64,000 bases of DNA from Nitrosopumilus sp. (GCA_965206745.1 OZ242220.1:352001-416000); one strand, 5' to 3'; positions 1 through 64,000 are shown, numbered from the stretch's first letter. Program-made: numbers and translations. Notes: generated from the letters alone by a model not told the origin.

Positions 1-178
1 TACCTTGACAGCGAGGATCGACGTCAGGCTCATTGTAAATCATTGATGTATAACATTGAAATTGATAAAAAAATAGACTAAATTTTCGTAATTTGAACTA
101 AAATTATATAATATTTACACATATTCCTTGAATATTTATAATATATTGGAGGAAATGAGTAATTCCCAAAACTCTTAC

Positions 179-186
179 TTTATATT
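179..186 (+). promoter_or_regulatory. Archaeal TATA box for amoC
   Basis: TTTATATT about 25 nt upstream of ATG 209, the typical spacing for a leaderless archaeal transcript. Confidence 0.5.
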
Positions 187-208
187 CCGAATTCACATGA
201 TGATAATC

Positions 209-772
209 ATGGCACAGATGCCCGCATTAATCCCAAAAGAAGTTGAGATCCAGAGACTAAAGAAAATCTGGCTCATCGTTATTGCTATGGGTTCTACTGC
301 AGCATCAGTCGAAGTGGACAACTTCGTTGATGGTTCTTTGCATCAAACCTCTATCAGAGATAGTGCTTTCACACCAGCACACTGGTGGCTATACTCCCAC
401 TTTGTGGCATTACCACTTGGATGGGGTGCAGCAGCAATCTATGATAGAAAAGTTCCAGTTCTTAGAGGCCCAAATAATTCAATGAACACTGGATTGAAGA
501 TGACCATTCTTGGTTATCTTGCAACCATGTTTACGATTGGTGTCAATGAGATGTGGCATTTCTGGTTTGTAGAGGAGATCTTTGCAGTTCCAAACCACTG
601 GATGTTTAACATGGGAGTCGTAGTGGCTTTCATGGGCGCACTTGCATACGTAGTCAGAGTATACGCTCGACTCGTAGAACTTGGTGCAGAAACTCCTGGT
701 GAGAACCCATACGTTGCCGAGATGTACAAGATGGCCTTGGAAGGCAAATTGTACAGCAGAGCAATTCCTTAG
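209..772 (+). CDS. amoC: Ammonia monooxygenase subunit C
   Basis: MAQMPALIPKEVEIQRLKKIW...DGSLHQTSIRDSAFTPAHWW is the archaeal AmoC sequence with D-x3-H/H metal ligands. Start set at ATG 209 (200 is possible); the ORF-track start at 128 is too far upstream. Confidence 0.97.
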   Translation: MAQMPALIPKEVEIQRLKKIWLIVIAMGSTAASVEVDNFVDGSLHQTSIRDSAFTPAHWWLYSHFVALPLGWGAAAIYDRKVPVLRGPNNSMNTGLKMTILGYLATMFTIGVNEMWHFWFVEEIFAVPNHWMFNMGVVVAFMGALAYVVRVYARLVELGAETPGENPYVAEMYKMALEGKLYSRAIP

Positions 773-885
773 AAAAAGTGCATTAGCACCTTTTTTCTCT
801 TTTATATGGTAAAAATGACGTAGATCGTACATGTCACAAAGCATTAAGAAAGACTTAAAAGAATCCGAATTAGAATAATTCCAGA

Positions 886-1248
886 ATGACTCTTCCTAAA
901 GGATTCGGTTCTGGCGGCGCTGGTGGATCATCAAGTGCCGATGTAGAACGAATGATTGGTAGACGCGTTGAAAACATGACTGGCATAATAACTATTTCAT
1001 TCTGGGCAGCATGGCTGGCAACTTTTGGTGGAACTGCAGCAGGGTATTTCTATTATCCGTGGGCATATCCAACACCAAGTGGTCATTTTGCATTCATCGT
1101 ATTGACAATCATTGAGGCAATAGGTTACATCTTCTGTGTTAAGGTCATGGAAGAAGGTTCCAACAAAAATAGTAATGGTATTGTAGCTGGCAGCATTGCT
1201 GCAGTGACTGTAGGTACCATCTTCATATCACTATACGTTGGTAACTAG
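886..1248 (+). CDS. amoX: Ammonia monooxygenase subunit X
   Basis: Small membrane protein (PKGFGSGGAGG...VERMIGRRVE...YPWAYPTPSGH) lying between amoC and amoA. Confidence 0.9.
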   Translation: MTLPKGFGSGGAGGSSSADVERMIGRRVENMTGIITISFWAAWLATFGGTAAGYFYYPWAYPTPSGHFAFIVLTIIEAIGYIFCVKVMEEGSNKNSNGIVAGSIAAVTVGTIFISLYVGN

Positions 1249-1289
1249 AAGGCAACCCCCTTCAGACACTTCTTTTTCATTTTTAAATT

Positions 1290-2018
1290 ACACAGGCGAT
1301 CCCCGCCACGCTTGTACTGAAGGTATTGCCTTGTCGTATGGGCCTGATAACTTGTTTGATCTTACCCTTTAGGCACCTCATGGAACAGATCAATCGCTAC
1401 CAGTCATCATATCTTATGCCCATTTTGGGCTCACGAATCGCTTTTTTAGTATTTTTCCAAATACCAGAGTATGACATTTGCTATCTGATGAAAGGCAAGG
1501 ACCTCTTTACTACAATGGCCTGTAGTCCTTTGATGGGTCCGCTCTGGCAATCACACCTTTAGCGTTCTAAAGATTCCCTGTCTTTACCTGTCTACTGATG
1601 GTATGGATGTTTGAGAAAACGATACTTGCAAAATCCCTCCCCAAACATGGATTTGATTTTGACCTCTTTTCTGTTTGGCCTTGCTGAATCTCGTCTTTTA
1701 TACGCCGTATCTCATCCTAACCATTCATCCCCTGGATATTTTGTCCGATGATTCCTGCATATCCTTGATCATACCACCCAACAATCTTGATGCCTGTTGC
1801 AGATGTGTACCTGCAATATCTTTCTGCCTCTTCTGGATTGGCCTGCATTGACAGATTTTATCCCTCAGATGCATTCGTGCTGATTTGATGATAATCTGAT
1901 ATTGAAGATGCATTACATCGATATTTGCCCGATTTTCGGCCTTGGTCTCCTCATCCCGCATCCTGATCGCCATATCTGATAATAATCGCCGTGCACGCCT
2001 AAAATCAGGCCAAATCAC
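1290..2018 (-). pseudogene. Possible decayed gene in the amoX-amoA spacer
   Basis: A 97-aa charged helical ORF (1725-2018) is followed by further stop-interrupted protein-like frames (DEIRRIKDEIQQGQ...). No family recognised. Confidence 0.25.
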
Positions 2019-2056
2019 TCTCTATATAATAGCAGATCTTCATCAGACTCTAAAAT

Positions 2057-2064
2057 TTTATATA
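2057..2064 (+). promoter_or_regulatory. TATA box for amoA
   Basis: TTTATATA with an A-rich BRE-like run upstream, about 25 nt before ATG 2087. Confidence 0.55.
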
Positions 2065-2086
2065 TTGACCGTTTCATCAACTTGAT

Positions 2087-2737
2087 ATGGTCTGGTTAAG
2101 ACGATGTACACACTACTTGTTCATAGTAGTGGTTGCAGTTAACTCTACACTGTTAACAATTAATGCAGGAGATTACATCTTCTACACTGACTGGGCTTGG
2201 ACTTCGTACACGGTATTTTCAATATCGCAGACGTTGATGCTTATTGTAGGTGCTACATACTATCTTACATTTACGGGCGTTCCAGGCACAGCAACGTACT
2301 ACGCTCTAATTATGACAGTATACACATGGATAGCAAAAGGTGCATGGTTTGCACTCGGATACCCATATGACTTCATTGTAACTCCAGTTTGGCTACCCTC
2401 AGCGATGCTGTTGGACTTGGTTTACTGGGCAACAAAGAAGAACAAGCACTCCTTGATACTGTTTGGCGGCGTACTGGTAGGAATGTCATTACCATTGTTC
2501 AACATGGTAAACCTGATAACAGTAGCAGACCCACTAGAAACGGCATTCAAATATCCAAGACCGACATTGCCACCCTACATGACACCGATAGAACCGCAGG
2601 TAGGCAAGTTCTATAACAGCCCAGTTGCTCTCGGTGCGGGTGCAGGTGCGGTGTTGGCGTGTACGTTTGCAGCCCTGGGTTGTAAATTGAACACTTGGAC
2701 ATACAGATGGATGGCCGCTTGGTCAAAGTGGGACTAG
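2087..2737 (+). CDS. amoA: Ammonia monooxygenase subunit A
   Basis: MVWLRRCTHYLFIVVVAVNSTLLTINAGDYIFYTDWAWTS...YRWMAAWSKWD, canonical 216-aa archaeal AmoA. Confidence 0.99.
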   Translation: MVWLRRCTHYLFIVVVAVNSTLLTINAGDYIFYTDWAWTSYTVFSISQTLMLIVGATYYLTFTGVPGTATYYALIMTVYTWIAKGAWFALGYPYDFIVTPVWLPSAMLLDLVYWATKKNKHSLILFGGVLVGMSLPLFNMVNLITVADPLETAFKYPRPTLPPYMTPIEPQVGKFYNSPVALGAGAGAVLACTFAALGCKLNTWTYRWMAAWSKWD

Positions 2738-2833
2738 ATACTCCAACCTTTTCATTTTATTATTTGTCCTTAGGGGAACCTCTGCAAAAAATCCCGGCTC
2801 TGAAAATTCAAAAAACCCTTGGCTTGAATTTTT

Positions 2834-3709
2834 CTAATAGTTTTTAATCAGCAGTTCAAAGTGCCCGGTTCGTTTTTTAGAGTTTGAGTTGATGGAGCGG
2901 TTTGCCCGTATCCTGTCAATACTCCAGGTCTTCTTTGGGAACATCCCTGCGACCTCTTTGGAGTCCGAGTTTGAGAGCAGTACCTGGCATCCCTTGGAGT
3001 CTAGTTTCATGCAGAGTTCTGCCAGTCTTTGGAGGTCCTCATACGTGAAACTCTTGTTTGTATAGCTTGTAAAGTTGGCAGTCTCGCTGACTGGCTGGTA
3101 TGGGGGATCAAAGTATACCAGATCACCTTTCTTTGCATCCCGAAGTACCGACTCAAAGTCCCTGCATTTTATGGCAACCTTGCTTGACTGTAAAATGGCA
3201 CTCACCGAGCGTAGATTTTCCTCGTTTACTATGTTGGGGTTTGCATAGCTGCCTAGGGGCACGTTGAACTTTCCCTTGCTGTTGACCCTGTACAGTCCAT
3301 TAAAGCAGGTCTTGTTCAAAAAGAGCAGCCTTGATGTCTTTTCGATCTCGCTTCTTGGGTTTGACTCCCTGACTGAATAATAGTATTTTTTAGAATCCTT
3401 TTGATAGTTTTTCCCGTGACTCTTCAACGATGATATCAGCTCGTCAATTCTGTTTCGAATTGTAGTGTATGTCAGAACCAGATCCGAGTTCAAATCTGAG
3501 ATGCTGCATTTCTGGGCACTCCTCTCAGTTAGGATGTGGAACAGTAATGCGCCCCCGCCCAAAAATGGCTCATAGTAGGTGCCGAAAGTTTTGGGCAGAT
3601 TATCATTTAGTATCGGAATCAGCTGGCGCTTGCCTCCGGCCCATTTTACAAATGGCTTTGGAGTTGTAGTTACTAGGCTGTAAACTTGTTTCAATGGTTG
3701 TATTTGCAA
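2834..3709 (-). CDS. dam: Dam-family (D12 class) N6-adenine DNA methyltransferase, apparently orphan
   Basis: KWAGGK, EPFLGGG (SAM binding), FNGLYRVN and DPPY catalytic motifs; no adjacent endonuclease. Confidence 0.92.
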   Translation of the reverse strand: MQIQPLKQVYSLVTTTPKPFVKWAGGKRQLIPILNDNLPKTFGTYYEPFLGGGALLFHILTERSAQKCSISDLNSDLVLTYTTIRNRIDELISSLKSHGKNYQKDSKKYYYSVRESNPRSEIEKTSRLLFLNKTCFNGLYRVNSKGKFNVPLGSYANPNIVNEENLRSVSAILQSSKVAIKCRDFESVLRDAKKGDLVYFDPPYQPVSETANFTSYTNKSFTYEDLQRLAELCMKLDSKGCQVLLSNSDSKEVAGMFPKKTWSIDRIRANRSINSNSKKRTGHFELLIKNY

Positions 3710-3914
3710 AAGTCATTAACAGTACTATACACAAAATAATTTGATCTGGAACTATCTTTTTTCTAGTCACCAAATAGGTTAAATAGAAATTTCGTAAATC
3801 CCAAAATTCAGGGGTTTGGAGGATCTCCTGATGGAACGCTGCAGTGAAACCTTTTGCAGTGCAACTATGGGGCCGGAATTTATTAGCCATAGAATCTGTG
3901 ATGATTTAGGAGAA

Positions 3915-3988
3915 AGCTTCGAACGGGATCTGAACCCGTGACCTTTACATTACCAATGTAACGCTCTACCAGACTGAGCTATCGAAGC
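3915..3988 (-). tRNA. tRNA-Thr(GGT)
   Basis: Reverse complement GCTTCGA-TAGCTCAGTCTGGTAGAGC-G-TTACA-TTGGTAA-TGTAA-AGGTC-ACGGG-TTCAGAT-CCCGT-TCGAAGC-T folds as a full cloverleaf. Confidence 0.95.
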
Positions 3989-4079
3989 ATAAATTCACCC
4001 TGTGGAAAATCCTTATAATTCTTCATTCTGGGCAAATTTGCTCTAAACTGTTAAATTTCACTCAGATTTTTATCCTTTT

Positions 4080-4201
4080 GGAGGAGTAATCAAGCCTGGC
4101 CAAAGTAAGCACTCTGTGCTTTTGGACATGCAGGACTTAAGATCAAATAATGGGTGATCCTGTCTCTCAGGAGTTCGTGGGTTCGAATCCCACCTCCTCC
4201 A
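4080..4201 (+). tRNA. tRNA-Leu(TAA) with two introns (about 4106-4127 in the D arm, 4142-4156 at canonical 37/38)
   Basis: Acceptor GGAGGAG/CTCCTCC, anticodon arm CAGGA-CTTAAGA-TCCTG, long variable arm and GTGGG-TTCGAAT-CCCAC. The D stem ATC/GAT forms only after removing a bulge-helix-bulge-flanked 22-nt insert. Confidence 0.9.
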
Positions 4202-4203
4202 CC

Positions 4204-4590
4204 TTATCTTGGATTCTTGATTCCTCGGGAGTTTAGAACCTCGTAGACGTCTGGCAGCGAGAATACAAATCCGACATGTACGCAGTCCTTCTCATCGCAG
4301 AGCTGGCAAAACAGCTCCCCTTTCTGAATTGCAACCTCGGCAATCCTGTTTTTGATATTATCTTTTAGAACAACACGGTCATCATCAACTGAAATCTTTT
4401 CAATCTTTGGAGCATACCTTGCAAAGGTCTTGTCCTTTTGCATCATCTCCTCTAGCATATAGGTTACATAGCCGGCAAAACTGTTGACACCCTTCATTGT
4501 CAGGTCGTCTTTACTCTTTTGATAAACTTCGTGGAATTTATCATAGACAGTCTCTGAAACAGTGATTGATTTGAATCCGGCTTTTGGCAA
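4204..4590 (-). CDS. Conserved thaumarchaeal protein with N-terminal RHH-like segment and C-terminal Zn-binding motif
   Basis: PKAGFKSITVSETVYDKF... and CQLCDEKDCVH; likely TTG start at 4590. Confidence 0.7.
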   Translation of the reverse strand: MPKAGFKSITVSETVYDKFHEVYQKSKDDLTMKGVNSFAGYVTYMLEEMMQKDKTFARYAPKIEKISVDDDRVVLKDNIKNRIAEVAIQKGELFCQLCDEKDCVHVGFVFSLPDVYEVLNSRGIKNPR

Positions 4591-4791
4591 TTTACTTTTC
4601 CTTACCGTACAATAAAGTACTCCTGTATATAACGTTTTATTCCAAATACGAGACGATCCACTCAAAGGACTGGGCATGAAGATATCTCAGATAATATTGA
4701 TTCATGCCTATCTGAAGGGTGTGAGGACATACAAAGATGCTGATTCCAGATCAAAATCAGTCTTTATAGAATACCATACCCTAGGAGCAGC

Positions 4792-5685
4792 ATGGGAAGA
4801 GGCTACTCCACTGAGGAGATAAGGGAAAGACTGATCCTGCTTTTGGATGATACCGTCTCTGGAATGTCCGGAGTTGAGATCTCTGAAAAACTTGGAATTA
4901 ACAGGGTCACTGTCTCAAAGTATCTCAAGGTCTTTGCAGCAGAAGGACTGCTCCGACAGAAAAACATTGGAAACCTGACTCTGTGGTTTCTAGAGCCGGG
5001 GCAAGAGTCCTTTAGTTTTCCCGATGATTACTTCAAGGTGTCTGCACAGTATCTTGACTATCTGATTAAGGGTACTGAGGATCAGGTCTACTCCCTTGTT
5101 CGGAACTGCCTGCACTCCGGGGGTGCAGTAAACCGCCTGGTACTGGAGGTGATCTTTCCCTCAATTGATCATCTCAGGGGACTGTACGATGACGGAAAGA
5201 TTGGAACCTCCGAGCAGAATCTCCTGACTAACACCATCTCAAAATCACTTCAAATCTTCAACCAGATCCCAGTCGTCGCTGATCCAAAAAAGAACATAAT
5301 ATCCATTGCAGCCGATGCACAGAGCCGGCTGTACTCTGAGGCCGCCTCTGCAGTGTATCATTCTGATGGATGGACAGTCTCGGATTTGGGGGACATGTCA
5401 CCTGCCATCAATGTATTGTTTGATCTTGATCTTCAAAAGTTGATAGGAAGGGTCTGGAAGCAAAAGCCTGGCATCCTGATTATAGCCGTCTTCTCCCAGA
5501 CTGATCAAGGACTAAACTTTTTTGCAGATTCAATAAATCCGATAAAGGCCAAATCCGGAAAACAGATGAAGCTGGCACTCTGTGGCAGGGTATCGAAAAA
5601 AACCAAGATCCGCTCTGACCTGACATCTGAAAAAATCGGGGACATCCTGCAGTGGTCTGCAACCGTATCCCAGAATTTAAAGTGA
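4792..5685 (+). CDS. Winged-HTH transcription regulator with B12-binding-like cap and Rossmann domains
   Basis: N-terminal HTH (SGVEISEKLGINRVTVSKYL), then LEVIFPSIDHLRGLYDDGKIGTSEQ B12-binding_2-like helix and GWTVSDLG. Confidence 0.75.
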   Translation: MGRGYSTEEIRERLILLLDDTVSGMSGVEISEKLGINRVTVSKYLKVFAAEGLLRQKNIGNLTLWFLEPGQESFSFPDDYFKVSAQYLDYLIKGTEDQVYSLVRNCLHSGGAVNRLVLEVIFPSIDHLRGLYDDGKIGTSEQNLLTNTISKSLQIFNQIPVVADPKKNIISIAADAQSRLYSEAASAVYHSDGWTVSDLGDMSPAINVLFDLDLQKLIGRVWKQKPGILIIAVFSQTDQGLNFFADSINPIKAKSGKQMKLALCGRVSKKTKIRSDLTSEKIGDILQWSATVSQNLK

Positions 5686-5697
5686 TATGGATACTGC

Positions 5698-6291
5698 CTA
5701 TTCCTTGACTGACAGAATCATCTTTTCGAGCTCTGCATCCCTCTCTACAATCTCACTGATCCTCTCCTCTGAAACCGTAATGCCCAGGTCAATGATTCCC
5801 TGCAGTGCGCTCTTTCTTACCTCCATGTCAGAATCCAGCACTGCCTCAAGAAAGACCTCTCTTGCCTCTGCAGCCCTCAGATGACCTAGTGCCCCAAGCG
5901 CGCATGATCTTACCATGGAATACTCATCCTTTGCAAGCTTTATTATCTGTGGAATGGCAGCAGCCTCGCCCCTGTTTGCCAGTACCAGTGATGCAAAACC
6001 CCTGATATTCTTGTTTGCAGTATCCAGACTATTGATTAGAAACTGCGAGATATTGTTCCTGTTTAGCAAAAGGGAGCTAAATGCCTCTCCCCTGACCTGA
6101 AGATCCTCATCATCGAGCTTTGAAATCATCTGCTTCAAGATCTCCGGATCGTCTGTGTTGTCTAGTGCCTCCAAAGCCCTGATCTTTGCCTCACTGTTTC
6201 CCGTCTCTAAAACTTTTGAAATATCTTCCAAGTTCTGACCCTGTTTTCCCCTCCTAGTTAATAACGGTTCAAATCCTTCATTTTTCTTCAT
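5698..6291 (-). CDS. HEAT/PBS-lyase repeat protein
   Basis: Repeated D-x-x-x-VR-x-x-A-x-x-AL units. Confidence 0.85.
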   Translation of the reverse strand: MKKNEGFEPLLTRRGKQGQNLEDISKVLETGNSEAKIRALEALDNTDDPEILKQMISKLDDEDLQVRGEAFSSLLLNRNNISQFLINSLDTANKNIRGFASLVLANRGEAAAIPQIIKLAKDEYSMVRSCALGALGHLRAAEAREVFLEAVLDSDMEVRKSALQGIIDLGITVSEERISEIVERDAELEKMILSVKE

Positions 6292-6345
6292 CTGATTCAG
6301 CGATACTCTTTTAGCTTTAAATTATCCTCAAATACCAAACTCTGC

Positions 6346-6633
6346 ATGTTAGATGAAACCCGAGATACAGTATTCATTGGTAAAAAGCCACTGATGGCAT
6401 ATGTGACATCAGCGCTTATTCAACTGGCAAACTTACCATCCGTCAACATCAAAGCTAGAGGACTCAGCATAGGTCGTGCTGTGGATGTAGCTCAAATCAT
6501 TGCAAGAAAGACAGAAAATGCAGGCTACTCTATCGGAGCAATCAAGATCGGCTCAGAGTCACTAGAGTCACAAGACGGCAGAACTAGAAACGTTTCAACA
6601 ATAGAAATTGAAGTAAAGAGAGTTACGTCCTAA
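6346..6633 (+). CDS. albA: DNA/RNA-binding protein Alba
   Basis: IGKKPLMAYV, IKARGLSIGRAVDVA, RNVSTIEI. Confidence 0.95.
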   Translation: MLDETRDTVFIGKKPLMAYVTSALIQLANLPSVNIKARGLSIGRAVDVAQIIARKTENAGYSIGAIKIGSESLESQDGRTRNVSTIEIEVKRVTS

Positions 6634-6654
6634 TCGTACTTTACTTGAAATTTT

Positions 6655-7524
6655 TTATTTTATCATCTTTTTGGCCTTGTACTTTTTCTCCATCTTTCTA
6701 AACTTTGAGAGCTCGACTAGATCATTGAACTGATCAAAGTTGACGACCTTCTGCCTGTACCTTGCAGTGTCCCCGGATTTTTTCAACTCAGTCAGTATGT
6801 TCATTGTTGCAAACGCGTTTGCATACAGGACTGATAGTGGATACAGAATAATGTTGAATCCCATCTTGCTTAGTGTCTGGGCTGAGCTCTGCGGGGTCGC
6901 TCCCCCCTCGATCATGTTTGCCACCAGCGGCGCGTTGATCCGTCTTCCTATCTCCCTCATCTCGTCTGCTGATTCTGGCGCCTCGACAAAGACTGCATCT
7001 GCACCTGTCTTTCTGTTTTGCCTTCCGCGTGCAATTGCCTCATCGAGTCCTCCGGTAGCCCTTGCATCGGTCCTTGCAACTATGATGAAATCCTTGCTTT
7101 CCCGCGCATCAACTGCAGCAGACAGCTTTTCTGTGTACTCCTCCTGTGAGACTGTCTCCTTTCCCTGCATGTGGCCGCATCTCTTGGGCCATCTCTGGTC
7201 CTCCAGAAACATCCCTGATGCGCCGGCTGATTCTAGCTCCCTTACCAGTTTCCAGACACTCAAGGCGTTTCCGTATCCGGTATCTGCATCAACAATCACC
7301 GGAACAGAGACTGCCCTGCAAATTCTTCTGGCATTATCCACAGTTTCAGCAGCACCGATAAACCCATAGTCTGGCATTCCAAACAGCGTGGCTGACGTCC
7401 CATATCCAGTTTGAAACATTGCATCAAATCCCACCTTTTGTGCAATCTTTGCACCAAGTGCGTCATAGACGCCTGGAATGACCAGTGGTTTTCTTGATTT
7501 TAGCATGCCCTTTAGATTCTTCAT
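6655..7524 (-). CDS. prpB: Isocitrate lyase/PEP mutase family enzyme (methylisocitrate lyase-like)
   Basis: DADTGYG, EDQRWPKRCGH, IVARTDA and NMIEGG motifs. Confidence 0.85.
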   Translation of the reverse strand: MKNLKGMLKSRKPLVIPGVYDALGAKIAQKVGFDAMFQTGYGTSATLFGMPDYGFIGAAETVDNARRICRAVSVPVIVDADTGYGNALSVWKLVRELESAGASGMFLEDQRWPKRCGHMQGKETVSQEEYTEKLSAAVDARESKDFIIVARTDARATGGLDEAIARGRQNRKTGADAVFVEAPESADEMREIGRRINAPLVANMIEGGATPQSSAQTLSKMGFNIILYPLSVLYANAFATMNILTELKKSGDTARYRQKVVNFDQFNDLVELSKFRKMEKKYKAKKMIK

Positions 7525-7592
7525 AACTGTGCTGTCTCTTTCAATTATTTATGATTTTAATCAGTGGCCTGTATTCCCGAGTGACACCCTGA

Positions 7593-8105
7593 TTACTCTA
7601 TCTTGATCTCTTTGCCCTTCTTCTTTGCCTGTCTTTCCTGGATCTTTGCTAGCTCATCCTCCAGGAATTTCCTGTACCTGTCAGTCTCATCGTCGTTCAT
7701 GCTGGCATAGTTGGAGCTTAGAATGGATCCCATTGCCGAAATCTTCTCCAGCAGATCTGCTGCCACAAACCGTCCGACATTGCCCAACCTGAACAAGACC
7801 TCTAGCTGCTTCTTGAGGATGTCATTTACCTTGTCTACATCCTCTGCCGTCTCCTTTCCCTTCCTTGTCAGCTGGTATCTTCCGTCCTTGGCCTCCTCAA
7901 TGAGGCCCTCGTCTAGCAGCCTGCCCAGTAACGGATAGATCAGTCCCGGTGACGGCTTCCAGATGCCGTTGCTCTGCTCTGCAGCATAGTCAATGATCTC
8001 CTTTCCCGTATGCGGCGTCTTTTTTAGCAGCTCCAGGATAAAGTACCTTGAGAATCCTCTTGGTACGGAGCTTCCCACCCTTTGAAACCACTCTGAGATC
8101 ATCAC
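7593..8105 (-). CDS. PadR-family transcriptional regulator
   Basis: ILELL...HTGKEI...WKPSPGLIYPLLGRLLDEGLI...YQLTRKG. Confidence 0.9.
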   Translation of the reverse strand: MMISEWFQRVGSSVPRGFSRYFILELLKKTPHTGKEIIDYAAEQSNGIWKPSPGLIYPLLGRLLDEGLIEEAKDGRYQLTRKGKETAEDVDKVNDILKKQLEVLFRLGNVGRFVAADLLEKISAMGSILSSNYASMNDDETDRYRKFLEDELAKIQERQAKKKGKEIKIE

Positions 8106-8877
8106 TAGTAATATCGCTAGTGATATACTTTAATGTTTTGTGTATCGATTCGTATGGTACTATCCCAGAATTAGGGCTTTGTATCCTTTCCAGGTTCTTG
8201 GTATGTTGGGTCAAAATCTGTCTGATATGGCAAAACTTTGATGATTCCCGAACCGTATAATTGAACTGATTAACTTTGAGTATGTACCGATCATCCAAAT
8301 TTCCAGAACTGAGTTTGAAGGTATTCTGTATTGGAACTGTTAATTCAAATGCATTTTTCTAATGCCTGCACACAGGCATTATCAATTCTATGATCTTTTG
8401 GTTTGATTCTGCCAAATTACAAACCTGAAGAAAAAGGCAGAACCATCCAAGTCCGATGGAATCGCTGCAGTCCGGAGATGGGGGGGGGGATTCTGAAATT
8501 ATGCTAAATCACAAAATATTGCCAAGATGCAAGGATGAGGGCTTTTCTGTACATCATGTATTGGTGGAAGATTATTCCAAAACATACAGTCTGCATGACG
8601 TGCATCTTTGAGGGTGCCAGATGTGATTGTACATTGATTGCAATCTGACACATTTGAAATTTATGCGATCATGTTATCATCCTATCTAGTTCCAAATTGA
8701 TTTGTATGGCACCAATAACTGGCAAAAATCCAATTTTGCATCCTCTGAGCAACAAATGTGGGTTGAAAAATTCAAAAAATCATACTCTATTTTGTAATTA
8801 TTACACATTTTACCCTGTTAACTTGCAGATCGCAGCTGATCAGAACTATCTATATACTATATCATTCAAATTGATCA

Positions 8878-11800
8878 GTGAATAAAACACTGTTTCTATT
8901 ATTTATTTTCATTCTCATTCCAGTAGGCATCTCTGAGGCCCAAGTTGGAACACCTGATAGTTCAGATGCAGACCTGAATCTCTCCATTGCACCTGTCAGC
9001 CAAAGTTCCCAGAGTGATGACATAGTGACATTGACTGCCAATGCAACTGGTGATAATCCTCTAACCTTTTCATGGTCCCAGATATACGACGGATCCCCCA
9101 TAGTGAGACTGCAAAATGCAGACAGTGCTGTGGCCTCTTTTAGAATACCTTATGCAGTAATCGAGCAGGCTGCAACCCTGTCATTCTCAGTCAGTACCAC
9201 TGACGGACAGGACAGTGTCACAGAAACTATTGATGTTCCAGTGACACTTACTGTCAAGCCTCCAATAGTCGTACCCCCACGGGAACTGACCCCCGGAGTT
9301 GCAGAGATGATATTCTTTGAGCAGCAGTGGGATGATACTGACAGATGGACACTAGATGACTCATGGAATATTGCAAGTCCCACTGATACGTTACCTGTTG
9401 ATACCAACAACCGCGTCATCAGCATCGGAGGGTGTGAAGGCTCCTGTCCTTTACAGATGAGCAACGAGGTCAAACTATCCACCCATGATGGCGCAGACCT
9501 TCTCCTCTGGGTCTGGTTTGGGGATCAGATTGCAAATACAGACTCGCTAAACATCGAGACTGCAGCTACCCTAGATGGCACCTGGGAGAACAGGCATGCC
9601 ATAAACGTGGACCAGTCTACACACCAGAGATGGTTCCCAGTTACGATAAACCTCGATGATCTTGCAGGCAGTGACTTTTTCCTCAGACTCACACCGTCAC
9701 TTGAGGGGGATGATGGTATCATCCAGATTGATGCAGTACAATTAATTGCAAAGATAAATGATAATGTAAAGCCTGAAATCTCAAACGTACCCAAATACAT
9801 AACACAGGATACCTTTGGCCCGTCAGTTGTCACCTTTGCCAGGCCTACTGCAGTTGACAATGTTGATGGTCCGGTTGCCGTAGAGTGTGATGCTCCAAGC
9901 GGCGTGGTTTATCCGTTTGGCACCACTACTGTAACCTGCAGATCCGAGGATTCTGTGGGTAATACGGCTAGTGTCCCATTTGATATTACATTAAACCTGT
10001 ACATCCCCCTGGAGATTACCGCCCCTGATGACCTGACTTTGGAGGCTACAGGAGAATTAACTCTGGTTGATCTGGGCACTGCCACTCTCAACCGGGATGC
10101 TGCAATCACAAATGACGCACCGGACTTGTTTACACTTGGCAACACCACTATAACATGGACTGCCCAGGACGACAAGGGGACCGCAGAGGATGTGCAGGTT
10201 ATCACCATACAGGACACGACAGATCCCGTAATTACACCACCTGGTGACGTCACACTTGAGGCTACAGGCATATTATCCATGATTAATCTGGGTACTGCAA
10301 CTGCAACAGATACTGTGGATGCAATGCCGACTATCACCAGTGATGCCCCTACATCCTTTCCAATCGGTGTCACTATAGTAACCTACACTGCAACTGATGA
10401 CTCTGGCAACTCTGTAACTGCCATACAGAATATCACCATACGGGATACGGGACCAATGCTGATTTTACCATTTGATGTTACAGCTGAGGCCACAGGTGTA
10501 CTGACTAGTGTAGACATTGGAACTGCCACAGTTAACGACAATATTGATTCCATAACTGCGACAAATGACGCACCTGACTCGTACCCGTTAGGTGAGAACA
10601 AGGTCACCTGGACTGCCGAGGACAGTTCTGGAAATACTGTAACTGCAGTACAAAAAGTCACCATACAGGATACGACAAACCCATACTTTGATACCCCAGA
10701 GTCCTATAACGTCTTTGCAGAGGCCACGGGTACATTTACCCCAGTTGAGCTTGACGTCATACCTGCACATGATATTGTAGACCCTGACGTTACAGTTACA
10801 AATGACGCACCTGACTCTTTCCCCATTGGCTTTACCTTTGTAATTTGGACTGCAACTGACAGTTCCGGAAATACGGCCCAGTACAAGCAAGTTGTAGCCG
10901 TTAATGATAGCACAAAACCAACCATTACGGTTCCCGATGATATTACCATCGAGGCCAGTAACCTGCTTACCATGATTAATCTGGGTACTGCAACTGCAAC
11001 AGATATTGTGGATGCAATGCCTACCATTACCAGCGATGCCCCGACCTCCTTCCCAGTCGGTGTCACTATAGTAACCTATACTGCAACTGACTACATTGGC
11101 AATTATGCAACTGGTATCCAGAAGGTGACAGTACGGGATACGACAGAACCCATGCTGATTCTACCGTCTGACATTACAGCAGAGGCCACAGGTGCGCTGA
11201 CTAGCGTAGACATTGGAACTGCCGCAGTTAACGACAATGTTGATTCCATAACTGCGACAAATAATTCACCTGACTCCTTCCCGCTAGGTGAGACCCAAGT
11301 TACGTGGACTGCCAAGGATAATGCAAACAATGTGGCAACTGCCATACAGACAGTCACCATTCGGGATACGACAAATCCAACCATTACAGTTCCAAACAGC
11401 ATAATTACAGAGGCCACAGACATACTGACTGCCGTGGATATAGGCAGTGCGACTGCCAGTGACATTGCAGATTCAAATGTCACCATTACAAATGACGCCC
11501 CCGACTCCTTCCCTGCTGACTCTACCATTATCACATGGACTGCAACTGATGATTCAGGCAATACTGCCAGTGATACCCAGACTGTGAGGATTCGGGATAC
11601 CACAAAGCCCGTCTTTACCAGTTTTCCTGATGATATTACTGTAATATCTGCAAACAATATTGCCGTAGAGTTTGAGATTCCTACTGCAAGTGACATCTTT
11701 CCGGTAACCGTACAGTGTGATGAGGATTCAGGCGCCTTGTTCCCTGTGGGCATCACACCAATCACATGCTTTGCCATTGATGCAAACAACAGACTTGTAC

Positions 11801-14181
11801 GGGATTCCTTCTCCATTACAGTTGTAGCATCTGTATCCCCTGATGCACCTGCCGCTCTGTCAGCTTCAAATATCCGAGCACATGACTTTGTTCTCAACTG
11901 GTCTGCACCGGACCTAAATGGCGGAACCCTGCTCCGCTATGATATTCTGCGCGATCCGCCCGCACCTGCCTTTGCCTCAACAAACAATACCACATATACC
12001 GTAACAGGTCTTGATCCGGATACATCCTCTACATATGCAGTAAGGGCCGTAACTGACGGGGGTCAAAGTCCAATTAGTAATGTTGTAAGTGTGAGGACAC
12101 TGTCTGCATTGCCGCCAGGACCAATAGATGACCTGTCTGCAGTCAACATAACCTCAGACTCCCTGATATTGGAATGGACAGAACCGGATCTAAACGGCGG
12201 CGCACTCCGAGAATACCGACTGTCCAGTACATCTCCACACGGAAACTCTACAACACAACTTGCCCTAACTACTGAACCATTCTATTTCGTTATCGATCTG
12301 CAACCAGATACACAATATTCATTTAGTGTAGAGGCATCAAATGAGGCAGGTTTTGGACAACCTTCTAACATAGTCGATATAATAACTCTGGAACTTCCAT
12401 TACCAGATCCAGTAGATGATCTAAGGGCTAGTGATATAACACACAATTCAGTAAGATTAAAATGGTCAGAGCCTAATCTTAATGGTGTAAGAATACCTCA
12501 TTATGCTATAAGTGTATACACTGGTGATGTACCAAAACCAAGAGCTTATACGTCATCTCCATTCGCATTAATTGGAAATTTAGAACCTGATACAGAATAC
12601 AACGCTCTAATAACTGCACGCCCAGCTAATGGAGAGGTAGATGGAAACATAATTACATTTACAACATTACCCAGGCCAGTAAATGATCTGACTGTCAGTG
12701 AGATAACTACAGAGTCATTAACATTATCTTGGACGCAACCCGTATTCAATAATAGCACGCTTCAAACTTATCATATCCTGTCTGCCTCACCACATGGAAC
12801 TCCGACAACTATTCTTGCCAACACAACAAATACCTCCTATACCGTTTCAGACCTAATGCCACACATTGCTTACTCCTTTTCAGTAAGAACTGTAACAAAT
12901 CAAGGCGCTACAAGCGAATCCGGTAACATCATAAATACAAGAACGTTACTTATACCCCCCGAATCTGGTAAAGATTTGGTGGTTACAAACATCACTTCAA
13001 ATTCCATAAGATTGGAATGGACACAACTGGACCTAAATAATGGCACACTCTTAGAATATAGATTACTATCAACATCACCTCACAGTGACCCTGCAACACA
13101 ACTTGCCCTAACTACTGAACCATTCTATGAGGTGACAGACTTGACCCCCAACACTGATTATTCTTTTAGAGTTCAGGCAATAACAGAAGATGGTTACAGT
13201 GTTGATAGTACAATACTTGACACTGCAACCCTCCCCTTGGATACGACAAATCCTGTATTTACCAGCTTTCCAGATGATATAACCGTGAAATCTAAAAATA
13301 GTGTTTCTATAGAGTTTGCAAGTCCGACTGCAACAGATCTCTACCCAGTAACCATACTGTGTAGTCATAATTCAGGCGATTTATTTTCTATCGGCAGTAC
13401 ACTAGTTACATGCACTGCAACTGATACAAGCGACAACTCTGTACAGGACTCCTTCATAGTAACAGTTAATGCCGTGACTGGATTTGAAACCATAACTGAT
13501 GACTTTGAAAATCTTGATTCCTGGGAGGTTTACGACCCAGTAGGCACTTGGGCTCATAATGGTTCACGGGGCTTCAATAATTACACAGTTGCAGTCACTG
13601 CAACTGACGGCAACCCCGCACCATCTGTCCTGATCACAGGTAATGGGGCGATTACCGGTGCCGGAATTCATAGATACTTTTCCCTTGAGAACCATGATTC
13701 AAATGATCCGCTATACATCAGCATTGATTATAATGTATCCTCAGATTATAGTTTCTTTGCAGACATTGTTAATCTTGTCATACTCAATACTGACGGCAAA
13801 CGCCTGCTTACAGATCGTTTATCTCCAAGTCCCCATTATAGAATTGGTTCTGGATGGGACACACGTAATATTGATATTTCACAGTATGTATCAGGACAAG
13901 ACGATATCGAGGTACGACTGCATCACCAGGATTTCTCCTCTACAGACTTGCATCAGGTAGTGTCCTTTGACAACTTTTATCTTGGTACGAATCCTCTGCC
14001 ATCTCGAAGCATCAGTGGTGAGGCAGACATACAGCTGACACCACTCCAAGAACCCCTGCAAATATCTCAATACCACCAGACACAGATATGTGAACTGATT
14101 GAATTACAGGACGAGTCTTCAGATCTGTATTATTATATGCTGGACCTGATACGCGCATACAACATGACCGCTACCTGCTGA
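8878..14181 (+). CDS. Giant secreted surface protein: signal peptide, PKD-like Ig, jelly-roll/MAM-like domain, about 9 HYR repeats, 5 FN3 domains, HYR, second jelly-roll domain
   Basis: N-terminal hydrophobic signal. Repeats of DTTxPxIxxPxDxTxEAT...FPxGxTxVTWTAxDxSGN (HYR) and LxWxxPxLNGG...L-x-P-x-T-x-Y-x-F-x-V-x-A (FN3). Confidence 0.85.
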   Translation: MNKTLFLLFIFILIPVGISEAQVGTPDSSDADLNLSIAPVSQSSQSDDIVTLTANATGDNPLTFSWSQIYDGSPIVRLQNADSAVASFRIPYAVIEQAATLSFSVSTTDGQDSVTETIDVPVTLTVKPPIVVPPRELTPGVAEMIFFEQQWDDTDRWTLDDSWNIASPTDTLPVDTNNRVISIGGCEGSCPLQMSNEVKLSTHDGADLLLWVWFGDQIANTDSLNIETAATLDGTWENRHAINVDQSTHQRWFPVTINLDDLAGSDFFLRLTPSLEGDDGIIQIDAVQLIAKINDNVKPEISNVPKYITQDTFGPSVVTFARPTAVDNVDGPVAVECDAPSGVVYPFGTTTVTCRSEDSVGNTASVPFDITLNLYIPLEITAPDDLTLEATGELTLVDLGTATLNRDAAITNDAPDLFTLGNTTITWTAQDDKGTAEDVQVITIQDTTDPVITPPGDVTLEATGILSMINLGTATATDTVDAMPTITSDAPTSFPIGVTIVTYTATDDSGNSVTAIQNITIRDTGPMLILPFDVTAEATGVLTSVDIGTATVNDNIDSITATNDAPDSYPLGENKVTWTAEDSSGNTVTAVQKVTIQDTTNPYFDTPESYNVFAEATGTFTPVELDVIPAHDIVDPDVTVTNDAPDSFPIGFTFVIWTATDSSGNTAQYKQVVAVNDSTKPTITVPDDITIEASNLLTMINLGTATATDIVDAMPTITSDAPTSFPVGVTIVTYTATDYIGNYATGIQKVTVRDTTEPMLILPSDITAEATGALTSVDIGTAAVNDNVDSITATNNSPDSFPLGETQVTWTAKDNANNVATAIQTVTIRDTTNPTITVPNSIITEATDILTAVDIGSATASDIADSNVTITNDAPDSFPADSTIITWTATDDSGNTASDTQTVRIRDTTKPVFTSFPDDITVISANNIAVEFEIPTASDIFPVTVQCDEDSGALFPVGITPITCFAIDANNRLVRDSFSITVVASVSPDAPAALSASNIRAHDFVLNWSAPDLNGGTLLRYDILRDPPAPAFASTNNTTYTVTGLDPDTSSTYAVRAVTDGGQSPISNVVSVRTLSALPPGPIDDLSAVNITSDSLILEWTEPDLNGGALREYRLSSTSPHGNSTTQLALTTEPFYFVIDLQPDTQYSFSVEASNEAGFGQPSNIVDIITLELPLPDPVDDLRASDITHNSVRLKWSEPNLNGVRIPHYAISVYTGDVPKPRAYTSSPFALIGNLEPDTEYNALITARPANGEVDGNIITFTTLPRPVNDLTVSEITTESLTLSWTQPVFNNSTLQTYHILSASPHGTPTTILANTTNTSYTVSDLMPHIAYSFSVRTVTNQGATSESGNIINTRTLLIPPESGKDLVVTNITSNSIRLEWTQLDLNNGTLLEYRLLSTSPHSDPATQLALTTEPFYEVTDLTPNTDYSFRVQAITEDGYSVDSTILDTATLPLDTTNPVFTSFPDDITVKSKNSVSIEFASPTATDLYPVTILCSHNSGDLFSIGSTLVTCTATDTSDNSVQDSFIVTVNAVTGFETITDDFENLDSWEVYDPVGTWAHNGSRGFNNYTVAVTATDGNPAPSVLITGNGAITGAGIHRYFSLENHDSNDPLYISIDYNVSSDYSFFADIVNLVILNTDGKRLLTDRLSPSPHYRIGSGWDTRNIDISQYVSGQDDIEVRLHHQDFSSTDLHQVVSFDNFYLGTNPLPSRSISGEADIQLTPLQEPLQISQYHQTQICELIELQDESSDLYYYMLDLIRAYNMTATC
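10278..11310 (+). repeat. Internal block duplication in the HYR gene, period 693 bp (3 HYR units)
   Basis: catgattaatctgggtactgcaactgcaacagata at 10278 and 10971; cgggatacg at 10441 and 11134. Confidence 0.85.
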
Positions 14182-14731
14182 TAGATACGCCATCAAGTCA
14201 GGATTCGGGTTTGTATCTTGATTACTGACAGATATTTCCTATTTGTAGCAAACCAGTACCAGAAGATTAACTGTTGTGATTGCTAGTTATTGCCTGGATC
14301 ATCTTTATAGATTTACATTGACAGAGATGAATCAAAGAAGATAGGATTGTTCATGTCTGTGTACACAGGCATATCTCAGAGTTCAGTCTGGACTGCAGGC
14401 AAATCATCTGAATGAAACATGCTACAAGGCAGTTGTGAATAACTGGAGTCACACAAGCCCATGGCACCATCTATCTTAAATCCGTCAGTTCATGGGATTC
14501 AACTATGGTTGAATGTATGGCGTATGTGTGGCGTATGTGTGGCATGTGATATTTTTGTCCAAATCTTGGTATGGGGGTCACCCTTGTCTTTTGGTTAGAT
14601 ACGAATCAGCATGGCTGGAAATATTTTTGAACCTGTTTTTTTTGAATAGAGATCCCATACCATTCTTCTTCAAACTCTAAATTAATCAAAAGGCAACTCA
14701 GACAGATAAATACCAGTGAATAGCTCATTGG

Positions 14732-14991
14732 CTACTCACATTCAACAGAAAATTTGTTGATACCTACTATGATGCCTATATCCGATGTACTAAGCGTTGA
14801 TACAAGTTTGCCTTTTTGCACTTGATAATGAATGCTATCATTTGAGTGCAAGTAATGTTTAGTTGCAACCATGATCTCATCTTTCATCTCTTCTGTGTCT
14901 TGACCTCCAATTATAATTCCTGGAATTTCCATAACTTCAAAGATGTTGTCTTTTCCATCTTTTTTATGAAGAGAACTTGTGCTGCCGGCAT
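14732..14991 (-). pseudogene. HicB-like antitoxin with an apparent frameshift in an A6 tract
   Basis: EIPGIIIGGQDTEEMKDEIMVATKHYL resembles the HicB core ELPGxxxxGxTxEEAxxxxxEAIxxYL. ATG 14991 (MPAAQVLFIK) joins this frame if one A is added at 14960-14965. Confidence 0.5.
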
Positions 14992-15303
14992 CGTTTTGTT
15001 ATATAATATAGTGAGAATTTTCTGCCATTCAAAATATTGTCAATTTTGTCTCTAAAGGATGTAATTTTTACAACTTTTGATCTATTAAAATTCCAAAAAT
15101 TACACGCTTAATCTAGCCAAGAGCTCATTTCCACTTCACACTGTATAAGCCCTCATTTCCACTAATTTGTGGCTATCCCTGGGAGGTACAATACTGCCCA
15201 GAATACGGCCAACTGACTTGGTGTAATCTGCAGGCTTGAACCTAAAATATGCCCCTGTCAATTACTACATATTTATCCCACACAAAGCAAGTTTGACTGA
15301 AAA

Positions 15304-17016
15304 ATGACAGATACCATAGAATTTGACCTGATCATCTGCGGTTCTGGACTGGCCGGACTGCGGGCGGCAATTGCCGCTGCAAAGAGGGGACCTCATCTCA
15401 AGATTGGAGTCGTCTCAAAGGTTCAGGTGATGCGCTCGCACTCTGTATCTGCCGAAGGGGGCACTGCCGCAGTTCTTTTTGAGGATGAGGGTGATACCAT
15501 AGAGTCGCACGTATATGATACCGTAAAGGGCAGCGACTTTCTTGCAGACCAGGATGTCGCTGAGAGACTCTGCGTCGAGATGCCGCAGGAGATACACCAG
15601 CTGGACCACTGGGGAATGCCCTGGTCAAGGAGGAAGGACGGCAGAATCGACCAGCGAAACTTTGGGGGGTACAGTTTTCCAAGAGCAACATATGCGTCAG
15701 ACAAGGTAGGCTTTTTTGAGATGCAGACCCTGTATGATACCTGTCAAAAGTTTGATAATATAGAATACCTTAACGAGTGGTTTGTAACATCAATTATTCA
15801 TGACGGAAAACAGTTCATGGGAGTGACTGCCATAGAACTGGGTTCCGGAACGTTTTACATCATCAAGGGAAAGGCACTGATCATTGCAACCGGTGGTGCC
15901 GGAAGGCTGTACAGCTTTTCAACCTATGCATTATCCTCTACCCCTGACGGCCTGGACATGGGACTGCGTGCCGGCATGGCACTCAAGGACATGGAGTTTG
16001 TCCAGTTCCATCCGACTGGAATCCTGCCGTCCGGAATACTGATTACCGAAGGTGCACGCGGCGAGGGCGGCTATCTTCTTAATAACAAGGGTGAGCGGTT
16101 CATGAAGTCGTATGCTGCAGGCAAGATGGAGCTGGCCCCGCGTGACATCGTATCAAGATCAATAATGACAGAGATTCAGGGTGGCCGCGGATTCAAGCAC
16201 GAGACCGGCGTTGACTGCATGAAGCTTGACCTGAGGCATCTCGGTGATGAAAAGATCCGGGAGAAGCTTGGCGGCATCAGGGAGATATCAATAAAGTTTT
16301 CAGGACAGGATCCGGCGCAAGATCTGCTTGACATCAGGCCTGTCTGCCATTACATGATGGGCGGACTGCACACTGATATTGACGGTGCAACTGAGATACA
16401 GGGCGTCTGGGCCGCAGGTGAGGCTGCATGCAACAGCGTCCACGGCTCCAACCGTCTTGGTGCAAATTCCACATCCGAATGTATCGTATGGGGCAAGATT
16501 ACCGGTGAGCTTGCAGTCGACTATATCCAGAGCAACCGGCAGACCAACCCCTGGCCCCACCATCTGGTGGTAGCAGAAGAGAAGAGAATCTATGACGAAA
16601 TTTTCCGGGGGGGCGGCAGCGTCAACCCGTATGAGATTAGACAGCAATTAACTGATACCATGAATGAAAAGGCATACGTGTACAAGAACCAGACTGACCT
16701 AGTTGAGGGCCTCAAGACAATTCGGGAACTAAAGACGCAGGCATGGAGGCATGTCGATGACAAGGCAAAGGAGTACAATACCAACTTTGCAAACGTCATG
16801 GAGCTTGACTCGATGTTCAGGGTTGCAGAGATCATCCTGCTTGGCGCAATAAACAGAAGAGAGTCCCGCGGCGCACATGCCCGAACCGACTATCCAAAGC
16901 GCGATGACGCTAACTTTTTACATCATACCCTTGCCTACTATGATCCAGAGGAGCCAATCATGAAGACACATCCGGTAACCATCACAAAGTATCAGCCAGT
17001 GGAGAGGGTATACTAG
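15304..17016 (+). CDS. sdhA: Succinate dehydrogenase flavoprotein subunit
   Basis: GSGLAG, RSHSVSAEGG (covalent FAD His), QFHPTG, HGSNRLGANS, RESRGAH. Confidence 0.97.
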   Translation: MTDTIEFDLIICGSGLAGLRAAIAAAKRGPHLKIGVVSKVQVMRSHSVSAEGGTAAVLFEDEGDTIESHVYDTVKGSDFLADQDVAERLCVEMPQEIHQLDHWGMPWSRRKDGRIDQRNFGGYSFPRATYASDKVGFFEMQTLYDTCQKFDNIEYLNEWFVTSIIHDGKQFMGVTAIELGSGTFYIIKGKALIIATGGAGRLYSFSTYALSSTPDGLDMGLRAGMALKDMEFVQFHPTGILPSGILITEGARGEGGYLLNNKGERFMKSYAAGKMELAPRDIVSRSIMTEIQGGRGFKHETGVDCMKLDLRHLGDEKIREKLGGIREISIKFSGQDPAQDLLDIRPVCHYMMGGLHTDIDGATEIQGVWAAGEAACNSVHGSNRLGANSTSECIVWGKITGELAVDYIQSNRQTNPWPHHLVVAEEKRIYDEIFRGGGSVNPYEIRQQLTDTMNEKAYVYKNQTDLVEGLKTIRELKTQAWRHVDDKAKEYNTNFANVMELDSMFRVAEIILLGAINRRESRGAHARTDYPKRDDANFLHHTLAYYDPEEPIMKTHPVTITKYQPVERVY

Positions 17017-17448
17017 ATGCCAAAGGACGAGCACAAGGAGGGCATCGGCGGCATGATCAATCCGCGCAGATACGGCATTGAGCGCGTTGCATACATCATG
17101 ATGCGGCTAAGCGGACTTGGACTGCTGGCATACTTTATCGGCCACATCTATGAGACAAGCAACATACTGCGGGGAAAGGTCGGCTGGGATGACTTTCTGG
17201 AGATGATATCAGGTACTGAGGGCCACATCGTCCTATCCATTGTAATTGCAATGTGCGTGTTTCATACCGTAAACGGGGTCCGTGTGATGCTCGGCCACGG
17301 CGGGGTCGGAGTAGGAAAACCTGCAAGACCGGACTATCCATATGATCCGGCATCGCAGAACTATAAACACAAGATTGGAATTTATTCGGCAATTGTACTT
17401 GCGGCAGTTGCAATGATGTATGGCTTGGCAGTGATGTTTGGTGAGTAA
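17017..17448 (+). CDS. sdhC: Succinate dehydrogenase cytochrome b subunit
   Basis: Three TM helices, RLSG...H, FHTVNGVR; operon position. Confidence 0.9.
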   Translation: MPKDEHKEGIGGMINPRRYGIERVAYIMMRLSGLGLLAYFIGHIYETSNILRGKVGWDDFLEMISGTEGHIVLSIVIAMCVFHTVNGVRVMLGHGGVGVGKPARPDYPYDPASQNYKHKIGIYSAIVLAAVAMMYGLAVMFGE

Positions 17449-17449
17449 G

Positions 17450-17797
17450 ATGATTAGGGAAAGCACAATCATGAAGATCCACTACGGGACTGCCCTGGCA
17501 TCAGTCGCACTAGTAGCAGTACACATACTCATGCGCCTTACAACTGGATATGCCGAATCCCTGGAGTATGAGAGCGTCCTTGCAAACTATAGGTTTGTCC
17601 CGTACGCCATAATGCTTGAGATTATCCTGATTTTATTGTCAGTCCACGGCTTCAACGGCCTCCGCGTCATTCTCCTTGAGCTAAAGCAGGGACGAATATA
17701 TGAAAAGGCAGTATCATACGGCTGCCTTGCCGCAATGATCGGATTAATAGCCTACGGCTCTAGAACAATTATCATGACCAACATGGGGATGGCATAG
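17450..17797 (+). CDS. sdhD: Succinate dehydrogenase membrane anchor subunit
   Basis: Three TM helices, VHGFNGLRVIL; operon position. Confidence 0.88.
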   Translation: MIRESTIMKIHYGTALASVALVAVHILMRLTTGYAESLEYESVLANYRFVPYAIMLEIILILLSVHGFNGLRVILLELKQGRIYEKAVSYGCLAAMIGLIAYGSRTIIMTNMGMA

Positions 17798-17800
17798 GAG

Positions 17801-18550
17801 ATGGCCCAGGTTTCCACTACTGAGCAGTCCCCTACTGCAAGATCCGTCACCCTTAGAATCTCAAGGTATAATCCAGAGCATGAAGAGTCAGACGGATTCA
17901 TGGAGTTTAACGTAATGTATGAGAAATGGACCACTGTCCTTGAGGCGATACTTGACGTCAAGCAGCACCTTGATCATTCCATTGCCGTGCGCTACTCGTG
18001 CAGGCAGGCCACCTGCGGCTCGTGTGGGATGGTAATTAATGGCAAGCCGCGGCTTGCATGCTTTACGAAGATCAGCGAGCTTGACTCTGATACTGTAACA
18101 GTCGAGCCGATGAAGAACTTTCCTGTTATTCGTGACCTTGCCGTAAGGTTTGAGAAGCTCTTTGACAGCCACAAAAAGGTCCAGCCGTATCTGATTCGCG
18201 AGGATACGGAACTTGCATCCGACCAGAAAGAGTTTCTGCAGACACCTGAAGAGGTGGAACAGTACATCCAGTTTGCAAACTGTATAAAGTGCGGCCTGTG
18301 CAACTCTGCATGTCCCACGATGGCAACTGACTCGTCGTTTGTCGGTCCGCAGGCACTGGCCCAGGCGTACCGGTATGTGGCAGACAGCAGGGACAAGGGC
18401 AAGGATTCCAGACTGAAAATAATTGATGATTCCCATGGAATATGGAGGTGTCATTTTGCCGGCTCTTGCAGCCAGGTATGTCCAAAGGGCGTTGATCCCG
18501 CAATGGGAATACAGCTACTCCGCGGATACATGCTGGGTTTTCGAGACTAG
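17801..18550 (+). CDS. sdhB: Succinate dehydrogenase iron-sulfur subunit
   Basis: SCRQATCGSC, CIKCGLCNSACP, CHFAGSCSQVCP. Confidence 0.97.
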   Translation: MAQVSTTEQSPTARSVTLRISRYNPEHEESDGFMEFNVMYEKWTTVLEAILDVKQHLDHSIAVRYSCRQATCGSCGMVINGKPRLACFTKISELDSDTVTVEPMKNFPVIRDLAVRFEKLFDSHKKVQPYLIREDTELASDQKEFLQTPEEVEQYIQFANCIKCGLCNSACPTMATDSSFVGPQALAQAYRYVADSRDKGKDSRLKIIDDSHGIWRCHFAGSCSQVCPKGVDPAMGIQLLRGYMLGFRD

Positions 18551-18870
18551 CCGAGTTTCTTTGGATTGGGACTGTTGTTTACCTGATTGTTAATCTGCTC
18601 TGCCATAAAGTGGTTTGAGACGTTAACCTTGACATCATCGACCCCGTCGACCTTTAGCAGGTTGTCATGGACATCCTGGCATATCTTAAAACCAAACACT
18701 GCTGGACAGAACGGACTGGTAAGGTGCAGGTCCACCTTTACGCCGCTGTCGCTGATGTCTACCTCGTCGATTAGCTCAAGTTCCACAATTGATGTATTTA
18801 TTTCAGGGTCCACAATCTTTGATAGCTCGTCAAATATCTTGACCCGTAACAGTTTGATATCTTGGCTCAT
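18547..18870 (-). CDS. DUF59/SufT-like Fe-S cluster assembly protein
   Basis: DPEINTSIVELELI and LTSPFCP motifs; likely start MSQDIK. Confidence 0.9.
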   Translation of the reverse strand: MSQDIKLLRVKIFDELSKIVDPEINTSIVELELIDEVDISDSGVKVDLHLTSPFCPAVFGFKICQDVHDNLLKVDGVDDVKVNVSNHFMAEQINNQVNNSPNPKKLG

Positions 18871-18916
18871 GTCGAGAAAACCATCGATCCTATATATAAC
18901 CATTTTAGAACACTAG

Positions 18917-20380
18917 GTGATGTATCGCTCCCGACTCGGCACTGACTTGAGTGATATTACCCTGGATTACGTCTCATCAATTGATGAGGACTCTGAGATT
19001 GCCCTGTATGACATCCTTGGGAGTCAGGCACATGCCCTGATGTTGCTGCAGGGCGGCATACTTGGCAGGACTGATGCAAAAAAGATCCTCTCTGCACTGG
19101 AGGGTCTAAAGGATCAAAAACCTGATGTATCATCAGGTGCAGAAGACATCCATGAATTAATTGAATCGCAGGTGATTAAAAAAGCCGGAATGGCAAGCGG
19201 CGGAAAGATGCATACTGCAAGGTCACGCAACGACCAGGTGGCACTTGACATCCGGATGAAGATAAGGGACGACATTAACATTATCTGTAACTGCCTGCTT
19301 GATACCATTGAGGCACTGGTATCTGTTGCCCGAAACCACCAAAAGACGATCATGCCGCTATACACACATTTACAGCAGGCACAGGCAGGCCTGTTCTCAC
19401 ACTATCTCCTGGCACATGCCGATGTTCTGATGCGGGACTTTGAGAGGCTGTTTGGTACCTTTGAGAGGGTAAACCAGAGCCCGCTTGGTGCCGGACCCGT
19501 GGGGGGGACCAGCATCCCAATTGACAGACATCTCACTGCCCGGTTGCTTGGCTTTGATGGCCTTGTTGAGAATTCCATTGATGCGACAAGCACGCGGGAT
19601 TTTGTGGCAGAGTACATTGCAATGGTATCCATCCTAATGACCAACCTTAGCAGAATATCTGAGGACTTTGTCATCTGGTCGACTGCCGAGTTTTCATTTA
19701 TCGAACTCTCCGATGAGTTTACATCCCCGTCAAGTGTAATGCCGCAGAAAAAGAATCCCGATATCCTGGAGCTCACGCGGGGAAAGACTGCAAGGGTCAT
19801 CGGGGATCTGACTGCCGTACTGACTACTGTAAAGGGACTGGCATCCGGCTACGGCAGGGACCTGCAGCAGATCAAGCCGTCTGTCTGGTCTGCATCTAAA
19901 ATCTCAATTAGCGCGCTGCTGATTTTAAAGTCAATCCTTCTAACCATGAAGGTAAACAAAAAACAGATGAGGAGGGTCACTGAGTCAAGCAACCTCATCG
20001 CGCTGGATGTTGCAGAACGACTGGTCCGGGAGGGGGTGCCGTTTCGGGTGACCCACAAGATTTCAGGTGTCCTAGTCCAGCTGGCAGATGACTCGAAGAG
20101 GCCCATCTCAAAGCTTGGTCCTGCCGAGATTAAAAAATCCGTATCTGGCACAAAAGTTGATCCCCGGATGGTCTCAAAGGTCATATCATCTGCAACAGTC
20201 GTCTCATCGCTGAGGGACAGGACGTCCCTTGGCTCCTCTGGGTATGGCCAGCAGAAGAGAATGATATCTGAGAGGATTGGGAGGATCAACCAGTACAGAT
20301 CCGAGGTGCTGCAAAGGGAGGGCAAGATTAGTCTGGCAATCGATGATCTGGCAAAGCAGGTAGGCCGTCTGATCAAGTGA
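18917..20380 (+). CDS. argH: Argininosuccinate lyase
   Basis: EDIHE, HTARSRNDQ, YTHLQQAQ, SSVMPQKKNPD. Confidence 0.96.
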   Translation: MMYRSRLGTDLSDITLDYVSSIDEDSEIALYDILGSQAHALMLLQGGILGRTDAKKILSALEGLKDQKPDVSSGAEDIHELIESQVIKKAGMASGGKMHTARSRNDQVALDIRMKIRDDINIICNCLLDTIEALVSVARNHQKTIMPLYTHLQQAQAGLFSHYLLAHADVLMRDFERLFGTFERVNQSPLGAGPVGGTSIPIDRHLTARLLGFDGLVENSIDATSTRDFVAEYIAMVSILMTNLSRISEDFVIWSTAEFSFIELSDEFTSPSSVMPQKKNPDILELTRGKTARVIGDLTAVLTTVKGLASGYGRDLQQIKPSVWSASKISISALLILKSILLTMKVNKKQMRRVTESSNLIALDVAERLVREGVPFRVTHKISGVLVQLADDSKRPISKLGPAEIKKSVSGTKVDPRMVSKVISSATVVSSLRDRTSLGSSGYGQQKRMISERIGRINQYRSEVLQREGKISLAIDDLAKQVGRLIK

Positions 20381-20632
20381 CTGGTCATCTGGTGTACAAA
20401 GCCCTGGGCTTGGTTAATTCTGACTCACTGACTGATCCCTGCCATGATGTGGTTTTGGACAGTCTCAGGCGTGACTGTTTGAATTTTAACACACGCCAAT
20501 TCCGTGAAACGGTGCTTGGACTATCTGTATAATTGTCACCTCTGATAAATTAATATCCTTTATATTCAAACTTTTTCTATATTACTTTGTATTGGTTCCT
20601 ACATTTTATGTTGATGGGATAGGTGGATATCT

Positions 20633-23600
20633 GTGATCAAGCGTCAGTTATCCTGCATTGTACTGGCCCTTGCTGTGACCCTCTTGCTGTCTGCTACTCC
20701 GGCATATGCCTCCCATACTGTTACTACGACAGATACAATACCTCCCTCAGTCAATGTAGGTGAAAGAGTCATGATACAATTTGAGTCATCTTCGGGACCT
20801 ACCGGTAATGGTGTTGCTGAGTGGAGGAACTTTCCTAATAACATATGTTTTGAACCCCAACATCAAGATGATTATTCTCTAAATCAAGATGGCTTGTTTG
20901 ATTTTAATGCCACCGCTGATTTTGCAGGTCTTTCATGTGTCTTTGAAGTCATCTATGAGGCTGGTACTGGTGATTCTGATGGCGTGCCATTTACAATCGA
21001 GATACCTGCAATCCGCCCTTACAATGTGAATTTTGGTGAAGGAGATCCTTTTCCTCCACTTTCTGATTTTGTAGATTATGTTCCTACTGATCCAACAACT
21101 GTCAGCTATACGATTACTAATCTAAATCTACCCGATGGCATTGAATTTGACGACTCTACTGGTAATTTTATTGGAGATGTATCTCACCTCACTATACGTT
21201 CTGGCAACAGTTTCAGCGATTTTGCTTTTACCTGGACTTATACTGCTGATGGCAATACATATACACAATCAACTGGTAACTTCCTTTTCATAAGAAACAC
21301 AAATAGCCCTCCTACACTTGCAACCATTCCTACTGCAGACCAGCTCATGTTTGATGAGGGTGACATTGTATCTTTTACTATAACAGCTTTAGACGACGAT
21401 ACAAATGATAACTTCGGAAGATGGATTTTAGCTAGTCCTCTCCCCGGTGGACTCGTACATAGCAATGGAACATTTAGTGGGACTCTAACTAGTCTGGCCT
21501 CTGGTACATATCCAGTTGATATCAGCTACAGAGATACTAGTGGAGATACGAGTGAAGGTGGGCCTACCTCCGGCACTGTCTCTACGGATCTTACTATTGT
21601 TGTAAATGATATACCACTTGTTGATGACTTATCTGTTAGAGAGGGTGATACTGTAGATATCCCACTTGGAGTTGTAGGCAGTCCCACCATAACATGCACC
21701 ACTGGTTCCGACATACCTAGCGATCTTGAATTTAATGGTGACACATGTACAATAACTGGCAATGTAAATAGCGATGCCATAACTAACGGTGAGACATCGC
21801 AGGAATTTATAATAGACTATACCCTGACTAGTGGTGATGGGCGTCGTAATGGTATGGGCACATACACGCTCATAGTCATTTCTGCAGACGCAATAGGCAG
21901 TGCTCCGACGATAGATTCAGTTACACCTTTCAATCCAACATATGATGAGGGCCAACTAGTAGAGATTACCCTGATGGGCTCGGATCCTGATGGCGATTCT
22001 TTGATGTGGGCTCTATCGCCTAACACTCCGGGTGCAGCACTGAATACAACTACCGGAGGAGTCACGCAATTCTCATGGACACCAGATGACACACAGGACG
22101 GTCCACATACATTTAACGTCATACTGACTGATTCTGTCGGACAAGAATCTGACCCTGAAGTAATCACGTTTACTGTAAACGAGGTAAACGCAGAACCGTC
22201 CCTATCTGGCACACTATACAATGAGGAATACGACGAGGGAGACACAATATCTGACTCGCTTGCAGTCACAATTACAGATGCTATAGAGGATCCGCCATCT
22301 CCCATGATAACATATACCCTCGAAACTGGCCAAACACCGCCACCTGGCATAATGCTACACCCCAATGGAACATTATCGGGAACCATATCACATGATGCGG
22401 TATCTGCCGGAGCCATGCCACAAAACCTTACGTTCACGTGGACATACAATGATGACGGTATCGGTCCAAATGCCAACATAACTCAGACTAGTTCCATAAC
22501 CGTAACTGACGTTCCAATAGTTGTTGCACCTGACGACGGTGCCTCAACTCACACAGAAGGTGATCGAGTAGACCGCTCACTTGGAGTTACAGGTGATGGC
22601 GACATAACCTGTACCTCTACTTCCACAATACCTGGCAGTCTCACACTTAATCCCGCATGTACCATAACTGGAAATCTAGACCGTAATGTCATAACTAACA
22701 GTTTGGCATCGCAGGAATTTACAATAAACTACATGGCACGAAACCCTGATGACGTCTCTGATTCAGGCACATACGTCCTGACAGTCAATGACCGGCCACC
22801 TACCTTTGATGCCTACGACAGGACAGTAGAAGAAGGTCAACCACTTGACTCTTTGTATGATGCAGTTGCAGACTCTGCTCGGACTCCGGCAAGCACCATA
22901 TTCAGCTATGAAATCATACCCGGCAGCCTGCCTTCGGGAATCACAGATCTTTTTGATATGACCACCGGCGAATTTAATGGCAGCATTCCATTTGATATTG
23001 TAACCCTTGCAGAAGGTTCTCAAACCTTTAACTTTCAGTGGAGATTTACAGACACCATTGGAGTATCTGGAGTGCAGGATGGCGTCCTAATTGTAGATAA
23101 CTTTAACCAAGCACCAACAATAACAGGGACAGATCCAGCAACTATTGACGACACACCTGATGAGCACGCACGAGTACAATTTACCCTGACGGGTGGCGAT
23201 GAGGACGGAAATGATCCTGATCCAATATGGGACGTATCATCTGATAACTCTGCCGCTACTGCAAATGCAACGATTACGCAAAGTGGAGAATTCCAGTGGA
23301 CTCCAGATGATACTCACGGCGACACCACAGTTACATTCACATTCACCCTGATTGATACTGAACCTTTGAGTGCCGACCCTCGAATCATTGCATTTGATGT
23401 CCAAGAGGTAAACATACCACCTACCATTGGTACCTATAACTTTACAATATCAGAAGGCCTACCCATTAATCCCCTCTCTGAGGTAGTTGACAACCCTGTT
23501 GAGATTCCACCAGACGCAATAAACACCTATGCAATCATAGATGGACCTGGCAACAATCTGACTAGTACCATCCGTAGCTCTCTGAATGTAAACACCGGTG

Positions 23601-26600
23601 CATTTTCAGCCATGTTCCCAGCTGGTACGGTACCTGACGGAGCCCCTCATGTACGATATGACTTTGACTGGACCTTTGAGGATGAGTTGGGAGCATCAGA
23701 CCCACCGCTGGCTGCTACCATATTCGTAACTGGATCTGGAACAAACCTGGATCCTGTAATCGGAGACCTCCCTGATCTCCAAGACAGAACAATCGAAGAG
23801 CACGATACACTGACATTTACTTTGAGCAACGTTGATCCTAATACCGGTGATCGTGATAGTGGTATCTGGACCATGCCAAATACTCTTGGTGCAACCATGG
23901 GTAGAACCACTGGAGTATTTGAATGGACGCCAGATGACACACATAACGGCATGCATACATTTACCGTAACACTGACTGACCCGGGCGGCCTTGAAGGTAC
24001 GGCAGAGATCGTCGTTACTGTAACTGAGTTTAACGCAAGACCAACCCCATCTGGCACAACATACGAGGTTCGTGTCAACGAAGGAGGTAATTTAGACAGT
24101 AATCCGCTCACAGGGTTAGTTGATGATATGCTAGAGAATCCTCCATCTACCATAAGATATACCATTGATATTGGCCAAATACTGCCACCTGGCATAAGGC
24201 TAAACCTCAATGGAACCTTCTCCGGAACCGTATCCCATGATATAGCGAATCTTGCAAACTCACCACAACCTTTCCCGTTTACTTGGAATTACAATGACGG
24301 CGACCATGATCTGCCTGGATCTGGCATCATCATGGTAATCAACGACAACCGAATCCCAACAGTAGGGCCAATTCCAGGGGATGTTGACAGAACACCTGAT
24401 GAGGGCCAACTAGTACAATTTATCATGCCTGGTTCTGATGAAGATTTTGATACAGGTGATCCTCGGCCAACATGGAGGATAACAACTTCTTCTGATACTA
24501 ATGCGAGGATTGATACGACCAGTGGTGAATTCACGTGGACTCCAGATGACACTCACGGCAACAGCACAATTAGTTTCAATTTCATTTTGGAAGATTCTGC
24601 ATCTAGAGCTGGCCAGCTAATGATCAACTTTGATGTGCAAGAGTTCAACGCACCACCTACAGATAGTAGACCATACACGGTTACTGTCAGCGAGGGAGGC
24701 GAAATAACTACATCACTCGTAGGTTCAGTTGATGATATTCCAGAGAATCCGTCATCTGACGTAGAATATACCACATCTGACACGCTGCCATCTGGCATAA
24801 CGCTAAATCGTAATGGAACCTTCTCCGGAACCGTATCACACACTGTGGCAACTGCCGGAAACTCGCCACAAATGTTCGAGTTTGAGTGGACATACGATGA
24901 CGACGAGGGTGGCTCAAATATTAACATAAATCAGATGGGTACCATAACTGTAAACAACGACAACCGACCCCCGACAATAGATCCTCCAACTGATACCATC
25001 ATACCAATTGCCGAATTTGCCCCAGCAACCTTGTCCCTGACAAGAACAGATCCTGATGTTGCTGCAGGTGATGATCGGCCAGTATGGGGTGTGACAGCTA
25101 ATTCCACTACCAATGGAGATATCGATGCAGACGGCCTATTCACGTGGACTCCAGATGACAGTCACGGCAGCACCACAGTTACATTCACATTCACTCTGAT
25201 GGACTCTGCAGGAGCATCAGCCCTGCCCGAAGACGTCTCATATGTTGTCTCAGAGGTCAACTTAGAACCTACATCTACATTATACTTTTCTAGAGTCAAT
25301 GAGGGAGATTCAATTGATCTCCCGCTCACCTCATCAATTACAGATGAACCAGAGGATCCGCCATCTACCATAACATATACCACATCTGACACGCTGCCAC
25401 CTGGCATAAGGCTAAACCCCGATGGAACCTTCACCGGAACCGTATCACTTGATGCGACAATTCTCGCAGATTCGCCACAAAATTTCACATTTAATTGGCG
25501 ATACAGTGACGGCGATAATAACGCAGATGAGACGGGTATCATAGAGGTAACCAACGTCAATCAATCGCCGGAAATAATTGTGCATACCATAGAGGTAACC
25601 AGCCCCGACCGACCACCGGTAACAGTTATGCCAGAAAATATTGGCAGCCTGCCAAACCTCCCTATAGGTGATACCCTAACAATAAATTTCACTGCTAGGG
25701 ATGCTGATCCTAATACTGACTTTGTATGGGTTCTAACTACAAGTGATCCGCGTGAATCACTTACGGCTGACGGCCTATATACATTTACACCTGATAGAAC
25801 CCAGGAAAATCTAAATACGGGAAGGACTGTTACTCTGTCTGACGGCATAATTGATACTCCAATTTCTCAGGCGATACGAGTTTTCGTAATTGGCAGCGTC
25901 CCTATGATAACCATCTCACCTGATCCCCCTGACCATGCCGCTATTGGCAGCCCAGTTACATTCACTGTGACTGCTAGGGATCCTGATAGAAATCCTATAA
26001 CGAGTCTGGATATATTATCCAACACCGTAGGTGCAACACTTACCAATGGACAGTTCTCATGGACTCCTACGGCAGACCATGTAGGTCCTAACGTATTTAC
26101 ATTTAGGGCAATTGATGAGCGACTGGGAACTGGCACTGCAACGCATACAATTACAGTACCTACAGGAGAAAACGAACCCCCAACCTTTGTGACGTATGAG
26201 CCGGCCATACTAGAGGGCCAGATGATCCCTTCACTGTCCGATGCAGTTGATGATCCTTTTGAAAGTGACCAGCCCCCTGTAGAATACCGAATCATGGACG
26301 GAGATCTGCCTGACTACATTGAAGGATCCCTCAATGCCCAAACCGGTGCATTTGACGAGACGTTCCGATTTGACACGACGACTGACAGCATGACCTTCTT
26401 CTTCTCTTGGACGTTCAGGGACGGCAGCGGGGAACCAAAGCTTCAGCTCGGCTCAATAACGGTAAACAACGACCCTGACCTGATCCCTACACTAACGCGC
26501 GGAAATGATGGATACATCATCGGTTCGTACCAACCTACTGTGCTGGCAATGGAAATGCTCCCTCCTCTATCCAGAGTGGTTACAGACTATCCTGTAGAAC

Positions 26601-29551
26601 CTCCGGTCATACCCACATACACCATTGAAAATCCTGGAAATCTGCCTGCATCCGTTGCAAACTCGCTGAATAGAAATACGGGTGCATTCTCTGCAATGTT
26701 TGCATGTAATGTGACAAATATCGGAATCGATGTTGTCTATACCTTTGATTGGACCTTTGATGACGGTACTGAACCATCAGGGTTGCAACGTGGTACCATA
26801 ACAATGCAAAGTGGTATAGATGCCTGCTTTACAGAAACAAATGAGGCTCCTACCATTACTAGATATACTGAAAACGCCGAAATAGGGACGACGATTCTTC
26901 CAAGCCTCTCAACTGTTGTAACAGATACTTCTGAGAATCCTGTAGATGCGGCAATTGCATACGCTATCACCGGAGGAAATCTGCCTGACTACATTGCAGA
27001 TTTTCTAGATGAGGATACCGGCGACTTTTCAGTTCCGTTTAGATGTGGCTTCGCTGATAGTCAAACTTTTACATTTACCTGGACATACACAGACGGCTCT
27101 GGGACATATACTCAGAGTGATGCACGGGCTACCGCGGTTTTTAATGCAGCATGCGTTACACTTACATCAATAAATGAGGAACCTACCTTTAGTACTTCTG
27201 CATATTTCCCACGTATATCGGAGAGGGCACCAATCCCAAGCCTCTCAACTATTGTAACAGATCCTATTGAGGATCCGCCAGACACCACGATATCATACAG
27301 TTTTGTTGATGGTACCTCAGAGTTACCTCAAATCATTATGGATTCCCTTGATAGTTCAACTGGTGACTTTGGAGAGACGTTTCCATGTCAAACCACGAGA
27401 CCAGGTACTAGCACAATTCCGAGTTTCTCCTTTAATTGGATATACACGGACAACAACGGACGAGAATCAGGGACGCGATCTGGTACCATAGCAGTGGAAG
27501 ATGATCCCAACTGCGTCAACCCAGTTCCACTATTTACAACAGTAAATGAAGACCCTATAGTTGGTATCTATAATAATGGCGTAAGCGAGGGAAAGACCAT
27601 TCCGAGCCTCTCAGTTGCCGTATTTGACCCTCCTGAGAGTTCAATAGATGATGCAATCGCATACGCTATCACTGGAGGAGCTTTACTTGATAATCCTGCA
27701 TACACATACATTGTTCGTTCTCTAGACACTACAACCGGTGACTTTGGAGCTGTGTTTAACTGTGGTACATTAGAGAACGGACAGACAGACCTTGGATTTA
27801 CTTGGACATACACAGACGAAACCGACACATATACTGCCCCGCCAAGTGTTATAACAGTAAATAATGATAATAACTGCCTCACGTCAGACAATGAAGAGGC
27901 CACAATTACTCAATACAGAGAAACGGTAAATGAAGGGGAAAGGATTCCTCCCCTTTCACGTGATGTAATGAATCCTCGTGAGAATCCTCCAGATGTGCCA
28001 ACATACAAAATAACCACCCGTGTTGATCCTGAAGATGTTGAGGCTGATTTACCTGAATACATTGCAGATTCCCTGAATCCTAGAACTGGCGCTTTTGACA
28101 CGGTATTCCGATGTGATGAAATAGAGACTATTCAGGGTAACAGATTTGGATTTGGTTGGACATACTCTGATAATGTCAATCCAGTATCACTAGAACAAGC
28201 GGGTTCTATAAGAGTAGAACCAAATGACCAGTGTAGCGAATCATTTACACCAGAAAATGAACCCCCAACAGTTAGAAACTATATCGAAACTGTAAGACCC
28301 GGCGGATTCATTACAAGCCTTAGTACGGCAGTAACAGATCCTGAGGAGCAAGATCCAGACCGCAATATCCGTTATCAAATCAAAAACATGGGCAACTTGC
28401 CGGAATCCATCGCCCGCTCCCTAGATGAGCAGACAGGTGATTTCTCAACACAATTCACCAATACCTTTCTAGTGGATGGAAGTTCAAATTCATTTGTGTT
28501 TACCTGGTCATATCAGGACAGTACGGGAGAATCAGAACCAAGGACTGCCTCACTGATGCTGGCAGAGAACTCTGGCGGCAGCTCAAATAACTGGAAGAAA
28601 AAGCCCACCTTTGGCCAGTCATGGGAGATATCCTCATCACAGCTGGTCACTGACGGATTCACATTCAATGGCCACACACTTGACATCACAGACAACTGGC
28701 ACACTGACTTTACAAGGACATCATCGATAATAGGCGAGACAAACAGTGTAAACATGAAGGCATATGCTGCTGACGGATTCAGCTATGTGACACTATCCCT
28801 TGGAGTGCCTGAGATCGGCGAGGTATCTGATGCCGAGACTGACATCATACTGATGCTGAGCAGAAACTATACCAGTCCAGTCGACTATGACATAACTGAG
28901 ATAATTCACGAGCAAAAGGAGTCACTGGTCGATGAGAGCCAGACAACGGCTGCAGTCAACAAGGTAAAGTGCAATCCGGGCTCTGATGTACAGTGCTACT
29001 CCTTTGATATAGATTTCAAGGTTAATGCGCCACTAAAGTCCGACGTGCTGGCAATATCTGCAGTAGATTCAAAGCGACGCAGCACCGTAACATACGTCAA
29101 CGAGGGCGTAGAGTTTACAGGCCAGTCACTGCTTGCACCAAACACGCACTATATCGTGCAGAAAAAGACAAACCAGGGACCAGCAGAGATGCTCACACTG
29201 ACCCAGCAGGACAGGAGATACAACATCTGGGAGGATGATTCGGGATACCTGTGGGCACAAAATGATCACGGCAGCTGGTTCTCAATTACCACGCCAGAGT
29301 CTGAGAGGTTCGTTGACGGGGCAGTCAACGTGATGACCAGGATGCATTCAAACTTTGAAAAACTGATGCAACAGGAGCAAGACAGGGCCACTGTAATATT
29401 TAATGCAAGCAAGCTGGTCTCTGTACCTGACCAGACATTTAGCTATGACTATTCCGGTATTAGCTATGGCGTCTCAAAGATGGACAAGCTAGCAGATGAA
29501 CTGGACGTTGAGCAGGGCAAGGCAGAGAGAATAATGGAACTGTTAAGATAG
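20633..29551 (+). CDS. Giant (2972 aa) secreted adhesin-like protein with more than 20 cadherin-like/putative Ig repeats and a distinct C-terminal domain
   Basis: Signal peptide ending in AYA. Recurrent NxxPT, EG, TGxFxWTPDDTH, LPPGIxLNxNGTFSGTVS and FxWTYxD units; non-repetitive C-terminus from KKPTFGQSW. Confidence 0.85.
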   Translation: MIKRQLSCIVLALAVTLLLSATPAYASHTVTTTDTIPPSVNVGERVMIQFESSSGPTGNGVAEWRNFPNNICFEPQHQDDYSLNQDGLFDFNATADFAGLSCVFEVIYEAGTGDSDGVPFTIEIPAIRPYNVNFGEGDPFPPLSDFVDYVPTDPTTVSYTITNLNLPDGIEFDDSTGNFIGDVSHLTIRSGNSFSDFAFTWTYTADGNTYTQSTGNFLFIRNTNSPPTLATIPTADQLMFDEGDIVSFTITALDDDTNDNFGRWILASPLPGGLVHSNGTFSGTLTSLASGTYPVDISYRDTSGDTSEGGPTSGTVSTDLTIVVNDIPLVDDLSVREGDTVDIPLGVVGSPTITCTTGSDIPSDLEFNGDTCTITGNVNSDAITNGETSQEFIIDYTLTSGDGRRNGMGTYTLIVISADAIGSAPTIDSVTPFNPTYDEGQLVEITLMGSDPDGDSLMWALSPNTPGAALNTTTGGVTQFSWTPDDTQDGPHTFNVILTDSVGQESDPEVITFTVNEVNAEPSLSGTLYNEEYDEGDTISDSLAVTITDAIEDPPSPMITYTLETGQTPPPGIMLHPNGTLSGTISHDAVSAGAMPQNLTFTWTYNDDGIGPNANITQTSSITVTDVPIVVAPDDGASTHTEGDRVDRSLGVTGDGDITCTSTSTIPGSLTLNPACTITGNLDRNVITNSLASQEFTINYMARNPDDVSDSGTYVLTVNDRPPTFDAYDRTVEEGQPLDSLYDAVADSARTPASTIFSYEIIPGSLPSGITDLFDMTTGEFNGSIPFDIVTLAEGSQTFNFQWRFTDTIGVSGVQDGVLIVDNFNQAPTITGTDPATIDDTPDEHARVQFTLTGGDEDGNDPDPIWDVSSDNSAATANATITQSGEFQWTPDDTHGDTTVTFTFTLIDTEPLSADPRIIAFDVQEVNIPPTIGTYNFTISEGLPINPLSEVVDNPVEIPPDAINTYAIIDGPGNNLTSTIRSSLNVNTGAFSAMFPAGTVPDGAPHVRYDFDWTFEDELGASDPPLAATIFVTGSGTNLDPVIGDLPDLQDRTIEEHDTLTFTLSNVDPNTGDRDSGIWTMPNTLGATMGRTTGVFEWTPDDTHNGMHTFTVTLTDPGGLEGTAEIVVTVTEFNARPTPSGTTYEVRVNEGGNLDSNPLTGLVDDMLENPPSTIRYTIDIGQILPPGIRLNLNGTFSGTVSHDIANLANSPQPFPFTWNYNDGDHDLPGSGIIMVINDNRIPTVGPIPGDVDRTPDEGQLVQFIMPGSDEDFDTGDPRPTWRITTSSDTNARIDTTSGEFTWTPDDTHGNSTISFNFILEDSASRAGQLMINFDVQEFNAPPTDSRPYTVTVSEGGEITTSLVGSVDDIPENPSSDVEYTTSDTLPSGITLNRNGTFSGTVSHTVATAGNSPQMFEFEWTYDDDEGGSNININQMGTITVNNDNRPPTIDPPTDTIIPIAEFAPATLSLTRTDPDVAAGDDRPVWGVTANSTTNGDIDADGLFTWTPDDSHGSTTVTFTFTLMDSAGASALPEDVSYVVSEVNLEPTSTLYFSRVNEGDSIDLPLTSSITDEPEDPPSTITYTTSDTLPPGIRLNPDGTFTGTVSLDATILADSPQNFTFNWRYSDGDNNADETGIIEVTNVNQSPEIIVHTIEVTSPDRPPVTVMPENIGSLPNLPIGDTLTINFTARDADPNTDFVWVLTTSDPRESLTADGLYTFTPDRTQENLNTGRTVTLSDGIIDTPISQAIRVFVIGSVPMITISPDPPDHAAIGSPVTFTVTARDPDRNPITSLDILSNTVGATLTNGQFSWTPTADHVGPNVFTFRAIDERLGTGTATHTITVPTGENEPPTFVTYEPAILEGQMIPSLSDAVDDPFESDQPPVEYRIMDGDLPDYIEGSLNAQTGAFDETFRFDTTTDSMTFFFSWTFRDGSGEPKLQLGSITVNNDPDLIPTLTRGNDGYIIGSYQPTVLAMEMLPPLSRVVTDYPVEPPVIPTYTIENPGNLPASVANSLNRNTGAFSAMFACNVTNIGIDVVYTFDWTFDDGTEPSGLQRGTITMQSGIDACFTETNEAPTITRYTENAEIGTTILPSLSTVVTDTSENPVDAAIAYAITGGNLPDYIADFLDEDTGDFSVPFRCGFADSQTFTFTWTYTDGSGTYTQSDARATAVFNAACVTLTSINEEPTFSTSAYFPRISERAPIPSLSTIVTDPIEDPPDTTISYSFVDGTSELPQIIMDSLDSSTGDFGETFPCQTTRPGTSTIPSFSFNWIYTDNNGRESGTRSGTIAVEDDPNCVNPVPLFTTVNEDPIVGIYNNGVSEGKTIPSLSVAVFDPPESSIDDAIAYAITGGALLDNPAYTYIVRSLDTTTGDFGAVFNCGTLENGQTDLGFTWTYTDETDTYTAPPSVITVNNDNNCLTSDNEEATITQYRETVNEGERIPPLSRDVMNPRENPPDVPTYKITTRVDPEDVEADLPEYIADSLNPRTGAFDTVFRCDEIETIQGNRFGFGWTYSDNVNPVSLEQAGSIRVEPNDQCSESFTPENEPPTVRNYIETVRPGGFITSLSTAVTDPEEQDPDRNIRYQIKNMGNLPESIARSLDEQTGDFSTQFTNTFLVDGSSNSFVFTWSYQDSTGESEPRTASLMLAENSGGSSNNWKKKPTFGQSWEISSSQLVTDGFTFNGHTLDITDNWHTDFTRTSSIIGETNSVNMKAYAADGFSYVTLSLGVPEIGEVSDAETDIILMLSRNYTSPVDYDITEIIHEQKESLVDESQTTAAVNKVKCNPGSDVQCYSFDIDFKVNAPLKSDVLAISAVDSKRRSTVTYVNEGVEFTGQSLLAPNTHYIVQKKTNQGPAEMLTLTQQDRRYNIWEDDSGYLWAQNDHGSWFSITTPESERFVDGAVNVMTRMHSNFEKLMQQEQDRATVIFNASKLVSVPDQTFSYDYSGISYGVSKMDKLADELDVEQGKAERIMELLR

Positions 29552-29660
29552 ATTCTATCTGATGTAATAAAGACATGATCCTGTCTTATGAAATATCCTG
29601 ATGCTGTAAAGCCTAAGGGAGGATCCTTGGCACATTATTTACAAGCCTGCATCATAACTA

Positions 29661-30032
29661 TCATCCCAGCTTTTGCCTGTATACTGTGACTGTGCCGTCC
29701 TCAAATGTATACTCTATCTCGATGATTCCGGATGCGGCCTTTGCAGGCCATGCCACGACGCCGGAGGTATGCGGTCCGGCATCAACCCGCTCGGCATGCG
29801 TGCAGTTGCATCCTGATATGGCCCCCCTGAAATGAATAATTGCAGAAGAGCCGCCGTTTGTGTATGTTGCAGATATCATCGAGAGGGACCGATCCCCATA
29901 TACCGCAACATGCGATATGACCCTGTACTGATCCTCCAAGCTTGTAGCATAGTCTCCCATGTGTACAACTGCGATCCCTGCAAGGGAGACGGTGGCTGCA
30001 ACTCCGAGCAGTACTGATATGGCATACTCCAT
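29661..30032 (-). CDS. Archaeal type IV pilin-like protein, no class III leader
   Basis: N-terminal helix AISVLLGVAATVSLAGI, ATYTNGG, C-terminal IEIEYTFEDGTVTV beta-hairpin. Confidence 0.6.
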   Translation of the reverse strand: MEYAISVLLGVAATVSLAGIAVVHMGDYATSLEDQYRVISHVAVYGDRSLSMISATYTNGGSSAIIHFRGAISGCNCTHAERVDAGPHTSGVVAWPAKAASGIIEIEYTFEDGTVTVYRQKLG

Positions 30033-30035
30033 GAA

Positions 30036-30230
30036 TTATACCCCAAGCTTTCCGACAAACCTGCCGTCCCTCTCTATCCTGATATAGTGGATGCCTGCCT
30101 TGCGGTACAGCGATATGACCTTATAGTCCCCGACGAACACCGAATCCCCCTCACCCATCGAGTCAATTACCTGCCTTGCGTGGTCATACCTTACGCCCAG
30201 TATCTCACAGAGCACCTTTCTGGGGTTCAT
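30036..30230 (-). CDS. Small hypothetical protein translationally coupled to virB4
   Basis: ATGA overlap with the virB4 stop; ends 3 nt before the pilin start. Confidence 0.65.
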   Translation of the reverse strand: MNPRKVLCEILGVRYDHARQVIDSMGEGDSVFVGDYKVISLYRKAGIHYIRIERDGRFVGKLGV

Positions 30231-32035
30231 GGCTCGTTGGGATCCGTGTTGAACAGCTCAAGCTCCCTGTCGTCTGCGATGAACTGGCAGCGCACCACGT
30301 TCTCAGATGCATGTACCATGGCCTCGCCCTTCTTTGCGCCGATCAGTATGTTTGCCTCGTGCTCTGAGAGGTGCAGCGTACCAGTCAGGGCGTCCTTCTC
30401 GGCTGCCTTGTGCTGGAGGAATATCTTGGTGTCAGAGTTGTTAAAGAGTGCAAGCGCATGCTGGTGCTTGAGAATGTCTGCAATGTTCTGGGTTGCAAGT
30501 ATTATGGTGACGTTGTACTTTCGCGCCCTCCGTGCCAGCTCCTCGACTGACTCGCCTGTACTGTCATCCTTGAAGAGGGCCCACCCCTCGTCAAGCACGA
30601 TGAACTTTGGGATTATCTTTGGCAGCTTTGTGGCATGTTGTAACGCAAACTCCAGTGCGACCCTAGTTGCCAGGCGGTGCTCGTCTGAGTTTACCGCAAA
30701 GGAATTTGCAAGGGCGACAACGGTGCTGCTGTTCATGGTGGGTCTTCCGGACAGCAGGGAGCGTATCGGCCCCATCTCAAGTATCTGCATGTAGGAGTAG
30801 TGATCGGTGCCGTTTTGCCGGTCTGAGATCTTTATCAGGTTTATCATATGGTCGACATTTGAGCATCCTTCCTCCTCTGCTGCCTTTAGCATCGAGTATC
30901 TGGTAAGCTTGCCGACGCCCAGTATGTCAGCTAGTAGCGATGCTGCGCGGTACCTTGACATGTAGTGGAACGGGTCCATGCCAAGTCTAATGTTTGCATC
31001 AACTGCAGAGACTGAGAATCCAAGCCTTGATGCAAACTCGACATACTCGTTCTCAATGTCTACAAAGAAGAAGAATGCCTCCGGATACATCTTTTGCGCG
31101 CGGGAGACGATTATCTTTATGGTGTGCGACTTTCCAGCCCCACTTGTAGCGACGATTCCAATGTTGTAGTTTCTCCTCTTCTTATAGTTGTACAGCACCG
31201 CCCTCCTTGTTACAACGTTTACCCCCCATGCAGTCCCCCCCTTCTCTGAGAGTTCCGATGAGATAAAGGGGAACAGCGGGTGAAGGGAGTCAGTCTCCAC
31301 GTAGATGTCGGTCCGACCAGAGAGGAGAAACCTCCTGTCCGAGTACGGCAGGTGCCTCACAGTGGCCCTCATGGCCTTGGCCTTTGAGGAGAACCTCTTT
31401 GCCCTCTCCTCCAGGTTCTTTTTTGTGATGCCTGTCACCCCAAAGGTCACCCTCACTGACACTATCTGCGAGGCGTTCTGGTGCAGCACCTTCTCCTTCA
31501 TGGCATCAATCATCGAGGAGCCATCAATGGTGTCCCTCTTTGCAGAGAGGTGCGCAGTCTTTAGCGACCCGCGGAGGACGGAGACGTATGATTCTGGCTT
31601 TATGGGCTTTAGAAATATCCGGACAAAGTCGCAGTACTGGAACATCCTGTATATCCATCCCGCGTTGAGCTTGTTTGGTACCGAGTAAAGGGAGTGACAC
31701 CTTGCACGCATTCCGTTGTGCAGTATTATACAGGATGACTCAGAGTGCTCAATGTCAAACTCCGGCGGCTCCATCCTCTCAAATGTGAATCCGGACTGTA
31801 CAAGAATGTGCGATATGTCCTCCTTTGATGTGATGACTGTCTTTTCGTTTGCACATGAGATCTGCTTCTTTCCAAACATCATGTCATCATACTCCCTGAA
31901 CATGTCAATTGTAATGGGACCGTCAAGGGAGTCAGCCAGACTCTTCAGCCTGTCTACTAGCATCACCTGCTCCTCGATGCTGGCATATGCCATGTTAAGT
32001 GGGGATATGAGATAGCTGTGATTTTTTGGTCTCAC
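30227..32035 (-). CDS. virB4: VirB4/TraC-family secretion ATPase
   Basis: NIGIVATSGAGKS (Walker A), FVDIENEY, FIVLDEGW (Walker B), RRARKYN, LATQN, GEAM. The N-terminal ISPLNMAYASIEEQ segment is typical of conjugative VirB4 systems. Confidence 0.85.
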   Translation of the reverse strand: MRPKNHSYLISPLNMAYASIEEQVMLVDRLKSLADSLDGPITIDMFREYDDMMFGKKQISCANEKTVITSKEDISHILVQSGFTFERMEPPEFDIEHSESSCIILHNGMRARCHSLYSVPNKLNAGWIYRMFQYCDFVRIFLKPIKPESYVSVLRGSLKTAHLSAKRDTIDGSSMIDAMKEKVLHQNASQIVSVRVTFGVTGITKKNLEERAKRFSSKAKAMRATVRHLPYSDRRFLLSGRTDIYVETDSLHPLFPFISSELSEKGGTAWGVNVVTRRAVLYNYKKRRNYNIGIVATSGAGKSHTIKIIVSRAQKMYPEAFFFFVDIENEYVEFASRLGFSVSAVDANIRLGMDPFHYMSRYRAASLLADILGVGKLTRYSMLKAAEEEGCSNVDHMINLIKISDRQNGTDHYSYMQILEMGPIRSLLSGRPTMNSSTVVALANSFAVNSDEHRLATRVALEFALQHATKLPKIIPKFIVLDEGWALFKDDSTGESVEELARRARKYNVTIILATQNIADILKHQHALALFNNSDTKIFLQHKAAEKDALTGTLHLSEHEANILIGAKKGEAMVHASENVVRCQFIADDRELELFNTDPNEP

Positions 32036-32110
32036 AAAAAACCGCGTGGCTTTTGCTTAAAAGTATGGCAATCAAGAGGTAGAATTTGTTGGTACTAAAA
32101 AAAGATGGTG

Positions 32111-32776
32111 TCAGCACGCCATGTGCTGTACTGTTTTGGCTCTCCCAGATAGCATGTTGCAGATGGCAGCCATCGCGTGCACAGACACCATGATTGCAAG
32201 GATTGTGTATGCTCCCCCGAGGAGGACTGATCCGATGCCAACTATTACGCCATACGATGCGGCATAGAGAATCCATGTCTTTTTCATCCCCACCCTCTTG
32301 TACATGACGGAGATTATGACGTTGCGCTCCTGCCTTGGGAATCTCCCTGACCTTACTGTACTGATCACGTCAAATGAGAGGGCAGCCACATAGAGGGGTA
32401 CCATGACGTGCAGTGCAATCGCATCCTGGAGCAGCACCAGCAGCGCTGCAAGCGCAACAGATGCCACTACTACATACAGTGTCCTGTCTAAAGAGAGGAC
32501 TCCCAGCCCGACTGCAACCATGATCACCCCGACTATGGGGAACCAGAATGCAAGCAGCCCTACGAATCCCTTGCCGATGAGATGGAACTGCCCGATGATC
32601 TTTGTCGCATTTTTTGTAGCGTCATCGCCGGCAATATCGGCATAGTCTGTGGTGTCGTTTGCCACCATCGTTGCAAGCGTTCCACCTATCACTGCAAGGA
32701 TCAATCCGACTACAAACACCAGCCCCATCGCCTTTGAGGCCTCGCCTATGTCGGCCTTGCCGAGTTTCTCTAACAT
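32111..32776 (-). CDS. Membrane protein: N-terminal two-helix pilin/capsid-like hairpin fused to a DUF5658-like domain
   Basis: KA-DI motif, hydrophobic helix, loop with NDT/NAT sequons, second helix WFPIVGVIMVA; then FDVIST...ERN in a multi-TM domain. Confidence 0.55.
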   Translation of the reverse strand: MLEKLGKADIGEASKAMGLVFVVGLILAVIGGTLATMVANDTTDYADIAGDDATKNATKIIGQFHLIGKGFVGLLAFWFPIVGVIMVAVGLGVLSLDRTLYVVVASVALAALLVLLQDAIALHVMVPLYVAALSFDVISTVRSGRFPRQERNVIISVMYKRVGMKKTWILYAASYGVIVGIGSVLLGGAYTILAIMVSVHAMAAICNMLSGRAKTVQHMAC

Positions 32777-32825
32777 GGCAAATCGTATAAAATTCGGATT
32801 TAAGTAAAATTATCTGATACATTCT

Positions 32826-33329
32826 GTGTTAATAATAGATCTCGTCAATGTCGTGGCACGTGCCAGGATTGCAAGGGTGGATGTGGCAGACATATCATGC
32901 AGGGTGCCGTGCAACTATGTCCCCTCCAGGTTTGCAGCACTGGTGATTCCCATCAAAAAGTCAAAGATGGTACACGTCAACTTGTATTCTTGCACCATCA
33001 CATCCACCGGTGCAAACAGTACCGATGATGCGATATCTGCAATATGGGATGCAGTAGGGATCATCGAAGAGTCCGGAGAATACCTAAAGTTTCTTAAACC
33101 TCCAAGTATTAGCAGCATCACTGCCGTGGTATATCCGACAGACGAGAAAATGATACCTATAGTACCTGCAGACGCGCAGAAGGTGCCGTTCTTCTCCTCG
33201 CATTGCAAGATAAGGGATCCCCTTAACAATGCGACCCTGATGATTGCAAAGTCAGGCAGGGTGACGATAACAGGCGCCACCTCGCTTCATGATGTGATTG
33301 CAGCAGCCAAGAGGCTTTTTGGCATTTGA
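32826..33329 (+). CDS. Highly diverged TATA-binding protein paralog
   Basis: Two TBP repeats: VNVVA...YVPSRFAALV...TITSTGANSTDDA and PSISSITA...ATLMIAKSGRVTITGATSLHDV. Confidence 0.8.
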   Translation: MLIIDLVNVVARARIARVDVADISCRVPCNYVPSRFAALVIPIKKSKMVHVNLYSCTITSTGANSTDDAISAIWDAVGIIEESGEYLKFLKPPSISSITAVVYPTDEKMIPIVPADAQKVPFFSSHCKIRDPLNNATLMIAKSGRVTITGATSLHDVIAAAKRLFGI

Positions 33330-33436
33330 TGTGTCTAATTCAAAGGCATCATGCTGATGCGAGACGAGTGATTCATCAACAGTACATTACAGGTGGAACT
33401 GACGACCCTTAACCCTGTTTTTTACTGCATGGTACA

Positions 33437-33838
33437 ATGCTGCTTGCAAACGAGAGCCTCCTGATGACGGTGGCATTTGTAGGACTTGCCGGAGTAATTG
33501 TCGTAATAATTGGAGACGACTATGGGGATACCATCCAGGCAATTAACAGCATGTCGGACTCTAGAAGTGCCGGGATTGCAGAATCAGTCGGCGTGCTTGA
33601 CGTGCAGAAGGGGGGTGACATAGCATACATCATACTCTCAAACCATTCCGAGGATGCAGTAATGCTCATCGGCTTTTGGGACGAGGACGGCGATGAGCTA
33701 GTATGCAGTGATTCGGGGGGCATGTTGGATGGGCTGCAGATACCTGCAGGTGGGACTGTCACGATATCATGTGCCATCAGCGGCACACACGTCATAGTCT
33801 CGACTGCAAACTATAACCTCATCCGCATCAAAACATGA
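33437..33838 (+). CDS. Archaeal pilin/FlaG-like protein
   Basis: N-terminal hydrophobic helix, ESVGVLDV, YIILSNHS, IPAGGTVTI, VIVSTANYN. Confidence 0.6.
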   Translation: MLLANESLLMTVAFVGLAGVIVVIIGDDYGDTIQAINSMSDSRSAGIAESVGVLDVQKGGDIAYIILSNHSEDAVMLIGFWDEDGDELVCSDSGGMLDGLQIPAGGTVTISCAISGTHVIVSTANYNLIRIKT

Positions 33839-33955
33839 ATCAACATGACTCATCCGTTCTAATTGGGATGCCGCAGTTTAGAATCTGCCTCTGGCATCAC
33901 GATTCCCTGTACCCCAGTCCCCTCCCCTTTTATTCAAAAGAACCATGTCCTGCCA

Positions 33956-34444
33956 ATGGATTCAAAACCGATTGCCATAATACTTGGCATCGTCATCACT
34001 GTAGGCGCAATGGGCGCTGCCACAGTATATGCTGGAAACATCTTTTCTGGGACCAGCACCAGCACCGACCTGATTCCAAAGACAGTCGAGATCTTTTCAA
34101 TCGACAAGGATCACCTTGAGGCAAACGTCCAGCTTACAAATCAGGGAACAGGAACGCTGCAGAACATCAGGGGACAGGTGGAGGTCAACGGGCTGACAAA
34201 CCACACGCTGACTGTCAAGACATCCAGTGTGGGGCCATACAAGACCCTCGTGCTCTCCGGACCCATAAGGGACATAGAGTCGGCAGGAGCTACGGGCAAA
34301 GGCACGCTCATTGGAACTGCCACCTCACAGGACCAGGCAAGCCAGTGGGACATGTATCCTGGCCAGAGCGTGCTGCTAAGAATCACGGCAGAGACGACAT
34401 CTGGCGACAGCATAGAGAAGCTCCATGAGATAACAGTGAGATAG
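33956..34444 (+). CDS. Archaeal type IV pilin-like protein, no class III leader
   Basis: MDSKPIAIILGIVITVGAMG resembles a mature pilin N-terminus; VQLTNQG; PGQSVLLRITAETTSG. A TATA-like TTTTATT about 25 nt upstream supports this start. Confidence 0.7.
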   Translation: MDSKPIAIILGIVITVGAMGAATVYAGNIFSGTSTSTDLIPKTVEIFSIDKDHLEANVQLTNQGTGTLQNIRGQVEVNGLTNHTLTVKTSSVGPYKTLVLSGPIRDIESAGATGKGTLIGTATSQDQASQWDMYPGQSVLLRITAETTSGDSIEKLHEITVR

Positions 34445-34518
34445 GCCCGGTCTCCAACCCCCATTTTTTTTTAAAATCCCTGCCAGTCTCCTTTAATGTA
34501 AAAGGGATACCGTGCTTT

Positions 34519-35139
34519 GTGACGTTTGAAAAGTATTTTGTGGCAATAAGACACGAGTCCGAACTGATGACCCCGCTTGTGGAGAGTCCGCTTATGAACT
34601 TCAGCCTCAGGGAGATTGGATACCTCGGGGTCTTTGGACTCTCGGCAGTCTTTGCAGCAATCGGCTCGATACCGTCATTTTCTACTATCTTTACGTTCCC
34701 CCTCCTTGTCCTGGCACTGTTCAGGTGGCACGGGGAGATCCCCGAGATGTACCTGTACTTTATGGCAATGCCGTTCTTTGAGCCATCAAAAAAGAAGAGA
34801 CGCAAGGCAAAGCACCCGAGGTCGGAGGTTTCAGGGTATGGGGAGAGAATGCCCATTACGGGGGAGCAGGCAGTACGTGAGAGGATACAGAAGGTAAGGT
34901 TCTCCGATGAGATGACGCCCCTTGATATGACCCTTGAGATCGGAGGATCCCACGTACATGAGACAGTATCTGTATTCATCGATGATAGAAAGATAGTCTG
35001 CGACAGCACAAACGGGGCAGGCCAGATTGTAGTCAGCGTCATGCCGCAGAGGGGGCAGAGGCGGCTATCAATCAGAGACAGAGACGGCCACATCCTAATC
35101 TCAAAGACAGTACAGTTTGAGGGGGCAGGGCGCCAGTAG
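34519..35139 (+). CDS. PrgI/VirB3-like membrane protein with extra C-terminal beta domain
   Basis: FSLREIGYL, two TM helices, LALFRWHGEIPEMYL, basic stretch KKKRRK; stop overlaps the next start. Confidence 0.65.
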   Translation: MTFEKYFVAIRHESELMTPLVESPLMNFSLREIGYLGVFGLSAVFAAIGSIPSFSTIFTFPLLVLALFRWHGEIPEMYLYFMAMPFFEPSKKKRRKAKHPRSEVSGYGERMPITGEQAVRERIQKVRFSDEMTPLDMTLEIGGSHVHETVSVFIDDRKIVCDSTNGAGQIVVSVMPQRGQRRLSIRDRDGHILISKTVQFEGAGRQ

Positions 35140-36893
35140 TGAGGGATGCGTCGCAGAACAGAGTCCTGCGGTTTCTCTTTTCATACTCGGAGGCAGATCT
35201 TGGGATATCTGCTGTGATCCTGCTTGTCACCACAATAGGGATGACGGTAGCATTTATCATATTTGCAGCAGAGCAGACCAGACTGTTACAGCTGGAGTTT
35301 ATCAACGTGGGCTTTCACAATCCAAAGTTCTTTGAGGATGTCCGCGGCATTGCCGGATTCACCGAGGGCGCACTCTCGTACTCTGAGCCGACATCAAACT
35401 ATGTCACATACGAGCTGATGCGCCAGAACATATTTCCCATCGGTGCTATCCTTGTGTTTGTATACATCCTGATAAACGCGTGGGGCGAGGCATCTGGAAT
35501 ATTCAGGGGAGGTGCGACAAGGCAGATGTTCTTCAAGTTTCTGGGGGTGATGATACTGGTGATGGTCTTTGTTCCGGCATGGGATGTGGCAGCAGTAGGG
35601 ATAGAGAAATTCTCAATATCAATGCTAAACCCGATGTACTCCCATGATGCACAAGACAACTGCGTGGAGAGGCCAGATGCCGTACTGCTGCTGGTAGCAG
35701 AGCAGAACCAGAGGATACACCAGAGACTCGACCAGTCGACACTCGGATTCAATGACTGGGATATGTGCCATCCGCAGCTGAGAATCGCATACGTATACCA
35801 AAAGGCATTCTCCGGTGCGACAAGTGAGATTGACCAGAACGTGATAGGCTTTGAGAGGATACTGTCTGACTTTGCCAATCTGGGCGAGATAATCGGTTCG
35901 ACGATATTTCTTGGCATGACCAAGACCATGCTGCTCTTCTCTGTAACCCTGATAGGACTCATAGTAATGACCATCCGCGAGCTGCTCCTTGCACTGCTCA
36001 TATCGCTGCTGCCGATGTTCATACTGCTGGCATTTGTGCCAAAGGTCGGAGGCATCTTCTCAAGGCTGCTTGAAACCATTGTTCCGCTGCTGCTGATTCC
36101 TGTAATCACTGCTGCAGTCTTTCTGACGGGGGCAGGAATCCTCCTTGACATGGAGGACGAGTTTGTCCAGGCCAGGGCAGACGGCCATGAAAGGTTCACC
36201 TTCTGGATTGCCGCAATATCGCTACTGATTCTGGCAACTGGCATCCCGCTGCTGATGGCCCCGATACTCTCCGGCATTGCAAGTCAGGCCTCCTCAATGG
36301 TGGGTACTGCAGTACTGTCGGGGATAGTGGGGGCAATGAGTGTGGTGAAAGGCGGTGCTGCAGGAACCGCAGCAGGAATCAGGGGTGTCTCTGAATCCGG
36401 ATCCGGATTTATCAGCAGGGCAGGAATGGCCGGAGTGATAGGAGGACTGGGACATGGCACTGCAATGGGCGCCTCAGCGGGTCTGATGTCCGATGTGTCA
36501 ACAGGGGTATCGCACATGGCACCGGGCACCGGTCCTGCAGGCTCTCCGTTCTCGCAGCAGGGACGTGACTTTCTAAGGTTTGCAGGTACCGGTTCTGGGG
36601 GAGGATTTGATCCGCAGGAATCTGCAAGGCTGCGCGGCAACCTGGCAGTGGCACCTGACCCCGCAAGTGTCGTGCCTGCAATCCCTCCGATAGGCCAGGG
36701 CGGCAATTATGCCAGCATGCCTATTATACCGACAAACATCGGCTCGCCGGTACAGTATGCTGACACGACACCGAGAAGCAAGAGCGGGGAGGATGCGCTG
36801 CTTGATACCAATAGTCATATCCGGCCGATATTCAGGGAGAGGCCTGACCTGACAAATGCCGGAGACAAGAAAATCCTGAAAGGGGAAAAGTGA
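35139..36893 (+). CDS. VirB6/TrbL-like polytopic membrane channel
   Basis: Multiple TM helices, IRELLLALLISLLPMFILLAFVPKVG segment, Gly/Ala-rich C-terminal tail; linked to the PrgI-like gene and virB4. Confidence 0.75.
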   Translation: MRDASQNRVLRFLFSYSEADLGISAVILLVTTIGMTVAFIIFAAEQTRLLQLEFINVGFHNPKFFEDVRGIAGFTEGALSYSEPTSNYVTYELMRQNIFPIGAILVFVYILINAWGEASGIFRGGATRQMFFKFLGVMILVMVFVPAWDVAAVGIEKFSISMLNPMYSHDAQDNCVERPDAVLLLVAEQNQRIHQRLDQSTLGFNDWDMCHPQLRIAYVYQKAFSGATSEIDQNVIGFERILSDFANLGEIIGSTIFLGMTKTMLLFSVTLIGLIVMTIRELLLALLISLLPMFILLAFVPKVGGIFSRLLETIVPLLLIPVITAAVFLTGAGILLDMEDEFVQARADGHERFTFWIAAISLLILATGIPLLMAPILSGIASQASSMVGTAVLSGIVGAMSVVKGGAAGTAAGIRGVSESGSGFISRAGMAGVIGGLGHGTAMGASAGLMSDVSTGVSHMAPGTGPAGSPFSQQGRDFLRFAGTGSGGGFDPQESARLRGNLAVAPDPASVVPAIPPIGQGGNYASMPIIPTNIGSPVQYADTTPRSKSGEDALLDTNSHIRPIFRERPDLTNAGDKKILKGEK

Positions 36894-36945
36894 TGTCTTG
36901 GATATGCAACTGCATGATGTGTCTTCACATCAGACCAGATGGCAA

Positions 36946-39135
36946 TCAGAGATGTTCCTTCTTTGTGATTGCAACATCATAGCTGGCAGTCTCTGCAAAT
37001 AACAGCCTCCTGATTCGCTCATTTAGTGGCAGGGGACTACCCCAAAACGAGTCACCTTCTGTCTGCAGGACAAACTCTTTCTCAGTTGCATATCCCAACG
37101 TACCTGCGTTTGTAATGACCAGGTCCGGCTCTACTGTCTCGTATCTTAGTGTCCTGTGCGTCCTCTTTTCATCTGCCATCTCCTTTGTAATGTTCTCATC
37201 ACTGATAGTGCACAGCAGAACCCACCATCCCCTCTTCTCGTTGTATACTGCCGGATACCCGTGCCTTATCCCCACTGCATCCTCTGAAAATACCGTTGCA
37301 CGATAGCCAAACTTTAGCTCGCATTTGTCAGGACCCATCACCTCCAAGCCGGCCTCTGAGATTCTAAAGTAGGGGTTTGTCGTAAACCACATGTGTCTTG
37401 ACTGGTCATGCCATGCATCAGCATAGGTGTCCTCCTCTGGAATCCCCTTCGGCTTGATGGCCCTCTCCAGCCTCGTCTTTGTGTTCTGTGACTCCATCTC
37501 TGCATCCCTTATCTCGTCGATGGCAGTCTTTTGGGAGCCAAAGTGTTCCCGCCGAAGCTCGAGTCTGCCCTCGTCGAGGCCCTCAATGACATGCTGCACC
37601 CACCCTCTGTCCGTGTGGTCAGTCCACTGGCTTGGTGGATTTGACTTGCACCATGTGTCATAGACGCGCCTTGCCCTCAGCTTTGCCTCCTGGCGTTGCT
37701 CCCGCTCAAAGGTCTTGGCGTACATTGGTCCGCTTTGGAACTTTTCAATATCCTCATATGCCGCATCCAGGGATGCAATGGCAGCAAGTATCAGGGAATA
37801 GTCCTTCTCTGATGCGATTCTTTTGGCCTCATCTGCACCCCATGGGCAGAATATCTCATCAGTCCATGCAAAGCTAAACCCGTCTGGAAGATCATCTAGT
37901 TCCTGTACTGTTATCTTTTCATTGATCTCCTTCTTGAACTGCTGCCACTCTACGAGGGACTGGGGTCTAAATGATTCAGGGACAGAACCGTTCCTTGCAA
38001 TCTCTTGTATGGTGTCAAATATGATGTACGGGTTGCAGCCATCCCTCACCCTCTGCGAATCCTCCTCCTGTAGGTTTTCAGTTACTATCTTCATGGCCTC
38101 TGCAAGCAGAGACTGATGCTCCATATTGTACTGCTCAAACCGCCTGCCGTACCGCAGTATGTCTTCTCTTATTTTTCTGTCCCTGCGTGTCAGGTCACCT
38201 GCAACCTCAAGTGGAATTCCTGTGCAGAGGCATGCAAGTACCACCCTTGCATCGCATTCCCCTATCTCCTTGGTGGTGGGACTGCCCCACCTTCTCTTTG
38301 CAAGTATTGCCAGATAGTCGTTGATGCGCTTGAAGGTGCCGTACTTGCCTGAATAGTATTGCGCATAGATCTCCTCTGGTGTCATCGAGCCGAACTCTTC
38401 TGTGTATGTTGCAAGTGTCCGTATCTCCTTTGCGCCCCCGTCTGAGTATGCCTTTGCTATACTAGTACAGACAGACTCTGCAGGCTCTGATTTTACCCTG
38501 ATCTCGATGCCGCGGTTTCTCCTCGATGACTCGTCATACCCATCCCTCCACGTCGGCTCAAAGTAGTGGATCCTCACTGTCCTGCCCCTGGAGTCATACG
38601 AGTCCAGAATATCCAGTGGCATCTCAAGACACAGCCCCCTATCAAACGTTACAAAGTATATTCCCAAATTAGTTATCAGCATCTGGCCCTTGCCAAACCT
38701 GCACTCCCCGTCATGGCGACTCATCAGGTGCTCACCTGCATGCATTGCCAAGTATCCCTCCATGTTTGGCCTGTTCTTTGGATGGTTCTTTTGTACTGCG
38801 ACAAGCAGCAGATTGGCAAGTCTTTTTGACTCTGTCCTCCCTGCTTTCCTCCTCTGCGTCCTGTCCGGAAATGATCTCCCCAAGTCCAGCCTAAAATCCT
38901 GATGGTATCTGCCATGGTACCTCCCCTGTTCTCCCTCCTTGGATTTTGGCGCCCTCCAGAATATCCTTACCGTGTCACGGGATACTGGAAATGCGCAGCG
39001 GATCACATCGAGATTGACTGTAAACACGTTCTTTTTATCATCATCAATCACAACCAGGGAGGAATCCTTGACGTAGAGCTCCTCGTTATCCCTGAGGTGT
39101 CCGCAGTACAGGGGCTGGCTGCTTGTCAGTACCAT
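36946..39135 (-). CDS. 729-aa soluble protein with two N-terminal PH/GRAM-like domains
   Basis: ELYVKDSSLVVID...VNLDVI...VRIFW and GQMLITNLGIYF...MPLDIL...VRIHY...ESVCTSIAKAY; the remainder is not recognised. Confidence 0.55.
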   Translation of the reverse strand: MVLTSSQPLYCGHLRDNEELYVKDSSLVVIDDDKKNVFTVNLDVIRCAFPVSRDTVRIFWRAPKSKEGEQGRYHGRYHQDFRLDLGRSFPDRTQRRKAGRTESKRLANLLLVAVQKNHPKNRPNMEGYLAMHAGEHLMSRHDGECRFGKGQMLITNLGIYFVTFDRGLCLEMPLDILDSYDSRGRTVRIHYFEPTWRDGYDESSRRNRGIEIRVKSEPAESVCTSIAKAYSDGGAKEIRTLATYTEEFGSMTPEEIYAQYYSGKYGTFKRINDYLAILAKRRWGSPTTKEIGECDARVVLACLCTGIPLEVAGDLTRRDRKIREDILRYGRRFEQYNMEHQSLLAEAMKIVTENLQEEDSQRVRDGCNPYIIFDTIQEIARNGSVPESFRPQSLVEWQQFKKEINEKITVQELDDLPDGFSFAWTDEIFCPWGADEAKRIASEKDYSLILAAIASLDAAYEDIEKFQSGPMYAKTFEREQRQEAKLRARRVYDTWCKSNPPSQWTDHTDRGWVQHVIEGLDEGRLELRREHFGSQKTAIDEIRDAEMESQNTKTRLERAIKPKGIPEEDTYADAWHDQSRHMWFTTNPYFRISEAGLEVMGPDKCELKFGYRATVFSEDAVGIRHGYPAVYNEKRGWWVLLCTISDENITKEMADEKRTHRTLRYETVEPDLVITNAGTLGYATEKEFVLQTEGDSFWGSPLPLNERIRRLLFAETASYDVAITKKEHL

Positions 39136-39327
39136 GATTATGGTGTGCGGTGACTATTCTTTTTAAAGAAACAATCCCGTCTGGCAGAAATCAGTCCCTC
39201 AATAATCTCACATGATACACCTTGATTCGTGTACGACATCTTTGTGTAACATGTGCCAGCACGGATAAAAAAATATGCAAGTGATCCTTTCCCTACCAAG
39301 TGATGCACATGTGGCAGTAGTTGCTAA

Positions 39328-39699
39328 ATGAGAAAATATATTGTATATCTCTATGATCCTTTTATGGTTTTGAATCTAAAGAAGACTCTATTATTTACAT
39401 TAATGCCGCTTCAGGGAATCTTGTTGATATTGATAGGAGATGGAATAGCCCGCATCAGAGTACCTGATGAGATTGATCCTGTTTTTCAAATCTGGGTTTT
39501 TTTCAACTATGTCCCCTTGCTTGTTTCACGTCTAGCGTGGGCGCCATTTATTTTACAAGAGGACTGGCGTCAGTATGCGGATCCTGTGATTCTAATGTGG
39601 ATTGTAGGATCAAACCTGTTATTCTGGCTCCCAATCACGCATGTCTTGTATAACAAATTTCTCAAACCAAAGGACGTTGGGAATCCTAAGCCTGTCTGA
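39328..39699 (+). CDS. Hypothetical membrane protein (about 3 TM)
   Basis: Hydrophobic, AT-rich ORF; start may be the second Met. Confidence 0.5.
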   Translation: MRKYIVYLYDPFMVLNLKKTLLFTLMPLQGILLILIGDGIARIRVPDEIDPVFQIWVFFNYVPLLVSRLAWAPFILQEDWRQYADPVILMWIVGSNLLFWLPITHVLYNKFLKPKDVGNPKPV

Positions 39700-39768
39700 C
39701 TGTTTGGAGTGTATAGAGATGAGCCGGGAATATCTCCTGGCAATTACTCATGGTATCTAATGATGTTT

Positions 39769-39843
39769 TGGTGGACCGGGAGGGAATCGCACCCTCGACC
39801 TCCTCGTTGCGAACGAGGGATTATGCTCCTAAACCACCGGCCC
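39769..39843 (-). tRNA. tRNA-Ala(CGC), atypical D and T loops, CCA encoded
   Basis: GGGCCGG/CCGGTCC acceptor with G3:U70, CCTCG-TTCGCAA-CGAGG anticodon arm, GAGGG-TGCGATT-CCCTC T arm. Confidence 0.85.
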
Positions 39844-39918
39844 ACAGAATACCTGTTTTGGCTGTTCTTTTATTCATTTTCTCAACGCATAATAGCCTGA
39901 ATTCCATAAAACCCACAG

Positions 39919-41331
39919 ATGACATATGACACTATAATTACAGACTCGCACGTAATGCTCCCCCGGGGACTAGTTGAGAGAAACATCCTAATTGATGAGG
40001 GAAGAATAGTAGGACTCACCACTGATACGCCTGCATGTGATAACAGGATTGACGGTGCAGGCCTAGTCTCAGTTCCGGGGCCAATTGACACGCATGTCCA
40101 TTACGGCGTATACTCTCCAATCAACAAGGCTGCACAGACCGAGTCCCATGCAGCGGCAATAGGCGGAATCACAACAATGATGCGAATGCTCCGGCTAGGC
40201 GATCCGTTCTCAGACTCCCTGCAGTCCCAGCTTGACTCCTCTGCCAAAAACCACTATGTCGACTATGCAGTACATGCATCCATCTTTACACCGCAGCAGA
40301 TAGACGAGATGGACCACTGCGTTGAGAGGGGGGTCACCTCTTTTAAGATCTACATGAACCTCGGTGGTGATGTTGGACACGTCTACATGGACATGCCGCC
40401 TGACTCTACAAATTTGGTCGAGGCACAGGTCAACGTCACTGATGAGCTAGTTGAGCAGACAGTAAGGGCTGCAGCCAAGCTTGGCTGTCCAGTACTGGTC
40501 CATGCAGAAGACTATGAGTCGTGCGGCTGCGGAATAAAGACTGCAAAGGAGAAGAACCAGGACGGGCTGGCTGCATGGTCCTCTAGCCGCTCCCCCGAGT
40601 CTGAGGCCAAGTCCATCAGGACGATCTCACGGTTTGGCAGGGACCATGACTGTGTCATTTATTTTGTTCATATTGGTTCAAAGCGCGCACTGGAACAGAT
40701 TCAAGAGGAGAAGAGACTCGGAACCAAGATCTTTGTGGAGACCTGCCCCCACTATCTCACACTATCCCATGAGAGCCAGTCAGGCTACCTTGCCAAGGTC
40801 ATGCCTCCAATCAGGACTGAAGATGACAGAAGGGCAGTGTGGAGTGCCCTCTCAAACAACCAGATTGATACCATCGGCACTGATCACGTTGCAAACCGGC
40901 TGAAGCTCAAGCTGGACGGCCTCAACGTGTGGAGTGCGCTTGCGGGATTTCCTGGAATAGGTACTGCGATCCCAATCCTGCTCAATGACGGGGTCAACCA
41001 AAAGAGGATCTCACTTGAGCAGTTTGTCCAGTTTACCAGTACTAATGCGGCCCGAATATTTGGAATGCATCCTCAAAAAGGCACACTTGAGAAGGGCTCT
41101 GATGCAGACATTGTAATGCTGGATCTCAAAAAGGAAAAGACTGTAACCTCTGATCTGTTTGGAGGGTTCTCAGACTATGTCGTGTACGAGGGAAGAGAAC
41201 TGAAGGGATGGCCTGTAAAGACTATGGTCAGGGGGGAGCTTGTTGCCGAGGACTTTGAAGTCATTGGACGACTGGGCCATGGCAGGCTAGTCAAGAGGGA
41301 GCAGCCCGCTCAGAACCTGAATTTCAAATGA
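39919..41331 (+). CDS. Cyclic amidohydrolase (dihydroorotase/hydantoinase/allantoinase family)
   Basis: DTHVH, SFKIYM, VHAED, ETCPHYL, KVMPPIR, IGTDH. Confidence 0.9.
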   Translation: MTYDTIITDSHVMLPRGLVERNILIDEGRIVGLTTDTPACDNRIDGAGLVSVPGPIDTHVHYGVYSPINKAAQTESHAAAIGGITTMMRMLRLGDPFSDSLQSQLDSSAKNHYVDYAVHASIFTPQQIDEMDHCVERGVTSFKIYMNLGGDVGHVYMDMPPDSTNLVEAQVNVTDELVEQTVRAAAKLGCPVLVHAEDYESCGCGIKTAKEKNQDGLAAWSSSRSPESEAKSIRTISRFGRDHDCVIYFVHIGSKRALEQIQEEKRLGTKIFVETCPHYLTLSHESQSGYLAKVMPPIRTEDDRRAVWSALSNNQIDTIGTDHVANRLKLKLDGLNVWSALAGFPGIGTAIPILLNDGVNQKRISLEQFVQFTSTNAARIFGMHPQKGTLEKGSDADIVMLDLKKEKTVTSDLFGGFSDYVVYEGRELKGWPVKTMVRGELVAEDFEVIGRLGHGRLVKREQPAQNLNFK

Positions 41332-41998
41332 TGTCAAATTTGCCGTTCTCCCTGGCCCTGTATATGACGTCTGGCCTTTTTAGGAATATTCCCGACTCTA
41401 GGACCCCTGCTGTCTGCTTTATCTTGCCAGAGAGGATTCTGGGATTTTTTATCGTCCCAAAGTCACAGTCCAAAATTATGTTGCCGTTCTCTGTAAAGAA
41501 CGGATATCCCCTATCAAGTGAGCGGATTTTGGGGCTGCCTCCCATCTGTATAATTGACCTTGTGACTGTATTTCTGGCAAGGGGATGAACCTCCACTGGC
41601 ACTGCACATGTGAAATTCTTTACAAACTTTGTCCTGTCTGCCATTACTACTATCTTCTTTGCAAGTCCAAACAGGATGTTCTCGCGCAGCAGTGCGCCTC
41701 CCCCGCCCTTGATGACGTATCCCTGCGAGTCAATCTGGTCTGCACCGTCAAAGACCACATCTATGTATTCTACCTGGTCTGCCTCGACTAGTGGGATGCC
41801 CTCCTTCTCTGCAGTCAGTTTGATTTGCAGCGATGTTGGAACCCCCCTGATATTATATCCTTTTAGCTTGACTAGTTTTGAGAGTGACTTTACAAGTGCA
41901 GTAGCTGCCCGCCCGCTGCCCAGTCCTATCGTGTGACCATCCCTTACAAGCTTTAGCGCGTCACTTGATAATGCCTTTATGGCACCATCGTAGGACAA
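41324..41998 (-). CDS. rpiA: Ribose-5-phosphate isomerase A
   Basis: IGLGSG, DGADQ, IKGGGGALLRE, TENGNIILD. Confidence 0.96.
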   Translation of the reverse strand: MSYDGAIKALSSDALKLVRDGHTIGLGSGRAATALVKSLSKLVKLKGYNIRGVPTSLQIKLTAEKEGIPLVEADQVEYIDVVFDGADQIDSQGYVIKGGGGALLRENILFGLAKKIVVMADRTKFVKNFTCAVPVEVHPLARNTVTRSIIQMGGSPKIRSLDRGYPFFTENGNIILDCDFGTIKNPRILSGKIKQTAGVLESGIFLKRPDVIYRARENGKFDII

Positions 41999-42904
41999 TC
42001 ATTCCACCTCTGCTTGATCCAGTTTCTTTAGCACCTTCATGATGTTGCTCTTGATCTTGTCGAGATCATCTGCATCATCATCAAAGTGGTCATCTGGCGC
42101 ATCTGGTCCCGCCTTGGGTGGTTCGGGAAGTGCCGCGTATCGTGTAATCTTTGCATTCTCTTCTTCCAAGTCCGGCTTGGCATCCAAGCTGGCTTTCTGT
42201 TTTGGCATGACTGATTGGACTATCTCCATTTTATCATCAATCTTTGGTTTTGGCTGTGCCATCTGCTCGATGATCTGATCATTTGGTTTTGGCATCTGTC
42301 CTGCCTTGTCCTCAAACCGTGTAAATCTTGGTTTCTCTCTTGAAATATTTGTCAGGGTTGTAATCTCAAAACTCTGCCTTGGTTTGGTTGCAGGAATCTC
42401 AATTGGCTCTGGCCTCTTCCCTTTGGGTTTCTCAAAGTTAAATGACTTTGATGGTCTGCTCCTTGTCTCTTGCTTTGCCTCTGCACCCTTTGGCGCATCG
42501 ACTCTGCTTGTCATCTTTGATGACAGCTGATACAACTTGTCATCGAGCTTTGAGAGCTTTTGGTCCATCAGCGTGATCAGGCCATCCCCTACAGGACCGA
42601 GGTCCGGATGACTGCTTGCCTGTTCAAGTTTTTCCATCTTGGCAAGCACTATTCCCAGCTGGTGCTGGTACTTTAGTAATAGCTTGTCCTTTTGAATCTT
42701 GGAGAATTCAGAGTCTGTCTGGTACAGTCTTGAGATGGTCTTGGTCAGAATCTCCTTCTCAATTTTAAGCGAGCTGATCTGGCTCTTGATGTGTGAGCTG
42801 GCACCGAGACTGAGTAATTGGTTCTTGTCTCTTGGCACCCTGCGTACAGCAGCGGCTGTAGCGACACCTGCTATCGAACTAAGAATTAAGACAATTTCCT
42901 GCAT
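41999..42904 (-). CDS. Conserved hypothetical protein (N-terminal anchor, coiled coil)
   Basis: 301-aa ORF tightly packed between rpl37e and rpiA. Confidence 0.7.
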   Translation of the reverse strand: MQEIVLILSSIAGVATAAAVRRVPRDKNQLLSLGASSHIKSQISSLKIEKEILTKTISRLYQTDSEFSKIQKDKLLLKYQHQLGIVLAKMEKLEQASSHPDLGPVGDGLITLMDQKLSKLDDKLYQLSSKMTSRVDAPKGAEAKQETRSRPSKSFNFEKPKGKRPEPIEIPATKPRQSFEITTLTNISREKPRFTRFEDKAGQMPKPNDQIIEQMAQPKPKIDDKMEIVQSVMPKQKASLDAKPDLEEENAKITRYAALPEPPKAGPDAPDDHFDDDADDLDKIKSNIMKVLKKLDQAEVE

Positions 42905-43072
42905 CTATGTATACCATTTGATCCAAGAATACTTTCTGCGCTTGGCCTCTGGGAATCCACAACTTGCACATTGGTGATGGCGCTTGTGAAGCGAGTTCTT
43001 GCCACATCTTCTGCATCTGATGTGAACTTTCTTCTTTGTAAAACCACCCATCGAAGTTGTGCCTTTAGTCAT
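42905..43072 (-). CDS. rpl37e: 50S ribosomal protein L37e (missing from the ORF track)
   Basis: Translated by hand: [50 protein letters not shown]; canonical position downstream of lsm. Confidence 0.95.
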
Positions 43073-43082
43073 TGCAATTCAC

Positions 43083-43322
43083 CTAACTATGTGCCGGCGG
43101 AGGGGAAATCATTACCACGTTGTCTCCTCTAACCACAATGCTTCCGAGGCTTTTAGAATCGCCTTCAGCGGGAATCTCCTCTGAAGAATCGAGTAGCAGG
43201 TTCATGTGCTGGTCAAAACCTAAAAGAGTACCTCTGATGGTCTTGCTTCCTTTGAGCTTTATCAGTACAACTTGACTGATACTCTCATCCAATACTTTTA
43301 CTGCCATATCAACGGACATCAA
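43083..43322 (-). CDS. Sm-like (LSm) RNA-binding protein
   Basis: GTLLGFDQHMNLLL and VVRGDNVVMISP (Sm1/Sm2 motifs). Confidence 0.95.
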   Translation of the reverse strand: MMSVDMAVKVLDESISQVVLIKLKGSKTIRGTLLGFDQHMNLLLDSSEEIPAEGDSKSLGSIVVRGDNVVMISPPPAHS

Positions 43323-43377
43323 TAATCACTTATTGACATGGATATCAAGGCATTATATTAAATTTCCATTGGTGAAA

Positions 43378-44094
43378 CTATGATATGTGCCCAGTAAGGC
43401 AAGTTTGACACTTTTTTCCGAGATTTTCGATGATTTCGGCTAGAATCTTCTCCCCGTCCCCCCTTGTGGCCCCTCTTGGATCCCCCCAGATCCCGTTCTT
43501 GGTAGCTTTGGGAAATGACTTGCTTGCAAGTACTCCGATCCTGTCGATCTCCTCCTTTGTCATCCCGTCTGTATCCAGACCCTTCTCTGCCAGGTCCATC
43601 CTGACATTTTCTGATATTGCCAGCATCAGTGATGTCTCTACGAATCCTGCATGATCAAACTCCCTTTCCATAAAGTGCCAGTAGGAGAGCGGAAATACCT
43701 GCAGCTTGCCAAGTTTTACATCCAGGCCCTCCACTGCCTTTAGGTTTCCATGGTGGCCGTTAATTATGAATGCCGTCCTGATGCCGTTTGCTAACAGTGA
43801 TGAGCACAAATCAGCCAGAACCGTCTGCAGGGTTGACTCTCTGAGACTCAGATTAAAAAAAGGCGCATGCTCGTGGGAGACACCATAGTTTATTGTGGGA
43901 AGCAGCAGGTATCCGAACTTTTCTGAGATCCGTCTTGCAACCTCAGTTACTATATCAGAATCAGTCGATACCGGCAGGTGCGGTCCGTGCTGTTCCATTG
44001 AGCCTACCGGTATTACTGCAACCTGGTTCCTCTTTGAGATTGCCTTCCTCAAGATGGGATCAAACTGTGTCTTGATGTCTGTCATCTGTCTCAC
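43378..44094 (-). CDS. Creatininase-family amidohydrolase
   Basis: PVGSMEQHGPHLP, NGHHGN, DHAGFVETS, GIWGDP. Confidence 0.9.
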   Translation of the reverse strand: MRQMTDIKTQFDPILRKAISKRNQVAVIPVGSMEQHGPHLPVSTDSDIVTEVARRISEKFGYLLLPTINYGVSHEHAPFFNLSLRESTLQTVLADLCSSLLANGIRTAFIINGHHGNLKAVEGLDVKLGKLQVFPLSYWHFMEREFDHAGFVETSLMLAISENVRMDLAEKGLDTDGMTKEEIDRIGVLASKSFPKATKNGIWGDPRGATRGDGEKILAEIIENLGKKCQTCLTGHIS

Positions 44095-44933
44095 TTTGAT
44101 TTGATGTGAACCTTTCTCCAGCGGACATCAAGCTTGTTTTCCAGATGCATCCTCATTGCCTTTAGCAGCGTGTCTGCCTCTAGCTTTTGTCCCTTGGATC
44201 TTATCTGCTCTAGCGTGTCGTTTGGATCAACCTTGAAGGAGTCTTGCAGTATGATGGGCCCTTGGTCAAGGCTCTCAGTTACATAGTGTGACGTGACGCC
44301 GACGATCTTTGTGCCCCTCTCAAAGGCTTGTGCATATGCCGAAGCTCCCGGAAATGCCGGCAGCAGCGACGGATGAATGTTGATTATCCTGTTTGGGTAT
44401 CTCCAGACAAAGTTGGGACTGAGTATTCTCATGTACCTTGCAAGTGAGATCAGATCAATTTCGTACTTTTTGCATGTCTTGATGATCTTCTCCTCTGCCT
44501 TATCCTGCGTCTTTTCATCTACTGTGACAAATGGAATCTTTGCCTTTCTTGCCAGCGGTTCCAGTGATCTCTCCGTGCCGATGATTACCGAAATTTTCCC
44601 CCTCAGTGATTTATAATCTGCCAGAATTGTCTGCAGGCAGCGCGGTTCCCTGGTTACAAAGACTGCAATGTTCTTCTGCGAGTTTGTCTCGTGGTGAGTA
44701 CTTGCATCCATTCTCTCCTTTCTGGCCAAGCCCTGGATGTCTGAATCAAACTTTTTCACATCGACTGCCTTTGAAAAAGACACCTCCAGATACATTCCAA
44801 AGAGGCCCTTGATCACGTTCTGGTTTACCTTCTCGATGTTCCCTCCCTTGGAGAATGCAAAGTTCGTAAATGCGGCCACAATTCCCTCCCTGTCCTTGCC
44901 AACTACTGTAATTCCGACGACTGTCTTTTTCAT
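44091..44933 (-). CDS. purU: Formyltetrahydrofolate deformylase
   Basis: N-terminal ACT domain (GKDREGIVA), LARYMRIL, INIHPSLLPAF, LDQGPII; start set at MKKTVV because the longer ORF runs through a tRNA. Confidence 0.9.
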   Translation of the reverse strand: MKKTVVGITVVGKDREGIVAAFTNFAFSKGGNIEKVNQNVIKGLFGMYLEVSFSKAVDVKKFDSDIQGLARKERMDASTHHETNSQKNIAVFVTREPRCLQTILADYKSLRGKISVIIGTERSLEPLARKAKIPFVTVDEKTQDKAEEKIIKTCKKYEIDLISLARYMRILSPNFVWRYPNRIINIHPSLLPAFPGASAYAQAFERGTKIVGVTSHYVTESLDQGPIILQDSFKVDPNDTLEQIRSKGQKLEADTLLKAMRMHLENKLDVRWRKVHIKSK

Positions 44934-44984
44934 GACTTGTTTGCTAAAGTTTTTCTCATTATTAATCATTGACGGAAACCAGAA

Positions 44985-45072
44985 TGGTGCGGGAGGTGGG
45001 ATTTGAACCCACGAAATCCTGAGATATAGGGTCCTAAGCCCTACGCCTTTGACCAGGCTGGGCGACTCCCGC
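44985..45072 (-). tRNA. tRNA-Leu(TAG)
   Basis: GCGGGAG...TAGGG-CTTAGGA-CCCTA, long variable arm, GTGGG-TTCAAAT-CCCAC, CTCCCGC-ACCA. Confidence 0.95.
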
Positions 45073-45214
45073 AATGAGGATGCCATTGAACACAAAGTTA
45101 ACTGTTTTGAGGGATATGCTCAAACTCAGAGTTTGTGGGCTGGCTTGGAATGAAAATATGTCCAATGTCCCCTCCAAAGTAATTAAATACCAATTTCAGT
45201 ACAAGTGTAACATC

Positions 45215-45307
45215 ATGAACAAAGAGGAGAAAGAGACGCTCAGAAGATCAGTGGAGGCTAGTATAAAGCAGAACAAGCTGGTTTATCAGATGCTTCATGA
45301 CCTCTAA
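45215..45307 (+). CDS. Putative 30-aa antitoxin peptide for Doc
   Basis: MNKEEKETLRRSVEASIKQNKLVYQMLHDL, overlapping the doc start; TATA-like ATTAAATA upstream. Confidence 0.5.
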   Translation: MNKEEKETLRRSVEASIKQNKLVYQMLHDL

Positions 45308-45881
45308 AAATCTAGCCTCTGAGGAGATCATCTTTATTCACGAGATAATCGAGGAGACATTCAATCTGCCTAGGGGACACATCAAAGTTGGAGACTTGGA
45401 GACACTAATTGTAAAAAGTCAGGGAATTCCATTCTCTGGGAAGAGTTTTGATTTGTTTAGACAAGCAGCAATTCTTTTTGAAGGAATTATCCGGTTGCAT
45501 CTTTTTACGGATGGTAACAAAAGAACGGCATTGGAAACTGCAAGACAGTTTTTGAACCGAAACGATCACGTTCTTGTTGTCCCGTTAAGCGGTACTACTT
45601 TCATATATGAAATTGCCAGAGACAAGACTCTGGACACAGACAAAGTGGTATCTGAAATTTCTGGCTGGATAGAAGCACATTCCCCAAAAGCAAATCAACG
45701 GTACAGGATTTTGGGTTTGCAGTTGTTGTACATGTGGTTACCTGTCAACCTGATAAATTTTTTCTCAAAAATCAAATTAAATGGACTGAGCCGAATGATC
45801 TTATACAGATATCTGAAGAACAGGGATCCAAAAGTGACAGAATTTATGTTCTCAATTTATGAAAAACAGCTTGGCCTCTGA
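45297..45881 (+). CDS. doc: Fic/Doc family toxin (death-on-curing type)
   Basis: HLFTDGNKRTA matches the Doc-type HxFxDGNKR motif. Confidence 0.88.
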   Translation: MTSKNLASEEIIFIHEIIEETFNLPRGHIKVGDLETLIVKSQGIPFSGKSFDLFRQAAILFEGIIRLHLFTDGNKRTALETARQFLNRNDHVLVVPLSGTTFIYEIARDKTLDTDKVVSEISGWIEAHSPKANQRYRILGLQLLYMWLPVNLINFFSKIKLNGLSRMILYRYLKNRDPKVTEFMFSIYEKQLGL

Positions 45882-46297
45882 ATTCTTCCGAAGAGAACAC
45901 GGTAAACACCAGTATCGCATATTTGATCCGTCCCATCCAATCAAAGTTTGCACCAACAATAAAACATCGATGAAGATTTGGAGAGCACCATTGGCAAAAG
46001 ATTTGACTCATTTTGTGACATGATTCTGTTTGTGATTGTTTTTTTCTATCTCTAATGTCGCTTGTATCATTTTGCCCGTTGTCTCTGCAGAATCTTCCCA
46101 ATCCCAAAGGATGGCTTGGCAGCATCATGATTTACTGGTACTGAAAAATTCTTCAACCCTGTCTCTCTGAGAGACTGTCAATGCCTGCACCTTTGGCCCT
46201 TTTGTGCGTATTTCTGAATACCACAGACAATCTTCCTAGAGAGAACCTGTATGACTATCATAGATACCCACAAATTTATCTGTCACTGCACGATAAT

Positions 46298-47647
46298 ATG
46301 GCAAAATATTTTGGAACAAATGGGATTCGCGGGGTCTTTTCTGAGGATTTCACCCTGGAGTTTGTTCATGATATGACACTTGCAATTGGGACATACTTTG
46401 GAGGAGGACCTGTACTGATAGGGTATGACGGACGGGAATCAAGTCCTGCCATATGCAAGATTGCAAGCTCCGCCCTCAACTCTATCGGGATTGACTGCAA
46501 TATTGCAGGAATCATCCCGACCCCCTGTCTGGAATTTGCAGTAAAGAGTCTGGGTTATTCCGGCGGATTGATGATTACTGCATCACACAATCCCCCGCAA
46601 TACAACGGGATCAAGCCTGCGGCCAAAGACGGGGTTGAGATTTCACGCGAGGATGAGCTGATCATTGAGGATATCTACATAAAAAAGACCTGGCTGCAAA
46701 AACCTGCAAGATGGGGAATCACGGGAACAGAAGATCGCGCGATTCCAACATACCTGAAAGGAATCATCTCACATGTTGATTCCAAGCTAATAGAATCAAG
46801 ACACTTCAAGGTTGTACTGGATCTGGGAAACGGGGCACAGGCAGTCTCTGCGCCAAACTTTTGCGCACTGCTTGGCTGCCAGACGTCCCTTCTCAATGAA
46901 ATAATTGACGGCACCTTTCCGGGACGCGGATCAGAGCCGACCCCGCAGAATCTCTCTGAACTATCAAGAATGGTGCGGGAGAATAATGCCGACATGGGAA
47001 TTGCATTTGATGGCGATGGTGATCGGAGCATCTTTTGTGACGACAAAGGAGACATCCTTACCGGGGACAAATCTGCCCTGGTACTTGCACGGCACATTCT
47101 CAAGAAAAACCCGAGCTCCCTGGTTGTAACCTGTCTGAATTCCGGTTCGAGCATCGAGGTTATTGCCAAGCAATACGACTCCCAGGTGGTTAGGACCAAG
47201 GTGGGAAGCGTTGAGGTCTCAAGGAAGATGGTTCCAACCGGCGCACTGATTGGATTCGAAGAGAATGGAGGTTTCATGTATGGACGGCACAACCAGGTCA
47301 GGGACGGATGCATGACCCTGGCACTGATGCTTGACTTGTTGGCAACATCTGCAAGGCCGTTATCTGAGGAGACTGCCAGTCTGCCGCCGTCATTTACTGC
47401 CAAAGACAAGGTGCCGTGTCCTGCAGATACAGTCCCGCATTTGATCTCCTCACTGAGGGATGAATTTCCCGATTCTGACACTTTTGATGGCATCAAGATT
47501 ACCATTGACTCTAAAAACTGGGTAATGATCAGGCCCAGTGGCACGGAACCGATAGTTAGGGTATATGCAGAAGCTGAGAGTCAGGAGAGATTGGATGCTT
47601 TAATGTCTGAATTTCTTGCAAAAGTCAACTCTGTGATTTCCAGATAA
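46298..47647 (+). CDS. glmM: Phosphoglucosamine mutase / phosphomannomutase
   Basis: YFGTNGIRG, ITASHNP, FDGDGDR, IRPSGTEP. Confidence 0.9.
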   Translation: MAKYFGTNGIRGVFSEDFTLEFVHDMTLAIGTYFGGGPVLIGYDGRESSPAICKIASSALNSIGIDCNIAGIIPTPCLEFAVKSLGYSGGLMITASHNPPQYNGIKPAAKDGVEISREDELIIEDIYIKKTWLQKPARWGITGTEDRAIPTYLKGIISHVDSKLIESRHFKVVLDLGNGAQAVSAPNFCALLGCQTSLLNEIIDGTFPGRGSEPTPQNLSELSRMVRENNADMGIAFDGDGDRSIFCDDKGDILTGDKSALVLARHILKKNPSSLVVTCLNSGSSIEVIAKQYDSQVVRTKVGSVEVSRKMVPTGALIGFEENGGFMYGRHNQVRDGCMTLALMLDLLATSARPLSEETASLPPSFTAKDKVPCPADTVPHLISSLRDEFPDSDTFDGIKITIDSKNWVMIRPSGTEPIVRVYAEAESQERLDALMSEFLAKVNSVISR

Positions 47648-47709
47648 CACTTTTAATACCAAACTCATCGATGGATAGAATGGAGAATGAACCCCTAGGG
47701 TGACGAAGT

Positions 47710-48096
47710 ATGGGAAAAGCATATTATGTTAAATTTGAGACGCCAGAAGATCTCGTTAATCCAATCTTAGAAGCTGTCAGGGTCGCATCCACAAGCGGCA
47801 AAGTCAAAAAGGGAACCAACGAGGCAACCAAGGCAATTGAACGCGGAACCAGCAAACTAATTGTAATCGCTGAGGATGTAGAGCCCCCAGAGGTGGTAGC
47901 ACATCTTCCAATCTTATGTGAGGAGCAAGGTGCAGCATACGCATTTATCCCAACCAAGGAGGAACTAGGCAAATCGTTGGGTATTGATATTACCTCTGCC
48001 GCTGCAGCAATTTTGGATGCAGGTGATGCACAACACATTGTAGACCAAGTTGTATCATCCATAGCTAAAATTAAAGGCGGTAAGACCGAAGAATGA
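47710..48096 (+). CDS. rpl7ae: 50S ribosomal protein L7Ae
   Basis: [29 protein letters not shown]. Confidence 0.97.
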
Positions 48097-48305
48097 GCCA
48101 AAACGCCGAAGAAGTAGTACAATCTGAAATTATACAAATCGTTGGCAGGACCGGCATTGCCGGCGAAGTCATCCAGGTCCGAGTCAAGGTTCTCACCGGC
48201 AAGGACAAGGGAAGGATCCTTACAAGAAACGTAAAGGGTTCCATCCGGGTTGGAGAGATACTGATGCTGCGAGAGACTGAGAGGGAAGCGAAGAAAATTC
48301 ACTAG
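48093..48305 (+). CDS. rps28e: 30S ribosomal protein S28e
   Basis: [27 protein letters not shown]. Confidence 0.96.
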
Positions 48306-48315
48306 GTGTTAGGAT

Positions 48316-48516
48316 ATGAGTCTTTTAGTCAAACCATGTAATTTCTGCGACAGGCCAGTTGCAAAGGGATCCGGTACGATGCTTGCAAAAAACGACGGAA
48401 CCGTCCTGTGGTTCTGCTCCTCAAAATGCAAAAAGAACGCGCTAGTCCTAAAACGTGATCCAAGAAAGCTAAAGTGGACGAAAAAATACGTAAAGGGCGG
48501 AATCAGAAAGAAGTAG
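48316..48516 (+). CDS. rpl24e: 50S ribosomal protein L24e
   Basis: CNFC...FCSSKC...RDPRKLKWT. Confidence 0.96.
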   Translation: MSLLVKPCNFCDRPVAKGSGTMLAKNDGTVLWFCSSKCKKNALVLKRDPRKLKWTKKYVKGGIRKK

Positions 48517-48518
48517 AA

Positions 48519-48920
48519 TTGACTGAACAATCACTATTCATTGTAAAGCCTGATGCAGTAGCCAGGAGTCTGGTCGGTCAGGTCGTCTCAAGATTTGAAA
48601 GCAAGGGCTTTAAGATACTCAAACTAAAAATGTTCACCTTCTCCCAGCAGCAGGCCGAGAACTTTTACGGGGTCCACAAGGACAAGCCGTTCTTCGGCGA
48701 GCTGACATCGTTTATCACATCAGGGCCGGTGGTAGCTGCCATCATTGAGGGAAACAACGCAATTGCCACTACGCGAATAATGATTGGTGCAACAAAGTCA
48801 TTTGAGGCAGAGCCTGGCTCCATCAGAGGGGACTTTGGATTGGGATTTAGTGAAAACATCATTCACGCATCTGATTCACAGGAAAGTTTTGATCACGAAT
48901 CGAGGGTAGCATTTGAGTGA
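48519..48920 (+). CDS. ndk: Nucleoside diphosphate kinase
   Basis: IVKPDAV, PGSIRGDFG, NIIHASDS; TTG start. Confidence 0.96.
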   Translation: MTEQSLFIVKPDAVARSLVGQVVSRFESKGFKILKLKMFTFSQQQAENFYGVHKDKPFFGELTSFITSGPVVAAIIEGNNAIATTRIMIGATKSFEAEPGSIRGDFGLGFSENIIHASDSQESFDHESRVAFE

Positions 48921-48926
48921 TCCGGT

Positions 48927-50708
48927 TTGCAAATTCGTCAGCCCATAGTGGCAGTACTCGGTCACGTAGACTCTGGAAAAACATCACTCCTAGATAGGAT
49001 TCGCGGAACCGGCGTCCAGGGCAGGGAGGCAGGTGGAATCACCCAGCATATCGGTGCAAGCTTTCTTCCGACCCAGACCATCCGGGAGATGTGCGGCCCG
49101 CTGTACAAAAAACTCGAACAGTCAGAGAATCGGGTTCCTGGCCTGCTGGTAATTGACACCCCCGGACACGAGGTCTTTACGAACCTTCGCTCCAGGGGCG
49201 GCTCTGCTGCCGATATTGCAATACTGGTAGTCGATGTCAATCGGGGTTTTCAGCCGCAGACAAATGAGAGCTTGAGGATTCTGCAAAGCAGAAAGGTCCC
49301 CTTTGTCGTGGCACTAAACAAGTGTGATCAGATATCCGGATGGCGAAAGTCCGATACGAGGTTTATCACCCAGTCAATCAAGGAGCAGGATGCCTCAGTC
49401 CAGACTGATCTGGATCAAAAGGTGTACGATGTAGTAGGAACGCTGTCCATTCTGGGATACAAGTCAGAGGCCTTTTACCGCGTGCAGGACTTTAAATCAG
49501 AGATTGCCATAGTCCCGATCTCTGCACGTTCAGGGGTCGGAATTCCAGAACTGCTCAGCGTTCTAGTGGGCCTGACTCAGCAGTACCTGCAAAAGAGACT
49601 GGACCAGGACGAGAAGGAGCCTCGCGGCATCATACTTGAGGTAAAAGACGAGGTCGGGCTGGGACAGACGGCAAACGTGATCCTAATTGACGGCACAATC
49701 AAAAAGGAGAACCGCATAATTGTTGCAAAGCGTGATGTCGTAATCGTCACAAAACCCAAGGCACTGCTCCTGCCAAAGCCGCTTGATGAGATGCGCGATC
49801 CGCGTGACAAGTTCAAGCCGGTCCCGCAGGTCGATGCCGCTGCAGGCCTAAAGATTGCATCACCGGATCTTGAGGGCGTCCTCCCCGGAAGCACGCTCTA
49901 TGTTGCCACAAGTGACGAGGATGTTGCAAAGTATACGAAACTCATAGAGTCTGAGATGAAGTCAGTCTTTGTCGATACACAGACCAGCGGAATCACTTTA
50001 AAATGTGACACCATAGGCTCCCTTGAGGCAATCATGGAGATGCTAAAGCGCTCCCAGATCCCAGTTGCAAAGGCAGACATTGGTCCCGTGACCAGGCGGG
50101 ATGTGATAGAGGCAAAGGCCATCAAGGAGAAGGACAGGCATCTCGGGGTTGTACTGGCATTCAACGTCAAGACACTGCCTGATGCAAGAGACGAGTCTGA
50201 GACAAGCCACATCAGGCTGTTTGCAGACAGGGTGATCTACAGCCTAATTGACAACTACACCGCATGGGTGGAGGAGGATTCTGCAAACGAGGACGATGCG
50301 ATGTTTGCAGAGCTAGTCCCGATATCAAAGTTCACGTTCCTGAAGGGGATGGTGTTTCGAAACAACAACCCTGCAGTGTTTGGCGTGCGTGTGGATGTCG
50401 GAAACCTGAAACACAAGATCCCGTTTATGAACATGTCCGGCCGCAAGGTTGGATACATTCACCAGCTCCAGCTTGACAAAAAGACGGTATCGACTGCAAA
50501 GACAGGCGACGAGGTCGCATGCTCCGTCAAGGATGTCACCATTGGCAGGCAGATCTTTGAGGAGGAGACATACTATACGTTTCCACCGTCGCATGAGGCA
50601 AAGCAGATCCTCAACAAGTTCATGCACAAGCTCAGCACTGAAGAGCAGGGTGTGTTTGATGAGATTGTGAGAATCCAGCGAGAGATAGAGCCCGTCTACG
50701 GATACTAG
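48927..50708 (+). CDS. infB: Translation initiation factor aIF5B (IF-2)
   Basis: GHVDSGKT, EAGGITQHIGA, DTPGHE, NKCD. Confidence 0.97.
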   Translation: MQIRQPIVAVLGHVDSGKTSLLDRIRGTGVQGREAGGITQHIGASFLPTQTIREMCGPLYKKLEQSENRVPGLLVIDTPGHEVFTNLRSRGGSAADIAILVVDVNRGFQPQTNESLRILQSRKVPFVVALNKCDQISGWRKSDTRFITQSIKEQDASVQTDLDQKVYDVVGTLSILGYKSEAFYRVQDFKSEIAIVPISARSGVGIPELLSVLVGLTQQYLQKRLDQDEKEPRGIILEVKDEVGLGQTANVILIDGTIKKENRIIVAKRDVVIVTKPKALLLPKPLDEMRDPRDKFKPVPQVDAAAGLKIASPDLEGVLPGSTLYVATSDEDVAKYTKLIESEMKSVFVDTQTSGITLKCDTIGSLEAIMEMLKRSQIPVAKADIGPVTRRDVIEAKAIKEKDRHLGVVLAFNVKTLPDARDESETSHIRLFADRVIYSLIDNYTAWVEEDSANEDDAMFAELVPISKFTFLKGMVFRNNNPAVFGVRVDVGNLKHKIPFMNMSGRKVGYIHQLQLDKKTVSTAKTGDEVACSVKDVTIGRQIFEEETYYTFPPSHEAKQILNKFMHKLSTEEQGVFDEIVRIQREIEPVYGY

Positions 50709-51100
50709 TCCGAGTGCTTTTTACATATCATGTGTATTCCTGGTGCCCCCACTGCACCCATCATCTTGTCTATTATCTGCCCTGACTTGAACATGATAAA
50801 CGTCGGAATTGACTGTACGGCATACTTCATCGAGATGTCCTGGTTCTGATCGACATTGACCCTTGCAAACTTTACGTTCGGGTATTGTTTTGACAGGCTT
50901 TCAAATATTGGATGCATTGACTTGCATGGGCCGCACCACTCTGCCCAAAAGTCCACCAGGGTCGGAACCTCTGCAGACACGGTTTGGTCAAAATTAGACC
51001 CGTTCAAATCGACTATCCCCGGCTCGATTACGGGTTTTGGCTTGAGCATCTCGTCCATCTTTCTCTGCATGATCTTTGCAATCTCTGGATCTTCGGACAA
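50705..51100 (-). CDS. trxA: Thioredoxin
   Basis: DFWAEWCGPCK, SIPTF. Confidence 0.95.
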   Translation of the reverse strand: MSEDPEIAKIMQRKMDEMLKPKPVIEPGIVDLNGSNFDQTVSAEVPTLVDFWAEWCGPCKSMHPIFESLSKQYPNVKFARVNVDQNQDISMKYAVQSIPTFIMFKSGQIIDKMMGAVGAPGIHMICKKHSD

Positions 51101-51131
51101 TGCGTATCTGAATTCTGCTCTACTAAAAAAT

Positions 51132-51278
51132 CTAGTCCTCGTCTGGATTGATGGGAATGGCCTCGTATCTTCTTGACTTGCAGATTGGGCACTGGTCTAT
51201 GTATCTTGTAAAGCTCACCGAGGTGTATGCGATGCCACACTCCCCACAGATTCTCAGATTTCTGCCTAGTTTGCCCAT
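51132..51278 (-). CDS. Small zinc-ribbon protein, 48 aa (missing from the ORF track)
   Basis: Translated by hand: MGKLGRNLRICGECGIAYTSVSFTRYIDQCPICKSRRYEAIPINPDED (two CxxC). Confidence 0.7.
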   Translation of the reverse strand: MGKLGRNLRICGECGIAYTSVSFTRYIDQCPICKSRRYEAIPINPDED

Positions 51279-51323
51279 TACTTGGTTATCTGGGGGCATT
51301 GTGATTAAAACTTAGCTTTTAAC

Positions 51324-54300
51324 TTACCAGAACTGCCACCATGGCTTTTCAACTGGCTTGCTGATAACTGTGCACTTGCCGTCCCTCAGTTCTGTTCCGG
51401 GACCGCAGGTGCCAAACTTTTTCTCTCCTACAACCGGTTCCTTTACAGCGGGCTCCTTTACACTCGGCTTCTCTAGCCCGACTGCCTGATATATGGAGTC
51501 ATACTCTGCAAAGTTGTCATCAAACCATTTTTTGTAGGTCGGCTCTGCATTGTACCTGTCAACATAACTCTGCGGATCCTCTGAACTGTCCACAAATGAT
51601 GCCAGTGCAACTGGCTCCTTTGCAACCGGTTCCTTTACTGCCGGTTTCTCTGCATTCGGATCTTCTAGCCCGACTGCCTGATATATGGAGTCATACTCTG
51701 CAAAGTTGTCATCAAACCATTTTTTGTAGGTCGGCTCTGCATTGTACCTGTCAACGTAGCTCTGCGGATCCTCTGAACTGACCACAAATGATGCCAGTGC
51801 AACGGGCTCCTTTGCAACCGGTTCCTTTACTGCCGGTTTCTCTGCATTCGGATCTTCTAGCCCGACTGCCTGATATATGGAGTCATACTCTGCAAAGTTG
51901 TCATCAAACCATTTTTTGTAGGTCGGCTCTGCATTGTACCTGTCAACGTAGCTCTGCGGATCCTCTGAACTGACCACAAATGATGCCAGCCCTAGTTTTT
52001 TTGGCTCTGCTGGTTTTGGTTCAGGTGCCGGCTCAGGTTTTGGTTCAGGTGCCGGCTCTGCTGGTTTTGGATTAGGTTTTGGACTGGTAGCTATGTCATT
52101 TACGGTGATGGTTATCGATTGCCTGTCTGACACTCCGCCCTTCTTTGCAATTATGTCAAGGGAGTATCTTTTTCCGCCGTCATTGACAGATGGTGTCCAT
52201 GAAAACACGCCTGTCTTTGATCCAATTTTGGCCCCTGCCGGAGGCTTGTCCAGACTAAACACCACGTCCTTGACTGTCTTGTCTGTTAATTTGACGGTAA
52301 ACTGTAATTTTTTGCCTTCGTCTATCTGCAGTTTGCCCAGGGGGCTGATATTTACATTGGGTGTTTTTGGTGTAGCAGACCCCTCGTTTGATGGCTCACT
52401 TGTGCCAACGGTATTGATTGCCGAAACTTTGTATGTGTACTTTGTATCTTCGCTAAGATTTTTATGAGAATACTTCGTCGTGGTGCTCTTGGTATCTGCA
52501 ACTAGTTCCTTGTACGAATCGGCATCCTTTTTTACCTCGATCTTGTAGCCTGTGATCGGTGTATTTCCATCCTTTACAGGCGCACTCCATGACAGATCGA
52601 TCTGAGTCGATGATACAACTGATGCAGTCAGTTTTATTGGCGGGGAAGATTTTTCCATACCCACCTGAGTTGACTTTACTGGTTCAACCTCTGCCACGTC
52701 TTCTGAATCTTCTCTCGGGGTGGCAGATGCAGTTGGGGATTCCTCGGTATAGCCGGCTCCTATCTTTGCACTGACTGCAAATGTGTATGTTTTGTCAGTT
52801 CTCAAATTAGTAACGATATATGACATGGTTCCAGAATTCGTGCTTCCCAAGTCATCATATACGCCTGGAGTCAGTTCTCGCTTGACCTGATAGCTGCTAA
52901 TTGACTGTCCATAGGTTTCAGATGGCGGCAGCCATGATAGTCTGATCTGGCTTGGTGCAATGGCAGTAGCAGTAAGGGATGTCGGCGTGTCTGTATGCTC
53001 TGGCTTTGTTGAGTCGTTTGCCGATCCTTCACTTGTTCCATTTGAATTAAGTGAATAAACGCGGTAATGATGGGTATCAGTTGACTCTAGGCCCTCGTGA
53101 ATAAATGACGTGGTCTTACTTGTAGTGTTTTCTGTAATCGTGACGTATCTTCCTGTGCCTACCTTGTACTCTATCTTGTAACCTGTAATTACAGGAATCT
53201 TTTCTCCCATCTCCGGCTCGACCCATGAAAGGATTATCGAGGTTGGAGATGTCGGGGATGCCTTGAGATTCTCTGGCTTGCTTGGAAGCAAAACTGTAGG
53301 CTCTGAACTAGAACTAGAACCAGAACCAGCACTAAAACTAAACACTTGAACCCTGTTGTTTTCTGTATCTGCCACCATCAGCAATTCGTTCCTTTTATCA
53401 AACGCGATCCCCGTTGGTGACCTGAATTCCCCGTTTCCAGAACCCCTTGTTCCAAACTTTTCAACAAAACAAACTCCGTCTGCCACCTTGTCTGTCCCAC
53501 TAGGGCAAGTGTCACCGTCGACCATCTTGAATACTTGAATTCTATCGTTATTCGTATCTGCAACATAAAGCAAATCATCTGGCGCATACGCTAATCCTGT
53601 TGGCGCGTTAAACTCTCCTTCATCCCTGCCTGTTGATCCAAACTCTTTGAGAAGGCAGACGCCGTCAACTGCCTCTGTTGTCCCACTAGGACACGTCGTA
53701 CCTGTGACTAGCTCGAAGACCACTATCCTGTCGTTGCCGGAATCTGCAACATAAAGAATATTGTTATCCATTACCATGTTTTTGGGATCTTTAAACTTGT
53801 CAGTTGTGTTAAACGTGTTGAACTTGAACGCATATCCTCTGCTTGAATCAAAGACTGATATCAGATCCTTTTCAGTGTTTGAGACTAGGATATTTTCAGT
53901 TGATTCCTGAATTACAATTCCAGAGGCCGAACCAAGATAATCTTCTGCTGACCTAACTGATGAGCCAAATTTTGCTTTGAATTTGCCATCCTCATCGAAG
54001 ATCTGAACACGTTTGTTCTCTGTATCGACTATGTAAAATTTATCATCTGAATCACTTGCGATGCTCATCGGCTTGTTGAACTGTCCATCCCCATCACTGG
54101 CTGCGCCATCACCATCACTGTTGCAGTTCTGAATTGACACAACATCACACAAGGATCCGAATTGAAAGTCAGATCTGCCATCACTTTTAAAAACACTAAT
54201 TCTGTGGTTGTCGCTGTCTACAACGTAGATTTCTCTCCCATTTCTATCAATGACATCTGTAGGCCTGTCAAATTCACTATTTCCCGTGCCTGATGAACCG

Positions 54301-54392
54301 ATTTTAAAAGAGAATTCAGGTTCGGCGTATGCAAATTGGATAGATACGATACAAAGTGTGAATAACAGACCAAGGATTATTTTATTTTTCAA
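51324..54392 (-). CDS. Secreted NHL-repeat beta-propeller protein with 3 FN3, Ig, Pro-rich linker, 3 thaumarchaeal repeats and a KPWWQFW tail
   Basis: GxGxGEFxxPxGIA...YVADTxNxRIQVF repeats; FN3 motifs; 3x DPQSYVDRYNAEPTYKKWFDDNF. Confidence 0.88.
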   Translation of the reverse strand: MKNKIILGLLFTLCIVSIQFAYAEPEFSFKIGSSGTGNSEFDRPTDVIDRNGREIYVVDSDNHRISVFKSDGRSDFQFGSLCDVVSIQNCNSDGDGAASDGDGQFNKPMSIASDSDDKFYIVDTENKRVQIFDEDGKFKAKFGSSVRSAEDYLGSASGIVIQESTENILVSNTEKDLISVFDSSRGYAFKFNTFNTTDKFKDPKNMVMDNNILYVADSGNDRIVVFELVTGTTCPSGTTEAVDGVCLLKEFGSTGRDEGEFNAPTGLAYAPDDLLYVADTNNDRIQVFKMVDGDTCPSGTDKVADGVCFVEKFGTRGSGNGEFRSPTGIAFDKRNELLMVADTENNRVQVFSFSAGSGSSSSSEPTVLLPSKPENLKASPTSPTSIILSWVEPEMGEKIPVITGYKIEYKVGTGRYVTITENTTSKTTSFIHEGLESTDTHHYRVYSLNSNGTSEGSANDSTKPEHTDTPTSLTATAIAPSQIRLSWLPPSETYGQSISSYQVKRELTPGVYDDLGSTNSGTMSYIVTNLRTDKTYTFAVSAKIGAGYTEESPTASATPREDSEDVAEVEPVKSTQVGMEKSSPPIKLTASVVSSTQIDLSWSAPVKDGNTPITGYKIEVKKDADSYKELVADTKSTTTKYSHKNLSEDTKYTYKVSAINTVGTSEPSNEGSATPKTPNVNISPLGKLQIDEGKKLQFTVKLTDKTVKDVVFSLDKPPAGAKIGSKTGVFSWTPSVNDGGKRYSLDIIAKKGGVSDRQSITITVNDIATSPKPNPKPAEPAPEPKPEPAPEPKPAEPKKLGLASFVVSSEDPQSYVDRYNAEPTYKKWFDDNFAEYDSIYQAVGLEDPNAEKPAVKEPVAKEPVALASFVVSSEDPQSYVDRYNAEPTYKKWFDDNFAEYDSIYQAVGLEDPNAEKPAVKEPVAKEPVALASFVDSSEDPQSYVDRYNAEPTYKKWFDDNFAEYDSIYQAVGLEKPSVKEPAVKEPVVGEKKFGTCGPGTELRDGKCTVISKPVEKPWWQFW
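51473..51990 (-). repeat. Three near-identical coding repeats, period 192 bp; two further copies at about 54953-55290 in the neighbouring gene
   Basis: ctagcccgactgcctgatatatgg... recurs at about 51473, 51665, 51857, 54954 and 55161. Confidence 0.9.
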
Positions 54393-54486
54393 TGCGTATA
54401 TAGTGCTCGTAATTCATCGTTAAAAACATCAGATAATAAATTTCACTACCCATTAGATCAATTGAGATTTACCAATTCTGAGATTC

Positions 54487-56064
54487 TCAGATTTTGATGT
54501 ATTTTCTGGTCTTGACAATTATGATTGCCGGAATCCCCACATACATTCCCAGATTCATCAATATCACGCCTATTCCATATGAGACAACCTGTGACTCTGT
54601 CTCTGCATGTGACATGATGTGCAAGGTCGATAGCAGTGGAGTAATTCCAATCTTTACCATCTCCCTGAATGCGGGATTCTCCCTTTGCATATCTGCAATG
54701 TGTGGTGAGAATGAATAGTACAACTGGTTAAAGCCTGTCATAAAGGACATTCCCGAATCTGTCCCCATCAACTGGTTATCCCGAATCTCTCTGAGCAATT
54801 GAACCTGTGGCGCCATCTCTGTGCCATATGCTGCAGTGGCAATCAGACAGCCGCCTCCGTCCTTGGAATCACTTACAACTACACAGACTCCCCTGACTAG
54901 ATCCGTTCCCTCATCACATTCTCCAAAATTCTCTTTGACTACCTCTGGCTTTTCTAGCCCGACTGCCTGATATATGGAATCATACTCTGAAAAATTGTCA
55001 TCAAACCACTTTTTGTAAGTCGGCTCTGCGTTATACCTGTCAACGTAGATCTGCGGATCCTCTGAACTGTCCACAAATGATGCCAGTCCAACTGGCTCCT
55101 TTGCAACAGGTTCCTTTACAGCAGGTTCCTTTATCTCCGGCTCCTTTGCACCCGGCTCTTCTAGCCCGACTGCCTGATATATGGAATCATACTCTGCAAA
55201 GTTGTCATCAAACCACTTTTTGTAAGTCGGCTCCGTATTGTATCTCTCAACGTAGCTCTGCGGATCCTTTGCATCATCCACAAATGATGCCGGCCCTAGC
55301 TTTTTTGGCTCTGCCACTTTTGGTTCAGGTTCAGGCTTTGGCTCTGGTTCGGGTTTTGGTTCAGCTTTTGGCTGTGTAGGTGGTACAGCTTTTGGAACTG
55401 GCTTGTCTGATACTGTAACTGTGATGGTCTCCCTCTCTTCTAGAGGGCCTGCCTCCACTATGATATCAAAAATATATCCTCCTGCTTGAGTATCAGTCGG
55501 AGTCCAAGAAAACGCCCCTGTCTTTTCGTTTATTTTTGCACCGTTGGGATTATTCCTTAATTTGAATTTCTCATCTGTGATTTGTGAATCCGTAATACTT
55601 GCAGTAAAGACTAATCTCTCCCCCTCATCGACTTGCTTGTTTCCAATTGGCTTTAAGATCAATTCAAAGTCCGGCAGTACGGTAGCCCTTCCGCTCTCAA
55701 ACTCTATCTTGATTATTGTTCCATTTGCTGGTTGTTGGGATTCTGTGAATACGTTGATTGTATAGATTCCTTTAGTTCCGAAAAAATTGTCTGCTGCAAT
55801 TGCTGTAAATTCAAATGTCTTTCCGGAGGCAATTGCGTTTCTAACCAGTTTCTCATTAGATGGTCCTTTCATTGCGGCAACCAACAGTCCTCCTCCATCA
55901 TCATCGCTTATTGTTCCCGAAATGATAAAGTCGTCATTAAGTGTGAATGCCTGCTTGTCAAGGACCGCAGTCTTTACATCTGCGTAAACTGGCACAGTAA
56001 CTAGAATGACCAGTGAAAATATTGCAATTAATCCTAGATTTGTCCTCACAATGATGACTTGCAT
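54487..56064 (-). CDS. Secreted Ig-domain protein with 2 thaumarchaeal repeats and CFI-box-CTERM anchor
   Basis: Signal peptide, TGAFSWTP Ig, PKPEPE linker, GGGCLIATAAYG...LREIRD...FNQLYYSFSP and terminal TM helix. Confidence 0.85.
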   Translation of the reverse strand: MQVIIVRTNLGLIAIFSLVILVTVPVYADVKTAVLDKQAFTLNDDFIISGTISDDDGGGLLVAAMKGPSNEKLVRNAIASGKTFEFTAIAADNFFGTKGIYTINVFTESQQPANGTIIKIEFESGRATVLPDFELILKPIGNKQVDEGERLVFTASITDSQITDEKFKLRNNPNGAKINEKTGAFSWTPTDTQAGGYIFDIIVEAGPLEERETITVTVSDKPVPKAVPPTQPKAEPKPEPEPKPEPEPKVAEPKKLGPASFVDDAKDPQSYVERYNTEPTYKKWFDDNFAEYDSIYQAVGLEEPGAKEPEIKEPAVKEPVAKEPVGLASFVDSSEDPQIYVDRYNAEPTYKKWFDDNFSEYDSIYQAVGLEKPEVVKENFGECDEGTDLVRGVCVVVSDSKDGGGCLIATAAYGTEMAPQVQLLREIRDNQLMGTDSGMSFMTGFNQLYYSFSPHIADMQRENPAFREMVKIGITPLLSTLHIMSHAETESQVVSYGIGVILMNLGMYVGIPAIIIVKTRKYIKI

Positions 56065-56128
56065 TAGTTTCTTTTTAAAAAAGACGTATACTTTCTTCTA
56101 GGGAATTGCAAAGAATTATTCACAAACT

Positions 56129-56545
56129 TTACAGATCAAGCAGGAATCGCATATAAACTCCGTCTTCCTGCCTGATCTCCATATCGTAAAATGTCGGGGC
56201 CTTGACCTCGACCTTGAAGTTGTGCTTTTTCACATCCAATGGCTCACCGTGCGCAGTTGCGTTGATTCTGTACCCGTCATCCTCCTTGATATCAAACTCC
56301 AACCTGCTGATTGCAAACCCCTCTGTAATCAGGATAAACGGTATCTCCTCCAGCCAGCTATACAGCAGGTAATGCAGGTCCTTTCCACTGGCTGAAAATC
56401 CCATCTGCCCCTTCTCCTCCACCCTGTCCCGGTCTAGTGTTAGGTTGATCTCTGCATCGGCTGCCACGGCAAATGCCTCTTTGAGGTCCTTTGCAGTGAC
56501 CTCGATTATCGCATCAGTTGCATGATCTAAAAACTTGTAACTCAA
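56129..56545 (-). CDS. Archease (RtcB cofactor)
   Basis: YKFLDHATD, EVKAPTFY, FLLDL C-terminus. Confidence 0.92.
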   Translation of the reverse strand: MSYKFLDHATDAIIEVTAKDLKEAFAVAADAEINLTLDRDRVEEKGQMGFSASGKDLHYLLYSWLEEIPFILITEGFAISRLEFDIKEDDGYRINATAHGEPLDVKKHNFKVEVKAPTFYDMEIRQEDGVYMRFLLDL

Positions 56546-56585
56546 CTGAAGATCTGTGGCATCTCTGATTATTAATCTAGGTGGT

Positions 56586-56951
56586 CTATTGCGCCTTTGA
56601 GTCCAGTTCTATTATTCCAAACATGTTGCCTTCGGTATCTGCACATTGCGCAAACCATCCGACCTTTAAAATTGCCATTTTTGGAACAAGCATGTGCCCT
56701 CCGCCCTCTGTAATCTTTTTTGAGAACTCGTCAATTGACGGGACATTGATCGTGTTTGTCATTCCCATCTGTCCTGGCATCCTTTTTGACATCCCCCCGT
56801 CAATTCCTGGCTGCTCTGTCCCTGTCCTTGCCATCCAATAGTCCACCGGTCCGTCCCATTTCTCAAACTTCCAATCAAAGACGTCACCATAGAACTTTTG
56901 TGCCCTCTCTGGATCATCAGCCGGTATGTCAAAATGTGAAATTCTTGGCAT
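56586..56951 (-). CDS. VOC/glyoxalase family protein
   Basis: HFDIPADDPERAQKFYGDVFDW, DTEGNMFG. Confidence 0.9.
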   Translation of the reverse strand: MPRISHFDIPADDPERAQKFYGDVFDWKFEKWDGPVDYWMARTGTEQPGIDGGMSKRMPGQMGMTNTINVPSIDEFSKKITEGGGHMLVPKMAILKVGWFAQCADTEGNMFGIIELDSKAQ

Positions 56952-57120
56952 GAACTATTTGGCATGCCAAATCACTTAAAAATATTCCCTTGGTACTTTT
57001 GAAAATTTGCTATTTTAAAATTAAAGCACAATCATGATGCTGTGAGGATTCCCCCATTCCATCAAATGCCGATGCTCCGATCACCAGTGTCATCATTGTC
57101 TTGGCAGCTCTTCTTTGGAG

Positions 57121-57420
57121 TCACCTTCTGGTGATCCAAACAAGAACTGACAAGCCTATTGTCTGAGTCACGTTGATTGCAAGCAGATAGTTGGATACCA
57201 TGTCTGCTGACATCATCAGCAATTTGTCATCCCTGTACAGTGTTGACCAAAACAGCACGATTACGATGTTTTGAATCATCAGGAGGGCCGCAACCATGAC
57301 CATGCCTGACGTGTAGTATGATCTAATCACCCTCATGTTTTGAACGTATGTTGCAATCACAACTAGCAGCAGGCCGATGTTGAGAAATGCAGATGCCACT
57401 GCCAGCACAAAATCTACCAA
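57121..57420 (-). CDS. Small 3-TM membrane protein typically paired with archaeal ArsR regulators
   Basis: Three hydrophobic helices; directly downstream of the ArsR-like gene. Confidence 0.65.
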   Translation of the reverse strand: MVDFVLAVASAFLNIGLLLVVIATYVQNMRVIRSYYTSGMVMVAALLMIQNIVIVLFWSTLYRDDKLLMMSADMVSNYLLAINVTQTIGLSVLVWITRR

Positions 57421-57447
57421 TGTGGCTTGCCCCTGCAGTTGGCTGGT

Positions 57448-57921
57448 TTACTTTTTTTCAATCTTTCTCATTATCTCTTCTAGAACACTTTGATTGTCTT
57501 TCATGATTTGGGTTAGGTGGTATTCTGCACCGTATTCCTTCTCGTCTTTTGAGAGCAGCTCGTTTTTTGAGAGGACCTTTATGTGGTGAATTACCGTTTT
57601 GTGATCCAGGTTCAGTACAGTTGCAATCTTGTTTGCATTCATCGGGGTATCCTTGACTAGGTTGAGGATCTTTGCCCTGTTTACTCCTCCCCTCGTGCCT
57701 GCAATTATTGACCAGAGTATCATTTTGAATCTGGGATTTGGGTTTGATTCTCCGCTGCCTGAGCCTGAGAGGGAAAACAGTCCCCTGGGAATCAAGCTTG
57801 AGAATGAAAATATTGGGAGGGCAGTTGTTATGATCACTGATTGTTCAGAATTTGCGTCAGTTATAAAAAATCCCTTTTGAAATTTCGTGGTTTTATTGGG
57901 GTGATAACTCTGCACTTCCAA
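57448..57921 (-). CDS. ArsR-like winged-HTH regulator (true start probably downstream of 57921)
   Basis: LWSIIAGTRGGVNRAKIL...PMNANKIATVLNLDHKTVIHHIKVL...YG. Confidence 0.85.
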   Translation of the reverse strand: MEVQSYHPNKTTKFQKGFFITDANSEQSVIITTALPIFSFSSLIPRGLFSLSGSGSGESNPNPRFKMILWSIIAGTRGGVNRAKILNLVKDTPMNANKIATVLNLDHKTVIHHIKVLSKNELLSKDEKEYGAEYHLTQIMKDNQSVLEEIMRKIEKK

Positions 57922-58936
57922 ACAAGACTCCGAATGCCTGACACCAGACTAGTACATTGTTGTATTTATCTAGATCAATATCCTCTGGAATTTGATAGTT
58001 CTGATTCCCTTTGTTTGCCTTGAGTTTTCCCAGGTTGACAAAGTCCGATGCATTATCGTCAGTTGATAAATAAACATACAGGTCTGGACCGTTGGTTGCC
58101 TTGAAATTTTCGAATCTTAGCACATTGCTGCCATCATCTATTGGTATGGTATATGCCTCGCCATCTGCGTTATGGACGCCATCGTTGACTCCGACAAACT
58201 TGCCTGCAAAGGACATTGGAACTGTCTCATCTTCCATAGTGTCAGCCATCATGGCATCCTCTGCCATCATCTCTTCCTCCATGGTGCTCTCCTCTGCCAT
58301 CTCCTCTTCCGTGGTTGTACCTTCAGCCATCATGGCATCCTCTGCCATCATCTCTTCCTCCATAGTGTCACCTATCTCTTCCTCTGCCATCATTTCATCT
58401 TCTATAGTACTCTCTTCAGCCATCAGCTTCTCTGTCATAGTATCATCTTTCATCATCTCTTCGTCCTTCATCATCTCTTCCTCCATAGTATCATCTTTCA
58501 TCATCTCATCAGCCATCATGGCATCCTCTGCCATCATTCCTTCTTCCATAGCATCTTCCTCCATCATCATCTCTTCCTCCATAGTATCATCTTTCATCAT
58601 CTCATCTGCCATCATGGCATCCTCTGCCATCATTCCTTCTTCCATAGCATCTTCCTCCATAGTATCATCTTTCATCATCTCATCAGCCATCATGGCATCT
58701 TCAGCCATCATCTCTTCTTCCATAGCATCTTCAGCCATCATCATCTCTTCCTCCTCCATCATCGTATCATCCTGGCTTGGAGTTACCGTGTCTTTGCCGT
58801 CTATTTTTGGTTGAACTATTGCGCCAGGCGGAAGTGCCTCATCAATTGTTGACTCTGTAAAATATGGCGATAATGCAAATGTTGAAACTGCCGCAACTAT
58901 TATCACTATGGCTATAATTCCCAACCGTTTATTCAT
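57893..58936 (-). CDS. Membrane-anchored DM13-domain protein with long Met/Glu/Asp-rich repeat insert
   Basis: N-terminal TM, IDEALP, about 185-aa MEEEMMAEDAMM repeats, then GKFVG...HNADG...NGPDLYVYL...LKANKGNQNY...LVWCQAFGVLFG. Confidence 0.88.
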   Translation of the reverse strand: MNKRLGIIAIVIIVAAVSTFALSPYFTESTIDEALPPGAIVQPKIDGKDTVTPSQDDTMMEEEEMMMAEDAMEEEMMAEDAMMADEMMKDDTMEEDAMEEGMMAEDAMMADEMMKDDTMEEEMMMEEDAMEEGMMAEDAMMADEMMKDDTMEEEMMKDEEMMKDDTMTEKLMAEESTIEDEMMAEEEIGDTMEEEMMAEDAMMAEGTTTEEEMAEESTMEEEMMAEDAMMADTMEDETVPMSFAGKFVGVNDGVHNADGEAYTIPIDDGSNVLRFENFKATNGPDLYVYLSTDDNASDFVNLGKLKANKGNQNYQIPEDIDLDKYNNVLVWCQAFGVLFGSAELSPQ

Positions 58937-59060
58937 GATGAAACAATAAATTTTCCCTATATAGTGGATCTTCCAGTTTTGACCCCAATCTTTAGGCACA
59001 GATACACCTGTGACTGCTGACTCGTAAGGTAATTTAGTAAGATCTCAGTGCCAGAAACAA

Positions 59061-59603
59061 ATGGAACCCTTTGACTCTTTTCTTATTTGGATTGCCGAGT
59101 TTCTAGGAGATCACCTCTATGAGGGAATCTTTCTGGCAGCCCTGCTTGAAACCATAATTCCGCCCATTCCAACACTTGCAGTGTTTCCGACTGCCGGATT
59201 TCTGGCATCCCAGCAGGGAATAACCCCCTTTGGCCTAATCCCGATGATCATCCTCGGCGCAGTCGGTGCGACCATTGGAACATCTGCAATCTATCTTGTG
59301 GCACTAAAACTGGGACGAGTCGTCCTGCTTCGCTACTTGAAGTATGTCAAGATAAGTGAAAAGAAGCTAGAGCGCGTTGAGGTCTGGTTTGAAAAGCATG
59401 GTGACAAGGCGGTATTCTTGGGCAGGATGATTCCCGTGATGAGGGAGCTGATCTCAGTTCCTGCCGGACTGCTAAAGATGAGAATTCCAAAGTTCGTGCT
59501 GTACACGTTTGCCGGTTCCTGCATCTGGTCTGCTGCAACCATTCTGTCGGGATATTATTTCGGCGAGGCAATCGGCCTCAGTGTCGTGCCGGCACTGTCA
59601 TAA
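59061..59603 (+). CDS. DedA family membrane protein
   Basis: LETIIPPIP, WFEKHG, FLGRMIPVMRELISVPAG. Confidence 0.92.
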   Translation: MEPFDSFLIWIAEFLGDHLYEGIFLAALLETIIPPIPTLAVFPTAGFLASQQGITPFGLIPMIILGAVGATIGTSAIYLVALKLGRVVLLRYLKYVKISEKKLERVEVWFEKHGDKAVFLGRMIPVMRELISVPAGLLKMRIPKFVLYTFAGSCIWSAATILSGYYFGEAIGLSVVPALS

Positions 59604-59653
59604 ATGCCAAAAATAAAATGTATCCTGCAAGGTACTGCCGGCAACTAGTGCCC

Positions 59654-60445
59654 CTAAAACCCACCAAGTGTCTTTTGCCTCTTTTCATCCCAGAACAACT
59701 CTCGCATTCCAAGCCGCATTCTCAGCGAGTTTGCAGTGTGCGGACCAAACCCCTCAAAGTGGTTGTTTGCCATTACCATTGCCAATGGGATGTCCCTGAT
59801 ACCCTCGAGTCTCTCTGCCCAACCTGCAATTGCATCATCCTTGTTCTTTGAGACCCTGCCAAACTCTGAATCTGGAATGGAGCGATCCCCAATCAGTCTG
59901 ATGTACAGATAGTCCGAGGTAATCGGCATCGAATTGTTCACCCCTGCAACCTCGTTCCAGACAAGGCAGTGCCTGTTCTGCCTCAGATATGTCGCTGCCT
60001 CGTCTGTAAACCATGACTCGTGCCTTCCCTCAATGGGGCATGTCAGGTCATCTGGAAGCAGATCAAAGAGTTCCCCCAGCCTCGGTCTTGCCTCCTCAAA
60101 TGACAGTGACGGCGGCAGCTGTAACACCAGTGCTGAGATCTTTTCATAAATTGGGGCAAGTGATGCCAGAAATGCAAAGACCTCCGAGTTTACCTTCTCG
60201 AGTCTCTTCTCATGCGTGATTAATGATGGGAACTTTGCCGTAAATCTAAAATGCCTCGGGGTGTCTGCATTCCACCGCCGCACTATCTCCTGTGCAGGAA
60301 CCCTGTAAAATGTAGAGTTTATCTCTGTGATATCAAACAGCTGGGAATAGTACTTGAGCCATTGGGAGCTTTTAAGGTTCCTGGGGTAAAATGTGCCAGA
60401 CCACCCCTGATAGCTCCATCCCGTACAGCCTATCTTGACATTCAT
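59654..60445 (-). CDS. DUF72 family protein
   Basis: IGCTGWSY, EINSTFY, LQLPPS, EGRHESW, NNHFEG. Confidence 0.92.
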   Translation of the reverse strand: MNVKIGCTGWSYQGWSGTFYPRNLKSSQWLKYYSQLFDITEINSTFYRVPAQEIVRRWNADTPRHFRFTAKFPSLITHEKRLEKVNSEVFAFLASLAPIYEKISALVLQLPPSLSFEEARPRLGELFDLLPDDLTCPIEGRHESWFTDEAATYLRQNRHCLVWNEVAGVNNSMPITSDYLYIRLIGDRSIPDSEFGRVSKNKDDAIAGWAERLEGIRDIPLAMVMANNHFEGFGPHTANSLRMRLGMRELFWDEKRQKTLGGF

Positions 60446-60999
60446 TGCAACTGTTACGCTGAAGGGTGTTTTTACAATTAAGGCTAACTGATTTTAAAAA
60501 AATTGGAACTTGAGACCAACAACGGTTAGTTACTTGGTGAGAGTTCCAACTAAACATGATTGGGTGAATCATGTATTTAGATCATACTGATGAATTCTAC
60601 GCCTCAGTTATATGCAGATCCGGTGTATGCAAGACTATTTTGTAAAATAAGAAACGAGGATAGTGAAAAGCCATGAATTTCCATCCTTTTCATGTCTTTT
60701 CCTATCTGCCTGCTTCCTCAAAGATCATTCTCTGAATTTCAGCAGGTATGACAGCCTCGTCAGTTATAGTACGATGGTATGGAATTAAAGTGGTTCTAGT
60801 ATAATCCCTTAAATTTATCCAGAAATACGGTACAATATTCACAGATTTACAGATTTCCAATGATCTGATTTATTATTTAATGAGGCCTACTATACCTGAA
60901 GACAGAGCATCTAGGATATCTGATATCCTATTGTCGTGTTACATGCCAACGCCTACTGCTTGGCATCGTAAAGGATGACCCGCAGAAGGCATCTGTCTT

Positions 61000-61656
61000 C
61001 TATTCTGTTAACTTTTTTGCCTTTGCAAAGACTGCAGACCATTGGCTCCAGGTAAGCCTGCCTGTCTGCGTGTTCTGCCTTGAGGGGTGGTATGATGTCA
61101 GAATTTTAAACCCATCATATTTGTACAGTATGTTGTGTCCGAACTTTTCTGGCCTGACACCGTACAGTCTGCATGCTGCATCGTATCCTATCCTTCCAAG
61201 GCAGAGAACCACTGTGACATTTCTTAGAATCTCCTTCTCCTGCTGCAGATAGCCAAAGCAGGTGTCCATCTCCATGCGTGTCGGTTTGTTCTGAGGTGGC
61301 GCGCATCTGACTGCCGCTGTAATGTATGCGTTGTGTAATACCATTGCATCATCTGCACTCTGACTGGCAGGCATTGATGCAAATCCGTACCTGTGCATTA
61401 CCTTGAATAGCCAGTCCCCAGACGAGTCCCCTGTAAACATTCTCCCCGTCCTGTTCCCACCATGAGCTGCAGGTGCCAGCCCTACCACCAGTAGTCTTGC
61501 GTTGATGTCACCAAACCCTGAAAGCGGCCTGCCATGGTATTTCTCATCCTTGAACCTTCTCACCTTGTCTCTTGCAACATCCCTGATGTATTCTGACAAC
61601 CTTGGACATTTCTTGCAGCCGGCAATTCTTTTGTTCAGGGACTGTATAGTCTTCAA
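61000..61656 (-). CDS. Uracil-DNA glycosylase, family 5 (UdgB-like, Fe-S)
   Basis: CKKCPRL, VGLAPAAHGGNRTGRMFTGD, YHPSRQNT. Confidence 0.92.
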   Translation of the reverse strand: MKTIQSLNKRIAGCKKCPRLSEYIRDVARDKVRRFKDEKYHGRPLSGFGDINARLLVVGLAPAAHGGNRTGRMFTGDSSGDWLFKVMHRYGFASMPASQSADDAMVLHNAYITAAVRCAPPQNKPTRMEMDTCFGYLQQEKEILRNVTVVLCLGRIGYDAACRLYGVRPEKFGHNILYKYDGFKILTSYHPSRQNTQTGRLTWSQWSAVFAKAKKLTE

Positions 61657-61659
61657 ATC

Positions 61660-62274
61660 TCACCTCGGGAACCTGTCTGCAAAGACTATCTCATCTAATG
61701 GCAGCTGCCCGCCGCGCAACATTGCAGGCTTTGCCTGCCTTCCCACTGCAATGAGCATCGAGATTATGTGATTTTTTGGAAGCCTGATGGTATCAGCCAC
61801 CTTCTGGGGATCAAAGCCTATCATCGGATTAGAGTCATATCCCATCGACTTTGCAGCAAGCATTATGGTCTGGGCTGCAATCCCGCAGGACCTGACTGCC
61901 TCGTCTCTTTGCAGCTGCTCTTTTCCCTCGTAAAACTGACCCATTGCAGGTACCATCTGGTCCCGTGTCTCCTTCGGCGCGTTCTTCCAGTACCTGGCAG
62001 GATCATCCTTCCATGCCTTTAGGTCCGCACAGAGCACTATGAGCAGTGAGGCATCAGTTACTTGGGCCTGGCCCCACGATGCGGCACGAATCTGTTCCCT
62101 GATTTTGGGATCCTTGACTAGGACAAACCTCCAGTTCTGCATGTTAAACGAGGTAGGTGACAGTACTGCTAGTGACATTAGCTGGTTAATCTCACCATCT
62201 GTAAATCTGTGATCCGTATCATAGTGTTTTACCGAGCGGCGCTCCCTGATTGCATCAAATGTATCCATGGACAT
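61660..62274 (-). CDS. Nitroreductase family protein
   Basis: RRSVKHY, SPTSFNMQNWRF, GYDSNPMIGFD. Confidence 0.92.
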   Translation of the reverse strand: MSMDTFDAIRERRSVKHYDTDHRFTDGEINQLMSLAVLSPTSFNMQNWRFVLVKDPKIREQIRAASWGQAQVTDASLLIVLCADLKAWKDDPARYWKNAPKETRDQMVPAMGQFYEGKEQLQRDEAVRSCGIAAQTIMLAAKSMGYDSNPMIGFDPQKVADTIRLPKNHIISMLIAVGRQAKPAMLRGGQLPLDEIVFADRFPR

Positions 62275-62405
62275 TCTGCCTGAATCTCTGTATTTATCTA
62301 TTTGAGAAATTTGGATACGGTTCTATCTCCTTTAGTTTTAATTCTTCATTACAGCTTGAACAAATTCATCTTACAGAATTCTTCTCTTTGTATTTATCAC
62401 CTAAC

Positions 62406-63473
62406 TCATTCAATATTTTCAACTAAAATCCAAGTTCTCTTCAAAGGCATCTCTATCTTTAATTCATCGCTGAATTTTTCATAATGCTTCATTGTCTCTT
62501 TAACTATCTCGTCTTCTCGCCACAACCTTGTAGAAAAATATGATGTCTTTATTTCTTGTTCTGCTTTACTGGTGATTCCACCCCATGCAACCAATAGACC
62601 ATAATCAGCTTTGTAACGATTTACAACTCCTTCTATCTCTCGCACTATCCTTACATCCGATGGACTTTCAGAAGACTTTACTTGTACACATATTCTTGGA
62701 CTCTCAAGTCCCAGTGGTCCTGAACCTGCAAGGATGTCTACCCCGCCGTCAGGTCCTGGTGGTGAAACCTTTGTAACAAATCCCTTTGCAACCAGTATCT
62801 CATTGACAAGATCTGTAAGCTTGTGTCCCTTGAAATTTATCTTGATATGCTTTGTAATCTGATCTAGCATGATTTGTTCATAGTCAGTTGACACATCTGC
62901 ATCTTCTTCTTGAATGTTTGTAGAGTCAGATTCATTTTTACCAAGCATTTTTCTGACGCGATTCTCTGCATCTTCTTCTTGAATGTTTGTAGAGTCAGAT
63001 TCATTTTTACCAAGCATTTTTCTGACGCGATTCTCTGCATCTTCAGCTTTGACCTTTCCTATGGTCAGATATGCTCCTAAAGAATACAGAATATCTTGAT
63101 CAAAATGCGAACGAGGAATGGTTTTTATCCATTTGACTGTTCTTTGGTGTCTTTTTGCCTTGTCATCTTGTACAAATTGATAATTTCCTGTAGCTTCTCC
63201 TAGTGCAATCAAGCGTTGTGATTTTAACGGCAATGCAATCAAATCCCCAACTTCTATTCTGTTTGAGAAAGACCAGATTTGTCCAACTTGGTTTGCCATT
63301 CTTGCTTTTACATCTGTGGAATAAATGTCTTGATAGATTTTTTTTAATTCGTCTTTGGTTTTAACGTTGGACAGATCTGGTAATTCATTCCATCCAAAGC
63401 TTATGATATTATTATCTAGAAACTGTTGTTCAAACTCTCCTCTTTTTCCTGCCCTTATTAACCAAAAAGTCAT
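62406..63473 (-). CDS. Mrr-family (type IV) restriction endonuclease
   Basis: N-terminal WLIRAG domain; GPDGGVDILA...VQVK (Mrr_cat D-x(n)-QxK). Confidence 0.88.
   Translation of the reverse strand: MTFWLIRAGKRGEFEQQFLDNNIISFGWNELPDLSNVKTKDELKKIYQDIYSTDVKARMANQVGQIWSFSNRIEVGDLIALPLKSQRLIALGEATGNYQFVQDDKAKRHQRTVKWIKTIPRSHFDQDILYSLGAYLTIGKVKAEDAENRVRKMLGKNESDSTNIQEEDAENRVRKMLGKNESDSTNIQEEDADVSTDYEQIMLDQITKHIKINFKGHKLTDLVNEILVAKGFVTKVSPPGPDGGVDILAGSGPLGLESPRICVQVKSSESPSDVRIVREIEGVVNRYKADYGLLVAWGGITSKAEQEIKTSYFSTRLWREDEIVKETMKHYEKFSDELKIEMPLKRTWILVENIE
62896..63044. repeat. Perfect 69-bp tandem duplication (2 units plus 11-bp microhomology) inside the Mrr gene
   Basis: tctgcatcttc begins at 62896, 62965 and 63034; the peptide EDAENRVRKMLGKNESDSTNIQE occurs twice. 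Confidence 0.95.
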
Positions 63474-63774
63474 TTCCTTTTTTCCTGTATGGCAGATATC
63501 TTTAATGACATAGAAACTTGTCTGGTTTTTTCATATTTAATTATTTCATATTGATCGGCATATTGTGGAATATGAAAAGTAGCATGTACCAAAAATATGC
63601 ATCAAAAACAACCGCGCAGGACCCCAAGGCAATCACCAATAATACCATAACTGCCCCAAGTCGGCTTGTACCCCATGGCTTTTGCAGGTCTTGAGCTTGA
63701 ACTGTACAAAGATTGTGACTGGCATTCCACATATGCGGACATAACCTGTTTCCACCTATTCTAGTTCAGACGAC

Positions 63775-64000
63775 TCACGCCGGCTTTATCAGATAACCAC
63801 GCTGAACTAACTTGTCCACTGAATCAGGAAAGACGAGAACTGCCTTGCCATGCAAGTTAATCCACCCTTCATGTGTTCTCTCACCTGTGGATTCATAATC
63901 TGCAGGAAACAGCACGATGTTGATCTCACCGCCTATCATGCTTCGTATCCTTTCAAAGTGTCCTGGCACCAAATCTGGTGCAAAGTATGAGGGATCAATT
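63775..64000 (-). CDS. 3' end of a hypothetical gene running off the window
   Basis: Open frame to the window edge (...IDPSYFAPDLVPGHFERIRSM...GYLIKPA). Confidence 0.5.
   Translation of the reverse strand, partial: IDPSYFAPDLVPGHFERIRSMIGGEINIVLFPADYESTGERTHEGWINLHGKAVLVFPDSVDKLVQRGYLIKPA

What the first reader, a model, noticed from the sequence alone, without database searches (positions are those of the whole stretch)
29661..39135. Candidate undescribed thaumarchaeal T4SS-like system: VirB4, VirB6, PrgI, hairpin pilin, three type IV pilin-like proteins and a private TBP, with no relaxase or coupling protein
Seen: ten intact, tightly packed genes. Two divergent arms (hairpin protein-virB4-small ORF-pilin leftward; TBP-pilin-pilin-PrgI-VirB6 rightward) are closed by a convergent PH-like gene. 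Walker A/B and the RK motif are intact. I see no relaxase, VirD4, VirB11/PilB, TadC, prepilin peptidase, integrase or replication gene. Known: a minimal VirB4/VirB6/VirB2-like set without relaxase describes the crenarchaeal Ced and Ted DNA-import systems, and ICEs with VirB4/VirB6 exist in Thaumarchaeota. Inference: a domesticated DNA-exchange or protein-secretion machine that mixes conjugation-type and type IV pilin-type parts under its own transcription factor.
Basis: partly seen in the sequence, partly recalled or inferred. Interest (0 to 1): 0.88.

Follow-up and report, generated by a model that had tools for sequence, protein, structure and literature searches.

The report
Split archaeal conjugation gene cluster
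This locus is one of three scattered but intact pieces of a horizontally acquired conjugation-type DNA-transfer machine in an ammonia-oxidising archaeon: a known kind of element, here broken up and without any integrase.

Summary
The ten ORFs are real and intact. VirB4 and TBP are firm. VirB6 and PrgI-like are weak. The 729-aa gene has a tandem PH N-terminus. The "pilins" are only N-terminal-helix proteins, and the "hairpin pilin" is a 5-TM protein with no fold match.

The claim of a minimal set without coupling protein, PilB or TadC comes from the locus borders. A complete genome of the same genus (G353) and three genomes of a second genus carry the same genes in one block with a T2SSE ATPase, a 9-TM platform candidate and three large proteins. 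In this genome that block lies 1.16 Mb away beside tRNA-Lys. A TraD/CedD-like ATPase lies 1.33 Mb away.

Whole-genome synteny shows that window 20300-39770 sits at the junction of a circularly permuted, translocated core segment. GC is 50.7% against 41.2% genome-wide. The module is patchy (7 of 401 family genomes) and sits at a different chromosomal site in G353.

So this is a fragment of a thaumarchaeal ICE-type hybrid of T4SS and type IV filament parts, a kind already in print. The unusual points: no integrase in the genome, or within about 70 kb of the module in the four relatives; all pieces intact; TBP present and no TFIIB found. Domestication is possible but not shown.

The parts
29661..30032 (-). 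g01: 123-aa protein with one N-terminal hydrophobic helix (pilin-like). It is the last gene of the leftward operon in this genome.
   Evidence: ORF; TM 5-23; N-terminal helix 48% identical to g06 over 27 aa; 48% orthologue in G353, where the 237-aa H3 gene follows directly. No family hit.
30036..30230 (-). g02: 64-aa ORF that overlaps the VirB4 stop by 4 nt.
   Evidence: ORF; overlap. G353 has a 63-aa ORF in the same position, with no evident sequence similarity on reading the two side by side (no alignment run). No family hit.
30227..32035 (-). VirB4-class ATPase, 602 aa.
   Evidence: Pfam TraG P-loop 3.6e-11, AAA_10. NCBIfam VirB4 families up to 3.1e-30; CedB 8.7e-10. Walker A/B and the RK motif are invariant in 15 sequences. 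Single copy in the genome. 83% identical in G353 and 52-55% in genus g23.
32111..32776 (-). g04: 221-aa membrane protein with 5 TM segments. It has an N-terminal two-helix hairpin and a C-terminal domain with invariant polar residues (D118, D136, S139, T140, E150, N152, H200, N207). It sits directly upstream of VirB4.
   Evidence: TM prediction. Homologues at 47-63% identity and alignment A2. AF2 pLDDT 70, all helical. Best Foldseek PDB hit E 0.21. No Pfam or NCBIfam hit.
32777..32825 (.). 49-bp AT-rich divergent spacer between g04 and TBP, holding TATAAAA-like and TTTAAG-like words. It is the presumed bidirectional promoter.
   Evidence: Read directly from the sequence. Promoter function is inferred, not tested.
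32826..33329 (+). Divergent two-repeat TBP paralogue, 167 aa.
   Evidence: PF00352 2e-12. It is the weakest of six TBP genes in the genome, 27.8 and 21.2 bits. 16-26% identical to the host TBPs, and 26-27% to the TBPs beside VirB4 in G009 and G007. Homologues at 56-58% identity lie on contigs of the same lengths as those that carry g04 homologues. tblastn with this TBP found no match (E<=1e-4) in the stretches fetched from G353, G116, G135 or G152.
33437..33838 (+). g06: 133-aa protein with one N-terminal hydrophobic helix (pilin-like).
   Evidence: orthologues in G353 (50%) and G116 (31%).
33863..34444 (+). g07: pilin-like protein with a beta-rich domain. The real start is probably the ATG at 33956 (MDSKPIAIILG...).
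   Evidence: ORF; TM 37-55 of the long ORF; weak CARDB hit 0.0048; orthologues in all four close relatives align from residue 20-32 onward.
34519..35139 (+). g08: PrgI-like (VirB3-analogue) candidate with an N-terminal TM hairpin and a C-terminal beta domain. It overlaps the VirB6 start by 1 nt.
   Evidence: PF12666 E 0.18 for this copy; 4 of 9 family members hit, best 0.0013. The g08-VirB6 adjacency is kept in G353, G116, G135 and G152 and in 4 (L013, L014, L016, L018) of the 14 more distant loci; in L020 the gene abuts VirB4. Predicted complex of its N-terminal 100 aa with VirB4: weak support, 0.58 against a best control of 0.00.
35139..36893 (+). VirB6/TrbL-like polytopic membrane protein, 584 aa, 8 TM segments.
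   Evidence: TrbL 6.5e-4; 26.5 bits, above the cut-off, in the genome scan, and the only hit in the genome; TM prediction; homologues in 8 of 14 relatives' loci; 79% identical in G353. A profile search of the PDB found nothing.
36946..39135 (-). g10: 729-aa protein with N-terminal tandem PH domains followed by helical and alpha/beta domains of unknown function.
   Evidence: AF2 pLDDT 91.3. Foldseek: FACT Spt16M/Pob3M/SSRP1M, Rtt106 and IRS-1 PH-PTB, E 4e-5 to 1e-3, covering the N-terminus only. Only 35 clusters among 1.84 billion representatives. No Pfam or PDB sequence hit. Homologues in L013, L022, L023 and G353. A paralogue lies at G000:C1:893323-895429.
39328..39699 (+). g11: 123-aa ORF with 2 TM segments, between g10 and tRNA-Ala. 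It lies inside the genome-specific DNA. No homologue was found.
   Evidence: the synteny with G012 begins at 39771.
39769..39843 (-). tRNA-Ala(CGC). Its 3' end marks the right border of the genome-specific DNA.
   Evidence: ARAGORN; synteny with G012 and G017 starts here. No repeat of the tRNA longer than 16 nt was found elsewhere in the genome.
20633..29551 (+). Giant 2972-aa Ig/cadherin-like surface protein. It fills the rest of the genome-specific stretch (20300-39770). It is associated with the module but not shown to belong to it.
   Evidence: He_PIG 1.5e-32, Big_9 1.7e-15. No match in G012. Three genes with a 52-54% similar C-terminal domain lie 8-25 kb beyond g10 in the G353 island.

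Best explanation
The locus is the VirB4/VirB6 core of a horizontally acquired conjugation module of the thaumarchaeal ICE type, a hybrid of a type IV secretion channel and a type IV filament machine.

In its contiguous form, seen in G353 and in three genomes of a second genus, one block of about 25-30 kb holds: VirB6, the PrgI-like protein, two or three pilin-like proteins, g04, VirB4, three further large proteins (one of them a 9-TM platform candidate), a T2SSE ATPase and a 790-aa protein. A TraD/CedD-like ATPase lies 15-22 kb away in two of those genomes.

In this genome the element most likely sat between a core flank (X) and tRNA-Ala. A later rearrangement cut between g01 and the 237-aa gene. 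It carried the VirB4/VirB6 part away together with about 55 kb of core genes. The filament part was left beside tRNA-Lys, and the coupling-type ATPase beside flank X.

No tyrosine or serine recombinase was found in the genome, so the element cannot move as an ICE. It is immobilised.

Inferred mechanism, none of it tested:
- The island TBP helps to start transcription at the divergent spacer.
- The T2SSE ATPase and the 9-TM protein assemble the pilin-like proteins into a contact filament.
- VirB6 with the PrgI-like protein forms the membrane channel, energised by VirB4.
- The TraD/CedD-like ATPase feeds DNA into the channel or takes it from it.

Whether the scattered parts still work together is open.
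For: Identity of the parts.

Foreign origin:
- GC is 50.7% in H1 (window 29661-39699), 49.5% in H3 (the filament part beside tRNA-Lys, C1:1539460-1552956) and 47.2% in H2 (the coupling-ATPase block beside flank X, C1:1713958-1724470), against 41.2% for the genome.
- Window 20300-39770 has no match in G012.
- H3 has no DNA match in 5 of 5 close relatives apart from the tRNAs and a few 120-125-bp matches in G015.

Fragment status:
- In G353 the order is 790aa, T2SSE, 617aa, 836aa, 237aa, g01, VirB4 (83%), g04, g06, g07, g08, VirB6 (79%), g10 (58%), all in one block. G116, G135 and G152 carry the same core.
- In G000 the 237aa to 790aa genes lie at C1:1540637-1549792.

Rearrangement:
- G000 357746-372299 and 391771-447636 map to G012 243986-251439 and 196713-243943. 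That is a circular permutation, and it is inserted at a single G012 point (1310399|1310387).
- The old site between X (from 1724470) and Y (to 1482378) now holds 242 kb that G012 lacks.

Coupling-type ATPase:
- 861 aa with one N-terminal TM. AAA_10 and DUF87; SXT_TraD 4.8e-8 and CedD 1.2e-5.
- Its homologues abut or lie near VirB4 in 5 of 14 relatives' loci.
- All 5 genomes with the close module have one.

Immobilised: PF00589 gives 0 matches in G000 against 3-16 in five relatives. PF00239 gives 0 of 7 genomes.

Mobile history:
- g04 is found in 7 of 401 family genomes and VirB4 in 10 of 36 genus genomes.
- The G353 module sits at another chromosomal site.
- G015 carries a VirB4 relic at 82% nt identity elsewhere in its genome.

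Known kind: PMC6563490 and PMC5797428.
Against: - No att repeat of tRNA-Ala was found, so integration at that tRNA is inferred from synteny alone.
- The element reconstructed between X and tRNA-Ala would be about 195 kb and includes 100 kb of 31-34% GC DNA. It is probably a composite. The coupling-type ATPase (H2) may belong to a different element from H1 and H3; in G353 and G116 it is also far from the module.
- Krupovic et al. report TFIIB, mostly followed by ParB, in all their ICEs. None of the six TFIIB genes of G000 lies in H1, H2, H3 or the 242-kb region. ParB was not tested.
- PF01478 found no prepilin peptidase in the genome.
- VirB6, PrgI-like, platform and pilin assignments are weak.
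- All 13 orthologue pairs between G000 and G353 are intact, with pN 0.10-0.33 against a saturated pS of 0.65-0.77. A strain 2-3% diverged keeps the locus; of its 12 listed indels, 10 are intergenic, one is a 3-nt insertion in g10 and one is a 1-nt insertion at the g01 start codon (7 more not shown). No recombinase lies within about 70 kb of the module in any of the four close relatives. These three points fit a host-maintained system as well as a recently immobilised one.
Confidence: 0.72

Rival explanations
1. Domesticated, host-maintained DNA-exchange apparatus, working like Ced+Ups or Ted. The VirB4, VirB6, CedD-like ATPase, filament machine and a general-transcription-factor paralogue act from dispersed chromosomal loci to move chromosomal DNA between cells. 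They are kept by selection on the host and not by an element.
For: - No tyrosine or serine recombinase in G000, and none within about 70 kb of the module in G353, G135 or G152. G116 has none at all.
- All parts are intact after dispersal in G000, G353 and G116.
- pN is far below pS for 13 of 13 gene pairs.
- The module is present in 3 of 5 genomes of genus g23.
- Precedent: Ced components cedD and upsC are encoded away from their operons, and belong to a UV-induced gene set named for the TFB paralogue TFB3 (PMC11823120, passages read).
Against: - Patchy distribution: 3 of 98 genomes of the genus besides G000.
- The chromosomal sites differ between G000 and G353, and the module is more diverged (66-73% nt) than the flanking core DNA (mostly 76-87%; one stretch 74%).
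- GC is 6-10 points above the genome average.
- Decayed copies exist in G015 and in Nitrosopumilus sp. UBA526.
- TBP and g10 are not constant parts of the module.
- No RNA data are at hand.
Confidence: 0.2
2. Inert relic. The rearrangement cut the leftward operon and separated the parts from their promoters and partners. The genes are still open only because the event is recent.
For: - The operon is cut after g01, and the 237aa to 617aa genes now follow tRNA-Lys and 1.2 kb of unrelated DNA.
- No integrase and no detectable prepilin peptidase.
- Related copies are decaying in G015 and UBA526.
Against: - A strain 2-3% diverged carries the whole H1 locus. Of its 12 listed indels, 10 are intergenic, one is a 3-nt insertion in g10 and one is a 1-nt insertion at the g01 start codon. 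Seven further indels were not shown.
- All ORFs of H1 and H3 and the coupling-type ATPase are full length compared with G353.
Confidence: 0.2
3. A surface-filament, adhesion or protein-secretion system that has nothing to do with DNA transfer. It would be linked functionally to the neighbouring giant adhesins.
For: Giant Ig/cadherin-like proteins flank the module here and in G353. The module carries pilin-like proteins and a T2SSE ATPase. No relaxase or replication gene was found.
Against: A VirB4 together with a VirB6 and a TraD/CedD-like ATPase is the signature of DNA-conducting systems in archaea. Relaxases are absent from bona fide archaeal conjugative plasmids too (PMC6563490).
Confidence: 0.07

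Closest known systems
Thaumarchaeal integrative-conjugative elements (Krupovic et al. 2019, PMC6563490; Abby et al. 2018, PMC5797428)
   Same: VirB4, VirB6, a VirD4-type ATPase, a VirB3-like small protein, a FlaI/T2SSE-type ATPase, a TadC-type platform and pilin-like proteins occur together. There is no relaxase. The element lies next to a tRNA gene. The gene order is fluid. A general transcription factor paralogue is carried.
   Different: No integrase and no att repeats. TBP is present, and the TFIIB (with ParB in most elements) that was reported for all described ICEs was not found (ParB untested). The module is scattered over three chromosomal loci. A tandem-PH protein (g10) is present. 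I read passages of the main texts only. The supplementary tables that list the elements were closed, so I cannot exclude that a close relative of this module is already catalogued.
ICE-2 of Ca. Nitrosocaldus cavascurensis, described as an 'immobilized conjugative element' (PMC5797428)
   Same: A conjugation gene set in an ammonia-oxidising archaeon that lacks an integrase and was proposed to be inherited vertically.
   Different: ICE-2 is one contiguous 43.6-kb element with direct repeats at a tRNA. Here the parts are dispersed and no repeats were found. The two organisms belong to different orders. No sequence comparison was made.
Ced (with Ups pili and TFB3) of Sulfolobales and Ted of Thermoproteales (PMC9905601, PMC11823120)
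   Same: A VirB4-like ATPase, a VirB6-like channel and a VirD4-like ATPase (CedD/TedD). There is a separate type IV pilus for cell contact. Components are encoded at distal loci. In Sulfolobales a general-transcription-factor paralogue (TFB3) gives its name to the UV-induced gene set that holds cedD and upsC. There is no relaxase or integrase.
   Different: Ced and Ted are conserved across their orders. This module is patchy and sits at variable sites. No VirB2/CedA1/TedC-like pilin could be shown. The NCBIfam CedB and CedD models score 38 and 24 bits against cut-offs of 700 and 600. Direction of transfer and function are unknown here.
Monoderm-type bacterial T4SS (PrgI/PrgJ of pCF10; CD1110-family VirB4)
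   Same: The best VirB4 family hit is conju_CD1110. A PrgI-like small membrane protein stands in the place of VirB3.
   Different: All scores are far below the family cut-offs. The system is archaeal, with filament genes that bacterial monoderm systems lack (this last point is from my own knowledge).

Membership tests
VirB4 ATPase family | P-loop ATPase with Walker A, Walker B and the C-terminal arginine/lysine motif; best similarity to VirB4/TraC/TrbE and not to HerA/FtsK | tested here: met
   G299/G301/K302, D482/E483 and R502/R505/K506 are invariant in 15 sequences. NCBIfam VirB4 families reach 3.1e-30 to 1.9e-18, against HerA 3e-4. All scores are below the equivalog cut-offs, so this is a distant member.
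Thaumarchaeal ICE (Krupovic 2019) | VirB4 together with a VirD4/TraG-type ATPase | tested here: met
   VirB4 lies in the window. The TraD/CedD-like 861-aa ATPase lies at G000:C1:1713958-1716543, not in the locus. The two are adjacent in L013 and lie in one locus in L016, L018, L020 and L017.
Thaumarchaeal ICE (Krupovic 2019) | VirB6, VirB3, TadC, FlaI/PilT, prepilin peptidase and pilins | tested here: inconclusive
   VirB6 is weak but over the cut-off in the genome scan. PrgI/VirB3-like is weak. T2SSE is strong, 2.3e-26. T2SSF is at E 0.014, the only hit in the genome, inside the 9-TM gene. PF01478 gives no hit. Pilins are supported only by an N-terminal helix.
Thaumarchaeal ICE (Krupovic 2019) | TFIIB homologue, in most elements followed by ParB | tested here: not met
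   PF00382 finds six TFIIB genes in G000, none in H1, H2, H3 or the 242-kb region. A TBP is present. ParB was not searched. My guess that two H2 ORFs are TFIIB-like and ParB-like got no Pfam support.
Integrative-conjugative element (any) | Integrase and flanking attachment-site repeats | tested here: not met
   PF00589 gives 0 matches in G000 at E<=0.01. PF00239 gives 0. No repeat of tRNA-Ala of 17 nt or more exists elsewhere in the genome.
Ced/Ted DNA-import systems | Sequence membership of CedB/CedD; a VirB2-like CedA1/TedC pilin; conservation across the host order | tested here: not met
   CedB model 37.8 bits against cut-off 700. CedD model 24.2 bits against 600. No fold match for g04. The module is found in 7 of 401 family genomes and at different sites.
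TATA-binding protein | Two TBP repeats over the Pfam threshold; paired DNA-inserting phenylalanines (their role is recalled, not from any call) | tested here: inconclusive
   Both repeats are detected, 47 bits overall. In my alignment the F of the FPGL motif is kept in both repeats. The F of the 'LIF/LLF' position is Y in repeat 1 and A in repeat 2. DNA binding is untested.
PrgI / VirB3-like | Pfam PF12666 over the cut-off; small protein with a TM hairpin that binds VirB4 | tested here: inconclusive
   12.8 bits against cut-off 27 for this copy; 4 of 9 relatives at E<=1. One TM segment passes the hydropathy threshold (33-51); a second, about residues 55-75, is read from the sequence only. Predicted complex with VirB4: weak support, score 0.58, best of 3 controls 0.00. 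The tool's calibration says the mark was reached by 58 of 80 solved complexes and 2 of 110 mismatches, and that passes at or under 0.60 are more often wrong than right. The runs agree in at least 80% of contacts; partner pLDDT is at least 62. A VirB3-VirB4 complex has been solved, so the pass may come from memory.
Archaeal type IV pilins | Class III signal peptide cleaved by a PibD/FlaK-type peptidase, followed by a hydrophobic helix and a beta-rich domain | not testable with these tools
   The N-terminal helices are present. The leaders are short and lack the usual basic residue before the helix (read from the sequence). No predictor was available, and no peptidase was found.

The most novel reading that the evidence does not exclude
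Marine or host-associated Nitrosopumilaceae keep a host-maintained DNA-exchange machine. It would be a hybrid of a VirB4/VirB6/CedD-like channel and a type IV filament. It would run from up to three dispersed chromosomal loci without any integrase. In some lineages it would be wired to a private, highly divergent TBP and a tandem-PH protein. This would be a mesophilic counterpart of Ced+Ups+TFB3, and the first such system in ammonia-oxidising archaea.
Probability: 0.2. Interest if true: 0.8.

Novelty: new variant of a known kind. Interest (0 to 1): 0.45.

Why it matters
Conjugation-type DNA transfer has never been shown experimentally in ammonia-oxidising archaea, which are among the most abundant microbes in the ocean.

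This case gives a well-defined gene set of about 13 conserved genes. It is found in five genomes of two genera, with no tyrosine or serine recombinase found within about 70 kb of the module in any of them. In three of them its ATPases are dispersed yet intact. That state lies between 'mobile element' and 'host organ', the transition that produced Ced and Ted in Crenarchaeota.

It also shows how a locus-bounded reading can mistake a rearrangement fragment for a minimal system. A TBP, and not a TFIIB, can travel with such modules. A tandem-PH protein of a rare family is linked to them.

If the parts prove to be co-expressed, the long-open question of how streamlined marine Thaumarchaeota exchange DNA becomes testable.

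Tried and rejected
1. I first read the locus as one half of an ICE split in two, with the TraD-like block (H2) as the other half. The G353 comparison showed that the true contiguous partner is the filament block H3. H2 may belong to another element.

2. I guessed that three H2 ORFs are TFIIB-like, ParB-like and prepilin-peptidase-like. Pfam found nothing at E up to 5, and PF00382 and PF01478 genome scans found nothing there. Dropped.

3. att site: no repeat of tRNA-Ala, and the direct-repeat scan of window 10000-46000 found only adhesin repeats.

4. g04 as a VirB2/CedA1/TedC-like pilin: the AF2 model (pLDDT 70) has no Foldseek hit at E<=0.001; the best was E 0.21. Not shown.

5. Profile searches of the PDB with the g08, g10 and VirB6 alignments found nothing meaningful. 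PHROGs had hits only for VirB4. The ESM Atlas gave no usable hit for g10.

6. Expression: no RNA holder is listed for the locus. X8 is only guessed to be RNA, and its contigs are identical in layout to those of DNA run X7. So there is no evidence either way.

7. The metagenome-contig scan with VirB4 found no relative. The genome-contig scan found one 5.1-kb contig.

8. The dS estimate between G000 and G353 is saturated, so only pN against pS is reported.

9. Literature: searches for TBP together with VirB4 and archaeal mobile elements, and for T4P, TFIIB and VirB4 in Thaumarchaeota, turned up no description of a TBP in a thaumarchaeal conjugation module. 'tbp' occurs 0 times in the main text of PMC6563490. 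Supplements were closed and may hold it. That Halobacterium megaplasmids carry tbp genes is recalled, not checked.

Full report
WHAT IS THERE

The window is G000:C1:352001-416000 of a 1.86-Mb genome in two contigs, 99.6% complete. The closest named relative found is a MAG titled Nitrosopumilus sp. UBA526.

Between 29661 and 39135 lie ten uninterrupted ORFs with gaps of -4 to 107 bp.
- Leftward: g04 (221 aa), VirB4 (602 aa), g02 (64 aa) and g01 (123 aa).
- Rightward: TBP (167 aa), g06 (133 aa), g07 (193 aa as listed; the real start is probably the ATG at 33956), g08 (206 aa) and VirB6 (584 aa).
- The 729-aa g10 converges on VirB6.
- A 123-aa ORF (g11) and tRNA-Ala(CGC) at 39769-39843 follow.

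THE PARTS

- VirB4 is firm. It has Pfam TraG P-loop 3.6e-11. NCBIfam VirB4 families reach 3.1e-30, with HerA only at 3e-4. Walker A, Walker B and the R/K motif are invariant in 15 homologues.
- TBP is firm as a fold family (PF00352 2e-12, two repeats) but very divergent. It is the weakest of six TBP genes in the genome and 16-26% identical to the host copies.
- VirB6 rests on eight predicted TM segments, a TrbL hit that is under the cut-off as a protein and over it in the genome scan, and its context. Only 1 of 9 family members hits TrbL, and a PDB profile search found nothing.
- g08 is PrgI-like only weakly: E 0.18 for this copy, and 4 of 9 relatives at E<=1. A predicted complex of its first 100 residues with VirB4 got 'weak support'. 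The score was 0.58 against a best control of 0.00. By the tool's calibration such passes at or under 0.60 are more often wrong than right. The runs agree in at least 80% of contacts, and the partner pLDDT is at least 62. A VirB3-VirB4 complex is solved, so the pass may reflect likeness only.
- g10 folds with pLDDT 91.3. Its first ~230 residues match tandem PH domains of FACT and Rtt106 (E 4e-5 and weaker). The remaining 500 residues match nothing. The family has only 35 clusters among 1.84 billion representatives.
- g01, g06 and g07 each have one N-terminal hydrophobic helix. g01 and g06 share theirs. That they are type IV pilins is an inference.
- g04 has five TM segments, an N-terminal helical hairpin and a C-terminal domain with eight invariant polar residues. 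Its model has no Foldseek PDB hit at E<=0.001; the best was E 0.21. 'Hairpin pilin' is not shown.

THE LOCUS IS FOREIGN DNA AT A REARRANGEMENT JOINT

GC is 50.7% against 41.2% for the genome.

Against the complete genome of G012, a species of the same genus that I fetched whole, the mapping is as follows.
- G000 357746-372299 (window 5746-20299, ending with the argininosuccinate lyase gene) maps to G012 243986-251439.
- G000 391771-447636 (window 39771 onward, starting at tRNA-Ala) maps to G012 196713-243943.
- The 19.5 kb between them, holding the giant adhesin and the ten genes, matches nothing.

So a core segment that is colinear in G012 (tRNA-Ala ... lyase) is circularly permuted here, with the island at the joint. 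The whole block is inserted at a single point of the G012 backbone (1310399|1310387).

The segment's old place lies between flank X (G000 from 1724470) and flank Y (to 1482378). It now holds 242 kb that G012 lacks, except for tRNA-Asp and tRNA-Lys at 1539208-1539454 and two short weak matches. G017 shows the same breakpoints.

THE MISSING PARTS EXIST ELSEWHERE

1. Flank X. Beside it, an 861-aa ATPase lies at C1:1713958-1716543. It has one N-terminal TM and hits AAA_10 and DUF87, SXT_TraD at 4.8e-8 and CedD at 1.2e-5. Its homologues sit beside or near VirB4 in 5 of 14 relatives' loci (L013, L016, L017, L018, L020). A neighbouring 272-aa gene keeps that adjacency in L016 and L018.

2. tRNA-Lys. 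Beside it, C1:1539460-1549900 has no DNA match in 5 of 5 close relatives apart from the tRNAs and a few 120-125-bp matches in G015. It encodes 237-aa, 836-aa and 617-aa proteins, a T2SSE ATPase (2.3e-26) and a 790-aa protein. The 617-aa protein has nine TM segments and carries the genome's only T2SSF hit, at E 0.014.

3. The decisive comparison. g04 homologues occur in 7 of 401 family genomes.
- In G353, a complete genome of the same genus, one block reads: 790aa, T2SSE (78%), 617aa, 836aa, 237aa, g01, VirB4 (83%), g04, g06, g07, g08, VirB6 (79%), g10 (58%). Three adhesin-like genes follow.
- G116, G135 and G152, of a second genus, carry the same core with VirB4 at 52-55% (the g04 copy of G116 was seen).
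- tblastn with the island TBP found no match (E<=1e-4) in the stretches fetched from any of the four, and with g10 only in G353.

So the leftward operon of the window is cut after g01, and its continuation now lies 1.16 Mb away.

The TraD-like ATPase is present in all five genomes with the close module. It lies 15-22 kb from the module in G135 and G152. In G353 and G116 it is far away, 0.48 and 0.83 Mb.

MOST LIKELY HISTORY (INFERRED)

An element, or a stack of elements, sat between X and tRNA-Ala with the order X - H2 ... H3 - H1 - tRNA-Ala. A rearrangement cut between the 237-aa gene and g01, and again between the lyase (or adhesin) and tRNA-Lys. The released segment closed on itself and re-entered elsewhere.

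This single scheme explains four observed joints: X-H2, H3-tRNA-Lys, lyase/adhesin-g01 and g11-tRNA-Ala. It leaves unexplained the size and mixed GC of the 185 kb between H2 and H3, and the origin of the adhesin gene.

No att repeat was found.

MOBILE, IMMOBILISED OR DOMESTICATED?

For a mobile past:
- The distribution is patchy. VirB4 is found in 16 of 61 genomes searched, G000 included, and in 10 of 36 in the genus, mostly at 31% identity or less. g04 is found in 7 of 401.
- In G353 the module sits at a different chromosomal site and is more diverged (66-73% nt) than the flanking core DNA (mostly 76-87%; one stretch 74%).
- Decayed copies exist in G015 (a 244-bp relic at another site) and in UBA526 (a change of frame within VirB4).

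For present immobility:
- PF00589 finds nothing in G000, while five relatives have 3-16 hits. PF00239 finds nothing in 7 of 7 genomes.
- In G353, G135 and G152 the nearest tyrosine recombinase is at least about 70 kb from the island. G116 has none.

For maintenance:
- All 13 orthologue pairs between G000 and G353 are open and of like length. pN is 0.10-0.33 against a saturated pS of 0.65-0.77.
- Contigs of a run from another study carry the whole H1 locus at about 2-3% divergence. Of the 12 indels listed, 10 are intergenic. One is a 3-nt insertion in g10. One is a 1-nt insertion at the g01 start codon. Seven more were not shown.

These data cannot separate a recently immobilised element from a host-maintained system.

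COMPARISON WITH WHAT IS KNOWN

- Krupovic et al. (PMC6563490, passages read) describe thaumarchaeal ICEs with VirB4, VirD4, VirB6, VirB3, TadC, FlaI/PilT, prepilin peptidase and pilins. They have no relaxase and a fluid gene order. All encode TFIIB, in most elements immediately upstream of a ParB-like gene.
- Abby et al. (PMC5797428, passages read) describe an integrase-less 'immobilized conjugative element'.

The mix of conjugation-type and pilus-type parts, and the lack of a relaxase, are therefore known features.

What differs here:
- The island has a TBP, and no TFIIB was found in it. None of the six TFIIB genes lies in the islands. TBPs also sit beside VirB4 in G009 and G007. Two further assemblies carry TBP and g04 homologues on contigs of matching lengths.
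- There is no recombinase.
- The module is dispersed over three loci with every part intact.
- A tandem-PH protein is present.

Ced and Ted (PMC9905601 and PMC11823120, passages read) are the closest working analogues. They have a VirB4-like ATPase, a VirB6-like channel and a VirD4-like CedD/TedD. They use a separate type IV pilus. Components are encoded at distal loci, and cedD and upsC belong to a UV-induced gene set named for the TFB paralogue TFB3. Membership fails on sequence scores and on distribution.

VERDICT

The system is a variant of a known kind and not a new class. Its present function is open.

Noticed in passing
window 5746-20299 and 39771-64000 (G000:C1:357746-447636): About 55 kb of core genes (tRNA-Ala ... 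succinate dehydrogenase, argininosuccinate lyase) is circularly permuted relative to G012 and inserted at a single backbone point (G012 1310399|1310387). This looks as if the segment was excised as a circle and re-inserted elsewhere.
   Followed up: partly
G000:C1:1482378-1724470 (outside the window): A 242-kb stretch is absent from G012. It includes about 100 kb of 31-34% GC DNA (1.60-1.70 Mb) and 57 kb of 48% GC DNA between tRNA-Asp and flank Y.
   Followed up: partly
window 8878-14181: A 1767-aa fn3/HYR-repeat surface protein lies in a second genome-specific insertion. The synteny with G017 jumps from window 8140 to 15259.
   Followed up: no
window 28000-29551; also G000:C1:113166, 629595, 1257021, 1483078: The C-terminal ~320 aa of the giant adhesin is a multi-copy domain in this genome. 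It recurs in three genes of the G353 island.
   Followed up: no
G000:C1:1704017-1713589 (L036 1-9090): A tandem array of five paralogous genes (416-554 aa, each with an N-terminal hydrophobic segment, 73-83% identical to one another) lies next to the TraD-like ATPase. Three more copies lie at 151591, 223598 and 227388.
   Followed up: no
G000:C1:1713958-1716543 (L036 9459-12044): The TraD/CedD-like ATPase carries ten tandem copies of the pentapeptide KPDDT near its C-terminus.
   Followed up: no
G000:C1:893323-895429: A paralogue of g10 (the tandem-PH protein) lies in another small stretch that G012 lacks.
   Followed up: no
L130 11983-12072 (G353): A tRNA-Leu(TAA) gene lies inside the G353 module, in a 1.9-kb insert between the g07 and g08 orthologues.
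   Followed up: no
whole genome G000: No tyrosine or serine recombinase was detected anywhere, whereas relatives G009 and G007 have 11 and 16 PF00589 hits. The genome encodes six TBP and six TFIIB genes.
   Followed up: yes
L024 5264-5505 (G015) and L039 350-2096 (Nitrosopumilus sp. UBA526): G015 holds a 244-bp VirB4 relic (82% nt identity) beside DNA that is syntenic to G000:C1:682571-687782. The UBA526 VirB4 (83% aa identity) changes reading frame between residues 109 and 156; this may be an assembly error.
   Followed up: partly
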